DNA of 64,000 nucleotides from Chara braunii. Lineage: Eukaryota > Plantae > Charophyceae. The stretch covers positions 2,161,876 to 2,225,875 of the forward strand of contig BFEA01000022.1 in NCBI GenBank assembly GCA_003427395.1, in the 5' to 3' direction. The stretch's first letter is position 1; the number at the start of each line of letters is the position of its first letter. This document shows positions 1 to 64,000 of the stretch, in pieces. The position numbers were made by a program, and so were the translations under genes. The notes below the pieces were generated by a model. The model made no database searches. It was not told the origin of the DNA and saw only the letters and a list, made by a program, of their open reading frames with translations.

Positions 1-880
1 CGCCCAGACTACAGATGACAGATCCTATCTAGCCTATCTACAATACCACCAATGATGTCAACAGCTCCCCGAAGTACGAGCAGATCTCGGCCAATGCCGC
101 CCGCCTCAAGTACCAGGTATGTCTCTCTCTTTTATAGTCTGTGTGTGTGCGAGTTCGTCCGCTCTCTCTCTCTCTCTCTCCTCTCGTAGTCCGCAGGCGC
201 AGTGTAGTCAGACGATGAGAGGGGGAGAAGGAGATGGTGAACTGCGAAAAGGAAGAAGAAAATCTCTCTCTCTCTCTTACTCTCACGAAGTATGAAGCAC
301 CAAAGCATTAAGTACGGAGCTCCAAATATCACGGACTATTGATTCGCGAATTATGATGCACGCAGCATCATGCACCAAGTCCCCCACGAACCTACGATGT
401 ATCAAGCACCGAATCTATGAGGTAGCAAGGACGAAGCACGAAGCAAGAGGCACAGAATCTATAATGTCATTACGGAAGCATCAAGCACGTAGCACACCAA
501 CTCTCGAATCACGTACCACAAAGCACCGAAGCACGAACCCCATACGACAAAGCACCAAAATGGCAGACCCTGGCCAGGTAAGTATTCTTCTCTCTTTCTT
601 CTCCTTCTCCTTCCCCTTCTCCTTTCCTTTTTCCTCCCTCCTTCCTCTCCTTCTTCTTCTTCTTCTCCTCTTCCTCTTCTTCTCCTTCTTCTTCTTTTCT
701 TACTGTCTCCCCTGCTCGTTGCCACTCACTTCATGTTCTGTGATCACGGGATGTTCGTGCTTCTCGAACAACAGTTCGTACGAAGGAACCACCTACCGCG
801 ATGGTAAGTAGGAGAAACAGCGTAAGATTAAATCATTCTAAAAATTAAAGTCAACTATAATAAATAATACTTCAGAAACA

Positions 881-990
881 ACAATCAACAGAAATAACAA
901 TAATAATAGTAATAATACTACTACTAATAATAACAATAATAATAATAATAGTAACAATAATAATAATAATAATAATAACATCATTAATAG
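881..990. repeat. (AAT)n-rich microsatellite
   Basis: Imperfect AAT/AAC runs seen directly. Confidence 0.9.
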
Positions 991-1338
991 CAGTATGGAG
1001 ATAATGAATGTATATGGGCTATCTTCTTGGTCCGACACAGGCACAAGAGGCGACAGGAGATCAACAGTGCAGGTACGTATTTTTTTTATTTATTTGTTTA
1101 TTTATTTTGTTTTCTCTTCCCCTTTTCTGTCTTCTTGTTCCTTGCCTCCTTTATCCTCGCCTCTTCGAGCATTTCTCCCTTTGCGTTCGTCCTCGCGGCG
1201 CTAAACTTTATCGCACATCTCCCCCTTGCATTCTCCTATTCTCTGTATGATCGGGCATTTCCTCCCTCACGCTGCCCGCAATCTCCCCTCACGGCCACCT
1301 CCATCTTCCTCCCGCGACGGCTTCTCTCCTTCTCTCGT

Positions 1339-1342
<4 letters not shown>

Positions 1343-1426
<84 letters not shown>

Positions 1427-1427
1427 N

Positions 1428-1518
<91 letters not shown>
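1343..1518. repeat. Compound (CT)n(CA)n microsatellite, present twice around a single N
   Basis: Seen directly. The duplication flanking an N may be an assembly artefact. Confidence 0.95.
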
Positions 1519-1522
<4 letters not shown>

Positions 1523-1939
1523 GCAATCTCGCGGCCGAGCCGGATCGAAAACCCGACATCGGGTGAGCGCGAGTGGCGGTGTATATTTCCACGTTCTAGC
1601 GGTTAGATTCATTCATTTCGGTTTATCCTATCGACGGGAGCAGCTAAGGTCGATCATGGGGCTGGCGACTTACATGTCGTTGCCCTCGTCGTTGTCGTCG
1701 TCGTCATCGTCGTCGCCGTCGACAGCTGGAGGCTCCCTGCTCCGCAGCGCACACGATCCGACACGATGTGCATCACACCGGAACCACGACACGGAGGACA
1801 CGACAGACACAAGCTCACCGTGTCCTAACGATGTCGCCGGCTGATGCATCACACACTCAGCTACCCTCCTCCTTCGTCTACGGTAAGTGACGGGTCATCT
1901 TTCGATTGTAAGGGAGGCAAGTCCTCTCCTCTCTCCCCT

Positions 1940-2005
1940 CTTCTTCTTCTTCTTCTTCTTCTTCTTCTTCTTCTTCTCCTTCTTCTTCTTCTTCTTCTTC
2001 TTCTT
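1940..2005. repeat. (CTT)n microsatellite
   Basis: Seen directly. Confidence 0.95.
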
Positions 2006-2528
2006 CCCTACGTTTTACTTCTGCCCCCGCGCACCTTTCTTCTCATGCGCACTTATCCGCCAACTCGTGCTACCTCCTCACTCGCTCCCCCCCCGCCATC
2101 TCTGCTGCTCCGTGCGCACCACCTCTGCGATGCTCCGCCCCGCCATCTCCGTTGCTCCGCGCGCGCTACCTCCCTGCGCCCGCTTCCTCTCACCGCACGT
2201 TCTCTCCTCCAACCTCTGCGCGCACATCCCCCCCCTTCTACTCTTCTTCTGTGCTCCCTGTCTCCCGCGCCTCCATGCTGCTGCGCCGTAGTCCTTAGCG
2301 AGCCAGTTGGCTCGTACTTTCGGTCAGCCGACTGTTCGGCCGAATCTACCTTGGTTTCGGAGCAAGATTCACTAAAGTGAATCTACGAACGAATGACAAC
2401 GGGATCGTAAAAGAAGGGAAAAAAAAGGAAAAACTAAGAAAAATAAAAGAAACCGAATCTAACTAACTAATATCAAAAATAAAATAAAAATAAATAAATA
2501 AATAAAAATGAAAAAAAATCAAAACTTA

Positions 2529-3348
2529 CCCCGTTGTGCCACCTGCCACAACGGGGCCTAACCGTAACTGGTCCTGATCTCTAGGTCACGGGTTCAAGCC
2601 CCCGTCACCCAAGGTCGAGGTTAAAGCACCGGTTTCCTTATGTAAAAGAAATCAACTCACAGGCCAGGGTATACTCAATCCCTATATGTACTTTTTAACA
2701 ATCTGCCCCAGTACCTACAGAGCTACCCTCCACTTCAAATAGAAGTGGGGCAGCTTAGATATATGTAGAGTATTGGGGTTCAGCCCACCTAGTGGCCTGA
2801 ACCCGTACTTAAGTCTGTGCCCGTGTGCACGCATGCCGGTCTGCATGCCGGCCGGCTCAAGTGTGTGCATGACCCGCAAGGGTACCTATTTGACCGAAAG
2901 GCCCGAAGGGCGGGTACTTACCTATAGCCACGTTATTAAGGGTTGTTGCGGGAAAATACTCAAGCGGCGGGTAGGTTGGCGCCGCTTTAAGTAGATGTGT
3001 CGGGTACTTGAGGCCGGCAGAAGAAGACAAAAGTTGGCATCTTTAAGAGGTCCAGTACTTGGTAGGTAGGCGGGTACCAGTCCAAATAACCTGAGTCCAG
3101 ACCCTGTGCGGATGATATTAGAGCTTGCAACGGTGTCTCCCTCAAAGGGACGGCGACACCGGTTGCTTGGGTGATCGCGTGGACACGAAGTCGCTACTCG
3201 AGAGGCGACTTCCTTTTCACATACGGGACGCGGAGCTGGAGCCTCAACCCTACTCACATCATATGAGTAAGGATATAGGTACCAACTGCCGTAACCTATT
3301 ACGGTAGGCAGCGTATTTCTCTTGGCTACCCTGGCTGCACAGCCAGGG
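2529..3348. other. Hairpin-dense block, candidate structured RNA or element terminus
   Basis: Stems: CCCCGTTGTG/CACAACGGGG (2529-2556), GGGTTCAG/CTGAACCC (2776-2804), ACCC-GCAA-GGGT (2872-2883), GAAGTCGC/GCGACTTC (3187-3212), CCCTGGCTG/CAGCCAGGG (3329-3348). Confidence 0.5.
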
Positions 3349-4416
3349 GTTGTATTAATTTTTCAGTCGTCTTTAGATTTTACGGCGGCGTGACCTGCCG
3401 ACTTTCTTATACCGGACGGTCTGATGCCCTATCGCTTGTTCTACTTCATATTTGCCTTACCGTCTGATCCTTTAACGGTTTTAGATTGTGGTCGCCGCAT
3501 CCCGTGCGACCTTTCTTGTTTTTCTTCCAACCCTCTGGCCCTTGTGGTCAGAGACTTTTAATTTTTACTAACCCCTTCTCCAGTCTTTGCCCGGGTTAAA
3601 GTGACGCGTGCGGTCATTCAAATGTTTAATCCACTAATTTTTACCGTCTCTGCGTTCGCCATGACAAGGCAGGCGAGCATTCGGAAAAAAAATTAACCAC
3701 TGACTCTAGTTCGTGCGCGTCGTGTTTCGGCGCTTGCGTTGATAAAACTTTCTCGATCATAGTAGTTGAGGGATTTGCCTCATTTCCCGTTTTTAGCCGT
3801 CTTCAGTCTGTCTGTTGGCGCCGACATCGTGTCGACTACAAAATCATGAGCAGATACCCTTGTAAGGGTATCAGCTCCGACAACGCTCAGTGGTACCAGT
3901 TAAGGTCTCAACCTCATGGTACACGATTGTCACATGAACCTCCGCTGTGACATTGTCCCTCCTGCACCTTAGCTTTGCACATTCCTTGGCTTCCGTGACC
4001 GCTGCCTGCAACTTCAAATTCCTTCTCATCTCTTCCTCTCTCGCTCCCTCCACATTAATCTTTAGCTTTGCCTCACTTCCCCCGTCATAGTTGACCATGG
4101 CGGTAATCCAGGGCCCCTCCCCGGACATCAGGGACCAACGAGTTATGAGATTCCAGCAGTCCAGCCTATAGTCGTGCAAAGCCATAGCTGTGCACTTCCG
4201 GAACGGTCGCTTGCTTCTCGGAATAGCTCGAGTCTGGCCATAGGCATACGAGCGCGCATACCACCTATCACTGGCTCACCTCACTGTCCTCAGACCTCCT
4301 GTGTTAGCACAACGAAGCTGCCCGTGCGCAGCCGCTGGCCAATAGCAAATGACACGTCTCCCTCTCCTTTATAGGCTTACTATGAGCCTTTGTCCCCGCA
4401 ATCTAAACGAGGGACA

Positions 4417-5767
4417 CTAGCGACATTTTGAATTTTTGTTTATCAGCAATTGAGATTTTGAGGAATAAACAAAATTAAGAGAGGGAAAAAAAATCAAACC
4501 CCAACGGTTATTCGAACAGGTGTCACCCCAGTGACTAACCAGAGTCTGAGGGAATGCTTCCACCTCAGTGCTAGTCCCCTTCTCCCCTTGATTGGAGGAG
4601 GGATCACCGATTCCTTCATGGTCATCACGTACCACCGCTTTCTTAACACCTTCGCCATTTTGTTTCCCAAACCGCGTGTACGCCCGTATTTTTGCAAGTT
4701 CGTCAGCAGTAATTCCAACTGACTTGTATTTTACGCCTTCCTGTCTGCACAAATTTTCCAGGTCTTGCTTCTTCAAAGCTCGCAGCCTCTTTCTCTCAAT
4801 TTGTTGGAAGCTCATTCTATCGTTCACACCAACCCCTGATGCTTCCTCCCCTTCTCCCCATTTCGGCGTCATCTTGGGCCTCCCCCTTGTGACGGTTCTT
4901 GGTGTACCGCTTCCCTTGGCAACTGCATCCAGACGGGCCTTCAAGCTCGTACCTCCCAAGGGGTCCTCCACTATCATCGTCGACAATTTTTCGACTTGCT
5001 CCTGCAGCTTTGCAACTTCCATTTCCGCAGCCAACTTTTTTGCCACACGCTCCAACCGCTTTTTCTCTTCATCGGCTTTCCTCTGTTTTAATACCTCCAC
5101 CTCCCTCGACATACACTGTTCCATATCCTTCATCTTTCTCAATTTTTCACGTGGCTCTCCCAATGATTCCGCTATGCGCAACATTGACCGAATATGACTT
5201 TCAACCTCGGGTGTCTTCATGCTTATACTCCCCCTCTTATTTCCCGGCCTTAAGGCCTCATTCATCCAAACTTGTGTTTCCTCCAGCGACTGCTCCTTCT
5301 CCTTCCTCAGCAACCCAACTTGAGTCGTCAATCCTTCCTATATTTCCTTCTCTTTGTCTCTACCTTCTCACAGTTGCTGTGTTTCCTTCATTAGCGTACT
5401 CATCCCATTTTCGAACGGGTCCCGTGACATATTAACCTTCCGTCGCAGCTCCTCGTTTTTTCTGCAGTAGCCTGTTCACCATGTTCTCATTACTCGAATT
5501 CTCTTGTCCCAACCTCTGTCGATATTCTTCATTCTCCCTTCTTAGTCTCAATAATTCATCATTCTGTTTATTCACCCCACTATTTTTGCCAACCGCTGTA
5601 ACCAAAGTCTTACCTGCTGCTATCAACACCCCTCCATATAGGGTCACCAACCTGCTCTCCAATCTTTCCCCAACTCTCGCTTCAAATTTTTCCCTTACCT
5701 TTTGTTGTTTCTTTCGTTTCCTCTCGTTTTCTTCGTCCTCCTTCTCCTTCGCTTCCTTAGCCTCCGG
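4417..5767 (-). pseudogene. Decayed coiled-coil, gag/ORF1-like TE protein with a C-terminal helix-extension-helix/SAP-like motif; 5' part displaced by element A
   Basis: ORFs 5432-5662 and 4417-5331 are K/E/R-rich coiled-coil and include LRALKKQDLENLCRQEGVKY. Coding-like sequence runs up to the element A boundary at 5767/5768. Confidence 0.55.
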
Positions 5768-6338
5768 TGTCGGGACTGGTGGATCCCGAATAACTTCCCA
5801 TCACTCGAGAGACTGAATATAGACAAATTGTGCACAGCAGAGAAATCTGGAGTAGAGAGGAAAGAGAGAGAAAAGACAAAGGATTAGGCCGCAGGAGGGA
5901 GTGATGCCCTGGGGTGAGAACTACAGGAGGAGAGAACCAGCGACGACAAGCGAGTAAGCGCAAGAACAGGGGCACATAGAACATAGCATGAGGCCCGGAG
6001 GGCCTTTAGAATTTAACAAGACGAAGGCCAAAGGGCCCTTGAACCAGCAAACACGTCACGGTAGCGACAAAAAAATGAGGTAGTCGAGAAACGGACGACC
6101 CCGGAGGCCGTAAAAAGCTAGAGAATAAGGGTCCAACATGAGGGTCACCTACGACACCTACGGGAACCTTGAGTTGAAGGTCTGCGACCGAGGGGACCAG
6201 CGCGCACGAGACACAAGAAAGACAAGGGAGAGGGGTCGTGGTGGGGCGGAAAACGCCCAAGGAACGTGGGACACCTTGGGGAAAGGCACCCGGGGCCACG
6301 CGGGACTAAGTAAAAATAATGACATTTGGGACAAAATG

Positions 6339-6462
6339 TGTCGGGGACCACCGGCGGGACTAAGTGTCGGGGACCACCGACGAGACTAAGTGTCGGGAAC
6401 CACCGGCGGGACTAAGTGTCGGGGACCACCGGCGGCGGGACTAAGTGTCGGGGACCATCGAC
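6339..6462 (+). repeat. 26-bp tandem repeat x5 (TGTCGGGGACCACCGGCGGGACTAAG) in LTR A
   Basis: Units start at 6339, 6365, 6391, 6417 and 6446. About 4 copies occur at 26413-26505. Confidence 0.9.
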
Positions 6463-9400
6463 GGAAAATTGGCGGGGACATATGAAGGTCTCAAGAGGAA
6501 TCAGCGGCATCACATGTGGGGAAAATAATTAAGACAAGGTGTATCGTCAAGATCAAGATCTTGACGACCGAAAATATTAGCACCGCTAGTGCAAGCACTA
6601 GCGGTAGCAAGCGGGAAGGCCAAAAGGAAAAAAAAAGCAAAGAAATATGGAGTGGGAGGCATGGGAGCAATCCGAAAAATCTTGGATCAGCCTCCCTCAA
6701 GAAAATGGAGTCAAAAGAGACCCCATGCAAAAAATGGGCCTCCAAGAGAAAATCGGAGTAAGAGGGGTCTCTATGGGAGAGAGATAGAAGTAAGAGGAAG
6801 CTGACATGGGCATGAGAAGGCCATTATTGCAGTCCGAGATATAACGGACTGCACCTTGGGCATAGGAAGGGCCAAAACTAAAAGGAAGGGGCTAGCAAAT
6901 GGCCTTATTGGTTACTTGACACTTGGCATGCTAGAAAAAAGAAAGAAAAGAAAAGAAAATGTGGGAGAATGAGACAAAAAGAGTGAGAGGGAGTGAGTGA
7001 GTTGGCCGTCAGTAGGGACTGCCACAAGTAGGGACAGGCAAGTCTCTACTGTCCAATAAAGGAGGGAAAAAAAAAAAAAAAANNNNNNNNNNNNNNNNNN
7101 NNNNNNNNNNNNNNNNNNNNNNNNNNNNNNNNNNNNNNNNNNNNNNNNNNNNNNNNNNNNNNNNNNNNNNNNNNNNNNNNNNNNNNNNNNNNNNNNNNNN
7201 NNNNNNNNNNNNNNNNNNNNNNNNNNNNNNNNCATCCGTGACCAAATTCATTTTGGAATATGGCGGTTGCAATGGACTTAGATTTTTCTTGATTTTTGCA
7301 GAGAAAATCAAACAAAACCAATGCCTCATGCAACCGAAATAAAACGGATTACATGGGGAAGGAGAAACACGTGTTTTAGATGCATCCGGAGTCAAAATTG
7401 AGTCCAGATGCACTTGGGAATTGACCGTTTCTTTTCTTTCAAGAAAGCGTTAGTTGTGGGGCATTGGAGTTAGGGAATTGACCCCTATTGCAGTCGGAGT
7501 TGCAACGGACTGCATGGGGAAGGGAAAACACATGCTTTAGCTTCATTCGGAGCCAATATTGAGCCCGAATGCACTTAGAAATCAAACGCTTCATTTTCTT
7601 TTAGCATGGGGCAAGTTCAGGGGTTGTGGGACTAGAAAAATGACCATGAATGCCGTCCGAGAAATAAAAGACTGCATGAGGATGCCTAGGCTAAGGAAAA
7701 ATGAGCCACGACAAACCCAAAAAGAGTAGAAAGAAGTGATTTCGACATGGGGCAAGTGAAGACGGTAAACAGTGACATCTCACAACCTAAAAAAATCTAC
7801 GCACGTGTAGCACCGAAGGGAGAAATGTTGGGGTTACCAACGGTAAGGGGGTCCAAAAATAAAAATGGGACACCATCCGGGATGTTGTCGGGGACTAAGT
7901 GGACCCAAATAATAAAAGTCAAAAAACGGAACACGCGCCGGCGGGACAAGAAAATGGAACTGGTATGGAGGAAAGTGGCGGGGACTTGAGATGTCCCAAG
8001 GGAACCATGGGCTAATACAATAAATAATTGTCCAAGCAAAGGACACCGTCGAGATCGAGGATCTATACGGTGGAAAGTATTAGCACCACTAGTGGGGGCA
8101 AATGGGAGAGTCATGAGAGAAAAGAGAATGAAATAATGGTGTTGGGAGGTCTGCCCAGCAGTACGAGATTTCTCGGACTAACTAGGCATGAGAAAATAGA
8201 GTCTCAAGAGACTCAACATGAGAAAAAGGTTGTCCTTAGAAAATCGGAGCAAATGGGGCTCAAAATTGGACAAACGGAGACAAAATGAAGTCCCCTAGGA
8301 GCATGGGGGTGCTATGGTTGAAATCCGAGATATAACAGCCAAGTACCAGCCATGAATCTGACCATGAATGAGGCCCCAAGGCCTAGAAAGAGGATGCACA
8401 GCAGTTTGACACTTGTCACAACTGAAATAAAAGAAAAATAAGAAAAAATGAGAAAAAATTGATGGAGAATGAGAAAAAAAGGGAGAAAAGAGTGGAGGAG
8501 AATGTGCCGGCCTATTGGGACCTGCACAGTAGGGACTGGAAAGTCCCAACTGTAACCTCATCCCTCCTAGAATGAGGGAGGGCAATCCGGATTGCAGAGA
8601 TATGGCCCTTGGGGCCACATCTCCATAATATCTGAATGAAAAGAAGAAACTGAGAGAAAATGAAAAAGAAAAATGACCGGTTTCTTTTTGGACCATGAAT
8701 CTGAGATCAGATCTCATGGTGGGGAGAAACTAGCCGTTTTTTGTGGGCCAGCTCAAAACGGCTTACTCCGGGATGAGGTGGCAGCCCAAAATGGAAAGAA
8801 ACAAAAGAGGGAAAGAGACAAAATTGTGCATTTGGCCGAAAAAAAGAGCCAGATGCACCAAAAATTGAAAAATTGGACTTATGGGCTCGAATTCGAAGCA
8901 AGGGCTACTTGGGGGTAGCACAGAATATTGATGGCCTTGGATCTCAGCCAGATCCAAGACTGAAAATGCACCGGTGCATAGAAAAATATATTGGCCTACC
9001 CAAAATGGGGTAGAAACTGAAAAAATCGAGAAAAAGGTCCACTAGGTTTTTTTCTCTCAAGTAAAGTAGCCCCTTGGGCATTAGGACCCAAAGGGGCAAT
9101 ATTTTTGAAGTGAAAAAAAGGCCGAAGGAGGCCAAGAGGCAATCCGAATTGGTACCAACCACTCGGACTGCATGTATTTGGCCAAAATGAGACCCGGATA
9201 CCTCCGGAAGGGCCTAGAGGGGGAATTTTGCCTTGCGGGTACCTCGGTTCACCTCAAGGCACATGGGGTGACCCATGGGCTGGCCGGACTGCTGGTTTCA
9301 GCCTACATAAGCTGGAATTCAGTCCGCCATATTCACAATTGCATGAGGAGTGTCCATGCTGCCCAGGTGAGTTCATAAAAACACTCTTTCACATGGAGAG

Positions 9401-9769
9401 AGGAGAGGGGAACCCATGCCAGTGTCAGAGCTTAGAGGAGACTATGAGCTAGGGAGAAGAGCTCTAGAGACTAGTGGTAGTGAGGGTGGCACTGGGGAGG
9501 TGATCCGTCATAGCCCCCAGGGTGTGAGGAGGAGAAGAGGTTAGATGGAGTCCCATTAGCCCTCCTAGAGGGGAGGACTCCATAGCCATGGTGATAGGAG
9601 TTTGTGGCAACTTGGGAGAAGATAGGAGAGGAAGGAGAGAGGCTTGAAGAAGAAGGGAGCCATAACCAAGAAGGTGTTTGAGCAAGAAGGAAGAAGTCTC
9701 CTCAAGATCGAGACCCCATCTCCAAAGCACCAACGAGGTGAGTGGAAGGAAGAAGAGTTTTCTTGTCCC

Positions 9770-10080
9770 TCTTCTTCTTCTTTTTCTTTTTCTTTTTCTT
9801 TTTCTTCTTTTTCTTCTTCTCTCTCCCTCCTCTTCTTCCTCTTCTTCTTCTTCTTCCCCTCTTCTTCCTCTTCTCCTTTTTCCCCTCTTCTTCCTCTTCT
9901 TCTCCTTCTTCCTCTCCTTCTTCCTCCTCTTCTTCATTCTTCTTCCTCTTCTTCTCCTTCTTCATCTTCTTCATCTTCTTCTTTTTCTCCTCCTTCTTCT
10001 CTTATCTTCCTTCCTCTTCTTCTTCTCCTCATCTCCTTCCCCTGCTTCGTCTTCATCACCTCCTTCTTTTTTTCCCTCCT
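9770..10080. repeat. Pyrimidine-rich (CTT)n low-complexity tract in LTR A
   Basis: Seen directly; counterpart at ~29680-30060. Confidence 0.9.
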
Positions 10081-10104
10081 CTTATTTCCTTTGATCTACT
10101 CTGC

Positions 10105-11850
10105 ATCTTGCTTTTCACTCTCATGCTAGTAGGAAATGCTCTGATTCTTCTATGGATGATCTCTTACTCAATACTTGTGATTTAGTCTAGTGTAACTATT
10201 GCTTTTCACTCACAAGCTAGTAAGAGATGCTCCGATTCTTCCATGGATGATCTCTTGCTCAAATCTTGTGATTGGTCTAGTGTAGATCTTGCTTTTCACT
10301 CATATGCTAGTAGGAGTACTCCGATTCTTCCATGAATGATCTCTTGCTCAATACATGTGATTTAGTCCTAGTGTAACTCTTGCTTTTCACTCACATGCTA
10401 GTACGAGATGCTAAGATTCTTCTATGGATGATCTCTAGCTCAAATCTTGTGATTTGGTCTTAGTGTAGATCTTCCTTTTCACTCATATGCTAGTAGGTGA
10501 TGCTCGATTCTTTTATGGATGATCTCATGCTCAATACTTGTGATTTAGTCTTAGTGTAACTCTTGCTTTTCACTCACACGCTAGCAGGAGATGCTCCGAT
10601 TCTTCCATGGATGATCTCTTGCTCAAATCTTGTGATTTGATCTAGTGTAGATCTTGCTTTTCACTCATATGCTAGTAGGAGATTCTCCGATTCTTCTATG
10701 GATGATCTTTTGCTCAATACTTATGATTTGGTCTACTTATAGTGTTGCTCTTCACTCTCATGCTAGTAGGAGATGCTCGGATTCTTCCATGGATGATCTC
10801 ATGCTCAATACTTGTAATTTGGTCTACTTCAAGTCTTGCTTTTGACTCACACACTAGTAGGAGATGCTCTGATTCTTCTATGGATGATCTCATGGTCAGT
10901 ACTTGTGATTTGGTCTACTTCAATTCTTGCTCTTCACTCTCAAGCAAGTAGGAGATGCTCCGATTCTTCCATGGATGATCTCATGCTCAATACTTATGAT
11001 TTGATCTACTTCAAGTTTTGCTTTCCACTCACACACTAGTAGGAGATGCTCTGATTCTTCTATGAATGATGTCATGCTCAATACTTGTGATTTGGTATAT
11101 TTCAAGTCTTGCTCTTCACTCTCATGCTAACAAGAGATGCTCCGATTCTTCCATGGATGATCTCATGCTCAATACTTGTGATTTGGTCTACTTCAAGTCT
11201 TGCTCTTCCCTCTCATGCTTGTAGGAGAAGCTCCGATTCTTCCATGGATGATCTCATGCTCAACTCTTGTGATATAGCCTAGTATAACTCTTGTTTTTCA
11301 GTCACATGCTAGTAGGGGATGCTCCGATTCTTTCATGGATGACCCTTTGCTAAAATCTTATGAAACAGCCTAGTGTAACTCTTGCTTTTCACTCATATGC
11401 TAGTAGGTGATGCTTCGATTCTTCCATGGATGATCTCTTGCTCAATACTTGTGGTTTGGCCTAGTGTAAATCTTGCTTTTCACTCACAGGCTAGTAGGTG
11501 ATGCTCCGATTCTTTCATAGGTGATCTCATGCGCAATACTTGTGATTTGGCCTAGTGTAGATCTTACTTTTTACTAACATGCTTGTAGGAGATGCTCTGA
11601 TTCTTCCATGGATGATCTCTTGCTCAAATCTTGTGATATAGTCTAGTGTAGCTCTTGCTTTTCACTCACATGCTAAGAGGGGATGCTCCGATTTTTTCAT
11701 GGATGATCTCATGCTCAATACTTCTGATTTGGCATAGTGTAGATCTTGCTTTTCACTCACATGTTAGTAGGAGATGCTCTGATTCTTCCATGAATGGTTT
11801 TGTGCTCAAGAATTGTGTTTTGGAACTAGTCTAGGTTGTGCTTACCACTC
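10105..11850 (+). repeat. Satellite type I, ~91-bp unit, ~19 copies
   Basis: TTGCTTTTCACT recurs at 10199, 10289, 10380, 10472 and onward. Confidence 0.95.
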
Positions 11851-12275
11851 ACATGGTAGATGATGACATTCCATTTCAAACTTGGTTGCATTCATGAACC
11901 ACGATCATGTGTTTGAGCAAGTCTCACTCACATGCATGACTCAGCTCTCATAATATGACATTCCGTTTCAAACTTGGTTGCGTTCGTGAGTCATGAGCAT
12001 GTGTTTGAGCAAGTCTCACTAATATACATCGCTCAACGCTCACATGATGACATTCGTGTTCGAACTTTGTTGCATTCGTGAGCCATGAACATGTGTTTGA
12101 GCAGGTCTCGCTCACATACATGGCTCAACTCTCACATGATGACATTCTGTTTCATGCTTGGATGAACTCATGAGTCATGAACATGTGTTTGAGCAAGTCT
12201 CACTCACATGCGTGGCTCAACTCTCACATTGATGACATACCGGTTCCCACTTGTTTGAGTTTTTCTTCATGTGCA
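11851..12275 (+). repeat. Satellite type II, 92-bp unit, ~4-5 copies
   Basis: GACATTC recurs at 11865, 11957, 12049 and onward. Confidence 0.9.
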
Positions 12276-14315
12276 TGTGTATTCACTAGTTCAAGTCTCT
12301 CCTTGTCAAGTTCATGTGTGTTGTAGTATTTCGGTTCATACTTATTTGATCCTTCCTCCATGTGCATATGCCTCTCACTAGTTCAATCTTCTCATTGTCA
12401 AGTTCGTGAGTGTTGTAGTGTTCTGGTTCATACTTAGTTGATCTCTCCTTTGTATGCATGTGTTTTTCATTGGTTCAATCTTCTCATTGTCAAGTTCGTG
12501 AGTGTTGTAGTGTTTCGATTCGTACTTAATTGATCTCTCCTTCATGTACATGTGCGTCTCACTAGTTCAATCTTCACATTGTCAAGTTCGTGAGTGTTGT
12601 AGTGTTCCAGTTCATGCTTAGTTGATATTTCCTCTATGTGCATGTGCTCTTCATTGGTTTAATATTCTCGTTGTCAAGTTCGTGAGCGTTGTAGTGTTTC
12701 GGTTCATGCTTAGTGGATCTTTCCTCCATGTGCATGTGCTCTCCGTTGGTTCAATCCTCTCGTTATCAAGTTCGTGAGTATTGTAGTGTTCCGGTTCATA
12801 CTTAGTTGATCTTTCCTCTGTATGCATGTGTTTTTCATTTGTTCAATTCTCACATTGTTAAGGTCGTGAGTGTTGTAGCGTTTCAGTTCATGCTTAGTTG
12901 ATCTTTCCTCCATGTGCATATGTTCTTCATTGGTTCAATCTTCTCGTTGTCAAGTTCGTATGAGTTGTAGTGTTCCGGTTCATACTTAGTTGATCTTTCC
13001 TCCATATGTGTGTGCCTTTCACCAGTTCAACCTTCTCATTATCAAGTTCATGTGTATTATGGTGTTCCGGTTCATACTTAGTTGCTCTTTCCTACATATG
13101 CATGTGTTTTTCACTAGTTCAACCTTCTCATTGTGAATTTCATGTGTATTGTAGTATTCCAGTTCATACTTAGTTGCTCTTTCCTCCATGTGTATGTGCC
13201 TTTCACTAGTTCAACCTTCTCATTGTCAAGTTCATATATATTTTAGCGTTTCGGTTCATACTTAGTTGTTTTTTTCTACATATGCATGTGTTTTTCATTA
13301 GTTTAACCTTCTCATTGTCAAGTTCATGTGTATTGTAGTGTTCCAGTTCATACTTATTTGTTTTTTCCTCCATGTGTATGTGTCTTTCACTAGTTCAACC
13401 TTCTCATTGTCAAGTTCATGTGTAATATAGTGTTCCGGTTCATACTTAGTTGCTATTTCCTACATATGCATGTGTTTTTTACTAGTTCAACCATCTCATT
13501 GTCAAGTTCATGTGTATTGTAGTGTTCCGGTTCATACTTAGATGCTCTTTTCTACATATGCATGTGTTTTCCACTAGTTCAACCATCTCATTGTCAAGTT
13601 CATGTGTGTTGTAGTATTCCGGTTCATACTTGGTTAATCTCTCCTCTATGTGCATATGCTTTTTCATTAGTCCAATCTTCTCATTGTCAAGTTCATGTGA
13701 GTTGTAGTGTTTCGGTTCATACTTGGTTGATCTTTCCTGTATGTGAATGTGTTTTTCATTAATCAATCTTCTCATTATCAAGTTCATGTGTGTTGTTTTG
13801 TTCCGGTTCATACTTCGTTGATCTCTCCTCCATGTGCATATGCTTTTTACTAGTTCAACCTTCTCATTGTCAAGTTCATGATGTTATAGTGTTTCGGTTC
13901 ATACTTCGTTCATCTTTCCTCCATGTGCATGAACTCTTCATTAGTTCAAACTCCTCATTGTCAAGTTCATGTGTGTTGATCTTTCCTCCATGAGTTTGTG
14001 TTCTTCATTGGTTCATTGTCAAGTTCTTGTGTGTTGATCTTTCCTCTATGTGCATGTGTTTTTCATTAGTTTAATCTCCTCATTGTCAAGTTCATGTGTG
14101 TTGTAGTGTTTCGGTTCATACTTAGTTGATCTCTCCCTCATGTGCATGTACTTTCACTAGTTCAACCATCACATTGTCAAGTTCATGTGTATTGTTGTGA
14201 TCCATACTTAGTTGCTCTTTCCTACATGTGCATGTGTTTTTCACTAGTTCAACCTTCTCATTGTCGAGTTCATGCATGTTGAAGTGTTCCAATTCATACT
14301 TAGTTGATCTTTCAC
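12276..14315 (+). repeat. Satellite type III, 92-bp unit, ~22 copies
   Basis: TTGTCAAGTTC recurs at 12303, 12395, 12487, 12579 and onward. Confidence 0.95.
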
Positions 14316-14420
14316 TATGGGGTGGGTGAACGACGTTTGGATGGTACTACTATGGGATGGGTGACTGACATTTGGTTGCTACTGCTATGGGATGGGTGAC
14401 CGACATTTGGTTGCTACTAC
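14316..14420 (+). repeat. 35-bp tandem repeat x3
   Basis: TATGGGATGGGTGACYGACATTTGGTTGCTACT units. Confidence 0.85.
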
Positions 14421-14449
14421 GGGGAGACGATTTGATTAGAAATATAAGT

Positions 14450-14452
<3 letters not shown>

Positions 14453-14533
<81 letters not shown>
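14453..14533. repeat. (CT)~40 microsatellite
   Basis: Seen directly. Confidence 0.95.
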
Positions 14534-14537
<4 letters not shown>

Positions 14538-17173
14538 CCTGCCCCTCTCTCCCTTCCCCTCATTTGGCATATGACTAACCCGTCTCCCCTCACTTGTTAC
14601 ATTGCCAAGGTGCGAATGGTAAAAGAAATCAGACGTCACTCGGTGGAGAAAGAGGGCAAGGGAAGGGTAGCCTGTCCCATGTGCCACCAAGAAGACAAAG
14701 GAAAGGACGGTTGAAAGAGTGGGAAAGAGGCAGAATCTGGGAGAAAGTATAAGTTGAAGCAAGGTCTGTTTGACTCAACCATTTCCCCGACTGCATGACT
14801 ATGAGAAGAGGATGGGCTGATTGAGCAAAAGAGAGGGAACAAAGAGCAGCCAATGAACATGGAAAGATAGGCATGTGGGAAGGGTTATGTGTTGACCCCC
14901 AATTGGTGATTGTATTGGTGTTTGCATTGTGTGAGACTGTGTAGGTGAGTAACGGTTTGAGATTCCTTGAGCGGGATAGGGCCCGGAGAAACCGGGCGGC
15001 AAAGGAAAAGGGATGAAGGGGCAAAGGGGCTATGGGACCCTTAGCATAACCCAATCTATGAGAGTGATTTTTGTGCTTGAGTCTTGGAATGAGAACGAAA
15101 AAGGGAAGTGCAAACTTGCTAAGGGGAATGTGAAGTTGTGTGTGCATGCATGAAAAGGTTCCGAAAGGACTAAGGGGCCTGCGTCAATGAGGATGGATAA
15201 GATGCATGAGATCCGATGGGTGCGTAGAGGCGAGGGGAAGGACAACATTGCCGCACCCCGATGACGCCGTAGGATCACAATGCTTAGGAAAATGGTGCGC
15301 GGCCTAAGGACGACGCTTAGACTGTGCACAAGAGAAGAGAAATTCCCAAAGAACCCTTGGACTGTCTGCGTATTGGAAAGAGCAATTGCCTGATAACATA
15401 ACCAAGAATAAAAAAAAAATCAGCGTTGTGGAATGACCAGCAAGACTGCCACCCGACGTGAGGGCTGAGCTACATCCCCAATGTCAAAGCTCTCTCGCGC
15501 GATGGTCCACTCCCATCCATCTCAAAGCACTAGGTGGGGGTGACCCTCGGACGAATGGCCCACGCCCTGAGCATGAGCGCGGGCGGGCCGAGCCAACTCG
15601 GACCCGCAGTTGGGTCGACTAAGGTTCGAAAGTCTACTGGGGTCTGGCCCTACAAAAATGGTGAAGGTGTCGGGTACGAGGTTAAACTGACCCATGCGAT
15701 TCCGAAGGGGGCGCCCGACGCATTAACGTGTACACAACCAAAGTCTGACACATTGACGTGTACACAACCAAAGATAAGGAAATTGGACTTATGCTTGCTC
15801 TTTCCCTTCTGAGAATCAGATTAAAGAGTGGTTGGGCGCATGGCATGGCCAGGCCTGGAGGTATAACATGCATGTTATGCACTTGATTAACCATCTCCTT
15901 GTGGAATGGCTCTAGCCCTCCTTCATCCGGTGCTGGTGTTCACTAGTCCGGGGGGGGCTTTGGGCAAGTCGTAGGTCGACCCTTCCTCTTCTTACGAAAG
16001 AAGGGGTCCGGTTACTTGGTAGGCGGTTGGTCCTTCGGCTTCCATCAGGGTCCGATGAAAATCCCGCGGCGGAGTGATCCGACCGAATGAGTGCCCTTCC
16101 CTCTTCTTCTTTGAGCCCAGTGGGCTCATGCACTTTGCACTTTGAAATGCTTGAAGGAACCAACATGAACATAACGGGTCATCAAGAAGGAACAACCCCT
16201 CTCTATGAAAGGACAGACGAATGAAGAGAAAGAGAATGAAGGGAGTTGCTAGACTCCGAGGAAAACTAGCTCACCTTTGAAGATTCTCACGAGAAGGAAC
16301 CAACTTCTGTGTATGGAAGTAGGGGGAGTGACACTTATTGTCCTGAGAGAAAATTATGAGCTATGGGTAGGAAGCGTTGGGGGCACCAAGGGAAAGACAC
16401 TTGTATTATATGTGTCCCACTTGGGACTTGTGTTCTGCATGAGGGGATTTGAGCGTCCTGCCTTTCGGAAGGAAAGGATGGGTCTGCACCAGCCGGTGCG
16501 GGTTTCGAAACGTCGTTCTCTTTGAGGATTCACCAGGTTTCGTGTGCAGAGGTCGGGCCACCGAGCTGTCGAAGGGGAGTCTGTCTGGCCGGTTGATTAG
16601 TAGCATTCTCACCTGGGCAGTCCGAGCATGGCTCGATGATCTTGCCCAGGCGGGGGGCGAAACGTCTTCTTAGGCGGGGCTTAGCCTGTTGACTGGCGGC
16701 GGAAGTACCACTGCATGCGGGGCAAGGGTGGAACCTCAGAGACGATTAGTAGCTTGCTGTAGCACGGCTTGGGAAAGGCTGATTCTTGTCGGACCGATGG
16801 AAGTGAATGCCCGGACGACTGACTATTGCTCCTAACGGGGTGCGCAGGGGTAATTCCCGGTACCAACGAGGGTATGCAAGAGCAGCAAAACGGGATGGGG
16901 TATTTTGGGCAAATGGAGAGGGGTAACACCCTGTGCCGGAGCCTGGGTACTGCGCTCGCGGCGGTTGAGCTGTGCTTGAGGTATGGGATAAAACTCTACC
17001 GATAGTACCAGTGGAGAGACCATATTGGGATAGGCCGGTGAGGAGATGACCGGCACACATGTGAGATTGATTGAGCTTGGACTGTTGGACGGGGTATAAT
17101 TCTAAGTCTATTCTCGTCCACAACTAAGTGTACACGAGTGAGAGATGATCGAAAAGGCTGATTCTAAGCCGGA

Positions 17174-18190
17174 ATGGAACCCAGAAAAAGAATGTTGGAT
17201 AGTGAATGGCTGAACGAGGATACAATGAAAAAGTGGTACTTGGGAGTGGGAAGGTAAATTAGGGAGACCCTGATGAGGAGTCTGAAATAAATCTCATCTA
17301 GGACGTGGGTTGACCTGACCAGAAGGACCGTTTGGTACTCTTTTATGGAAAAAGGGTCGGTTGATAGAAACAAGATGGTGCGGTGGTTGTCATCCTTGAT
17401 TTATACCAGCGGTCCGGAAATGCCAATAGATGTGAAGGATGGGGTATCGGTCGTCCTCCCGCAAGATGGGACGTGGACAGATCTTGAGTCAAACCGTGAT
17501 GTCGGAAGAGGAGGACGCGTTCCTTTGGATAGAAACTATATGGACTAATGTCAGTTTGACAAGGTTGTCGTCAAGTTTAATGGACTTAGAGTTTCGAGGG
17601 ACAGTGAAAGCCCGGGGGTGGGTCTACTTGTCACAAGATGGGGAGAATGCTATGGACCCTATGGTCATATATTTGGCGCTCGGAAATACGTCGGACGAGT
17701 TGTTTAGGAAGGCAAAAGGGGAGGTTGTATGGGTTGCGTGTCAGCGGAGGGGAAAATGGAAATGGAAAGGGTAGATGTGCGGGTGGAACTTGGGGATAGA
17801 GGAAGCGTGAGGCGACCCGTCAGAACCATGCGATGTGTGTTGCCTCCCTTTCTGGTGGATGCGGTCTTTGGAACCTGGAGCAGGCTAGTACGGATATGCC
17901 AGTCCATGACGACCCTCGGACTATACTAATGCGCCAGGGAGGATTTGTTTCGGTTGTCGGTAGAAATGAAGCCGTTTGAAGGGAATTGGGCGGAAGAGCT
18001 GGCCGAGATACTGAACTGCCTTAGCATAGACAATGTCTTCGTCCCTAGCTCTGTGCATTGGGGGATAGTCTACAGAAATGTGGCAGTAGGGGAGACGTTC
18101 TTGGAACGGGTGAAGAAATTGTTCTACAACGAAGAGGATTACTTCAGTGATGAGGACGAAGATGATGAGATAGAGGACTTGGACTTCTAA
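17174..18190 (+). pseudogene. Element A cargo ORF-1, unknown domain, paralog 1
   Basis: Pieces at 17345, 17439, 17729 and 17945. Motifs AFLWIETIW, LEFRGTV, VRVELGDRGSVRRP...LPPFLVDAVFG; acidic tail. Contains stops and frameshifts. Confidence 0.65.
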
Positions 18191-18247
18191 GGAGGGTGAC
18201 TTACTTAAGGAAATCGAGTGGCCTGGCATTGTGCAGGGAGGGGAAAA

Positions 18248-19063
18248 ATGACTAGAGAGGAATTGTTGATGGAGTACACTTTCAAGGGATGGGAACCAAG
18301 GTGACTCGGAGGGGGAATAAAAATGTCTAACCAAACAGAGAACGAATGGAGGGGGACCACGTGCGACTGGGTCGAATTTGAAGTTGCCCCGGGATTATCA
18401 TACGTATGGATAGAGCGGATTTGGAACCCAATAAGGGAAGAGGAAGGCTGGGAAGAGATAGCGGAAGGCAAAGTGGAATCAGTTGGAACGGTCGTTCTTT
18501 TCGAAGACGGGTGGCGCCTATTTTGCACTATGTTAGCGGCGGGATAGGATCCAATGTGGCTTCTAGGGGACGCAGAGACACGAACCCGAAGAGAGGGCAA
18601 GAGGTTCGCCAACGAAGGATGGGACGAAGTCAGTAGTAAAGTTGTGATGGGGGGTTGGAAGGAACTCAAGCCTCCCAGCCTGCAAACAACGACTTGGGTG
18701 CCTGAGTTTGTGGCCGAGTGGTTTGGGGGTTTTTAGCACATCTTAGAAGTGGCCGACTTCATGAAAGAAGTGCATATAGAGTGTGCCTGGCTGATTGAGG
18801 AATTTTATAAGACCTCATTAAAATATGGATCCTTCTACGGAGATAAGGCCTGGAAAATTCTCAACATCCTAAGGATAGGTAAGCATGACCGCCTAGAGGT
18901 AGACGCGGAGGCTTGGGACGCCATAGTCAGCCGGGAGGCGGCGGCCGCTCCATCCTACGTAGATGATGTTTTTAAACTGTTTGAAGTACTGTGGTTCGAT
19001 TAAAGGGACCAGGAAATCGAACGTCGCAGGAAAGTCGGAGTATGGAGGGTGCATGTTAACTAG
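18248..19063 (+). pseudogene. Element A cargo ORF-2, unknown domain, paralog 2
   Basis: 18323, 18554 and 18749 share one frame. Motifs SYVWIERIW, VESVGTV, SKVVMGGWKELKPP...VPEFVAEWFG. Confidence 0.65.
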
Positions 19064-19263
19064 GGTGTAACATAAGAAAGGGGCATGTACATTAGTTTAG
19101 CAGGGCATGCGAGGGGATTGAAATCAGGAAGGATTTCCGGCCATTGTGGGCGCAAATATGAGACGCATGACAAAAAAGAGGTAAGTGGACATAAGCGGGA
19201 AAGGAAACAATAGGAGGATGGGCAGTTGCTGAAGAACGGGCCGTAATCCTCTCTATGTGGGCT

Positions 19264-21231
19264 ATGCAAGAAATCATCAAAGCAGCAATGGCAACAAGAC
19301 GTGTTCGAACGGTACGCCAGCCCCGGTACCCCGGCCCGCCCTGGAATAACGGCATAGGATGAGAAGTGTCCCTTCCGTCGAATGCCAACTTTCGGGGATT
19401 CGACGTGGAATGGTGGACCGTGACTTTGGGGAGAGACAGCGCCTTTATGTTGGTAGAATGTCGATGGACGGGGATGAGATTCAAACGAGGGCCTAGGGAT
19501 GATTTATTTTCCAATTTAGAAGTTACCGGGGTCATGTATCTACCCGAGATTGGCTGACACTCGCTGGGGGTGGGGATAGCACAAGGCCACGAGTTGGCCC
19601 TGGTCTTTCGAAGGGCCGCCCGGACGTTGACTCGAATAGGTCAATCGACCAGGGGTAGGAGGAACGTTGACTTACTCACTAGGGTGGAAATGGGGGGCTG
19701 GAGGGAGTTCAGGGCACCAACAACCCCGCTAAGGTGTCGGGTCCCCCGATTCATGATAGACCTCATCTTCGGGAGTCTCACAAGGACGCAGGATCTGGCA
19801 GACTCGGCCATAATCTAGGTAGATCACTTCCCGCCTCAAACCATCGGGATGTTTTATGACGTTGCTGTGGAGCATGGGCCGTTCTGGGGGCTGAGCCGGG
19901 TCTGTATCTCGCCCAAAGGAGTGGAAGACGTAGAGTCCATAGATGCTTTCCTTGAATACGAAGGAGGGACACTCGCGGTGGATAATGAAATGATGGACGA
20001 AGGGTGCGCGTCGGAAGAGTTGTTGATCCAAACCTTGGAAAAAGGGGCTCTTGTCGTAGTAGCAGAACTTAGAGAAGGACCAGTCACCACTCGAGGACGC
20101 AAGGAGGAGAGAGATTCATGGGGAGCGGTAATAGGACCAAAGGAGGAATTGATGGCAATGGCGGTTGAGGGAGGCCGGGAAGCTGTGATGACCCTGGTAG
20201 AGTCTTGGGAATGAAAATAGTTGCAGTGGATGGTAAACCAGATGAAGGAGGGAAAGGACGAGGTGCAAAAAGGAAGGGAGTTTTTCTATGCTCAGATATA
20301 CGAAGGGATTTTTCGGGAGATCGGATTGCTGCTAGTAGGAAATAGACAACCCATGAAAATCAGCCTTAGAGCGCCTTTCAAACTCATCGAGTCGTATCAC
20401 CAGGAGGCCAATGCACATGTGGAAAGGGGGCACCGGACCTTAAAGAACACGATTGTGAAGCTCGCAGCGGATCATCTGGGGAGTTGGCCTGAGTATCTTA
20501 AGCAGGCTATCTTCTCAGAGAACATGACACCTAAGAGGACAACGGGATGTATACCAGCGAAACTTTGGTACGGAAGAGAGATCGATTTTTCCGTAGAAGC
20601 CTTGATACCTACCTGGAACAGGTTAGATGATGATCCGCGTATGACCACGGAAGAGTTAATTGAGGCAAGATGTCAACAAGTCCTTAAGAATGAGTAGGTC
20701 ATGGAAGACATCGCCAATAGGGTACTAGACAACAGAATGAGGGACAAAGCAAGGTGAGACCAGGTTAAGAATATCCGAAAGGAACCACTTCAGGTGGAGG
20801 AGACGGTGCTGCTAAGAAACTCGGCACTAAAAAGTACTTGGTCCGGGCAACTAGGAAAGAGGTTCAAAGGCCCCTACCGGGTCGCCAAGCGGGTGGAACT
20901 GAACACCTTCGAACTGGAAGATTTGGATGAAACTGGATTGAAGGGACCCTTCCCGGGGCAACGATTGGTCAGGTTTCTAAGTCAGGACCTAGTGGAACAA
21001 TGGCTTCAGGAGGCCAAGGATAAGGAAACTGAGGGGCTACAAGCTAAGGGCTTACAACGGTCTGCCCACACTATGGTTTTGTCTCTGACTGCGTCTGTGG
21101 GACTGTCATTTTTTCGGGGGTTGGGGCAATGGTTTGGACCGACTGAAGTTAGAAGGTGGGATGTCTTGGGACCTTGCGATAACAGGTTTTGTGTGACGAC
21201 GGGAAAGATTATTGGAAGCATTGTATCATAG
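19264..21231 (+). pseudogene. Element A ORF-3: paralog 3 fused in frame to the pol RH-IN tether and the integrase C-terminal half
   Basis: 19366, 19570, 19849, 20221 and 20794 share one frame. GLSRV...SIDAFLE matches B's DGLSRI...PVDEFLE; YHQEANAHVERGH matches B's HPQANAPVERGH; the C-terminus has GPYRV. The HHCC finger and the first two DDE aspartates are absent. Confidence 0.8.
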
Positions 21232-21439
21232 TTTTTTATTGGAAAATAATAGGATCATCACAAATGGGGCATTTGTATGAGAAGGGAATGCATAATAGTG
21301 GCATGATGCAAAGGGTACGAGAAGCATTATGGGGAAAAGAGAAGTGCCTACCGGACTAGGAGAACGTGTGTATGAGGGGTTTGGCGGGTGTTGATTTTGT
21401 TATACAGGACCAGGAAGGAAGCACGAGAAAAGTAAAAAT

Positions 21440-22271
21440 GGAATTCGACAACGAGAATGATAGCGGAGCAATCAACAGACCTACCGAAGAGGGAGGAGCG
21501 GGACCAAGTTGAGAACGGAGGACTGCCAAGAGAAATTTGTACATAAGGTTCATGTCCAAACAGGTGGTAGGCAGGGGTGCGAGAAAGCGTGTGAGTAAAG
21601 GGTCTTCGCCTCTCGGGGAGGGAGAAGGCATATATATCTCATCCGGAAGTGGGAGCGAGGAAGAAAGGGCAAGTGTGGGAAAATGGGGTAAAGCGGATAC
21701 GAGAGAAAAGGCTCAAGCATCTGACGAGGGAGGGGTCGAGAGATGCGAACAGTATGAGCCTTTGCTTGAGGGGAACGAAGGGAGAGACGATAGGTGCGAT
21801 GAACGAGAGGATGGGGAAGAAAGAAGGAAAAACCCATATGAAGAGCGGAGTTGCCACGGTAGAGAACCTCACGGGTGGGTACAGCCCCATATAGACGGAA
21901 GAGGAGACAGATGAGGAAGAGGAAGTACAAGAAGTCATAGAGATGAGGAGTGGCGATCAAAAGGATGAAATCTCGAGGTCTAGAGAAGAAAGGCCTCTAA
22001 ATGGGAAGATGAGTTTGGGCCAACACCCAGTCATTCGTTTCAAGAATGGCTCAGTGTGATCAAGCATGAGTGGATTATCAAGACCAGGGAACTCGCGAAG
22101 GCAGGGGTGGCAACCACACCTTTGGACTTTTACAGTGAGGTGGAATTACAAGAAGTTGCGAGGATGAGGAGAGAGATCATGGCCTCTGGCCTGGGAGTTA
22201 AAAATCCAGCGGAAACGGGGGATGGGCAAAAAAACGAGCGGGGTGGGACACGTGACAATAATAGGGACTAA
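21440..22271 (+). pseudogene. Decayed extra ORF downstream of the integrase remnant, acidic/basic low complexity
   Basis: ORF pieces at 21537, 21649 and 22056 on +. No recognisable family. Confidence 0.35.
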
Positions 22272-22966
22272 ATGTTGTTAGTGTTGAACAATAATTATTT
22301 TTTTTGCGAACATTGGAACGACAAAATGTGTATAATACGAGTAAGCTTGTGAGGAATAAGGGATGAAAAAACTAGCTAAGATTGTGCCACGATGAGCTAG
22401 AGGATAGCATTTTGAGGTTACTTTCTGGATGAGTTACCTTCGAAAGAGTGTATGCAAGACAATGGCATGGGGCATGGGATGAGACTGGTTAGGAAGGGTG
22501 TACTGTAAACTTTGAATGCAATGAGCATTGTATTTTTGAGAAGAAACTGTGAGCAAAGATTGACGAGCAAAGCAAGGCGTTGAATGATTGGTCGAATACA
22601 AGAGAGGTTAGGAAACCTATGGGTTAAGGGGCGTGAGGAACACTCCTTCCCTATGAGCCTAATCCAACTGAGTCATGAACGAGTCTGAGAATGGCCAAGA
22701 TCTAAGGAACTAGAAAAAGTGAAAATAGAAGGGGTGCTCCGGTCTTTTACTATGGTTGAACGGCCAAGTGGGCTAGTGCTGCTTGGGGCTGAGAGCCTCA
22801 ATTTGAGCATTAGACGCTAAGTCGGATGTTGGCATGGACAACAAATGATATCAAGAAATGGACAAAGCAAACCGCACGCATAAAATTGCAAGAGATGGCC
22901 ACCTTCTAACCTCCGTGACAGAAATGGGATCCGTGTCCTCGAGGCCCACCCCCTCGGGCGCTAACA

Positions 22967-23165
22967 TTGAGAATGGAAAGGAATGACCCTAACCAGGTTG
23001 TTCGACTTGAGAATGGAAAGGAATGGTCCTAACCAGACTGTTCGACTTGAGAATGGAAAAGAATGGCCTTAACTAGGGTGTTCGACTTGAGAATGGAAAA
23101 GAATGGCCCTAACCAGGCTGTTCAATTTGAGAATGGAAAAAAATGACCATAACCAGGTTGTTTGG
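22967..23165 (+). repeat. 40-bp tandem repeat x~5
   Basis: TTGAGAATGGAAA recurs every ~40 bp. Confidence 0.9.
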
Positions 23166-24504
23166 AAATGGCCTCTGACAAGGGTCATTTCTTTTGAAAT
23201 AGGCATTGGGTTCCCCTGCATAATTGATTGAGAAAGTTTGATTGAGAATAAGCTGGAATGAGCAATGTGAGATGGAAAAGGCTGGTGGGTCGGTCATTGA
23301 AATAGCCGTGAGAATGGACGAGAGAGATTGATGCCTTGAAATGAGAAGGGCAGGATAAAGAGAAGTCGAATCTTGAGTCGAGAAGAGCATGGACCGTTGG
23401 GACGGTCATAAGGATTGAATATTGAAAAAAGTGAAAGTTGAGGATTAAGGTGGGCCGACGGGTCGGCCTTGGAAGATGGCTATTGAGAAAGCGACCACCA
23501 GAGCGGCCACAGGGGGTGGCCTTGTTGAAGAGAGGTTGTCGGACCAGCAATGAGAATCGGCCTTGAGAAGAGAACTGGAAATAGCATTGGATTGAGTGAT
23601 TGAGAATTGGATATTGCATTGCATAGTCAGGGGACCCTAGGCAATTTGACGAAAGGTCGTCCGGCCGACCATGGAAATAGCAAGAGGTTGAGTTTTTCTT
23701 TTTTTCTAGTCTCAGATCTCAGAATGAGGGGGATAGCGAAGCATGCACCACGACCTCATGACGTCTACCCGTAAAAGGAAAAGTCTCAGCGCAACCTATT
23801 TCTCATAAGGAAAAATAAAGGTTAAAGTACCAAGGCATCGTTCTCTTTGATTGATGTTGGCCGTCCGTAACTAACTAGTACAACGAGCTCTAGTCGGGAA
23901 GTTCAAATTGCGCCTCATGTTGAGAACCTAAACGTCAAGGGCGTGGAGCCAAATAGGCGAGAGAGTTATTCTTCTCCTAAGTCTCATTTACTCTCCCCAA
24001 CCACACGCCATGTCGTAGAGGGGCGGCGTGGTTGTTTGGGGTGGACCAAGGTTGCTCGCATTAAGTTGAGCGACACTGTCCAGAGGAAGGGGTCGGGCGT
24101 GGTACCGGGTGGAAGCCGCAACCACCACAGGGCGAGTGACACCGCCCTGTTGGATCATTACAACCGTTCCAGGACTAACCGCGAGGTCTTCGTAACTGCA
24201 CTCGCAGACTAATGAAGAGCCCCAACTCTCTTGAAAGCAAGAGGCCGGATCCAAGAAAATACCACTTGGGAGGAACGATTCACGAGGGAGTCACTTATGG
24301 TACGATAGGGTCCTGGGGGGCGTGGACTGGACCCGCCTAACAGATGGGAGGAGACACCTCAATGATGATGCCCCGCTAATGGGCCGACATCCGTCTACTC
24401 AGTTGGCAAGGCAAGGTCAGCATACTTTCAAGTGAGTGGGGGGAAGGTGTGTCATCTACCGATGAAAAAGCGTGCAAAAGAGAAGGTTACCATGAGCTCA
24501 AGAA

Positions 24505-25010
24505 ATTGTGTAATTGACTTTGCCCAGACTTGAGAAAAGGTCTGGTAAAATGTCCAAAAAAAAAATGTTTGTGTAATCGACTTTGCACAAGCTTGAGAAA
24601 AGGTCGAGCAAGATGTCCAGAAGAAAAATGATTGTGTAATCGATTTTGCGCAGGCTTGAGAAAAGAGTCTGGCAAGATGTCCAGAAGAAAAATATTTGTG
24701 TAATTGACTCTGCGTGAGCTTAAGAAAAAGTCTGGCAAAATGTGAAGAAGAGAAATGGATGAGTAATTGACTTAAAAGGGGCTTGAGAAAAGGTCAGGCA
24801 AGATGTCCAGAAGAGAAATGAATGAGTAATTGACTTTGCATGGGCTTGAGAAAAGGTCTGACTAGATGTCCAGAAGAAAAACGGATGAGTAATTGATTTT
24901 GCGTCGGTTTGGGAAAGGTCTGGCAAGATGCCCGGAAGAGAGATATATGAGTAATTGACTTTGCATGGGCTTGAGAAAGGTCTAGCAAGATGTCAAGAAG
25001 AAAGATACAT
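24505..25010 (+). repeat. ~63-bp tandem repeat x~8
   Basis: TAATTGACTTTG...CTTGAGAAAAGGTCTGGCAAGATGTCCAGAAG units. Confidence 0.9.
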
Positions 25011-25367
25011 ATGAAATGGACTAAGTAACGCGCGTGTAAAATTAATTGAGCTTGAGTGCAAGAAAGGTCGAATGAGGGAGACATACATAAGAAAAATGTA
25101 GGATTAGCCGGACAGAATGACCTAGAAGAAATACGTGTGGGTTTGACTGAGCTTGAGATTGAGGAAAGAATGATGGGAGGCGTGGATTGCACGGGCCGAA
25201 AAGTCGAGTAGAAGAAGCACTGAGGGCAACCGGGGCCAGAAAAAGGGACTTGGTTGACATGGGATGAATGGAGGAATAGCAAAAGGGCGTTTGGAATGGC
25301 AAGACCCGGGGGAAAAAGCGGGGCCGGCAAGAAGAGGGAAGTCAAGAAAAGGCGCGATGTACTTCGG

Positions 25368-25620
25368 GTGATGAATGAGAAGAGGGAAGTTGAGAAAAAT
25401 TTTTGATGTTCTAAGAGTGGTGAATGAGACGAAAGGGGTTTTGATGTTCTAAGAGTGATGAATGAGACGAAAGGGGTTTTGATGTTCTAAGAGTGATGAA
25501 TGAGACGAAAGGGGTTTTGATGTCCTAAGAGTGATGAATGAGACGAAAGGGGTTTTGTGTTCTAAGAGTGATGAATGAGATGAAAGGGGCCTGATGTTCT
25601 TAAAGTGATGAATGAGACAT
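25368..25620 (+). repeat. ~38-bp tandem repeat x~7
   Basis: GATGTTCTAAGAGTGATGAATGAGACGAAAGGGGTTTT units. Confidence 0.9.
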
Positions 25621-25822
25621 GAGAGACCTGAAAGACAAAGAAAGCTTGACCCTACACACCTCTCCCCGCTCCAAGGCCGGAAACTAGAAGAAACCTGAGA
25701 AAGAAACAAGAAAAGACAAAATGGACCCTAGCAAACAAACTACCTATGACATATCATCCTCCTTTCTCGTTTATCCCTCTAAAACCCACTGAGAAGAGAT
25801 TGGTGCGTGATGAGGACATCGC

Positions 25823-25839
25823 GAATGAGTGGGGGGGAA
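25823..25839 (+). other. Polypurine tract of element A
   Basis: GAATGAGTGGGGGGGAA lies 2 nt before the TG start of the 3' LTR. Confidence 0.8.
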
Positions 25840-25841
25840 TG

Positions 25842-28800
25842 TGTCAGGACTGGTGGGTCCCGAATAACTTCCCATCATTCGAGAGACTTAATACAAACAA
25901 ATTGTGCACTACAGAGAAATCTGGAGTAGGGAGGAAAGAGAGAGAAAAGACAAAGGATCAAGTCGCAGGAGGGAGTGATGCCCTGGAGTGAGAACCACAG
26001 GAGGAGAGACTCAGCGACGACACGCGAGTAAGCGCAAGAACAAGGGCACATGGAACATAGCATAAGGCCGGGAGGGCCATTAGAATTCAACAAGACTAAG
26101 GCCAAAGGGTTCTCGAACCAATAAACGCGGCACGACAGCGACAAAAGAATGAGGAAGTCGAGAGACGAACGGCCCCAGAGGCCGTGGGAAGCTTGAGAAT
26201 AAGGGTCCAACATGGGGGCCACCTACGACACCTACGGGAACCTTGAGTTGAAGGTCCGCGACCGAAGGGACCTGCGCGTGTGAGACACAAGAAAGACAAG
26301 GGAGAGGGGTCGCCATGGGGTGGAAAATGCCCAAGGAACATGGGACACCTTGGGGAAAGGCACCCGGGGCCATGCGAGACGAAGTAAAAATAATAGCATT
26401 CGGGACAAAATGCGTTGGGGACCACCGGCGGGATTAAGTGTCGGGGACCACCGGCGGGACTAAGTGTCGGGGACCGCCGGCGGGACTAAGTGTCGGGGAC
26501 CATCGACGGAAAATTGGCGGGGACATATGAAGGTCTCAAGAGGAAACGGTGGCACCACATGTGGAGAAAATAATTAAGACAAGGTGCACCGTCAAGATTA
26601 AGATTTTGACGGCCGAAAATATTAGCACCGCTAGTGCAAGCACTAACGGTAGCAAGCGGGAAGGCCAAAAGGAAAAGAAAAAACAAAGAAACATGGAGTG
26701 GGAGGCATGGGAGCAATCCAAAAAATCTCGGATCAGCCTCCCTCAAGAAAATGGAGTCAAAAGAGACCCTATGCGAAAAATGGGTCTCCGGGAGAAAATC
26801 GGAGTAAGAGGACCCTCTATGGGAGAGAGATAGAGGTAAGAGGAAGCTCACATGGGCATGAGAAGACCATTATTGCAGTCCAAGATATAACGGACTGCAC
26901 CTTGGGCATAGGAAGGGCCAAAACTGAGAGGAAGGGGATAGAAAAGGGCCTTAACGGTTACTTGACACTTGACATGCTAGGAAAAAGAAAGAAAAGAAAA
27001 GAAAATGTGGGAGAATGAGACAAAAAGAGTGAGAGGGAGTGAGTGAGTTGGCCGTCGGTAGGGACTGCCACAAGCAGGGACTGACAGGTCCCTACTGTCC
27101 AAGAAAGGAGAAAAAAAAGAAAAGAAAAGAAAAGAGAAAAGAAAAGAAAAGAAAAAAATGTCTTAACTGTAAAAAACGGTCACTTAGGGAGATACATTCG
27201 TGACCAGATTCATTCTGGAATATGGCGGTTGCAATGGACTTGGATTTTCCCTGATTTTTGCAGAGAAAATCAAAGAAAATCAAGACCCCATGCAACCGAA
27301 ATAAAACGGATTACATAGGGAAGTAAAAACACATGTTTAAGATGCATCCGGAGCCAAAATTGAGTCCGGATGCACTTGGGAGTTGGTCGTTTTCTTTTCT
27401 TTCAAGTAAGGGCAAGTTATGGGGCATTGGGGCTAGGAAATCGACCTCTATTGCAGTCCGAGTTGCAATGGACTGCATGGGGAAGGGAAAACACATGTTT
27501 TAGGTGCATCCGGAGCCAATATTGAGTCCGGATACACTTACAAATCAAAACCGTGTGTTGCAGAGGACGCATGGGCTAAGGAAAAATGAGCTACGGCAAA
27601 CCCAAAAAGTCTAGAAAGAAGTGATTTCAGCATAGGGTAAGTGAAGACAATAAACGTTGACCGTGAGATGAGATCTCACGGCCTAGAAAAATCGGCGCAC
27701 GTGTAGCACCTAAGGGAGAGATGTTGGGGCCACCAAGAGCAAGGGGATCAAAAAATAAAAATGGGACACCATCCGGGATGTTGCCGAGGACCAACTGAGC
27801 CAAAATAATAAAAGTCAAAAAATGGGACACGCGCCGGCGGGACTGCCAGCGGGACAAGACAATGAAACTAGTACGGAGGAAAGTGGCAGAAACATGAGAT
27901 GTCACAAGGGAACCATATGCCAACACCGCCGGCGGGACAAGAAAATGGAACTGGTATGGAGGAAAGTGGCGGAAACTTGAGATATCCCAAGGGAACCATG
28001 GGCCAACACAAGAAATAATTGCGCAAGCGAACGACACCATCGAGATCGAGAATCTAGACGGTGGAAAATATCAGCATCACTAGTGGGAGCAAATGAGACA
28101 GTCATGAGATAAAAGAGAATGAAATAATGGTGTTGGGAGGGTTGCCCGGCAGTCCGAGATATCTCGGGCTAACTAGGCATAAGAAAATAGAGTCTCAAGA
28201 GGTTCAACATGAGAAAAAGGCTGCCTTTAAAAAATCGGAGCAAAGGGGGCTTAAAATTTGACAAACGGAGACAAAATGGATCCCCCTAGGAGCATGGGGG
28301 TGTCATGGTTGAAATCCCAGATAAAAAGGTCAAGTACCAGCCATAAATCTGGCCATGAATGAGGCCCCAAGGCCTAGAATGAGGGTGCACAGCAGTTTGA
28401 TGTTTGTCACAACTGAAATAAAAGAAAAAGAAGAAAAAATGGGAGAAAATTGAGGGAGAATGAGATAAAAAGGAAGAAAAGAGTGGAGGAGAATATGTCG
28501 GCCTATTGGGACCTGCACAGTAGGGACTGGCAGGTCCCAACTGTGACCTCATCCCTCCTAGAATGGGGGAGGGCAATCCGGATTGCACTCCACAATATCT
28601 GAATTAAAAAGAAAAAAATGAGAGAAAATGCAAAAGAAAAATTGTCGGTTTTTTTTTGGACAATAGATCTGAGATCATATCTCACGGTGGAGAGGAACTA
28701 GCCATTTTTTTTTGGCCAGCTCAAAACGGCTAACTCCGGAAACTGTGCATTTTGCCCAAAAAGAGAGCCAGATGCACCAAAATTTGAAAAATTGGACTTA

Positions 28801-31800
28801 GGGGTTCAAATTTGAAGCAAGGGCTACTTGGGGGTAGCACGGAATATTGTTGACCTTGGATCTCAACCAGATCCAAGGCTGAAAATGCACCGCTGCATGG
28901 AAAAATATCTCGGTCGACCCAAAATTGTGTAAAAACTGAAAAAATCGAGAAAAAGTGTCACTAGGCTTTTTTGTCTCAAGTATAGCCCCTTGGGCATTAA
29001 GACCCAAGGGGGCAGCATTTTTGAAGTGAAAAGGAGGCCGAAGGAGGCCAAGAGGCAAACCGAGTTGGTACCAACCACTCGGACTGCATGTACTTGGCCA
29101 AAATGAGGCCCGGGTACCTCCGGAAGGGTCAATTGAGGGATTTTGCCTTGGGGGTACCTCGGTTCACCTCAAGGCACATGGGGAGGCCCATGGGCTGGCC
29201 GGACTGCTGGTTTCAGCCTACATAAGCTGGGAGTTCAGTCCGCTACATTCACAATTGCATGAGGAGTGCTCATGCTGCCCAAGTGAGTTCACAGAAGCAC
29301 TCTTTCACTTGGAGAGAGGAGAGGGGAACCCATGCCAGTGTGAGAGCTTAGAGGAGACTATGAGCTAAGAAGAAGAGCTCTAGAGGCTACTGGTAGTGAG
29401 GGTGGCACTGGGGAGGTGATCCGCCCTAGCCCCAAGGGTGTGAGGAGGAGGGAGAGGCTAGAGGGAGTCTCATTAGCCCTCCTGGAGGGAAGGACTCCAT
29501 GGCCATGGTGATAGGAGCTTGTGGCAACTTGGGAGAGGATAGGAGAGGAAGTGAGAGGCTTGAAAAAGAAGGGAGCCATAGCCAAGCAAGTGTTTGAGCA
29601 AGAAGGAAGAAGCCTCCTCAAGATTGAGACCCCATCTCCAAGGCACCAACAAGGTGAGTGAAAGGAAGAAGAGTTCTTTTCTCCTTTTTTTTTTTTTTTT
29701 TTTTTTTTTTTTCNNNNNNNNNNNNNNNNNNNNNNNNNNNNNNNNNNNNNNNNNNNNNNNNNNNNNNNNNNNNNNNNNNNNNNNNNNNNNNNNNNNNNNN
29801 NNNNNNNNNNNNNNNNNNNNNNNNNNNNNNNNNNNNNNNNNNNNNNNNNNNNNNNNNNNNNNNNNNNNNNNNNNNNNTCTTTTTCTCCTTCTTCTTCCTC
29901 CTCTTCTTCATTTTTCTTCCTCTTCTTCTCCTTCTTCATCTTCTTTATCTTCTTCTTCTTCTTCTCTTTCTTCTCTTATCTTCCTTCTTCTTCTTCTTCT
30001 TCCTATCTCCTTCCCTTTCATGTTCTTCATCTCCTCCTTCTTCTCCCTCTTCTTCTTCTCTTTGATCTACTCTACATCTTGCTTTTCACTCCCATGCTAG
30101 TAGGAGTTGCTCCGATTCTTTTATGGATGATTTTTTGCTCAATACTTGTGATTTAGTCTAGTGTAACTCTTGTTTTTCACTCACATGCTAGTAAGAGATG
30201 CTCCGATTCTTCCATGGATGACTCTTGCTCAAATCTTGTGATTTCGTCCAAGTGTAGATCAAGCTTTTCACTCATATGCTAGTAGGAGATGCTCTGATTC
30301 TTCTATGGATGATCTTTTGCTCAATACTTGTGATTTAGTCTAGTGTAACTCTTCCTCTTTACTCACATGCTAGTAAGAGATGCTCCGATTCTTCCATGGA
30401 TGGTCTCTTACTCAGAACTTGTGATTTGGACTTCGTGTAGATCTTGCTTTTCACGCATATGCTAGTAGGAGATGCTNCGATTCTTCTATGGATGATCTCA
30501 TGCTCAATACTTGTGATTTTGTCTAGTGTAACTCTTGCTTTTCACTCACATACTAGAAGGAGATGCTCTAATTCTTCTTTGGTCTAGTGTAGATCTTGCT
30601 TTTCACTCATATGCTAGTAGGAGATGCTCTGATTCTTCTATGGATGATCTCTTGCTCAATACTTGTGATTTAATCTAGTGTAGATTTTGTTTTTCACTCA
30701 CATGCTAATAGGAGATGCTCCGATTCTTTCATGGATGATCTCTTGCTCAAATCTTATGATTTGGTTTAAGTGTAGATCTTGTTTTTCACTCGTATGCAAG
30801 TAGGAGATGCTCTGATTCTTCTATGGATGATCTCATGCTCATACTTATGATTTGGTCTACTTCAGTTTTGCTCTTCACTCTCATGCTAGTAGGAGATGCT
30901 CCGATTCTTCTACGGATGATCCCATGCTCAAAACTTGTGATTTGGTATACTTCAAGTCTTGTTTTTCACTCATACACTAGTAGGAGATGCTCTGATTCTT
31001 CTATGGATGATCTCATGCTCAATACTTGTGATTTTGTCTACTTCAAGTCTTGCTCTTCACTCTCATGCTAGTAGGAGATACTCTGATTCTTCCATGGATG
31101 ATTTCATGCTCAATACTTGTGATTTGGTCTACTTCAAGTCTTGCTTTTCACTCACACACTATTAGGAGATGCTCTGATTCTTCTATGGATGATCCCATGC
31201 CCAATACTTGTGATTTGATCTATTTCAAGTCTTGGTCTTCACTCTCACGCTAGTAGGAGATGCTCCGATTCTTTCAGGGATGATCTCATGCTCAATACTT
31301 GTAATTTGGTTAACTTCAAGTCTTGCTCTCCACTCTCATGCTAGTAGGAGATGCTCCGATTCTTCCAAGGATGATCTCATGCTCAAATCTTGTGATATAG
31401 CCTAGTATAACTCTTGCTTTTCACTCACATGCTAGAAGGTGATGTTCCGATTCTTTCATGGATGACCCTTTGCTCAAATCTTGTGAAATAGCCTAGTGTA
31501 ACTTTTGCTTTTCACTCACAAGCTAGTAGGTGATGCTTCGATTCTTCCATGGATGATCTATTGCTCAATACTTGTGATTTGGCCTAGTATAGATCTTGCT
31601 TTTCACTCACATGCTAGTAGGTGATGCTCAGATTCTTTCATGGATGATCTCATGCTCAATAGTTGTGATTTGGCCTAGTGTAGATCTTGCTTTTTCACTC
31701 ACATGCTAATAGGTGATGCTCCGATTTTTTCATGGATGATCTCATGCTCAATACTTGTGATTTGGCCTAATGTAAATCTTGCTTTTCACTCACATGCTGG

Positions 31801-33155
31801 TAGGAAATGCTCTGATTCTTCCATGGATGATCTCTTGCTCAAATCTTGTAATATAGTCTAGTGCTTTTCACTCACATGCTAGTAGGGGATGCTCCGATTT
31901 TTTCATGGATGCTCTCATGCTCAATACTTGTGATTTGGTCTAGTATAGATCTTGCTTTTCACTCACATGTTAGTAGGAGATGCTCCGATTCTTCCATGAA
32001 TGATTTCGTGCTCAAGAATTGTGTTTTGGAACTAGTCTAGCTTGTGTTTTTCACTCACATAGTACATGATGACATTCCATTTCAAACTTGGTTGCATTCA
32101 TGAGCTCTGATCATGTGTTTGAGCAAGTCTCACTCACATGCATGGCTCGACTCTCACAATATGACATCCCGTTTCAAACTTGGTTGCATTCGTGAGCCAT
32201 GAGCATGTGTTTGAGCAAGTCTCACTCATATACATGGCTCAACTCTCACATGATGACATTCCTGTTCAAACTTGGTTGCATTCGTGAGCCATGAGCATGT
32301 GTTTGAGCAAGTCTCGCTCACATATATGGCTTAACTCTTACATGACGATATTCCGTTTCATGCTTGGCTGAACTCATGAGCCATAAATATGTGTTTGAGA
32401 AAGTCTCACTCACATGCATGGCTCTACTCTCACATTGATGACATACCGGTTCACACTTGGTTGAGTTTTTCCTCATGTGCATTTATGTTCACTAGTTCAC
32501 ACCTCTCCTTGTCAAGTTCATGTGTGTTCTAGTATTCTGGTTCATACTTATTTGATCCTTCCTTCATGTGCATGTGACTCTCACTAGTTCAATCTTCTCA
32601 TTGTTAAGTTCGTGAGTGTTGCAGTGTTCCGGTTTGTACTTAGTTGATCTCTCCTCCGTGTGCATGTGTTTTTCATTGGTTCAATCTTCTCATTGTCAAG
32701 TTCGTGAGTGTTGTAGTGTTCCGGTTTATACTTAATTGATTTCTCCTTCATGTGCATGTCCCTCTCACTAGTTCAATCTTCACATTGTCTAGTTCGTGAG
32801 TGTTGCAGTGTTCCGGTTCATGCTTAGTTGATCTTTCCTCTATGTGCATGTGCTCTTCATTGGTTCAATCTTCTCATTGTCAAGTTCGTGAGTGTTGTAG
32901 TGTTCCGATTCATGCTTAATTGATCTTTCCTCCATGTGCATGTGCTTTCCGTTGGTTCAATCCTCTCGTTGTCAAGTTCGTAAGTATTGTAGTGTTCCGG
33001 TTCATACTTAGTTGATCTTTTCTTCGTATGCATATGTTTTTCGTTTGTTCAATCTCCACATTGTCAAGTTCGTGAGTGTTGTAGTGTTTCGGTTCATGCT
33101 TAGTTGATCTTTCCTCCATGTGCATGCGCTCTTCATTGGTTCCATCTTCTCATTG
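25842..33155 (+). repeat. 3' LTR of element A, truncated within satellite III
   Basis: Colinear with 5768-12949. Arrays: I ~30075-32050, II ~32050-32480, III ~32480-33155. Confidence 0.85.
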
Positions 33156-33589
33156 CCTTAGGGGCCGGCCCTGTTATCGACTCAGAGTGGACCGCTTTCT
33201 GGGGCGGGTACCATGTTGTTGCGATGGAGCCAGCACGACTTCTGAGTTCCGGGGTTCACTCGAGCGAGGACGAGGGGTATTCTAGACGACCTCCTAGGGG
33301 AATGAATAAAAGCATCTTCACGGAAGGACTTTAAGTTTTTGGTGCCTTGCGTAAAGAGGAATTGCCTTAGCACTCCCTTGGTGACCATTCTAGGAGCCAC
33401 TGACGTATGGGGAACTGGAGCCACAAGCAGCTCAGTTCGTGTCCTACTAGCCAAACGGAGTGTATTTAGATACTCCCAATGTGACCGGTCGTGCCATAAG
33501 AAGCACAGGCCAGAAGAAAGACAAATGTTTTAATAATAATCAGTAGACAAAAATTTTAACTTCATCACCTTTGTCCTTCCTTCTTTCAG

Positions 33590-34102
33590 ATGGCTGCGGG
33601 GACGACGGTCTGTTACCTTTTCCGCAATCGTGATGCAGCGACGGAACGGGTCGCGTCTCAAAGAATTAACGGAGAAAGATTAGAGAGAATAGGACGGCTC
33701 GTCTACAACCCTTATGAATTATACTCAGAGGAAGATGTTTTGCGGTTCTGGGATGGCAGTGCGCGAAATCCTCCTAGGCGACTTCTTTTCAGGTCAAGAA
33801 CCGGTCTGGAAATTCTTCACTACGAGTTCTCGCCACCATTGCCCGATCACGATTTCGCCAACATGAACTTAGTAGTGATGCAACCGTATGAGATAAACCC
33901 GCGAATGGATGAGATACATGAGATAAGGTAAACGTTCGTCCGCTCCGTAATTTGGTTGAATGAACGGCAGGGTCCTTTCTTTGGCATATATCATACAAGA
34001 CGGGTGCGGGCAAACAGGTTCATTGTTCTACGAGTTGAATTTTTCTCTGAGTATGCTTGGCAGAACGAGGAGGACGAACTCATGGAACGTTTACGCGACT
34101 AA
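33590..34102 (+). pseudogene. LTR cargo ORF-a (~170 codons, one internal TAA), unknown function
   Basis: MAAGTTVCYLFRNRD...; the frame stays open past TAA 33929-33931 (TFVRSVIWLNERQGPFFGIY...ERLRD*). Preceded by TTTAAC-polypyrimidine-CAG|ATG. Confidence 0.65.
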
Positions 34103-34125
34103 CGCAGTTTTGTTCTAACACGCAG

Positions 34126-34674
34126 ATGCCTAGAGCACGGCGAGACTTGACGACCCCGATGTACCTGCTTGTTCACGACACACACGAGGATGACCTTATT
34201 AAAGGAGCAGAGCAACTTTTGCGAGTTTGAGACGGTTCTCCTACTGAGTGGATCGGCTTCATCAGATTATTATACGGCGAGGGTTTTTTTCCCAATACTC
34301 GCGCGGATTTTCGGGCAAATACAGCCCGGACTCAGGATGAGTTTTTTGGATATACTTTGTATTTCCACCATGCGATCAATCTCCAATGTCTCTCCCGAGT
34401 CATTGTGAGTATTAAGATTATCTCGTCCGTCCGGCGTTTCGGTGTCGTCCGGATCCGGGATACAGAGGGCCAACACTTGTTTGGACTTAGTCGGCCTTTT
34501 CGGGTCATAGTGTGGAGACTAGCCTTACGGATGACCTCCCTCTATGGTACTCAAATCGTTAGAGTCATGCGAGGTGGGCAAGTGACAACCCTGGTATTCG
34601 ACGACAACGAGTGTGCGCGTTTGGATTTGCTGGAGGTAAAGGTGCACGGAGGACGACAGATTTACCAAGGTTAG
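34126..34674 (+). pseudogene. LTR cargo ORF-b (~182 codons, one internal TGA), unknown function
   Basis: MPRARRDLTTPMYLLVHD...V*DGSPTEWIGF... is in frame with ORF 34357-34674. Preceded by TTCTAACACGCAG|ATG. Confidence 0.65.
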
Positions 34675-35901
34675 ACGCCGCTTTCTGGAAATCTTATTCG
34701 GATTTCAGGAAACCCATTGCATAGATTAATCCCATCGAGGAAGCCATATAAATTTAAGGCTTCACGAGGTAATCTCAAAAACAAAAACAAAAACACTCCA
34801 TATAGTTAGAACCATCGGATGGATGGTATTCGGATTACCCCGATGATTTCACTATCATGCTTATGCATTGAGGGGTAATCGATCGCTTAAAAATAAGCTG
34901 AGTAAAGTGAAAAACGAACATCTGAAAAATATGCTAAGCGTAATAACGAGGATAAAGTAGTGGGAGACGGAACATTTTTGTGTGGAGTAACTTAGTGTTG
35001 GAGATGAATACTCCATCATTTTTGGAACAGAAAGAGTAATTATTGTTCAGGAGGACAAAGCGACCAGCAAAATTTCATTCGCACTTCCAAGTGGTTGTAT
35101 ATGGTGCGAAGCTGTGGTCGAACCAAGAGTTCAAACATCGACTAGGAACCTGACCACTTGTTGATCTGCATGGTAGCAGTGGTATTTACTTGCAAAAGTT
35201 ATTTATGACGAGCTTCAACAGTCATGATAGGAAGATCAGTCCTAGTTTGTTCTTCAATTAATAATCTTGGAATGACAATATAAACGTTCTGCAGTCATAC
35301 ACGTTGAAAAGAAGCACTTTGGCAGGTCAGCTCATCAAGTCAATGAATTAAATTTGCGTAATTTTTATTAAGCTATATGGATTCTTTTGTTTTGTTCGAT
35401 CGTTAGGGACTAGGATTGTATCTGAAAGCTTCACGCTTGGTTGAGATTGTCCTAGTCGACCGATGTATGCTTCGTACTCGGGAGATCGACGCCCCAGGAA
35501 ATGAACGGCGTTCGGGGTTACTCGGCGTTAACCAAACATTTTGTATACTGCAGCGAGACGAGCAAATGCCCTCGGCTGATCTACCTCTACGATTGCATTT
35601 AAAAACTTTCGCACGTGGGTCAGTAGCTCGGTAGGGATACGCCCCTAAGGGTGGAGACAGCCTCTTAGGGAAGCAAGCTTATGCCCCGCGAAAACCTATC
35701 CTGTCGTAGGAGACTGCAGGATGAATAGCTGGCGCACCCGGCTAGAGTGGTGAAGGAGCGATGCAACCACGTCCGTCTCGGCGACTCGCGAAATGTTATT
35801 CATCGTCCCTGAGTTGTCTCATGAAGTATGTTTTGTTGCTACTCCTGCGTGACATGGTCGGGAGGACCCTCGCACGCGCGAGGGCCGATGCGCTCAACGG
35901 G

Positions 35902-35919
35902 TGGCGTTGTTGCCGGGGA
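35902..35919 (+). other. Primer-binding site, tRNA-Asp type
   Basis: TGGCGTTGTTGCCGGGGA versus canonical TGGCGCCGTTGCCGGGGA (two C>T changes), 2 nt after the LTR end. Confidence 0.8.
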
Positions 35920-36105
35920 TAATGGCAAACTACCGTTGTCCCTAGCAGAACGACACTTGGGTGATTGATGGAGCGAAAAGTTGTTTTCTTTTTCTTGTTT
36001 AACCTCAGAAAAGTCAGTAATTTGATCCCAAAAGTATGAGATTTAATTTTACAGAAAGGTTGACTGATTTTTGTTGAATATGTTGTTGTGATTTTGTTAC
36101 TCAAG

Positions 36106-37500
36106 ATGTCTGATAACAACGACAATCAGGATGAGAGAAGAAATGATATTCGGGAAATCGCGAGGGTCATTCAGCATTCCCAGAAGGAGCAGATCCCGAA
36201 GGTTGACGTTCCTTTATTTGATAGTAACAACGTATCGGGATGGGCAAACAAGTTTGAACAGTTGGGGAGTTGCTGTGAATGGTCCAAAGAGAAGATGTTG
36301 CGAATGGTAAAAAGATACTACAAGGTCAAGTATAAGGAAGAGGTGGAGGAATTGGTATGAGGTTCGCGGGACTGGCCAGAGTTCAAAGGAAAGCTGCTAG
36401 AGAAGTATCAGTTGGGCGACCAACTGTTGGATTTAGCGGATTTAAGGAAGGTTAGTCGGCGGAACTTTGGTACGACAAAGCAGTTTCTTACTGAGTTCGA
36501 GCGGGTGGTGCGGTTAGTTCCTGACCTCCCAGACAAGGATCGTTGTCTTATCTTCCTGGACAATTTCACGGAAGTAGAACAGCGAAAGCTGGTGAAAGGG
36601 ATGCAAGGACGATATGACTGGCCGACGATTCGAGAGAACTTGCTGGCCGGAAATTTTGACCAGATCCTCTACCGACTGCTGAAACAGCAGAAGGAGGATC
36701 GGGAGAGGGTATACTTGGGAACGGATAAGGACAAGAAGGTCTACAAGACCTTATCAGACATGAAGGAGATGATGACCAACATGAAGGAGGAGCGACTAAA
36801 AATCCAAGTGATGATGGCCAAGGCAAAGACATGAAAGAGAAAAGGGAAGGAGCCAATTACTGAAGAACGTAGCAGTGAAAGTGACAGTGAGGAGGAAAAA
36901 GAACCCCCTGATCAAGGCTGAGAGGAAAGCTTTGAACCAGATACGAGGAGGGCAGGGTACTTCTCGTAAACGAGGGGAAAGTAGTAAGGATGAAGGAAAT
37001 GGAAACGGGGAGCGGCAAGTTGGTCAGGGGCAACAAAACCAAGGTCACCATGCTCAACCACAGGGTGGTCGAGGCCGTGGTAGAGGCCGCAAAAACGGTG
37101 GCGGACATGGGAACTGGCAGGACTATGTCTCCAAATATTGTGATATGAAGGAACACGTTATTCATTTCTGCCAGATCCTCGCCAAGGATGAGAAGGACCA
37201 GATCATTTTTACGACGATTCGGGGAGAAGTCTTTGATTTTGAAGGGAATCTTATCGATCAGACCATTGAAGGGGGGATGAGAAAAGAGGTTTTTCAACCG
37301 ATGGGCCGTTCTCTTCCGGCTACATTCCACTTAGCTTCTCCTGAAAAAGCAAGTCTTTTTGAATTGGAAGAGACAACGACTTCTTTGGAAATCAGTGACT
37401 GTGAGGAAAAAGAATTGGAGGAAAGGAAATCGGGCATGAGAAGTGACCAGAAAACTGGGCAAGTGTTGGGATTTCATTGTTTAGTTATGCATTGACATGG
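36106..37500 (+). pseudogene. gag: Gag of element B
   Basis: IPKVDVPLFDSNNVSGW gag-like N-terminus; RG-rich segment; degenerate zinc knuckle SKYCDMKEHVIHFC. Contains stops and frameshifts. Confidence 0.8.
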
Positions 37501-39131
37501 AAGAAGTTTGGCCCAACCTTCCAAATGTGTTCTTCTTTAGTGGCTGGGGAAACGAGGGTCAGGATGGGTCAGCACCTGCGGTCACTTCGGCGCCTGAAAC
37601 AACGCCGATGGCTCGGCCAATGGCGATATCCAAACCTTTGCTCAAGTGAGGACGCTAACTATTATGGTGCAGACGCGAAAAGGAAGGAAGACGTCACAAT
37701 CACAGCCTTCGCCAGGAGAAAGGAGCCTATTAAGGTAGAGGATGGAGAAGATGAAGAGGATGAAAGATTGTGTGTGGAATATGAACAGCAGGCGAACCAG
37801 AGGGCTATGGAGAGGAATTCGGAAAAGGGGAAGACTAAGGTCAAAGAAGAGGAGCCTCGCAAGAAAAAGAATGTATATACAATCCCGGTGGAGAAAGGGA
37901 TTGGTTTTGAGCAACTTGTGGACCTTATTTTGGAAAGTCAACGCGATTTGATTACTCTTAGGGAGATTTTGTTTGTTTCGCCAAAGCTCCGTGAGGAGTT
38001 TAAGCAGAGCAAGACTCGAAAGAAAGTCATGACAGTTAAGCTAAGTGAGATCATTCCTCCGGAGGCTAACTGGGCGCCTCCTGGAACAAAGATGGACTGG
38101 CGATGTGCAGCCACTGGTCTTATAAAAGTTCAAATCGGTCGTGGAGAGTTTTCTGCTCTTGTAGATGACGGGGCCGAGATGAATATTATGAGAGAGAAAC
38201 ATGCGATCGAGGCTGGAATACAGATCAATCGCAATGATTTTGGATTTTTGGTTGGAACCAGCAGTGCAACTCCATTTTGTTGTACAGCTAGTGGAGTAAT
38301 GGTCACGGTCGGGAAGGTCAAGGCGAGATCGTATTTTTATATTTTACCAAAGATGGAACACAAGGTGCTCTTGGGAAGATCATTTCAGTATCGCACGGAG
38401 AGCATAATCTTCAACAAACATGACAGTACCATGTTTGTGGTTTTGTGTGATCCGGTTTGCGGCTACTATGAAGTCGTGAGATGCGCGAATACCGGACCGG
38501 AAAATTCAAGGAACTGGCTAAATCCCGAGTCATATACCTTCTCGGAGTCAGAGAAGTTGAGGAGGGAGAAAGAGGCAATCGAAGAAGAAGGAGATCCTCA
38601 TGAGTTCTCATTGACATTGCCAGATATCTCGCAGACAGTCGATTTTGTATCAACCCATCCTGCAATTGATCCAAGCCTGGTATAGGCCCTGATGGAGGTT
38701 GTGGCCGACGAAGGGGGTGCGGGGACCATGCATCTCGTTTACCGACCAAATGATTCTGGTGTGGAGGAATCTCTGCCATCAGCCAGGCAAGAGTTTTTTT
38801 TAGAGGACGGAGGCTCAGCGTTGGGTCAAAAAGGAAGTATAAGAAAGTAGGCGAGAAGGTTCGGCCAATGCCAGTTCTGATCACTCAGGAAAAGAAGGTG
38901 TATTATAAGGAAGAACGTGAGTGGATCAGAACATTGAAGAAGAAATGTGAGAAAGGGTCGTGTCGGCTGACAGATGACAGGATCAAGGAGATGATCATTG
39001 GAGAGGATGACCTCCTCACTAAGGAGGAAACCCATTTTTTTTTCAGCGTTATGAAGAAGATTCATTTGGCTTATGTCTTTCATGATGATGCGCGTGGAAG
39101 GCTGGACGTCGATATGATTCTGATGATCCGG
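37477..39131 (+). pseudogene. pol: Aspartic protease and RT N-terminus of element B
   Basis: ALVDDGAEMNI and VLLGRSF motifs. The frame ...LDVDMILMIR is cut by insertion C. Confidence 0.85.
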
Positions 39132-41429
39132 TGTCGAGCGCATCGGCCCCCGCGCGAGCGAGGGCCCTCCCGGCCGCGTCACGTAGGAGAAACTTAGCCT
39201 TTTAACTTTTTAGAGACAACTCGGGGACAACACGATAACCCGTGCCGACCCCTCGCCGCTCTGGCCGAGTGCACCAGTTGTACATCCCACGGTCCCTACG
39301 ACAGGATAGGTTCACGTGGAGCACAACTTACCTTCCCTAAGGGGTTGTCACCACCCTTAGGGGCGTATCCCCACCGAGCTACCGACCCACATGCGAAAAC
39401 TTTTATAATGCAATTGCAGAAGTAAGTCGGCCGAGGGCGTTTGCTCATTCGCTGTAGCATAGGTACGCATGGTTAAACGCCAAAGTGGACCCGAACGTCG
39501 TCTGTCCCTGGGGCGCTAATCTCCCAGGAATTGGACCAACGTCGGTCAACTAGGACGTGATATTCCAAGCGTAAGGAAAACTGCGAGCGATCCTAGTCCC
39601 TTCTTTCAAAGACAATCGAAAGCTACTCAGACAAAAACTCATGTCAACGTAAGTTGACTTATTTTCTGAAATCGGTACAATCATGCATACTGCTCGTTTG
39701 GGCTGTCACGACTTTCGCCTTGATGAGATGCGTTGCCAAATTTTTTCATTCCACCCCATATCAACCGCTAGAAAAGAATGCAGACAATTCTCAATACTCA
39801 AGTAGAGCTAGGATGTCATTGCTTTAATGATGACTTCACTACTTCTCTAACTTTGGTGTGAATGCCATCTGCAATTAATCTGGCTACCACTATACAAGTC
39901 AGTACTCGACTTGAACAACCGAACACTAGATGCCCTATCAAGGTCAATGATCTACTTTTAAATTTCGTTGGTCGCTTTGTCCTCCTGGACAATAATTACT
40001 CTTTCTGTTTCACAAATGATGAAGTACCAGCTTTGGACATGAAGATATTCAAGGCAATACTCTATTAACATCTTCCCGTCAACTAGTCTGATCACCCCAG
40101 GTTTGCACTTCTTATGGTGCAACCCTATCCGCGAAGGTATTGCCTAGTCGCACTCCGTCCATAGCTAGTGATCGCACGAACTGGGCTTCTTATGGCGCCA
40201 ACTCCTCACTCATCTGTGGCTCATAAGACGGTCACTAGAAGGGTAAACTATAGCGGTTCTTCTTAACGTGAGCCGTCAAGAACTTAACGCCTTCCGTGAA
40301 TAGCACACGTCCATCCCCTAGGAGGTGGTCTGGGATACCCCTCGTCCTCGCCCGAGCGAGCCTCGGATCTCAGAAGTCGGGCTGGCTCCACCACGACAAC
40401 ATGGTATCCCCCCGCCTAAGCGGTCCACTCCGAGTCGTTAACAGGGTCGGCCCCTAAGGCAACGAACCCCCGCCTCAAATGGCTCCTAGGGAAAGGAAGT
40501 GCACTTACCACATCAGACGGTCACCCCTTTATCGCCTGACCTCAAGGCGAACCTAGACGAAGAAGGAGATCATAGAGAAGAAAAATATTCAAATGGAACG
40601 GCATGGATAGAGAGGGACATTCAGGAAAGAATGGGTAACCTCGGGAAAAACCTATGTCCGATTCACTTCTTCTCCTTTGTGTGATCGCTCCGTTTCTCGT
40701 CGTCTACTGTCTTCCCACCCCTTCAGCATACACATAAGTGAGTGACAACAAAAACAATCATCATCCCTTCGCTTTCGCTGCCATGATCAGATCTCTCCTT
40801 TTTTTTTCTTTTTTTTTTTTTCTTTTTTTTTTTCTTTTTCAGGCATTCGTCGACTTACCTGCACATCAGATCAGACAGACAAATTCAAAACCAACACAAT
40901 GCAAACCCATTCTCAAGTCAGACTCTCATTCACACGCGCATGCACACATCTCCTCTACCTTTTCAATGAACGTTCAAAGAACAGGGTCAAGCAAGTGTGG
41001 GTTCACACAGGCGTGAAGGGAACTGAGTCAGGATAACTGACCTTGCGTGACGTTGAACCAAAGATAGCAAACGGCCCACTCAAGAAAGCCGTATAAACCA
41101 TATTCTAAATGAGAAGATCGCCGCAGTAAGCTTTCAGAAAAGTGATCCACACCACTCCCTCAAGGATCGCTCACTGACACGCAATCCCCTCACTGCCTCA
41201 ACGTTGTCACGACTCGCGGCCAGTACCACTATGCCACTACTGTGTCGAAGCGTCACCACCGCAATATGCGGACAGCACAACGTCAACACCACCTCAAAAC
41301 ACACATCCTCTTAATGACACCCCTCAAAATTGTTGTCGCCGTCGCGAAGACCGGACAACATTTTAACACCAATGCTAAATAGTTGCTGCTGCCGCACAAT
41401 TCCGGCAGTGCTTCCGCGTCACCGCCAAA

Positions 41430-41745
41430 AAAGCACAGCCGCCGTGCTAAGCGGACAGCACCTCCCCTACACACTTCTCAAAAATGGATGCCGCCGCCGA
41501 AAAAGTCACACAGCGTTTCCCCTACACTCCTCCAAGCGCAGCTGCAATAGCCGTAATAGCCGCGCAACACCCCCCAACACAAAAAAGTTGCCGCCGTAAA
41601 AAACAGGCAGCATTTCCCCTATGCCACTTGCCGAAGACCTGCCGCCAATGTGCAAAACCGGCAGAGTTTCCCCTGCGCCGCCTGCCAAAACCCTACCGCC
41701 ACCGTGCAAAATGGGCGGAGTTTCCCCTGCGCCGCTTGCAGTCCT
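41430..41745. repeat. Degenerate ~54-bp tandem repeat in LTR C
   Basis: CCGCC..GTGCAAAA..GGCRGAGTTTCCCCTGCGCCGC units: 3 clear copies plus decayed ones. Confidence 0.7.
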
Positions 41746-42771
41746 CCGACACTCCTTCCTCCTCCTTGCTGAGATGGCAGCTATGGCTGTACTCCACAGC
41801 TATGGCCACCACTAGCAACTTCTTTCCCCTCACACTGCAGACCTCCCTCGCCGCCAACAGCTCCTCTCAGCAGCAACACTTACTTCTCAGCAGTCAGCCA
41901 ACATTCTCACAAGTGAGAGTCCAGAAACAATGCCAAGTATGCTTGCTGCTGGCTGGTCGCTGGCTGCCTTTATAGCCAGTAGAAGGGCTGAGGCAGCTGC
42001 TTTGCCTTAGCCGTTTCACGAATTAGGGTCTGGCCCTCGATCGGAATCACGATCAAGGGTCAGAAATACTGTTGTTCCTCGAAGGGAACCCAGTTCAGAC
42101 CACTGGGAATGCATCTGGCCTTCACCCACGGCCAGACGCAGCCAAGAAATGGTTGTACTCAGCCATTTTTTAGCAGACTGTTGAGACCAACAGTCTGTTG
42201 TCTATTCATAGTCCAGATGTTTCTAAACTTGCATCTGGACTGAGGCCGCGGCTAGATCCGCGGCCGTTTCCCCTTCTTTTTTTTTCCCAACTTCTTCTTT
42301 TCTTCTCCTTTCCTTTTTTTTCTACCCCCTCGTTTTTCTAAAGCAGGGGCAGCTCGTCGTTTGAAAAACGAACGAGCAAGTCCCCTCCCCCAAGTCATTT
42401 CATAGAGTCGAACAAGAGTCAAGCTCAACAGGGTCTTTTTTCCCACTGCCTCCACGCGTCCGTCCCCGGACGCAAACCGTGCCAGGTTCGAGCGCACTGC
42501 AAATGCTGCAGCCCGTTTCTAAAATCGAACAGGCGCAGCAAAATAAAACTTAAATAAAATAAATTTAAAAAAACAAAAACAAAAACAAAAACAAAAATAA
42601 ATAAAGAAGAAGATCGAAAACAAATGAAAGAAAAAAAATCAACTTACTTGTTTGTCGTCACGTCGCAATCTCCGTCAGGTAAGACACTCCTCTCCTCCTC
42701 CTCCTCCTTCTCTCTCTCTCCCTCTCTGCCTGAATACAGCCGCATTTGTGCGGCTGATTCGGTCGGGTTAA

Positions 42772-42828
42772 CCGACTGTCGAGGCTCAACCTTCTGATGA
42801 GTCGGTGGAAGCCCGACGAAACAATCGG
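42772..42828 (+). ncRNA. Type III hammerhead ribozyme motif
   Basis: CCGACUGUC^GAGG-CUCAA-CCUU-CUGAUGA-GUCGG-UGGAAGC-CCGAC-GAA-ACAAUCGG. Complete catalytic core, GUC cleavage triplet and three helices, with one C-A mismatch in helix III. Confidence 0.8.
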
Positions 42829-44423
42829 GCACAGCCACACCCGTTTGTCTGAAATGAACGGGTGCTTAGNNNNNNNNNNNNNNNNNNNNNNNNNNNNNNN
42901 NNNNNNNNNNNNNNNNNNNNNNNNNNNNNNNNNNNNNNNNNNNNNAAAAAAAAAAAAAAAAAAAAGAGGAGAGAAAAAAGTAGAAAAAAAAACGAACTCA
43001 CCTCGTGGATGGTCAATCGCCTGTTTTCAGGGCGTTAGCACCCTCTGGGCCGAGGTCTCACTAGCAAAAAAAAGGATAGGATCGAGATCCTGAATTTGGA
43101 TGTATCTTACGCAGAGATGCAGAAAAGCAGTTCAACCTCGATTCCCTGTACATCTCCATAATCTCGTTCAGATTTAGGTATTCGATCCAATCCTCTTTGC
43201 TAGTGGAGCCACGCCCTTGGGGACTTCACGTCCCTTTCACTTCTGACAGGGTCAGGTGGCGCTTTGTTTACAGTTAGATTAGGTTGTCTTTTCTTTGTGT
43301 TTTTTTTTNTTTNTTTNTTCGTTTTGTTTTTTTTTTTTATCCCGTTCGTTCGTATTCCATCGCCATGCATCAAAAAGGAAAGAATAAAAAAAATCAAAAA
43401 AAAAAACTAATAAAATCTAAGGAAGAAAACCAAGAACCCGAAACTCCTACCTTGCTTGACAGGTCGCCCGTTTTCACGGGCACCTGCACTATTCGTGGGG
43501 ACTATAAGTCCCCATTACTTCCTATCGCACCACATGGCGCCTTAGTTATAGTTAGATTTTTTTTTTCCGTTGGCTTATACCAACGGCCAGTTCCCAGCAC
43601 ACTGCGTGGCTTTTCAGCCACGCCCCCCCCATGCCACGGACCCAAGTTCGATCCCCGTGGGATCGAAAGAAAAAAAAAAATTGGGGTCCCTCCTCGATTT
43701 ATGTGTGTCATCCCTGCGCAATGGCCATGCTCATCTCTCCGCGCGGTTGTTCCTGACCGTGCTATCTCAGCGATCGCATGACCGAAAACGGCCGCGCCGA
43801 AAAGGCTAGGCCGCTCCAAAAGGAGCTTTGCCCATTAGGTCCACATGTTAGGTTTGATCATGGTATCTGTCGGGTGAAAGTTTGGCACTATAACCTACTG
43901 GGCTAGCTCCTATCACAACAATGATAAGAGCAACTCTTCTATATGAAGAGCTTGTCCATCCAGTTAACACCTTGCAGCGGCCTTGCAGGCTCAGCCTGCC
44001 TGCGGCCCTCCATGCTTGGCTGCCCGTGTGGTCTCGGCACCGGCCTATCAACCCCCTGGCTCGGTGTCAGCCCCCGTGATCCTAAGATTAAAACCCTTCT
44101 TTTTATTCACCCCTGCGATGCGGCTCTATACCCGGCGCACCCCTATTTTTTGCCTACTTTAGTCTTTCCATGACCGCGCACCACTGCGGCCTTGTCGGAA
44201 CCGCAGACGACCGGTCGTACCACCGACCCATGTCGTTTCGAACAAACGTCGATGACGTCTCACGTCAACGACGTCAGGCTTTAGGTCTCTCAGTTATAGG
44301 GTTGGTCTGAATAACTTTGGCAACGTCAACCTCATCAAGTCTCCCAATCCAAAAGGTCGGGCAGCGTCTAACCTTGAAAAACTCGGGCAGAAACCCTCAC
44401 AGGGGTTTCTGTCCCGACACCGG

Positions 44424-47421
44424 ATCCATACGGTACCGCATCAGCCATGGAATGTGAAGGGTCCACGATATCTGAATCCGGACGATCACCGGAAAGTGGT
44501 TGATTATCTTGATGGTAAGGTTCGGACCAAAGTGGTTGACTATTCGTATGGGCCATATGCGTCTCCTTGGTTCTGCTTTATCAAGCCAAACGATGTTTTG
44601 CGATGGGTCCAGGACCTGCAAAAATTGAATTCTGTAACAGTCCGAGATGCGGGCGGAGTTCCGAACGCCGACCAACTCTCGGAATCTTATGCAGGCAGGC
44701 CCATCATCACCCTAATTGATTTATATTCAGGATATGATCAATTCCCGCTGTACACAGCGGATCAACCTATGACGGCGATGCATACGCCTCGGGGACTGCT
44801 TCATATATGCGCGGCTCAACAGGGTTGGAATAATGTCGTGGCAATTGTGCAGAGATATATGATGAGAGTCATGCAGCCACTTTGTCCGGACGTGACCTCT
44901 CCATATATCGATGATTTGGCCATCTCAGGACCTCGAGTCAAGGATGAGACTGAAGTGTTATCCGGCATTCGAAAGTTCGTGTGGGAACACGTCAGAAATG
45001 TGGAAAAGGTTCTAAGGAAACTAAAGGAATATTACCTCACTGCTAGTGGGGTTAAATCAAGGCATGGTATGAGGAAGGCGGTAGTACTGGGGTTCCTTTG
45101 TGATGAAAAGGGTCATCGGCCAGATGCCAAAAATACGAATAAGATCTTGGAGTGGCCGACTCCCTTCAGATCTATTACCGACGTTCGAAGCTTCCTTGAA
45201 ACTTGCAGATTTTGGCGTATTTTTATCCGTAGGTTCGCAGCAAGAGTGGAACACTTGCGGAAATTGGTACTCAAGAATCAGATTTGGGAATGGCGACCGA
45301 GGCAGCAAGCGGTCGTTGAGGATATTAAAGCTGAATTTTGAGAAGGCGGCCTGATTTTGGGAATTCCTTATTTTGATGATGCTGAAGGCCGTCCTTTCAT
45401 CATCGAAACTGATGCAGGTCCTACCGCTTTGGGAGGATTTTTTATTCAAAAGAATGAGGAAGGACGAGAACGGTCATTGAGATTCGAGAGCAGAACTCTG
45501 AATATTGTTGAGCGGAACTACTCTCGGTTCAAGAAGGAAACTCTCGTTGTGCTTCCCTGTCTGCGTATTTTTAGGAATTATGTATTTGGCAGGCGGTTCA
45601 ATCTACGAGTCAATCCTACGGCTCTGACTCAATCGCTGAAGAACTATTCTCCTTCCGATCCAACCATTGCTCGATGGCTGACATACATGCGATGTTCAAT
45701 TTTGAAATTGAACGTATTTCAGGCACTCAGAATCGTGTAGATGGGTTGAGTCGCATTGATTGGGACTCGTCGACGGATCAGGCTGAGGATTCAGTCCCTG
45801 TGGATGAGTTTCTGGAGAGAGAAGAGTCGCAATTAAATATCAACTCATATATTTACTTGGCGGATGCAGTTGCTCAACATGGGAAGACTATTTGGAATAC
45901 TCCTAGCTTCCATCATGGGCGACCTGAGTTAGTGATGGGGGAGCCATTCATTGAGGAGGACCCATGGGGTGAAAGGACATCAAAGCAAATGATGAGCTTG
46001 GTTTAATCCGATGAAATCGAGCTTATCAATGAGTCGCTGGCGATAAAGTATGGGCACAAGAAAGTTGATAAGACATACATGATCGCTGGGGAAATGTCTT
46101 TTCTTGTGAACTCTTTGATTCATGAAGACCGTCTGAGAATGATGAATGAAGAAGCAGAAGGCAGTGAGATCAGAGAAGTTTTCAGGGAAGGAGAGTATGA
46201 TGGGGAGTATAAGTTGATGGGAATGTGTTTGGATGGTGAGTTGAGGGAAAATGACGTGGATCCAGTTGTTAGCCAAAAGAGCAAGGATTTTGTTGTACGA
46301 TATGGTCATCTTCTTAAGAAGTCTGACGATGGTATTCTGAAGAGAGTGGTATGTGGGGTTGCGCGGCAACTTCATGTGATTGCAGCTTTGCATGATGGGG
46401 TCGCAGGCGGACATAGATCAGCACGAGTTACTTTGAAAAGATTCAACATCTTTATTTTTGGGAAGGAATGAGCAAGATGGTAAATGACTTCTGTAAATCT
46501 TGTCTTCATTGCCAAAGGCGATCTAATCTGCGTTTTGTTGAACCTCTTAATCCACGCTATGTGGCTGAGCCGGGAGCAGTAGTACACCTTGATCTATTGG
46601 TTATGCCACCTGGGATTAAAAGATACAGATATATCTTCAATGCAAGGGATAATCTGACTGGGTTCGTTGATGGTTGTGCCATTGGCGTGCGTAGTGGCAT
46701 GTTTTAGCATTGTGCATCAAAGAATATTATCTTTGGTACCCGTTTGTCCGGGAGTTTGTCATGGATCAAGGTGGTGAGTTTCGGGCTGGGGAAGTGCAGG
46801 CGCTTTTGAAAAGACTTGGAGTAAGCTTTAGTTATACTACAAGGGCACATCCTCAGGCAAATGCGCCGGTTGAGCGTGGACATGTCACTCTAACAAATTT
46901 GTTAGCAAAATAGTGTGCAGATGATCCTTCAAGATGACCAATATATCTGAGGACGGCATTCTTTGTTGAGAATGTCACCATAAGGCGGATAACTGGATAC
47001 GCTCCAGTCACGTTGTGGTTTGGGCGGCACGCAACTTTTTCGATCGAAAGTTTTCTGACCACTTGGCGAAAGCAGGATGTGGAAACGAAGCTTTCAACGG
47101 AAGAGTTGTTGGAATTGAGGGCAAAACAGGTGATGGTGAGCGAGGAAAGAGTTGAGGAGGTCGCTGCAGGCGGACAAGGAAATATGGGATAAGAGGCCAT
47201 GTGTTCGTAAGAAACCTTTGGAAGTCGGGGATATTGTGCTTCTTTATGATTCGTCCTTGGAAAAACAATGGTCGCGAAAATTGGACAGTCGATGGTTGGG
47301 ACCCTATCGTATTGTTAAGAGATTTGAGCATGGGGCTTATGAGATTGTAGAGATGGATGGGGCTCGAGGTAGAAATTGGGTGTTGGGATCGCATTTGAGA
47401 AAGTTTATTCCAAGGACTTAA
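44424..47421 (+). pseudogene. pol: RT, RNase H and integrase of element B
   Basis: RT: DLYSGYDQ, YIDD. RH: IETDAG, NRVDGLSR. IN: HDGVAGGH..CLHC, VHLDL, MDQGGEF, VERGH, WLGPYRI. Scattered stops and frameshifts; no chromodomain seen. Confidence 0.92.
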
Positions 47422-47997
47422 ACCACCAGTACCCCCGAAGCAGTCTTCCCAAACCTTGTTGTTGGCAATCTACCGAACCTCTTCGTCTTATGGGAACGCA
47501 ATTTGCAAGTGGTCGTGATATGGGGCTGACTGGTCTTCAATGCTGGCGACCGGTACTTCTGTGCTGGTTATTTCAGTTTTGTTTCCTCCCTTGTTTGTTT
47601 GTTTTTTGTTTTTTTCCTTCTTCATTTTTTTATTCTACGTTTCTTTTTTCCCCATAGGGTGGTTGCTCCTGCCAGAGGAGCAGGCGAAGGCACGGATGGC
47701 AGACTCGTAGTCAGAGAGTCGTAAATCACTCTATTGCCAGAAGTCATTATTCTTCAGCAAGGTCACGCTGATCTTCTCTGTATCCTTCCATGTTCCAGTG
47801 TAAAATGCATTCCCATTTTCGTAATCTGGACAAGAGTTCAACGTGGGCCATTGCAATTCTTGTGGGATGAACGCTCCAACACTTGACACCGTCAGCAGCA
47901 ACCGCAAAAGATAAATCATGGCAGTGGATCTTTCTTTTTTTTGGACAATTTCTCAATTAAAAAAAAAAACTAGAGAAAAACAAAAGGGTCACTCTCC

Positions 47998-48284
47998 AAC
48001 ATGCACAAAAGACAAAAACCGTAGCAATGTATCTTTCCGTGTTCTAGCGGAAGATTCACTCTCGTTTTGCACATGTAAAGAGTAGTGGAGCGAGGTCTTG
48101 TATTTCCATGTCCCAAGCGAATCTGACGGCGTAGGATGAGGCGTGAGCACAGCGTTGTGCACCTCGCTGCACTGCTCTCGACATGCACAAAAGACAAAAA
48201 TCTTGGGGTTGTATCTTTCCATAATATAGCGTAGATTCACTCTCGTTTTGCACATTTCGAGAGTAGTGCAGCGAGGCCCTGTAT
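47998..48284. repeat. ~105-bp direct repeat x2, 182-bp spacing
   Basis: ACATGCACAAAAGACAAAAA...AGATTCACTCTCGTTTTGCACAT occurs twice. Confidence 0.85.
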
Positions 48285-50100
48285 CTGTTTGTTTTTTTCT
48301 TGAGTGAGTGTCTCTGTTTCCAAAACTTGCGCCGCTCCAAGAGGAACAGCCCCCCGCTCGCGCCGTTTTCAGAGGGAGAATTTTTTTTTCGTATTCTCAT
48401 TTTTTTTATTTTATTTTTTTTAATTCTTTGGTCGTCCGTTTTCGTTTTCAAAACGGGCGACCACCACACATGCCTCGAGGCTGTACTGAGCCTCTACCAG
48501 GCCTGCCCACGTCCTCCATGAATTCAAGAGGCGACAAAAGTTTGGTTATACAGGGTACTGATGGTTTAATAAAGAGGTTACGGTTAGTATAAACTTTTGA
48601 TGATAAAGCATTTGTCTTTCTTCTTTTTATTCTTTTAGGATCTCTAATGGCTGACTAGTTCCAAAGTCAGACAAGGGAATTGTAACTTTGAACTTTTGGG
48701 GATTGGGATTTAATTTTGGGGTCTATCGTTCCATATTTTGTAATAATTAATAATTTCTACGACTTATGTTCGTAGAATTGTGTTGCGGGTTTTGAATGGA
48801 TTGAAAATCTTTCGACTTTTTTTATAAGTGCTATCACTTTTTTTTCGATATAATGTGATGCAATGCGAATTTGTGGATATTTTTAGACTTGAATGTTATG
48901 GAACTCTCTGTAAAAATGTGTGTTATTTGATGTATATTCTCGTTCAAAAAAGTTATAGGAAAATGATATGTAATTTGCATTATATGGCTTGTAGGACAGC
49001 TAGTGTGTTATTCGTAAAGGCATGTACTGCAATTATTTATCATAGCCTAAAACCGTCGTAATGTTTTTAGTTATCATGTTATGATGAGTCCTGATGCAGT
49101 GAGTTCCGTAGATGGTAGTGAGACCTGCGCCGGAACTTGTTCCTGGTCCAAAGTGGGATGTTGTCACTTTTCCTTTTAGAGGGTGGTTACACTATCATTG
49201 AAAGGGAGGAAGGTATTATTGTGATTGTTGGAATCTTGCTTATGAGGGTGACGACTGCCGCTCGTCATGGGGAAAGGAGTGGTCACCTTGGCCTTGTGAC
49301 GAGTGGAGTCGCTTCACCTCTATGGTCGGGTCTGACCAGCCTAGGTCATAGAGAAGGGGTAGTTCAACCTCACAGGTACGGGACTAGCAAACACATGACA
49401 CCGGAATTAGAGGGAAGGTGGTGAGGCTCGAGTCTAAAGCGGGGCTTGACGTCGAGATGTTATCCCTTGAGGATTACACCACTCCTCGACGCATATTACA
49501 AGGCATGCAGGAAAAGTATCATGTGTGATAACTCGTAATTGGAGTGGGATACAAAACCTGGACAAGGACTTTCGATGAAATTGTTTCTCTCATGAATGGT
49601 TGGTTCAGATATTGTCTGGGCCGCCCAAGAGGTTATTTATTTTGAAAGACCCGTCAGGGGGTTAAACCTAACATTTTTTTTAGATAAATGAATATATTAG
49701 CCAACTGGGGTTTAGAAGGTTAGCCGGAAGCTTTTTCGGTACCATTCTACGAGACTAAATGATGTTTAGAATTGCTGTCAGTGGGATGATGATGGGACCA
49801 TTTAGACAAAGATCTTTGAATATTTTAGTGATTCCAGAATTTGATCCGATATAAAAATTCAGGTTTTGCTGAAAGGTTTGCCAGAGGCTATATCTGGTAC
49901 CATTCCAATCAAGGGTGATTGAATTTAGACCACCGAGGAAATGACTCGGATTTTTTGTTGTAAGTTTCGGCTTATTTTCGATTGAAAGAAATTTTATTGC
50001 CATTTTTCCGGAAGAGTTCCGTAAGAATCCAGAGAGCCCTATATCATTGAATAATATAGGGTGAAGAACGGGGACGTCGTTCAATGGGGCCTGGGAATGT

Positions 50101-51180
50101 TGTTGGGGCAAAAACCCTGACAAGGGTATTTGCCGGGGTTTTTTTTCAACGTCAGATGTTGTCTGACCTTTTTTTTGAATTGAATTGAAGACTTGATGAG
50201 ACCGGCGTTTGCCAAAAAGTTTATTCAGACCTTACCTGTGACTGAGAGACTAAAATTTTTTTAGACTTTAGTCTGGACGCGTGTGGCGTCCGAGGGTAAC
50301 GGATGTGAACGACAATGCTTCATTTTTGTTGAAGTCACAAGAACGTGCGGACAAGGGAATGCAAAAATTAAAACTATGCTACCTATAATAATGTCGCGCG
50401 ACTGTTAAGCCGCGCAATTCTGGATCTAGGTAGGCAAAAAAAAGCAGGTGCGCCAGGTATGGGGCCGCGACGCGGTGAAAGTAGGGGATTTTTTTTGTTA
50501 TTGAACCACGGGGTTACTCCATACGGAGGGCCTGATGTCGGTTTATGGCCAGTCGTGGGCCGCTGAGCCAAGCCCCAAAGAAGAGTCGCCTGCCGAGTCG
50601 ACAGGCAAATGTCGAGGCGTACCCGGTTAGATGGTCGACCAAGCCACGGTCACGCGGCTAACCGGTATAGCTAGGCTAAAGGCAGGCTTGAAGGAGGAGG
50701 CTGAGCTCTTCATATAGAAGAACACTTCCTATCACTATTGTGATAGAAGCTAGCCCAGTAGGATATGACGCCAAACTTTGCCCAGCAGGTATAGGGATCA
50801 AACTCGGCTATGTGCAATTTACCGGGCTAGCTCCTTTTGGAGTTGACCATTGTTATACCACTCGTGCACCAGCCGTCGATCTGGAGGATCGCGCGATCCA
50901 TATCGGCCGTGTTGAGATTGGCATGGCCCTGGGAAAGGATGACACACATAAATTGATAAATGGTATAAAAAAAAAAAATTGATCCCATTCGGATCGAACT
51001 CAGGTCTGTATTACAATAGTTCATGGGGGGTTCCATGAGCTGAAAGTGGTCGTTGGATAAGCCAACGAAAATTTAAGCCAAAAGTAAAAAAAAAATAAAA
51101 AATAAAAAAAAATTCACTAAAATTAAGTACCGTGAAGTGACTGGGGCTTTTCATCTGCAGTACACCAAACAGTCGCCCGT
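50101..51180 (+). repeat. 5' portion of the 3' LTR of element B
   Basis: TGTTGGGGCAAAAACCC...GACTTGATGAG...TTATTCAGACC aligns with C's start (reverse complement from 44419). 50704-50850 matches the reverse complement of 43810-43953. Confidence 0.85.
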
Positions 51181-51181
51181 T

Positions 51182-52830
51182 TGACCAGTATCTTGTACGG
51201 GGCAATAAGCAAGGAAATAGGGCGCCAGTTGTGGATGTCAGTTTTATCTCCCTTTTTGTACAAAAATGTAATTACGCCTTGTTGCATGCCCTTTGTGAGT
51301 GTGCCCCCCGTCAAAATATTGTTATAAATATCCGTGAGTGCGGGGCCCAATTGATGCCATAGTAGCAAGTACACTTACACTGGTAACCCATCTAGACCAA
51401 GGCATTTTCCTACTGCCATTTGTTTTGCTCCGTGATGTAGCTCTTCAGATGTGAGGGGTCTGTCTAGGTTTGGACGACCCTCTATTGGTAGTCTAGCGCT
51501 TGACTTTTCCCAGAAGTGGGATGTGTCTCTGAGGTTGGTCAGGAAGGATCCTTGTGGTCGTCTGGTTATGAGGATGTCTTGAAAGTAGGCAAGGGCATGT
51601 TCGCACATGCCAAGGGTATATGATCTCGATTCAATTTCGTGGATGAATGGATGTGAAAGTTCTCTGATTAGAGGCTTGTTTTTTTTAGTAATAGTCTTTT
51701 GAAGGTGTCTCGGTTAAGTCTGTCATTTGCGGTAATACCTTTCTATTGGAGTCATTCTTTTCATTGTTCTTGTTGTTGGATTTGCAATGTGTCAAGTGTG
51801 GACAATGTTTTTTTTCTCTGGTGTGTCCAATAAGCATCAGAGATAGGGTTCCTTCCAAAGTTTTTTTCTGCTTCTTTTACCCTATCAAACCACTTCTGTA
51901 CCAATTGATGTTTTGTGGTGGCCTTTATTCTTGAGAAAACGTCTAGTGAGCTTTTCAGCATGTTGATGCCCTTCTCCACCCAGTCTCTTAGGGAGAAGAA
52001 GTATTGTTTGGCTTTTTGTCATTTCTCCAAGTGTTTTTGAGCCCATGCTACTATGTTCTTGTCTTTAAGATGATCCGTGTTGAGCCTGAAGGGGGGCATT
52101 GCCACGTGAAGTGGGTTGTCAAGATCGAAGGAGGCTGATAGGGGATTGTGATATGGGACTTAGGATACCCTTACTTCGATCCATAGGCATCTGTCCCATG
52201 GGAGACCTCTTAACAAGAAGAAGTCCAAGCGGCGGCGAACTAGCGGAGTTTGGGATTTGTGCCACGTGAAGCTTTGTGCATGTGGGTGGAAAACTTTGAA
52301 TGCATCTATGAGATTGTGGGTTTCCATCAAGGATTGAAGGAAGCGACTGTCTGCGCTTATCGGCTCAAAGTTTGGGAAGTCTGAACCGGGATTGGGTGTT
52401 GTGTTCCAATCTGCAGCTATGACCAGGTTAGTGGAGTCTGACACGAATGAAGGCAATGCCGCTAGGAATTTTAGTCTTTCGTTATAAATGATTGGGACAT
52501 AAATGGACATAACTATCCATTCCTCGTTATTTAGTTCAAACTTGACCCATTCCCACCGACCCCAAATGTCACACATCAATCAATGACGGTGATGTCCAGA
52601 TCTTGTGAAATAGGATTCATGTTTCACCTCTTGTTCCCTGCGCAGGGGACCATTGTTGAGGTCCTCTCCACCACTTTCTAGCCTCTACTGTTCGTTCCTC
52701 GTTTAGTTTGGTTTCTTGTGAACACATGATGTGAATTTTGTTGTCATACATTCATGACTTGAGACGTTCTCACTTTCTTCTTTTACTTGTGTCGCATAGA
52801 CCACAAACATTCCAACAATCGATGTTCAAT
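51182..52830 (-). pseudogene. LINE ORF2: APE endonuclease plus RT N-terminal region
   Basis: WNVCG, QETKL, IYVP, IAADWN, FTW, RRLDFFL; GKCLGLDGLP; KKGDKTDIHNWRPISLL..YKILVK; then truncated. Confidence 0.88.
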
Positions 52831-52938
52831 TTGTTTTTAAGAGGCATTTATTGCCTCTACCCCACCGGTTGCGTGCTGGATCCGGTTCATTCTCTGCTTG
52901 TGAGACTTCTGTGAGTGTTTCTGTTTCTCTGTGATCTA

Positions 52939-54942
52939 CTAATTTTCCCACAAAGTTTTCAGGTGTGTGTGGAATGCTGAGGCAAATATGGTTTTCCGTT
53001 GCACTGTTGTTGCCAGCGACTTGACAACTGTTGATGCCGACACTTTTTCCTGTATATGAATCATCTTCAGGCTTTGCAAGTTCGGATTGGCTAGAAATGA
53101 GAGTGGGCTCCACGAGAACCATGCTCGATCTACTGTTGCGACCTTGACAGAGTCAATCTCGCATTCCAAGAATGTTATGTAAAGGCGTATGTTATGTCCA
53201 ACAGTCGTTTCCACCGGCTGGACCCCCACACGTAGTAAGGGGATCATCCGGGTGCTCAGACTGTTTTGAACTATCTGATTTACCTTATTTAGGATTAGAG
53301 ACTCAATAGGGGCTGCGTTTTGGTCCATCACCAAGGAAGGAATGGTGGTATTCCCATTTGAATATTTTCTGGTCAAGAAGACCACGTGTTCCTGACCTGC
53401 TGCGCATATGAGAGGTATCAGGATCTTGAGGAATGAGGCATCAGCCTTTGCGAGCGTCTGAATGGGACGTGCTGCAGCTAAATCTTTGGATTTGACATGC
53501 ACTTTCGCCTTCTCTTTGTTCCCACTCTCTGTGGAACTCCCACTGGATTGCGAACCTTTCTCTTTATTCGTTCTAGTTGTTGCTTGTTTCTGAGAACGGT
53601 TGTCTGATATCCAGGTGCGGGAGCGTTTGAGGGGGGACGGGTGCCTGCTGTGAGAGATTCCATGGTAGGAGGATCTTTCATTTCCACTGTTGCTTCCACG
53701 TCTGTGGAATCCTTGTTGAGTTTGTTCTTAGGGCTCGTGTCTTTTGCCCTTGTTGTGTCGTTCTCATTTGTTGAACACATTGAGGAGTCTGGTGAGGAGC
53801 ATTTTGATCCGCGAGACCGGTTCATTTTGTTATCCTCTGTTGCTAATTTGTTTGATCCGGATTTTTTTTCCTTGTTTGAACTTGTTGATTTGTGAGCTTT
53901 GTTGTCCGCTGGTTCTGGTCCAGGTTTTCCTTGTTTGCCTTTGCCTGATGTTTCTATTTTGCATGATTTTTCCTTGCCTTTCTTCTCGGACCCTGAAGGT
54001 CTTCTGATTTCTTGGGACTTTACCTTCGTTTTCGGTTGGAAACAGTTTCAACCACTGGCCAGAGGGGTCTCACCACTTGGTACAAAACCTTAGAAGGGGG
54101 GGAGGGGGAGAGGAGGTTTGGAGTTCGGATCAGCAAAAGGATCATATTCCTTCATAGGGCAGCAGCGGTCGCTCTCCTCGTGGTAGTGCCTCCTGCACAG
54201 ATTACACCAGGGTGTTGCAACAGAGATGACTTCCACATGATAGTCACCTTTCCTTGGGATGCCAACAATTAGACGACGTTTGGTTTTCCGAGGGTTCTAA
54301 TTCTAAGCGGATTGTGCCCCGTTCAGGCTCATCGTTGTATTCCTCAAAGGGATGGACTTTGACTACCTGGCCAAAGTTCGGACAGCGGATCCAAAAGATG
54401 TTGTCTTTTTCCGACTCCTTATAGGCTCTCATTTTTGTGAGGTCTTTCCAGGGCAGGAAAGAAACTCTATATGTGAGATCCCCCAGATCAATTTCGTCGT
54501 TTCGTTGTTGCAGCATCCATTGTGCAATGTCTCGAGTGCTGGCCACGTAAGTGTCCAGGTTCTTGCCTTGGTTTTGGTACCTCCCCCGTTTCATGTTTGC
54601 ATCAATGTCTCCGGAGTCATACCATGAGTTTTCATACACGCGGATGAGTTGCTTTTTCAGATCGTTCGGTACGTTGCTTGCCCCCCCGTGGAAGGTGATA
54701 TTCACAACATGGTTTCTCAACCATTCTGTTTGTTGGGCAAAAAAATCTTTGTCCAGATCTGGTCTAGCAAAGTCTTCTTCAATTTCAGATCTTCCAATGT
54801 AGAGTCTTGATGGTAGGATGCCATCGTGGAAGCAGGCATCCAGTAACTCACTAATGTATTGTTTTTCCTCCTTGGTGTAGGCCCGTTTCGGTGGACCTTG
54901 AACCGGTTCCTGCCCCCTCAGATTGTGGAGGTCAGGTTCCAT
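52939..54942 (-). pseudogene. LINE ORF1 with zinc knuckle
   Basis: ORF 54244-54942, followed after a frameshift by TPWCNLCRRHYHEESDRCCP (~54155-54215). Low-complexity linker, then C-terminal piece 52939-53502. Confidence 0.7.
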
Positions 54943-55989
54943 GTTCTAGGTATGAAGTTTACGGCCGAGGCGGTCTCTATGCAAGGTGTGTTAGCAAGGT
55001 AAGGGGTTAGTCTAGATTAAGTCTTATGTGGTGGTATTATTAGTCTGTGGTGTGAGAGGATACGTTACTATTGAAGGTGGAGAGTATCCAGGTTCGTGCG
55101 TTTTACTCTGGTTGGCAGCGAAATGGTTGAACGTGACGTCCCAAGTGTTGAGTATTCAGATTATAGGAATGGGGGGAGGGGGTATTTAGTGGTGGTGAGT
55201 AGGGTGATTGTTGTTTGTTGTGAAGGGGTATGATGTGATGTGGTTCTGTCGGGATGTTTGGTGATGTGGTCCCGTTAGGGTGCTTAAGAGGGTAGAGGTT
55301 TAGAAGGCGGATTATTGCTTATTGTGTTTGGGGGTGGGGTGAGGAGGTGGGTGAAAGGTGTTATAGGGGTTGTGTTCGGACAACACGTAGATGGGATTGA
55401 TATATGATGTGGTGATATAACGTGCGGGGGGGGAGGGGGGGGGGGGAGGATCGAAGGGTCATGGGGTGTAGTAGAGGGATTTCGAAGGGATTGGCGAGGA
55501 GGTGTATGGGGGGAACGTGGAACAGGCACAATTGGGATTGGGATCGGTGCCCAAAAAGTGAGGTGGGATTATCATATCGAAGGCCTGAGGAGTGGTATTG
55601 GTAGTGAAGGGATACAGTATGCAAGGCGATTGGAAGAAGTGTGTTGGGTGTGGGATGGGGCGTTGTGGGAGTGGTGAAGGGGTTTTGGGGTATGGGGGGG
55701 AGAGATCAGAGATCGGAGAGAAGGAAGAAGAACAGAGGAAGTAAGGAGGGTGGGGACGAGAGAGTTTTCAAGTCTACCGCAAATTTTTGCATTTTACTAA
55801 GATTAGGTATCGAGGGTCAGGTTGTTGTAGCGGCCAACGACAGATGGTAGTGCGATGGCATACATGATGGCAATGGTCAGTAGTGAGAAGGATAAATTTG
55901 TTGGTCGGTGTTATCAGTAAGATCGTGGCGGAATGAAGTACCTAGCCACAATATCAGTGATTGTTAAGGCTGATAATATAAACCAAGTG

Positions 55990-56165
55990 ACAATATAGAT
56001 AACACTTCGTATTGTTGATATTAATATATGTAGTAATGGTAATAATAATATCCATAATAATGTTGGTAGTAAGAGTAAAAATAATAAATATAATGATAAT
56101 AATAGCAATAATAAAAAAAATTGTAATAGTAATTTAATAAAATATTGATAATAATAATAGTAAGT
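55990..56165. repeat. AAT-rich low-complexity tract
   Basis: Seen directly. Confidence 0.85.
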
Positions 56166-56883
56166 AATTAGGCCTCCATAATTGAGATAAAGCGTGTCGT
56201 TCTTGATGAGCAATCCGATCGATGTGTTGGGGTGGGGTTACCAAGGAGTGATGTTACCTCTGCAGGTTGATCCAAGAATGTCTTCGAAATATGCCTGAGT
56301 CGAGTGTCATCCACTGTGAAAGTGTCTTCGCAATGTACTCTTAGTGAGAGTTATCCATCGTTGCGATATCCCGACGTTGCAATCGGAACAGTATCTTCGT
56401 TGTTAGTTCGAGCATTATCTTCGTAGTGTGTTCCAAGCAGTAGTTTCGCCGAGAGTTCTGCGTCTGAGTGAAGTTCTTCAGTTAGTCTTGTCCAACGTGG
56501 TAATCCCTGTTTTACCGTGTGGTAAGGGCTCGGGGATTACTAGTAGAGGACAAGATGTTACTGCGGGTCGATGCCACAAGAACTGAGACTGAAAGCACGG
56601 TATCGGGCTGCCCTTGGAGGATCTCGCCCGATCTCGGTGAGATCGTTGCACTTTTGAGGTGGAGGCAGCGAGTTACACTTACCGACATAGCCTGGCTATG
56701 GCGGGCGGGCAGCAAGGCAGGAAACAACCTAAAAGTTTTCAGGAGTTACCGTACCTGGCCGCGACAGCTACTCCGAGCGGCGCGTTAGCGCTACGAGTAG
56801 CGCCCGAAACCGTCAAACGTGAAATCTCCACAAACAAATCTGACTCGGAGACCAGACTTCAAAATAGTCCCACAGTGAGAGTA

Positions 56884-57940
56884 AGGAATAGAAGGTTTGA
56901 GAGGCTTCATACAGAGACGGGAAAGTCCAGAACGGGCCGGTTCTTTTTAACCTAGTACTCAAACAAAGAGGCAGGAAGGTTCTAGTATCCGCATTGGACC
57001 AGGATTCAGACATAGCCGAGAAAGTCCAAAAGGGGTGGGTTCTTTTTCAACCCAGTACCCAATCAAAGTTCCCAGTATCCCTATATCATCAGACCATAAA
57101 TTTGTCAAAGGCAGGAAGCAACTAGTACCCCTATAATATATTTCTACCAAGAGTTATTCTAGTACCCCCATTCGAATTTTGCCGGTGGGCCATGCGGATG
57201 TCCGTTTCACGTCCACCCCCGCTGTTTCACGTCCAACCCCGCTGAGGAATAGAAGGTTCGAGAGGCTTCAGACAGAGACGGGAAAGTCCAGAACGGGCCG
57301 GNTCTTTTTAACCNAGTACNCAAACAAAGAGGCAGGAAGGTTCTAGTATCCGCATTGGACCAGGATTCAGACANAGNCGAGAAAGTCCANAAGGGGNGGG
57401 TTCTTTTTCAACCCAGTACCCAATCAAAGTTCCCANTATCCCTNTATCATCAGACCANAAATTTGTCAAAGGCAGGAAGCAACTAGTACCCCTATAATAT
57501 ATTTTTACCAAGAGTTATTCTAGTACCCCCATTCGAATTCTGCCGGTGGGCCATGCGGATGTCCGTTTCACGTCCACCCCCGCTGTTTCATGTCCAACCC
57601 CGCTGAGGAATAGAAGGTTCGAGAGGCTTCAGACAGAGACGGGAAAGTCCAGAACGGGCCGGTTCTTTTTAACCCAGTACCCAAACAAAGAGGCAGGAAG
57701 GTTCTAGTATCCGCATTGGACCAGGATTCAGACAGAGACGAGAAAGTCCAGAAGGGGCGGGTTCTTTTTCAACCCAGTACCCAATCAAAGTTCCCAGTAT
57801 CCCTATATCATCAGACCAGTAATTTGTCGAAGGCAGGTATATATTTCTACCAAGAGTTATTCTAGTACCCCCCTTCAAATTCTGCCCGTGGGCCATGCGG
57901 ATGTCCGTTTCACGTCCACCCCCGCTGTTTCACGTCCACC
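56884..57940. repeat. 361-bp tandem repeat x3
   Basis: AGGAATAGAAGG at 56884, 57245 and 57606. The third copy has a ~21-bp deletion; the middle copy contains Ns, so the array may be collapsed. Confidence 0.92.
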
Positions 57941-60900
57941 CGGCTGCCTCCTTCGGAGAAGAGGCACTCTTGGGGACCTACCACGTAACTTCGGCCATTT
58001 TTATTATTATTATTTTTTTAGGAATTATGGGGTGCCCCGGAGGATTACGCATCATTACAGCGAGTGGAAACGGAAGCTGAAGTTCTTCCAGGCCACGCCC
58101 GACGGCCTGTGGGGTCTGAAAAAGCCCTCCGCGCCAAAACCTACGCTTTTCCGCATGCCTGTGGGGTCCGGGCCTAACCAACTGAGCGAGGCTGCTCGCT
58201 TCCTATTTCAATGTTGTTTCCCTCTGTAAGTGGGGGATGAGGTTTATGCTGGGCAGGCGCGTGGAGCCTTCGTATACAAATTACGAAATTTCGCAGCACA
58301 TCGGTTCCTGTGCACCTTCACTGCGCTTCAGTGGTTGCCCTTGGACTGCCAATTTGCACGCGAACAGCGCGAGTGCGCCTTACGTTGTGGTTTCTTTCGC
58401 CATAGCCGTCCAGCGGGCACGAATGGAGGGTTTTTCGTCAACAACGGGCTTACGAGACAATGCGAATCGGAGATGGGGCGCCGTGAGAGTAAGTTGATCT
58501 CTCGCTTTCAAGGTCTCCTGCCCAAGCCCGCTGTTTTTTCTTCTCCTTCTCACCCTTTCAGAGACTCTCGCCTATGCTCGCGAGCACACGTTCTCAGACG
58601 ACCATACACATTCGCTGAGGTATTTGTGTGGACGCATTACTGACAAGGCTTTGCACGGCCAAAATTCAAAATCGGCCAGCCGCTAGACAGGATAGTCTAT
58701 TTAAAGAAGTACTTCCCATGGTTTCTCCTTACGAATGGAAACTCGCACAGCGCTAAGACATCCTTGTGATGCGTTCTGCGTTCTGCGTACGATTTTATGT
58801 TATTTCCTCTGTATGCGCCCTATTCACAGTTCATGGCCCCTTTTTACCTTCTCTACCACTCGCCCTTCCCGGTGCTCTCCCACCACGAGCATAGGGTGTA
58901 CCACACCCCCATTCCTGTTCCCATCTGAGCTCACCCGCTATCCTCCTTTCGACCCTGATACTGGGGCCTTTTGCTTCCCTCGTTCCAACGTTTTTCGTTC
59001 GAGGGATTCGAATTTTGATCGGGGAAACTACATGGATCATGGAAGGGTTACGGGGTCGATTTTGATCGGGCACACTACATCGCCTCTGATGACCCGCAAG
59101 GTGAAGTATTGGGCCTATCATAGGGATGGAGGGAAGGGCGAGGGTCAAGGTGGGATGTTGGTGGATCAGGGCAAGTCGGGAGGGGGGGGGGGGGGGAGAG
59201 AGGGGGGAAAGAAGAGACTGGAGAAGTAGGCAGGGAAAGATTTGGGACTTTGTTAGTCAATGACACGGAAGAAGGCCATGGGATAGATAGACTGGATGCG
59301 GGAATTCCCAGTTGAAAATTACCACAAAGTGAGAGACCTTAGGAGTTTGGCGGATTAGTGTGACTCCTTTCTGCTGTCCGATCCAAAGGCAGATCCTTAT
59401 ACGGATGTACGATCAGTGTGATTGTTGCCCTCCCGTCTTCGTTCCTCTACTTTCGCTGATATTTTCTTGCTCCTCTGGCGCTCCATGACCGTAGTGAAGC
59501 GGATCGATGATGACAGAGATGGGCGAGTTACGCAGAGGGTTCCCTCGGCACAGTGCGCTTACACACCGGGTCCGCGCTCCGAGAAGCGTGAAGGATGTAT
59601 ACCGTCCAAATTGTATCTGTCCAGAGTTTTCCTTTTATTATGAGTAATCCTTTCCGTCTTTGAAAATTGATTAAAAAAGTTTTTTTGTCAGTTTCTCTTT
59701 TGTGCGCTACAAGCGCATCGCTTTACTATGTTGTCATTCGGTGCGCTTTGTGGGAATAAGTATTTCACGAGTTTGGGCTTCTCGGCGATTTCGGCGAATC
59801 CCTTTGTGCGGTTCCCCTCTTCTTATGCTCCGTGCTTCGCCGATTTTCTTCCTTCTGCTTTTTTCCCTTCTCTGTTCTCTTTTCCTTTTCCCTCCCCCCC
59901 TTCGGCTCCCCTTGCTTGTTTCCGATCTTACTCGGGTAGTTACGATGCGAAGGAAACCCTTCGAGAACCTGAAGTTGGTTTGACAACGCGAAAATTTGCG
60001 CTCTCGCACTTGGCTCAGTGTATGGGCAGGGCTTGAGGGAGAGGACTTAGGGACGGAGACTCTGGCAAGCGAACTATACCTCTACATCGCCTTATCCGCT
60101 CCCGCCTTCCCCTGGATGGTCCTGTGAGTAGTGGTCGTAGGTGCTCCTCTGAAGTAAATTTGAAAAGTCGCGTCCGTCGCCGGTTTGCACGGATGTGTTT
60201 GCGTGGACCATTACCTGATGATGTACAGCGTCAGGGCCGACCTCTTCCCCTCTTACAAGAGATCTGCGATTCGCCGGTGAGAATGGCGGAAAACACGTTT
60301 TTCGGGTTGGCACGGTGTGGAAGGCACTGGCGGCTCGAGCGGGCGGTAATGCGTCGTCGTCGGACTGGCGCCAAGGGAATGCTAACGTTTCTCACATGGC
60401 GTTTGACGTCGAATGGACGTCGTTTTGCGAAAAGTGCGGCGTGCGCCACCACTCACTTTGGGGTCCTGTGGCGCACTAGTGTTCTGCATTGGCGACGGAG
60501 AGGTTATGTATGAAGAACGGAGAATGTCTACGATGCCGTCACTTGTGCATGACAGCCTGTACAGCACGCGGCTGTAGGCTAGCGATTTGAACGAATGATT
60601 GCCCGTGCCGGCAAATTTACCACTTGGGCGGTGTCCCCGCAACACAGCTGGAAATGAAAAAGAAGAATGGAAAGCAATGGCCGACACTTGCTTCTGAACA
60701 CGACTAGCGAAGATGAAGACAGTTACATCACTTGTGTGCCCTGAACCCAGCTCGCCCACTTTCCTCCACGCACTTTTCGACCGGTTGTAGATCTCAATCC
60801 AAGAATCGGATGCTTACCACACGCCCGTTTACCATTCAGACTTTCCACCACTGAGTCTGTAGATCTCAATCCAAGAATCAGACAAGAATGAATACCACAT

Positions 60901-61304
60901 ATAAGAGTTAAAGCTAGACTTCCTCCTACTATAGTCAAACAATTTACTGGTGCATATTGAAAATGGTATAGCAAACTTAAAATAGGAAAACTCAACAGAA
61001 TAGCCATGATTTTTACTTCTTATGAAAAAGGAAGAGAGAAACGACAGATGGAGCGAAAATATGTGTCCTGAACTCGTCTTCCCAGCGGACGTGTGTTTGC
61101 TTCCACTTTGCGACCGCAATTCATGAAGGGGTAATGGATCGGAACGGGGACATCGGATGGCGGAGGCCGATGTTTGGTGCCATCCATCCTGGACCATCCA
61201 TGGTATGGTTGTCCTTTGTTCTTCGCGAAACTTACGTACATAAGCATCTCGCTCAGATTTGGAGATGCAGAAAAAAGTCCGACCAGAATCCGCCTGATTG
61301 TGCG

Positions 61305-61424
61305 GATGCCCATGTACATGATGATACGCACCTGCACGTGAGGATGCCCAGGTACATGATGGTATGCACCTGCACGTTATGATGCCCAGGTACATGATAT
61401 GCGCCCGCACGTGAGGATGCCCAG
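61305..61424. repeat. ~38-bp tandem repeat x3
   Basis: GATGCCCAGGTACATGATG.TA.GCACCTGCACGT units. Confidence 0.85.
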
Positions 61425-63925
61425 CTGCATTCTTACCGGATAAGTTCTGTCCTCTCAAACGTGACTGGATTATTTCTGTCCTTAACCTTTTTCCATTTTC
61501 ATGCTGTCCTGTGTTTTGTTCCGCTGGTCACGTTAGTTAGGGGTTTATCCTTGTTTTTGTTTTGGCTTTGTTAAGGGCTGCATCTATCGCTCAAATGGAC
61601 ATGTTTATCACTACCCTCTGCCCCCACTGGCGCTTGCCTAATTAAGGAGACTGCTTTATCTGCTACCGTGCCGTTCCGGAGGCTCCTCTATCGCTGTAGC
61701 ATGAAACCCTAAACCCTACACCACCTTTTCCATAGCGTTTGATACGCATCCAATTATGTGTAACTGTGACATGATGAAGTCCATTACTCAAACCTATGGA
61801 TGCTGCCCTGCAGCAGAAATAGTACAGTATCGCATTCTCCTCCCTTCCTATCTTTACTTGCTGGCCAGGTTTATGCACCTACTTCTCGGCGATCTTCCAA
61901 TCTGTCCATCTACAATCGGTATTTCAGCTTCTCCCAGTCTGGAATGATCTTTTTTTCACTTGAAGCTCTAAAACTCCTACTGCTCATTCCAACTAGCCCT
62001 TTTGAGATAATTTTCATTCCGAAAACGGTGTTCCTCTTCCTCTGCCTCACCCCCCCCCAACCCCACCCCACCCCACGCCACCCCACCCCAAAGAAACTGA
62101 GAAAAACGAAAACTGAGCCTTTGGAGACCGACCATTCACTTTTGGGAGAGTGAGAATTAGAAGGAATACACTTTGAGAGCGAGAGGGGGTGAAGTTAAAA
62201 TCAGATGTAGTTGGTGCATGAAGAGAGCTGTTTCTGTTTCTTCATCCATACGCTATCCTGAATCTTTGGCAATACTGTCCGACCAGGAAGGGTGACTGGG
62301 CTACTACACTAGACCCGAATAAACCATGCTCTATTTCCCTCTCCTCAGATAGTGTGAAAAGACACCCACAGAACTGGAATGGCATCAGCCGTTGGTTAAC
62401 GCCGAGACCAACTTCTGCTGACATGCAATATCTGTTATTGGATCTTGTGTGCCCGTGCATGCCGGCATGTTTGTGCGTGTTTTGTCATGTTCGCTATACA
62501 TAACTCCACAGAAAAAAGCATAAATATCTGGCGAAAACTAAGAGCTACTAGAATTTCTCCTGTTCTCTGTATCAATCAATATGAAGTAAAATTTGTTCTG
62601 AACTTAGCACACTGATTCAGAATAGTAAAATGCCAAACAGATCGAATTCACCCATTCTGATTTTTCTTGCTTCTTTGTCCCGACTTCATGGACTATAACG
62701 CCAGAAATCTAAGATGGATTTCTTACAAGTTGGTTATGGACTTTAGATGGTTGCACTTCGCATGGCACACACAAGCACGTGCATAATATGAATGATCAAG
62801 AGTCGTTTGACTGCACGATTTAAGAGGGGGAAGTCAACGAGTGTAAGGGTGAAGGGGGGCAACGAAAGAGGGACGGAAGGGGAGGGGCTTCAAGTGTGGG
62901 CGGGAAGGAGCACAGAGAGCGGATGCGTGTTTGTGTGTTTGGGGGGGCGGGTTGGTGTGTGTGTGTGCGCGCGCGCGTGCGTGTTTGCTAGCTCTGAAGC
63001 TCACTGATGCGTGACGTAGCTCATCGATACATCTTGTTTAGTCCAGAGATTTGAGACGGTATTGATTCCGGAACGGCGGGCGTAGTGGCACTGGCCATGC
63101 GTGTGCCTCTTTAGTCTTCTTGGAGCAGGGAGTAAGCCTTTACATAATGCCTTATACTTTTTCAGTGAGGATGAACGCACAAGTAACCACCTGACATTAG
63201 TTTTCTTCTTAGCTGTGCTCTGTCTAGTTTTTGAGTTTTGGATCACCGAGGTTGACCTTCCTAGTAAACCCTGTGTGCCGTAGCAGTAGCCAATGCATGA
63301 ATGCGACCTTTGTGCTAGGGCTTGAGCGGAAATGTGAGATTTGTCCTGCGTGGAAGGCAGATGTACTTCCCCTGCATTTCTTTGGGAAACCTCTTGCTGA
63401 ATGCGTTGGCACACCGTTCTTCCATTTCTTGTCCTGCTGGGCCCAAAAGGTGACCCACTCTGCTGCCTAGGGCAATGTTGAATTGCTGTGCTTGCAGCGT
63501 ATGTCTCTTTTGAGGTGGAGAAACGACTTGAGGAACCTATACTATACACCTACTTCCATTTGGAGATAGTGCCTAGATCGGTTCAGCCTGCTCATGGGCT
63601 GGAATTGTTCCTTGGCCCCATGATCTAGCAGTGACCTGGTAACTCTGTCCGGGCCCCATAGAGCACCCCTGGTTTCGGAACAGTTTGGGAGGTAGTACCT
63701 ACGAGGCTATGACCCGTCCTCTGTGTAAGTCAACGCCAGGCACCAATTTGATGCGAACTCTCTCCTTGATTGTGGTGATCTTGCGAAGTATTACCATCTA
63801 TGTTTGCAAAGTGAAGGTTCATTGCAGTGGCCACAAGAACATCCAGCCAAATGCTGCTTATGGTAAAAAAAAAGGACTTCAGAAAGGAACAGCGGATGGG
63901 GAGAGGAGAAAGAGAGGATGGAAGT

Positions 63926-63927
<2 letters not shown>

Positions 63928-64000
<73 letters not shown>
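63928..64000. repeat. (GT)n microsatellite running off the window end
   Basis: Seen directly. Confidence 0.95.

Follow-up and report, generated by a model that had tools for sequence, protein, structure and literature searches.

The window analyzed here is a stretch of 64,000 nucleotides of Chara braunii DNA (contig BFEA01000022.1). It contains a retrotransposon, element B, and a solo LTR, C. The surviving 3′ part of the B 5′ LTR lies on the plus strand at 33150–35899; it ends in CTCAACG, as compared with CTCGACA in C, and its homology blocks to C are 72–91% identical. The LTR is truncated at 33150, where it joins a 92-bp array of another element. A PBS-like sequence (35902–35920, plus strand), which we take to be of the tRNA-Asp type, starts with TGG 2 nt past the LTR end. 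The gag and protease region of B follows on the same strand at 36106–39131, with the gag ATG at 36106 and Pfam matches to Retrotrans_gag (E 0.013, below cut-off) and gag-asp_proteas (E 2e-6). Solo LTR C (39132–44419, minus strand) was inserted in the B pol; it is 5,288 nt long, runs TGTCG...CGACA and is flanked by a 4-bp target duplication. The rest of pol (44424–47421, plus strand) encodes RT (RVT_1, E 2e-12), RNase H (RT_RNaseH, E 1e-19), the integrase zinc finger (Integrase_H2C2, E 1e-8) and core (rve, E 0.0014), and an SH3-like end. The start of the presumed 3′ LTR of B (50101–50956, plus strand) consists of four blocks homologous to C 44419–43694, and this homology ends after about 850 nt, before the region of interest here. 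LTRs of the B/C family measure 5.3–6.7 kb.

The Pfam domains run in the order gag-PR-RT-RH-IN over 36361–47421, with gag and rve scoring below the curated cut-offs. C has TG...CA ends and a target duplication, and the PBS-like site of B stands just past the end homologous to C. Judged by this arrangement, B is a decayed Ty3/gypsy-type element.

Several other repeats were seen in the window. The C target duplication is CCGG (39128–39131 and 44420–44423), and CCGG (5763–5766) also precedes a repeat that starts at 5767. This repeat (5767–14313) and a second one (25841–33155) are direct repeats of 7–8.5 kb, 80–89% alike, each with 91- and 92-bp tandem arrays. They are probably a different element's LTRs, and the second abuts the B LTR at 33150–33155. 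A type III hammerhead match lies inside C, antisense to the LTR (42773–42827, plus strand; E 4e-6, with 40.5 bits against a gathering score of 48.5). LTR C also carries, in its upstream part, a U6 snRNA-like fragment (43676–43741, minus strand; E 1e-5, below the gathering score). Because a homologous piece occurs in the B 3′ LTR (about 50921–50956, plus strand), this fragment may be a fixed part of the B/C LTR family.

According to the original prediction, the B LTR holds about 1.45 kb that LTR C lacks. The absence is real, but the size and edges had to be corrected: C 40116 matches both B 33495 at the DNA level and B 34919 in a gap-free register, and therefore the missing stretch measures about 1,424 nt (about 33504–34927). 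We refer to it as the cassette. It belongs to the LTR and precedes the PBS-like site, because the 3′ end of C itself aligns to B 35898. C has a TATA box at 41974, and therefore the cassette slot would lie beyond the LTR promoter, in R/U5, and be transcribed.

The same prediction had named an unrelated TE insertion with its own TSD as the alternative to an LTR module. No TSD or TIR was found at the cassette edges: exact direct repeats of at least 7 nt and a terminal inverted repeat were absent, and inverted matches were limited to scattered 8-nt ones. The cassette may still be an old, decayed nested DNA-transposon insertion. More generally, one LTR subfamily could have captured a piece of host sequence or received an unrelated transposon long ago, in which case the acceptor-like sites described below would be relic exon sites. 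The absence of the cassette from C and an imperfect 9-nt direct repeat at its edges (6/9) agree with such an origin, which we nevertheless regard as improbable; besides the edges, it has against it that no match to host or TE families was found, and that captured internal exons are not expected to start with ATG twice.

The cassette holds two ORFs on the plus strand, and frame analysis confirmed them as first described, with one stop apiece. ORF1 (33590–34102) has 170 codons and its stop is at codon 114; ORF2 (34126–34674) has 182 codons and its stop is at codon 35. Each starts at the first in-frame ATG past the preceding stop. The frame of ORF1 contains a single stop, whereas each of the other two contains 10. 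When 33520–34990 was simulated 3000 times under a dinucleotide model, a pair of such near-open frames appeared twice; of 218 real tiles of the window, gag and pol included, seven had such a pair. ORF1 and ORF2 have no detectable paralogy, and no second copy of either was found in the 64-kb window. We rejected an antisense reading frame, since each antisense frame has 4–14 stops, and, for the shared flank on the left, a coding ORF, since the differences listed there lack codon periodicity (judged by eye).

It had been proposed that each ATG directly follows a branch-point-like motif and CAG, and the sequence bears this out. Acceptor-like site 1 (33550–33589, plus strand) consists of a branch-like TTTAAC, a 90% pyrimidine tract and CAG. 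Acceptor-like site 2 (34097–34125, plus strand) consists of GACTAAC, which overlaps the ORF1 stop, a T-rich tract and CAG. The use of both in splicing is putative. On both strands of the window, CAG stands directly before 28 of 2523 ATGs. The full acceptor pattern (YAG, at least 55% pyrimidine and a branch-like YTRAY) precedes three of the 2523, and two of these three are the ORF1 and ORF2 starts; the 55% cut-off was chosen after site 2 had been seen. By pyrimidine content, acceptor 1 is a strong site, within the top 0.4% of the 8317 AGs; acceptor 2, in the top 29%, is moderate only. The gag ATG of B is likewise placed behind an AG (AAG) after a T-rich tract.

Sense-strand donors upstream in the family LTR were also part of the prediction. 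They exist in C, at 40858, 40508 and 43001; since the B LTR is cut off at 33150, they are known from C only. Solo LTR C is laid out as a donor, a 306-nt intron with its acceptor at 40553, a 44-nt exon and a second donor. The donor at 43001 is upstream of the C TATA box and therefore probably lies outside the LTR-promoter transcript.

Both ORFs could also be real element genes whose proteins are made from one polycistronic RNA, unspliced or spliced once, through leaky scanning or re-initiation, with acceptor 2 incidental. Such translation is compatible with the short distance of 23 nt from the ORF1 stop to the ORF2 ATG, with the moderate quality of acceptor 2, and with the RNA and DNA rows shown, among which no junction was seen. 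Leaky scanning to ORF2 is disfavored by the many ATGs in the interior of ORF1, and against this reading as a whole, both starts follow CAG and a branch-like motif, a class of three among the ATGs of the window. We consider this reading unlikely, if less so than a captured or inserted passenger.

Other copies of the cassette were sought in three DNA runs of one sample, from which 1548, 1402 and 1435 contigs aligned to 33430–35020; the depths given here do not equal copy number. All 30 bins of the three runs were covered over the cassette, mostly by contigs 80–95% alike. The proposal of a module that varies between LTR types is thus supported, since many diverged copies exist in DNA and C lacks the cassette. 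One piece of another copy bridges acceptor 1 and the ORF1 ATG (33486–33725; 31 differences, no gaps), and another bridges the ORF1/ORF2 junction (33941–34184). Among the listed pieces, none bridged either cassette edge under a 31-letter rule. Depth was continuous across the left edge and went down to about 70–220 beyond 34942; therefore, the right flank differs in most copies. The intron-like bin 33538–33591 had a depth of 191–276 versus 395–1156 for ORF1.

The ORF2 core and a conserved hairpin block of about 60 nt (34818–34880) were far deeper in the DNA reads than ORF1. The block reached 14,000–22,000 versus about 400–1,200 over ORF1, which is roughly 15–40 times as deep. It has an 8-bp inverted repeat, its fold z is −2.3 on the plus strand and −2.9 on the minus strand, and RNA reads also cover it. 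In other copies its flanks are dissimilar, and it is common to many more repeats than the ORFs. These depths, together with the fall beyond 34942, leave room for a passenger origin, as parts of the cassette may occur in other contexts.

The evidence that ORF2 is a gene comes from a predicted protein and from diverged copies. The Chara braunii protein CBR_g49381 (P0003) has the same start Met and is 60% identical to ORF2 over 106 columns, the likeness covering its first ~80 residues; it has a one-codon insertion relative to ORF2 and reads through the position of the ORF2 stop. Its second half is an RFC1-like (RFC-type) AAA lid domain. This junction of an ORF2 start with a host-type domain could be taken to favor a captured fragment, but we infer that CBR_g49381 is most simply a gene-prediction chimera; alternatively, a host clamp-loader gene may have acquired an LTR exon by splicing. 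No further homologs of ORF2 were found among longer proteins, metagenome contigs, viral contigs and PDB, and in a structure-atlas search with residues 1–82 of CBR_g49381 no match scored higher than 0.77 by features or TM 0.47.

Variation in ORF2 was examined in the loose ends of aligned contigs. Eight of the 24 loose ends shown (of 905) fall in ORF2; three near-duplicates and one that needed a gap were dropped, and four were kept. These four distinct gap-free variants have 34 differences from the window; third positions account for 20 of these (P 0.002), and the change is synonymous in 14 of the 23 codons affected (both counted by eye). The variant behind 34467 shows no third-position bias (5/14). 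Among 12 indels shown of 22, eight are in ORF2 and mostly pair to +3 or 0 by matching depths, four are outside both ORFs and are all +/−1, and none is in ORF1. ORF2 varies like coding sequence, and the preservation of its frame across diverged copies stands against a passenger origin. Among 40 majority differences shown (of 662), 24 are inside the ORFs, with six synonymous and four third-position changes, which is a neutral-looking ratio. Because nearly all other copies agree against B at these sites, we read them as probable decay of copy B itself at sites kept in other copies.

For ORF1, the evidence for coding is indirect. Four overlapping pieces from other copies, those listed for their length, have 28–36 differences each (129 in total) and no gaps, where non-coding repeat pairs of the window lead one to expect 5–18. 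ORF1 has no Lys versus 6.2 expected (P 0.00025, in a post hoc test), and 24 Arg; Lys-free windows of 170 codons numbered 83 of 5989, and the B gag and pol segments are Lys-rich. No homolog was found by near-length word search, HMMER over 1.84 billion representatives, Pfam, PHROGs or viral contigs, and the single row against PDB sequences had E 1.9. The expectation of intact copies elsewhere was thus borne out in part: ORF2 is open across its stop position in CBR_g49381 and shows coding-type variation, but no copy of ORF1 open across codon 114 was found among the listed DNA contigs. Like plant eORFs and aORFs, ORF2 occurs in many copies and is conserved as coding sequence; for ORF1 the evidence of this is indirect. 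Taking both ORFs together, we think it very probable that they are genuine element-borne genes.

A third, decayed ORF may be present in both B and C (34919–35164, plus strand; C 40116–39810), and we assign it low confidence. It aligns to C gap-free over 53 codons, of which 18 are identical, seven synonymous and 28 non-synonymous, and RNA reads of a C-like copy read through the position of a C stop. Other copies have 1-nt indels at 34917 and 34930, which argue against it. There was no Pfam match for this stretch.

Expression was followed in three poly(A) runs (X6, X7 and X8; 6–13% of each) and one contig set, aligned to 32900–36600, and X7 was re-aligned to 33430–35020; the leader donor exon is outside these stretches. 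In X6 and X8, reads of one strand (sense if the libraries follow common convention) lie over both flanks of the slot and depart from B at 33442 and 35007 into C-like letters; therefore, cassette-less copies are transcribed through this part of the LTR. Sense depth just past acceptor 1 was 0 in X6, 0.11 in X7 and 0 in X8. Cassette reads came mainly from X7, on both strands, with the antisense orientation the larger share. Neither 33590 nor 34126 had a spliced joint or a loose end among the 24 of 243 and 24 of 905 loose ends shown, a comparison of low power.

These reads bear on a further alternative, that the cassette is ancestral but unused, with C-type LTRs being still-transcribed deletion derivatives and B-type genes dead everywhere. 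Such a state would explain the stop in each ORF of copy B, which shows decay of this cassette, the C-like origin of the stranded sense RNA, and the 80–95% likeness of most DNA contigs. It is nonetheless compatible with past function, and the fraction of each raw RNA run that was aligned gives low power; we judge it no more probable than a passenger origin.

The products were predicted to resemble no recognized family, and the Pfam, PHROGs, PDB and viral searches returned no family match; for ORF2, the best E was only 0.09 in Pfam and 0.08 in PHROGs. Metagenome contigs gave no match to a DNA pattern taken from the shared LTR. AlphaFold models were unusable (pLDDT 30.5 and 33.5). The highest 19-residue hydropathy was 0.31 for ORF1 and 1.40 for ORF2. 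An env-like role was rejected, as there is no transmembrane segment and the ORFs are inside the LTR, not between pol and the 3′ LTR. Residues 86–95 of ORF2, within its most shared core, resemble the Elongin C-binding helix motif of BC-box/SOCS-box ligase adaptors; no SOCS_box was matched in Pfam up to E 1.

The reading that we prefer is that this LTR carries two small, multi-copy, likely coding accessory genes, made by splicing a shared leader to either acceptor, and we give it an even chance as a whole. An LTR promoter upstream, homologous to the C TATA box, would produce a single RNA through the R/U5 cassette. The leader exon would end at the homolog of donor 40858, and would be joined, either directly or through the 44-nt exon that ends at 40508, to the acceptor at 33589 or 34125. 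There would be one mRNA per ORF, each ATG being the first base of the last exon, and the unspliced RNA would serve as genome. The Arg-rich proteins would act in trans for the element. As first put forward, the idea of an accessory module with alternative acceptor choice holds for the multi-copy LTR module and the coding-type variation of ORF2; the splicing part had no spliced read among the rows shown, and donors in C only. If the genes are real, their expression by these two acceptors is slightly favored.

Two roles can be suggested by analogy. With strong splice sites in its LTR, the element would have to protect its unspliced RNA, as Cer1 does through CERV, and hence our first guess, a tentative one, is a Rev/CERV-like handling of intron-containing genomic RNA by Arg-rich proteins. 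A second and less likely guess is a ligase adaptor that removes a host restriction factor, which would follow from the absence of Lys in ORF1 and the BC-box resemblance of ORF2; through its lack of Lys, ORF1 would be shielded from ubiquitylation. In the accessible part of the source, lysine deserts guard some proteins from ubiquitylation and are noted in viral proteins (10.1101/2022.12.08.519562).

A broader form of the preferred reading is also possible, though we hold it with more doubt than belief. The LTR may be a self-contained, swappable expression cassette with a promoter, a leader donor and an acceptor ladder in which every acceptor yields its own orphan accessory protein, among them a lysine-free one. 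Even solo LTRs scattered in the genome would then supply trans-acting factors for the family.

In HIV-1, a shared leader is joined to alternative 3′ acceptors for vif, vpr, tat, rev and nef. MMTV sag, HIV nef and the foamy virus bel ORFs are in or overlap U3 and are expressed from the 3′ LTR. The B cassette resembles these complex retroviruses in having ORFs within LTR sequence and, if its putative acceptors are used, in an acceptor ladder ahead of small accessory ORFs. It differs in that no env or sequence relationship was found and in that ORF1 and ORF2 would be downstream of the promoter, not in U3; expression from a solo LTR would therefore be possible. The usual view of LTRs, solo ones included, is that they are regulatory and non-coding. 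If confirmed, protein genes in the transcribed part of an LTR, with retrovirus-style alternative acceptors, would make solo LTRs possible active gene sources. LTRs with and without the cassette offer a natural comparison for the function of retrotransposon accessory proteins. In the openly accessible literature, we found nothing on the B/C family or on plant or algal LTRs whose R/U5 holds protein ORFs expressed by splicing.

CERV of Caenorhabditis elegans Cer1 is an accessory protein made from a spliced mRNA and needed for export of the unspliced genomic RNA, according to the accessible text (PMC10309623). Its relation to ORF1 and ORF2 is one of analogous logic only. Phygy elements of moss are described, in the portion available, as short non-chromovirus Ty3/gypsy elements with an NCGN insertion preference and a polyprotein that fills the interior (PMC6317226). 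The CCGG target duplication of C fits NCGN and suggests a similar target preference, but the B/C LTRs are far from short at 5.3–6.7 kb; this comparison is by target site and description.

In maize, spliced LTR-contained transcripts of three exons with a short middle exon occur, and the sections available report them as non-coding (PMC13192763). B and C are like maize in having predicted introns inside the LTR, with a short middle exon in C, and unlike it in that the acceptors open onto ORFs with coding-type variation. Non-chromovirus elements of large size, whose LTRs reach ~5 kb, are also known, as is the Bagy2 env-like ORF expressed by splicing (accessible parts of PMC6317226 and PMC7264820). 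The same parts describe the extra ORFs of plant Ty3/gypsy elements as element-borne, of no known family and heterogeneous between families, located internally on the 5′ or 3′ side of gag-pol, with a survey cut-off of at least 250 codons (PMC6317226; PMC7264820). As orphan element-borne ORFs that are heterogeneous between families, ORF1 and ORF2 are comparable to these eORFs and aORFs. They differ in being inside the LTR, upstream of the PBS and 170–182 codons long, and so fall outside the definition in the text available. Their distinguishing trait is the position inside the LTR, which sets them apart from extra ORFs between LTRs.

Follow-up and report, generated by a model that had tools for sequence, protein, structure and literature searches.

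The locus described here raises the question of what a type III hammerhead ribozyme does inside a giant Ty3/Gypsy-type long terminal repeat (LTR) when it faces against the LTR. The locus lies in a 64,000-nucleotide stretch of Chara braunii DNA, hereafter the window. Genomic type III hammerheads are known mainly from angiosperm retrozymes, which, in the available text of the source, reach ~150 copies per genome (PMC4918200). The ribozyme carriers listed in reviews are R2, PLEs, Terminons, SINEs and retrozymes, and a ribozyme in the LTRs of coding Gypsy elements is not named in the portions of these reviews that were available (PMC7761336, PMC6765202, PMC6155905).

Results

A complete type III hammerhead in the window

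The motif (Table 1) is a real type III hammerhead with a complete core: the CUGANGA and GAAA elements and the UH triplet are all present. Helix I (42781-84/42790-93) consists of G-U, A-U, G-C and G-C pairs, helix II (42801-05/42813-17) of five Watson-Crick pairs, while helix III (42772-79/42821-28) contains a single C.A mismatch (42776/42824) that is absent from most of the family copies described below. Loops close helices I and II and helix III is open, as the type III topology demands. The Rfam model Hammerhead_3 (RF00008) aligned over its full length (model 1-54 of 54) to 42773-42827 with 40.5 bits (E = 3e-7 in a search of 801 bases, 2.4e-5 when the whole window was compared with all families). 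The coordinates given in the original prediction are thus all correct, and so is its assignment to type III, with the proviso that the score lies below the gathering score of 48.5 (0 gathering matches), which lowers the Rfam membership of the window copy and leaves its structural class unaffected. A type III descriptor search of both strands of the window returned the hammerhead as its sole match, and Markov-shuffled window strands gave 0/600 matches with helices of at least 4/4/3 bp and 15/600 at 3/3/3. No type I hammerhead was found in the window, and a protein search with the reading frame spanning the motif returned nothing.

An nhmmer search gave a weak similarity of the ribozyme region to window positions 2229-2367 (E 2e-5). 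It was rejected as the product of a CT-rich tract: once that tract is removed, the top local score (25) falls short of the shuffle median (26). Pattern scans of viral, metagenome and genome contigs found no Chara copies. They identified 4 loci in viral contigs, 16 in metagenome contigs and 0 in genome contigs; core and helix II of these loci are identical to the window copy and their flanks are different. Judged by those flanks, the 4 and 16 loci are read as probable prokaryote or phage hammerheads. Viral contigs contained 0 relatives of the reverse transcriptase (RT).

Table 1 Features of the ribozyme locus and its host elements (window positions)
Feature	Position	Strand	Basis or remark
Decayed Ty3/Gypsy element B	33150..51100	+	Pfam PR, RVT_1, RT_RNaseH, Integrase_H2C2, SH3_Tf2-1
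Element B 5' LTR remnant	33150-35898		
Element B PBS-like sequence	35902-35919		
Element B 3' LTR	from ~50098, cut off near 51100		
Solo LTR, TG...CA, 5,288 bp, inverted within pol of Gypsy element B	39132..44419	-	
TATA-like box TATAAAG, candidate LTR promoter	41968..41974	-	motif scan; putative function
Captured ~60-nt eukaryotic LSU rRNA fragment	42380..42444	- (LTR sense)	RF02543 from model 2400, E 0.0012
Splice-donor-like GTAAG, CT-rich tract after	42679..42685	+ (ribozyme strand)	motif scan, putative
5' flanking hairpin, subfamily only	42732..42760	+	MFE; summed depth ~220-330 (X3), 95-200 (X2)
Alternative rod predicted to shut ribozyme	42762..42817	+	includes hairpin 42762-42776
Type III hammerhead ribozyme	42772..42828	+	RF00008 match, pair list, family conservation footprint 42770-42836
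GUC triplet, predicted cut 42780/42781	42778..42780	+	sequence, Rfam alignment
Core CUGAUGA	42794..42800	+	sequence
Core GAAA	42818..42821	+	sequence
3' flanking hairpin, subfamily only	42838..42864	+	MFE; summed depth ~126 (X3), ~52 (X2)
Run of 76 N	42870..42945	.	hides sequence directly after 3' hairpin
Splice-donor-like GTGAG, T-rich tract after	42995..43001	- (LTR sense)	motif scan, putative
U6 snRNA 3' half	43676..43741	- (LTR sense)	RF00026 34.8 bits, E 2.8e-7

The ribozyme faces backwards in a solo LTR

The sequence that carries the ribozyme displays TG...CA ends, a short target duplication (CCGG at 39128-39131 and 44420-44423) and homology to the LTRs of a PR-RT-RH-IN element, and is thus a Ty3/Gypsy solo LTR. 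Its empty site reads MIRIHT in homologue P0001, which reads straight through. The host, element B, contains gag, protease, RT (split by the solo LTR), RNase H and integrase, and 10 of 12 RT homologues are named Chara braunii proteins. The first ~860 nt of the solo LTR are 67-70% identical to the start of B's 3' LTR and the last ~1,330 nt are 64-74% identical to the end of B's 5' LTR. This homology to both LTR ends sets the LTR sense as minus, and hence the ribozyme, at nt ~1593-1647 in LTR coordinates, as antisense within a giant Gypsy-type LTR, as originally predicted. The LTR had also been ascribed to a family with its own gag-pol. Its length of 5.3 kb stands, but at 26-36% divergence from B's LTRs the solo LTR belongs to a related family rather than to B itself; neither a coding region belonging to the solo LTR family nor a full-length member was seen. 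B's LTR remnants end before the position matching the ribozyme, and the hammerhead motif is missing from the two LTRs of element A (5767-33155), a related giant element.

The ribozyme is ~800 bp upstream of the TATA-like box, which places it in the likely U3. The two donor-like sites face inward with the ribozyme module between them, an arrangement typical of this LTR, and no target duplication or tail bounding the module is visible. The U6 and LSU rRNA fragments share the U3 with the ribozyme. The U6 3' half is present also in B's 3' LTR (50914-50974, plus strand), while the rRNA piece displays a depth spike (296,915) and rRNA-like loose ends. A link of this piece to the site that Selaginella PLE-X targets in 28S was considered and rejected, as that site lies near nt 1,121-1,126 and the fragment starts at model position 2,400.

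The ribozyme belongs to a very large family

Six public runs of Chara braunii (of 24 listed) were aligned to the locus at 80% likeness; X2 and X3 are DNA runs and X5, X6 and X7 are oligo-dT (poly(A)) RNA runs. Family size was taken from the read depth of the DNA runs, in which summed contig depth is not itself a copy number. On 140 bases at the ribozyme there were 816 contigs in X3 and 766 in X2, with summed depths on the core of ~298,000 and ~209,000, respectively. Core depth was 1,028 times that of the 5' flank and 2,367 times that of the 3' flank in X3 (1,324 and 4,033 times in X2), and was similar to that of the rDNA piece. The best other LTR block in 1.47 kb had a depth of 13,224 (at 42220), making the core ~23 times deeper. 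Single-copy pieces in X3 had depths near 12-18. Dividing summed by single-copy depth gives 17,000-25,000 copies; with the overlap of 31-letter words taken at its maximum, the estimate falls to 530-800. The ribozyme family thus numbers hundreds of members at the least, and likely thousands. That the motif occurs throughout the genome as a very large family, with flanks of several kinds, had been missed in the original prediction.

The subfamily that shares the flanks of the window copy numbers ~7-25 copies. The other copies fall into at least three 5' flank classes and at least four 3' flank classes unlike this LTR. Loose ends, in which agreement was mostly 0.5-0.6, display T-runs or CT-runs some 15-25 nt past helix III and varied 5' neighbours, some of them TA-rich. 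A tandem ribozyme joint was seen in one short case, in a single contig.

Conservation follows the hammerhead fold

The conservation footprint of the family coincides with the extent of helix III, reaching a few bases beyond it. Within it, variation affects 57-86% of depth in loop II (60% plus 26% at 42808, 57% at 42811) and 34-78% in loop I (34% at 42789), against 1.7-2.0% of DNA depth in helix II and 1.2% at G12 (42818); among the 40 of 45 variant rows (at least 4%) listed, none falls at a CUGAUGA position. Several helix changes keep the pairing, as read from per-site tables rather than a full alignment. In helix I, A>G at 42782 (57%) retains a G.U pair, as does C>T at 42826 (30%) in helix III, where also a G at 42824 (87%) pairs with C42776. 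The pair 42773/42827 is C-G in the window copy and A-U in most relatives (T at 42827 in 86%; the 5' A comes from loose ends). The depth with G kept at 42827 was 366 in X3 and 209 in X2, close to that of the flank-sharing subfamily (126-326 and 52-200), and this two-sided change thus seems to date from that lineage. Contigs with 6-15 differing letters link the ribozyme to the same flanking hairpins; among the pieces listed, such non-identical hairpin-bearing examples made up 8/8 in X3 (one near-identical) and 4/8 in X2.

It should be emphasized that reads were picked up by likeness to the window copy, which favours the conserved core, so that core conservation is partly set by the method. The contrast between loops and stems arises within the same short alignments and is thus less exposed to this bias. 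The original prediction had named as its own refutation a core and helices no more conserved than flanking sequence; across related copies conservation is far higher in the ribozyme. The first loop 1 position is U in 78% of family depth and C in the window copy. A U at this position may have a role in the tertiary contact between loops 1 and 2. Of that contact only a conserved reverse Hoogsteen pair is named in the available text of one review (PMC6155905).

The window copy is probably worn

The predicted minimum free energy fold of 42732-42869 (z -6.05, 0/200 shuffles) contains both flanking hairpins of the original prediction, which are, however, limited to the subfamily of ~7-25 copies. The hairpin at 42762-42776, proposed as a conformational switch, also exists, but it is not conserved: positions 42761-42770 vary in 22-51% of subfamily depth (X3), with variation hitting six of the first ten positions of the hairpin. 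The predicted competitor of the hammerhead is not this hairpin alone but a longer rod, in which 42762-69 would pair with 42810-17 and 42771-77 with 42800-06, and which is made possible by the five GUCGG/CCGAC-type strands of the window copy. Calculations that exclude tertiary contacts put the hammerhead fold, in context, 13.0-13.7 kcal/mol above the ensemble, of which it makes up about 1e-9; for the minimal 57-mer the gap is 5.9 kcal/mol. The window copy also differs from most relatives at 42785, 42793, 42812 and 42824, and several of its differences from the family fall at positions that matter for function. As judged from predicted folding, it is likely worn and inactive, and the interest of the locus lies in the family rather than in this copy.

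Family RNA in poly(A) libraries

X5 yielded 1,008 reads from 8.9 million records on a 1,470-base stretch, X6 2,438 reads from 16.7 million and X7 1,543 from 16.2 million, nearly all on the ribozyme alone and less than 95% alike to the window copy. In none of the three runs was a read 99% alike to that copy (0/2,438 in X6, 0/1,543 in X7), and those 95-99% alike were two in X6 and none in X7. The lack of 99% reads, together with the empty flanks, indicates that the window copy and its subfamily are not seen as poly(A) RNA. Transcripts of family copies come from both strands; ~63% of reads have the first mate on minus, which is the ribozyme polarity if the libraries are of the dUTP type. The strand control, the rRNA piece, ran 94% one way in X6 and was contrary in X5 (~10 reads), and the polarity calls are thus provisional.

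The RNA ends that had been predicted at 42780/42781 did not form a pile-up in X5, X6 or X7, poly(A) libraries being a poor test of this. Among the classes listed, left-running loose ends (1,421/2,438 in X6, 936/1,543 in X7) nearly equal right-running ones (1,706 and 1,019), indicating that most poly(A) molecules are uncut at the site. In the loose ends of both DNA runs the triplet is GUC, whereas those of poly(A) RNA give GUU or AUU; these letters are mixtures with an agreement of 0.5-0.6, and give a weak hint that the poly(A) RNA survivors may be slower-cutting copies. The G12 test did not bear out such a survivor bias, as G12 variants were not enriched in ribozyme-polarity reads (3.3% versus 7.5% in X6, 2.6% versus 4.0% in X7).

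Discussion

The data presented here reveal a ribozyme ~1,000 times deeper in the reads than its flanks, with hundreds of variants and roughly 500-25,000 copies. The reading that we tentatively prefer is that the type III hammerhead, lying backwards in the likely U3, is a standing part of a giant-LTR clade and cuts LTR antisense RNA, which would be its likeliest function. From the TATA-like box at 41974 (minus strand) the LTR promoter would also fire backwards, into U3; the antisense RNA would reach the hammerhead in active polarity within ~0.8 kb and be cut at GUC, and the unpolyadenylated 5' piece and the uncapped 3' piece would both decay. Cutting would in this way shorten the antisense RNA able to pair with the element's own RNA. 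Strand transfer requires the 3' R repeat of LTR genomic RNA. If the hammerhead in U3 lay in sense, it would sever this RNA before the 3' R, and the sense orientation could thus not persist. The remaining LTR sequence would have diverged below the 80% cut, so that the full family depth is seen on the ribozyme only; the related LTRs in the window are 64-74% alike, and LTR relatives would thus be missed at this threshold. Counting against a standing part of the LTR are the far greater depth of the core than of any other LTR block, the varied foreign flanks, the rRNA and U6 pieces, which look like passive captures of the same size, and the element A LTRs that lack the motif. Counting against cutting are the missing pile-up of ends, the mostly uncut reads and the fact that no antisense subfamily transcript was seen.

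It could be argued, instead, that the thousands of copies are a separate small mobile element, LTR-retrozyme-like or Penelope-mobilised, whose ribozyme excises its own RNA. One piece would then have been captured by the ancestor of the LTR subfamily as a passenger, found backwards only because the sense orientation is lethal to an LTR element. This is a credible possibility and a close rival of the LTR-borne cutter. It would account for the 23-fold excess of the core over any other LTR block tested and for several unrelated flank classes, some of them beside (TA)n or (CT)n runs, which are reported targets of Chara Chlamys elements in the available supplement of PMC8557442. The helix I arms are similar to the ones in the Chlamys-2/-5_cBra hammerheads, captures of 60-70 nt from rRNA and U6 are present in the same LTR, the window copy is predicted to be shut, and type III is the retrozyme type (PMC4918200, available text). 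The published Chara PLE hammerheads, however, are of type I, with minimal helix III and other helix II sequences, and 12/13 probe words were absent from the PLE supplement, the remaining one matching an unrelated record. The module, moreover, has no visible target duplication or tail on either side, its two-sided helix III change follows the LTR subfamily, the T-run and microsatellite flanks are closer in composition to giant LTRs than to a compact structured retrozyme, and the tandem joint is single, short and confined to one contig.

Two further readings fit worse than either the LTR-borne cutter or the separate element. In the original prediction the hairpin at 42762-42776 regulates a switch that releases a defined antisense or circular RNA. 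This is improbable. The hairpin and both flanking hairpins do exist, folding is far better than in shuffles, and family RNA occurs on both strands with the provisional bias towards ribozyme polarity; but the hairpin positions vary, the hammerhead fold is a vanishing fraction of the predicted ensemble in context, and there are no reads from the subfamily flanks. The single hammerhead in the window defines no monomer, and the three poly(A) runs contain no end pile-up, so that release of a defined or circular RNA finds no support. It is also doubtful that the family is a dead relic, made up of once-active ribozymes that were amplified passively in recent bursts of repeats and no longer function in any carrier. 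Such a history would be consistent with poly(A) reads that mostly cross the site uncut, with the decayed window copy and with core conservation inflated by seed-based read picking. Variation, however, differs 30-fold between loop and stem within the same short alignments, and helix changes keep pairing across diverged flank classes, a pattern that passive amplification would not yield. A chance match, which the score under the Rfam gathering cut-off might invite, has a negligible probability given the whole-window E value, the shuffled strands and a family footprint that equals the ribozyme limits.

Similar to the LTR retrozymes of angiosperms (Cervera et al. 2016, PMC4918200, available text), the locus displays a type III hammerhead inside an LTR, a 4-bp target duplication, a link to Ty3/Gypsy and a solo LTR with one ribozyme. 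In contrast with the 300-400 bp LTRs of retrozymes, however, the LTR here spans 5,288 bp, and its ribozyme is antisense to it rather than in the transcribed polarity. In retrozymes two ribozymes, spaced by 600-1,000 nt, enclose a short non-coding centre, while the 64-kb window has one hammerhead; retrozyme LTRs share only short end boxes with Gypsy, whereas the solo LTR is 64-74% like the LTRs of a gag-pol element. The copy number of the family is no lower than about 500, compared with at most 152 per genome in the census of that paper, from which Chara is absent. The LTR size, the polarity and the lack of a pair indicate that the window element is not an LTR retrozyme.

The hammerheads of Chlamys-2/-3/-5_cBra and PLE-X1_cBra (Craig et al. 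2021, PMC8557442, available parts) share with the present family the genus Chara, high copy number, microsatellite-adjacent insertions and similar helix I arms. They are, however, type I with a helix III of 2-3 bp, whereas the family described here is type III with a long, open helix III, and family words had no match in the available Chara PLE consensus set (eight families), a comparison by short exact words that line breaks could mask. The window hammerhead is thus not one of the published Chara PLE hammerheads. With the viroid and satellite type III hammerheads of RF00008 it has in common the complete core, three helices, topology and short loops 1 and 2; unlike these it is a genomic repeat of hundreds to thousands, of which the window copy is predicted to be misfolded. 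Arabidopsis has two genomic type III motifs, one of them antisense to the end of an ORF (PMC7761336, available text). Cassandra, Helenus and Ajax (Kojima 2024, PMC10886601) likewise carry fragments of structured RNA in their LTRs (here U6 and LSU rRNA), but these elements are short, non-autonomous and driven by 5S or tRNA promoters; the available text of that paper names no ribozyme or snRNA, and the terms 'snRNA' and '28S' are absent from it. The available portions of PMC10085705, PMC10886601, PMC13570524 and PMC11630846 contain nothing on a Chara ribozyme family. In the literature searched, subscription papers (the Chara genome paper) and bioRxiv supplements aside, there is no report of type III hammerheads in Chara, and 'Chara braunii' and 'hammerhead' occur together in PMC8557442 only.

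The most far-reaching version of our preferred reading, that a protein-coding giant Gypsy clade in Chara has thousands of LTRs with a selected antisense hammerhead that ends divergent transcription, is rather unlikely. If true, it would be the first ribozyme that is standard in autonomous LTR elements; angiosperm LTR retrozymes could then have obtained their ribozyme from it, inverted into the sense strand of a shrunken LTR. For the origin of ribozyme-bearing LTRs horizontal transfer has been suggested (PMC7761336, available text). A streptophyte-alga family that resides partly in giant Gypsy LTRs offers a vertical source, together with a large natural alignment. Although the window copy itself is likely idle, the role of a ribozyme in limiting retrotransposon antisense RNA becomes directly testable through the Chara family.

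Related motifs in viral and metagenome contigs

Twenty loci recovered by the pattern scan, four of them in viral and sixteen in metagenome contigs, are identical in core and helix II arms to the Chara motif, the type III hammerhead lying antisense in the solo LTR. At several of these loci loop II is that of the commonest Chara variant, and in most of the twenty the core is followed by a short helix III, similar to type I or II motifs.

RNA-derived and coding-like segments of the LTRs

Both the solo LTR and the 3' LTR of element B, the decayed Ty3/Gypsy element into which it is inserted, contain the 3' half of U6 snRNA, and the solo LTR also carries a piece of captured LSU rRNA (see table). The U6 segments occupy equivalent positions despite an LTR likeness of only ~67%. 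On the opposite strand a tRNA B-box-like stretch (43560-43660) adjoins the U6 3' half, and neither ARAGORN nor Rfam called a tRNA there. A weaker U6-like match was observed at 47712-47819 (E 0.011).

In B's 5' LTR, positions 33590-34670 (+) look like a spliced multi-exon coding region, made up of ORFs 33560-33931 and 34231-34674 with GT..AG boundaries, for which there was no Pfam match. The solo LTR is without this exon-like region.

Features in the window
Feature	Position	Strand	Remark
306-aa ORF	4417-5337	-	insertion site of element A just upstream
Element A, giant Gypsy-type	5767-33155	+	LTRs 7-8.5 kb
Captured LSU rRNA, ~60 nt	42380-42444	-	in solo LTR; model position 2400 onward
U6 snRNA 3' half	43676-43741	-	in solo LTR
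U6 snRNA 3' half	50914-50974	+	in B's 3' LTR

Neighbouring regions and elements

A compact multi-hairpin region at 2285-2405 (z -3.7 on the + strand, -3.5 on the - strand) matches the ribozyme locus in layout, with a donor-like site followed by a CT tract, then hairpins, an A tract and finally an opposite donor-like site; it contains no hammerhead core, and is followed by a tRNA-like stretch at about 2560-2610. The 306-aa ORF had no Pfam match. By eye, its C-terminal part seems to resemble ORF1 of the Chara Penelope-like elements Chlamys-2 and Chlamys-5, as given in PMC8557442.

Element A's LTRs contain tandem arrays built from 91-bp and 92-bp units, and its 3' LTR is cut at 33155, where it abuts the remnant of B's 5' LTR. 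A 361-bp unit is tandemly triplicated at 56884-57946. At 51120-55000 (-) endonuclease- and RT-like frames, identified by eye and without a Pfam match, suggest a decayed LINE-like element, and it is this element that truncates B's 3' LTR.
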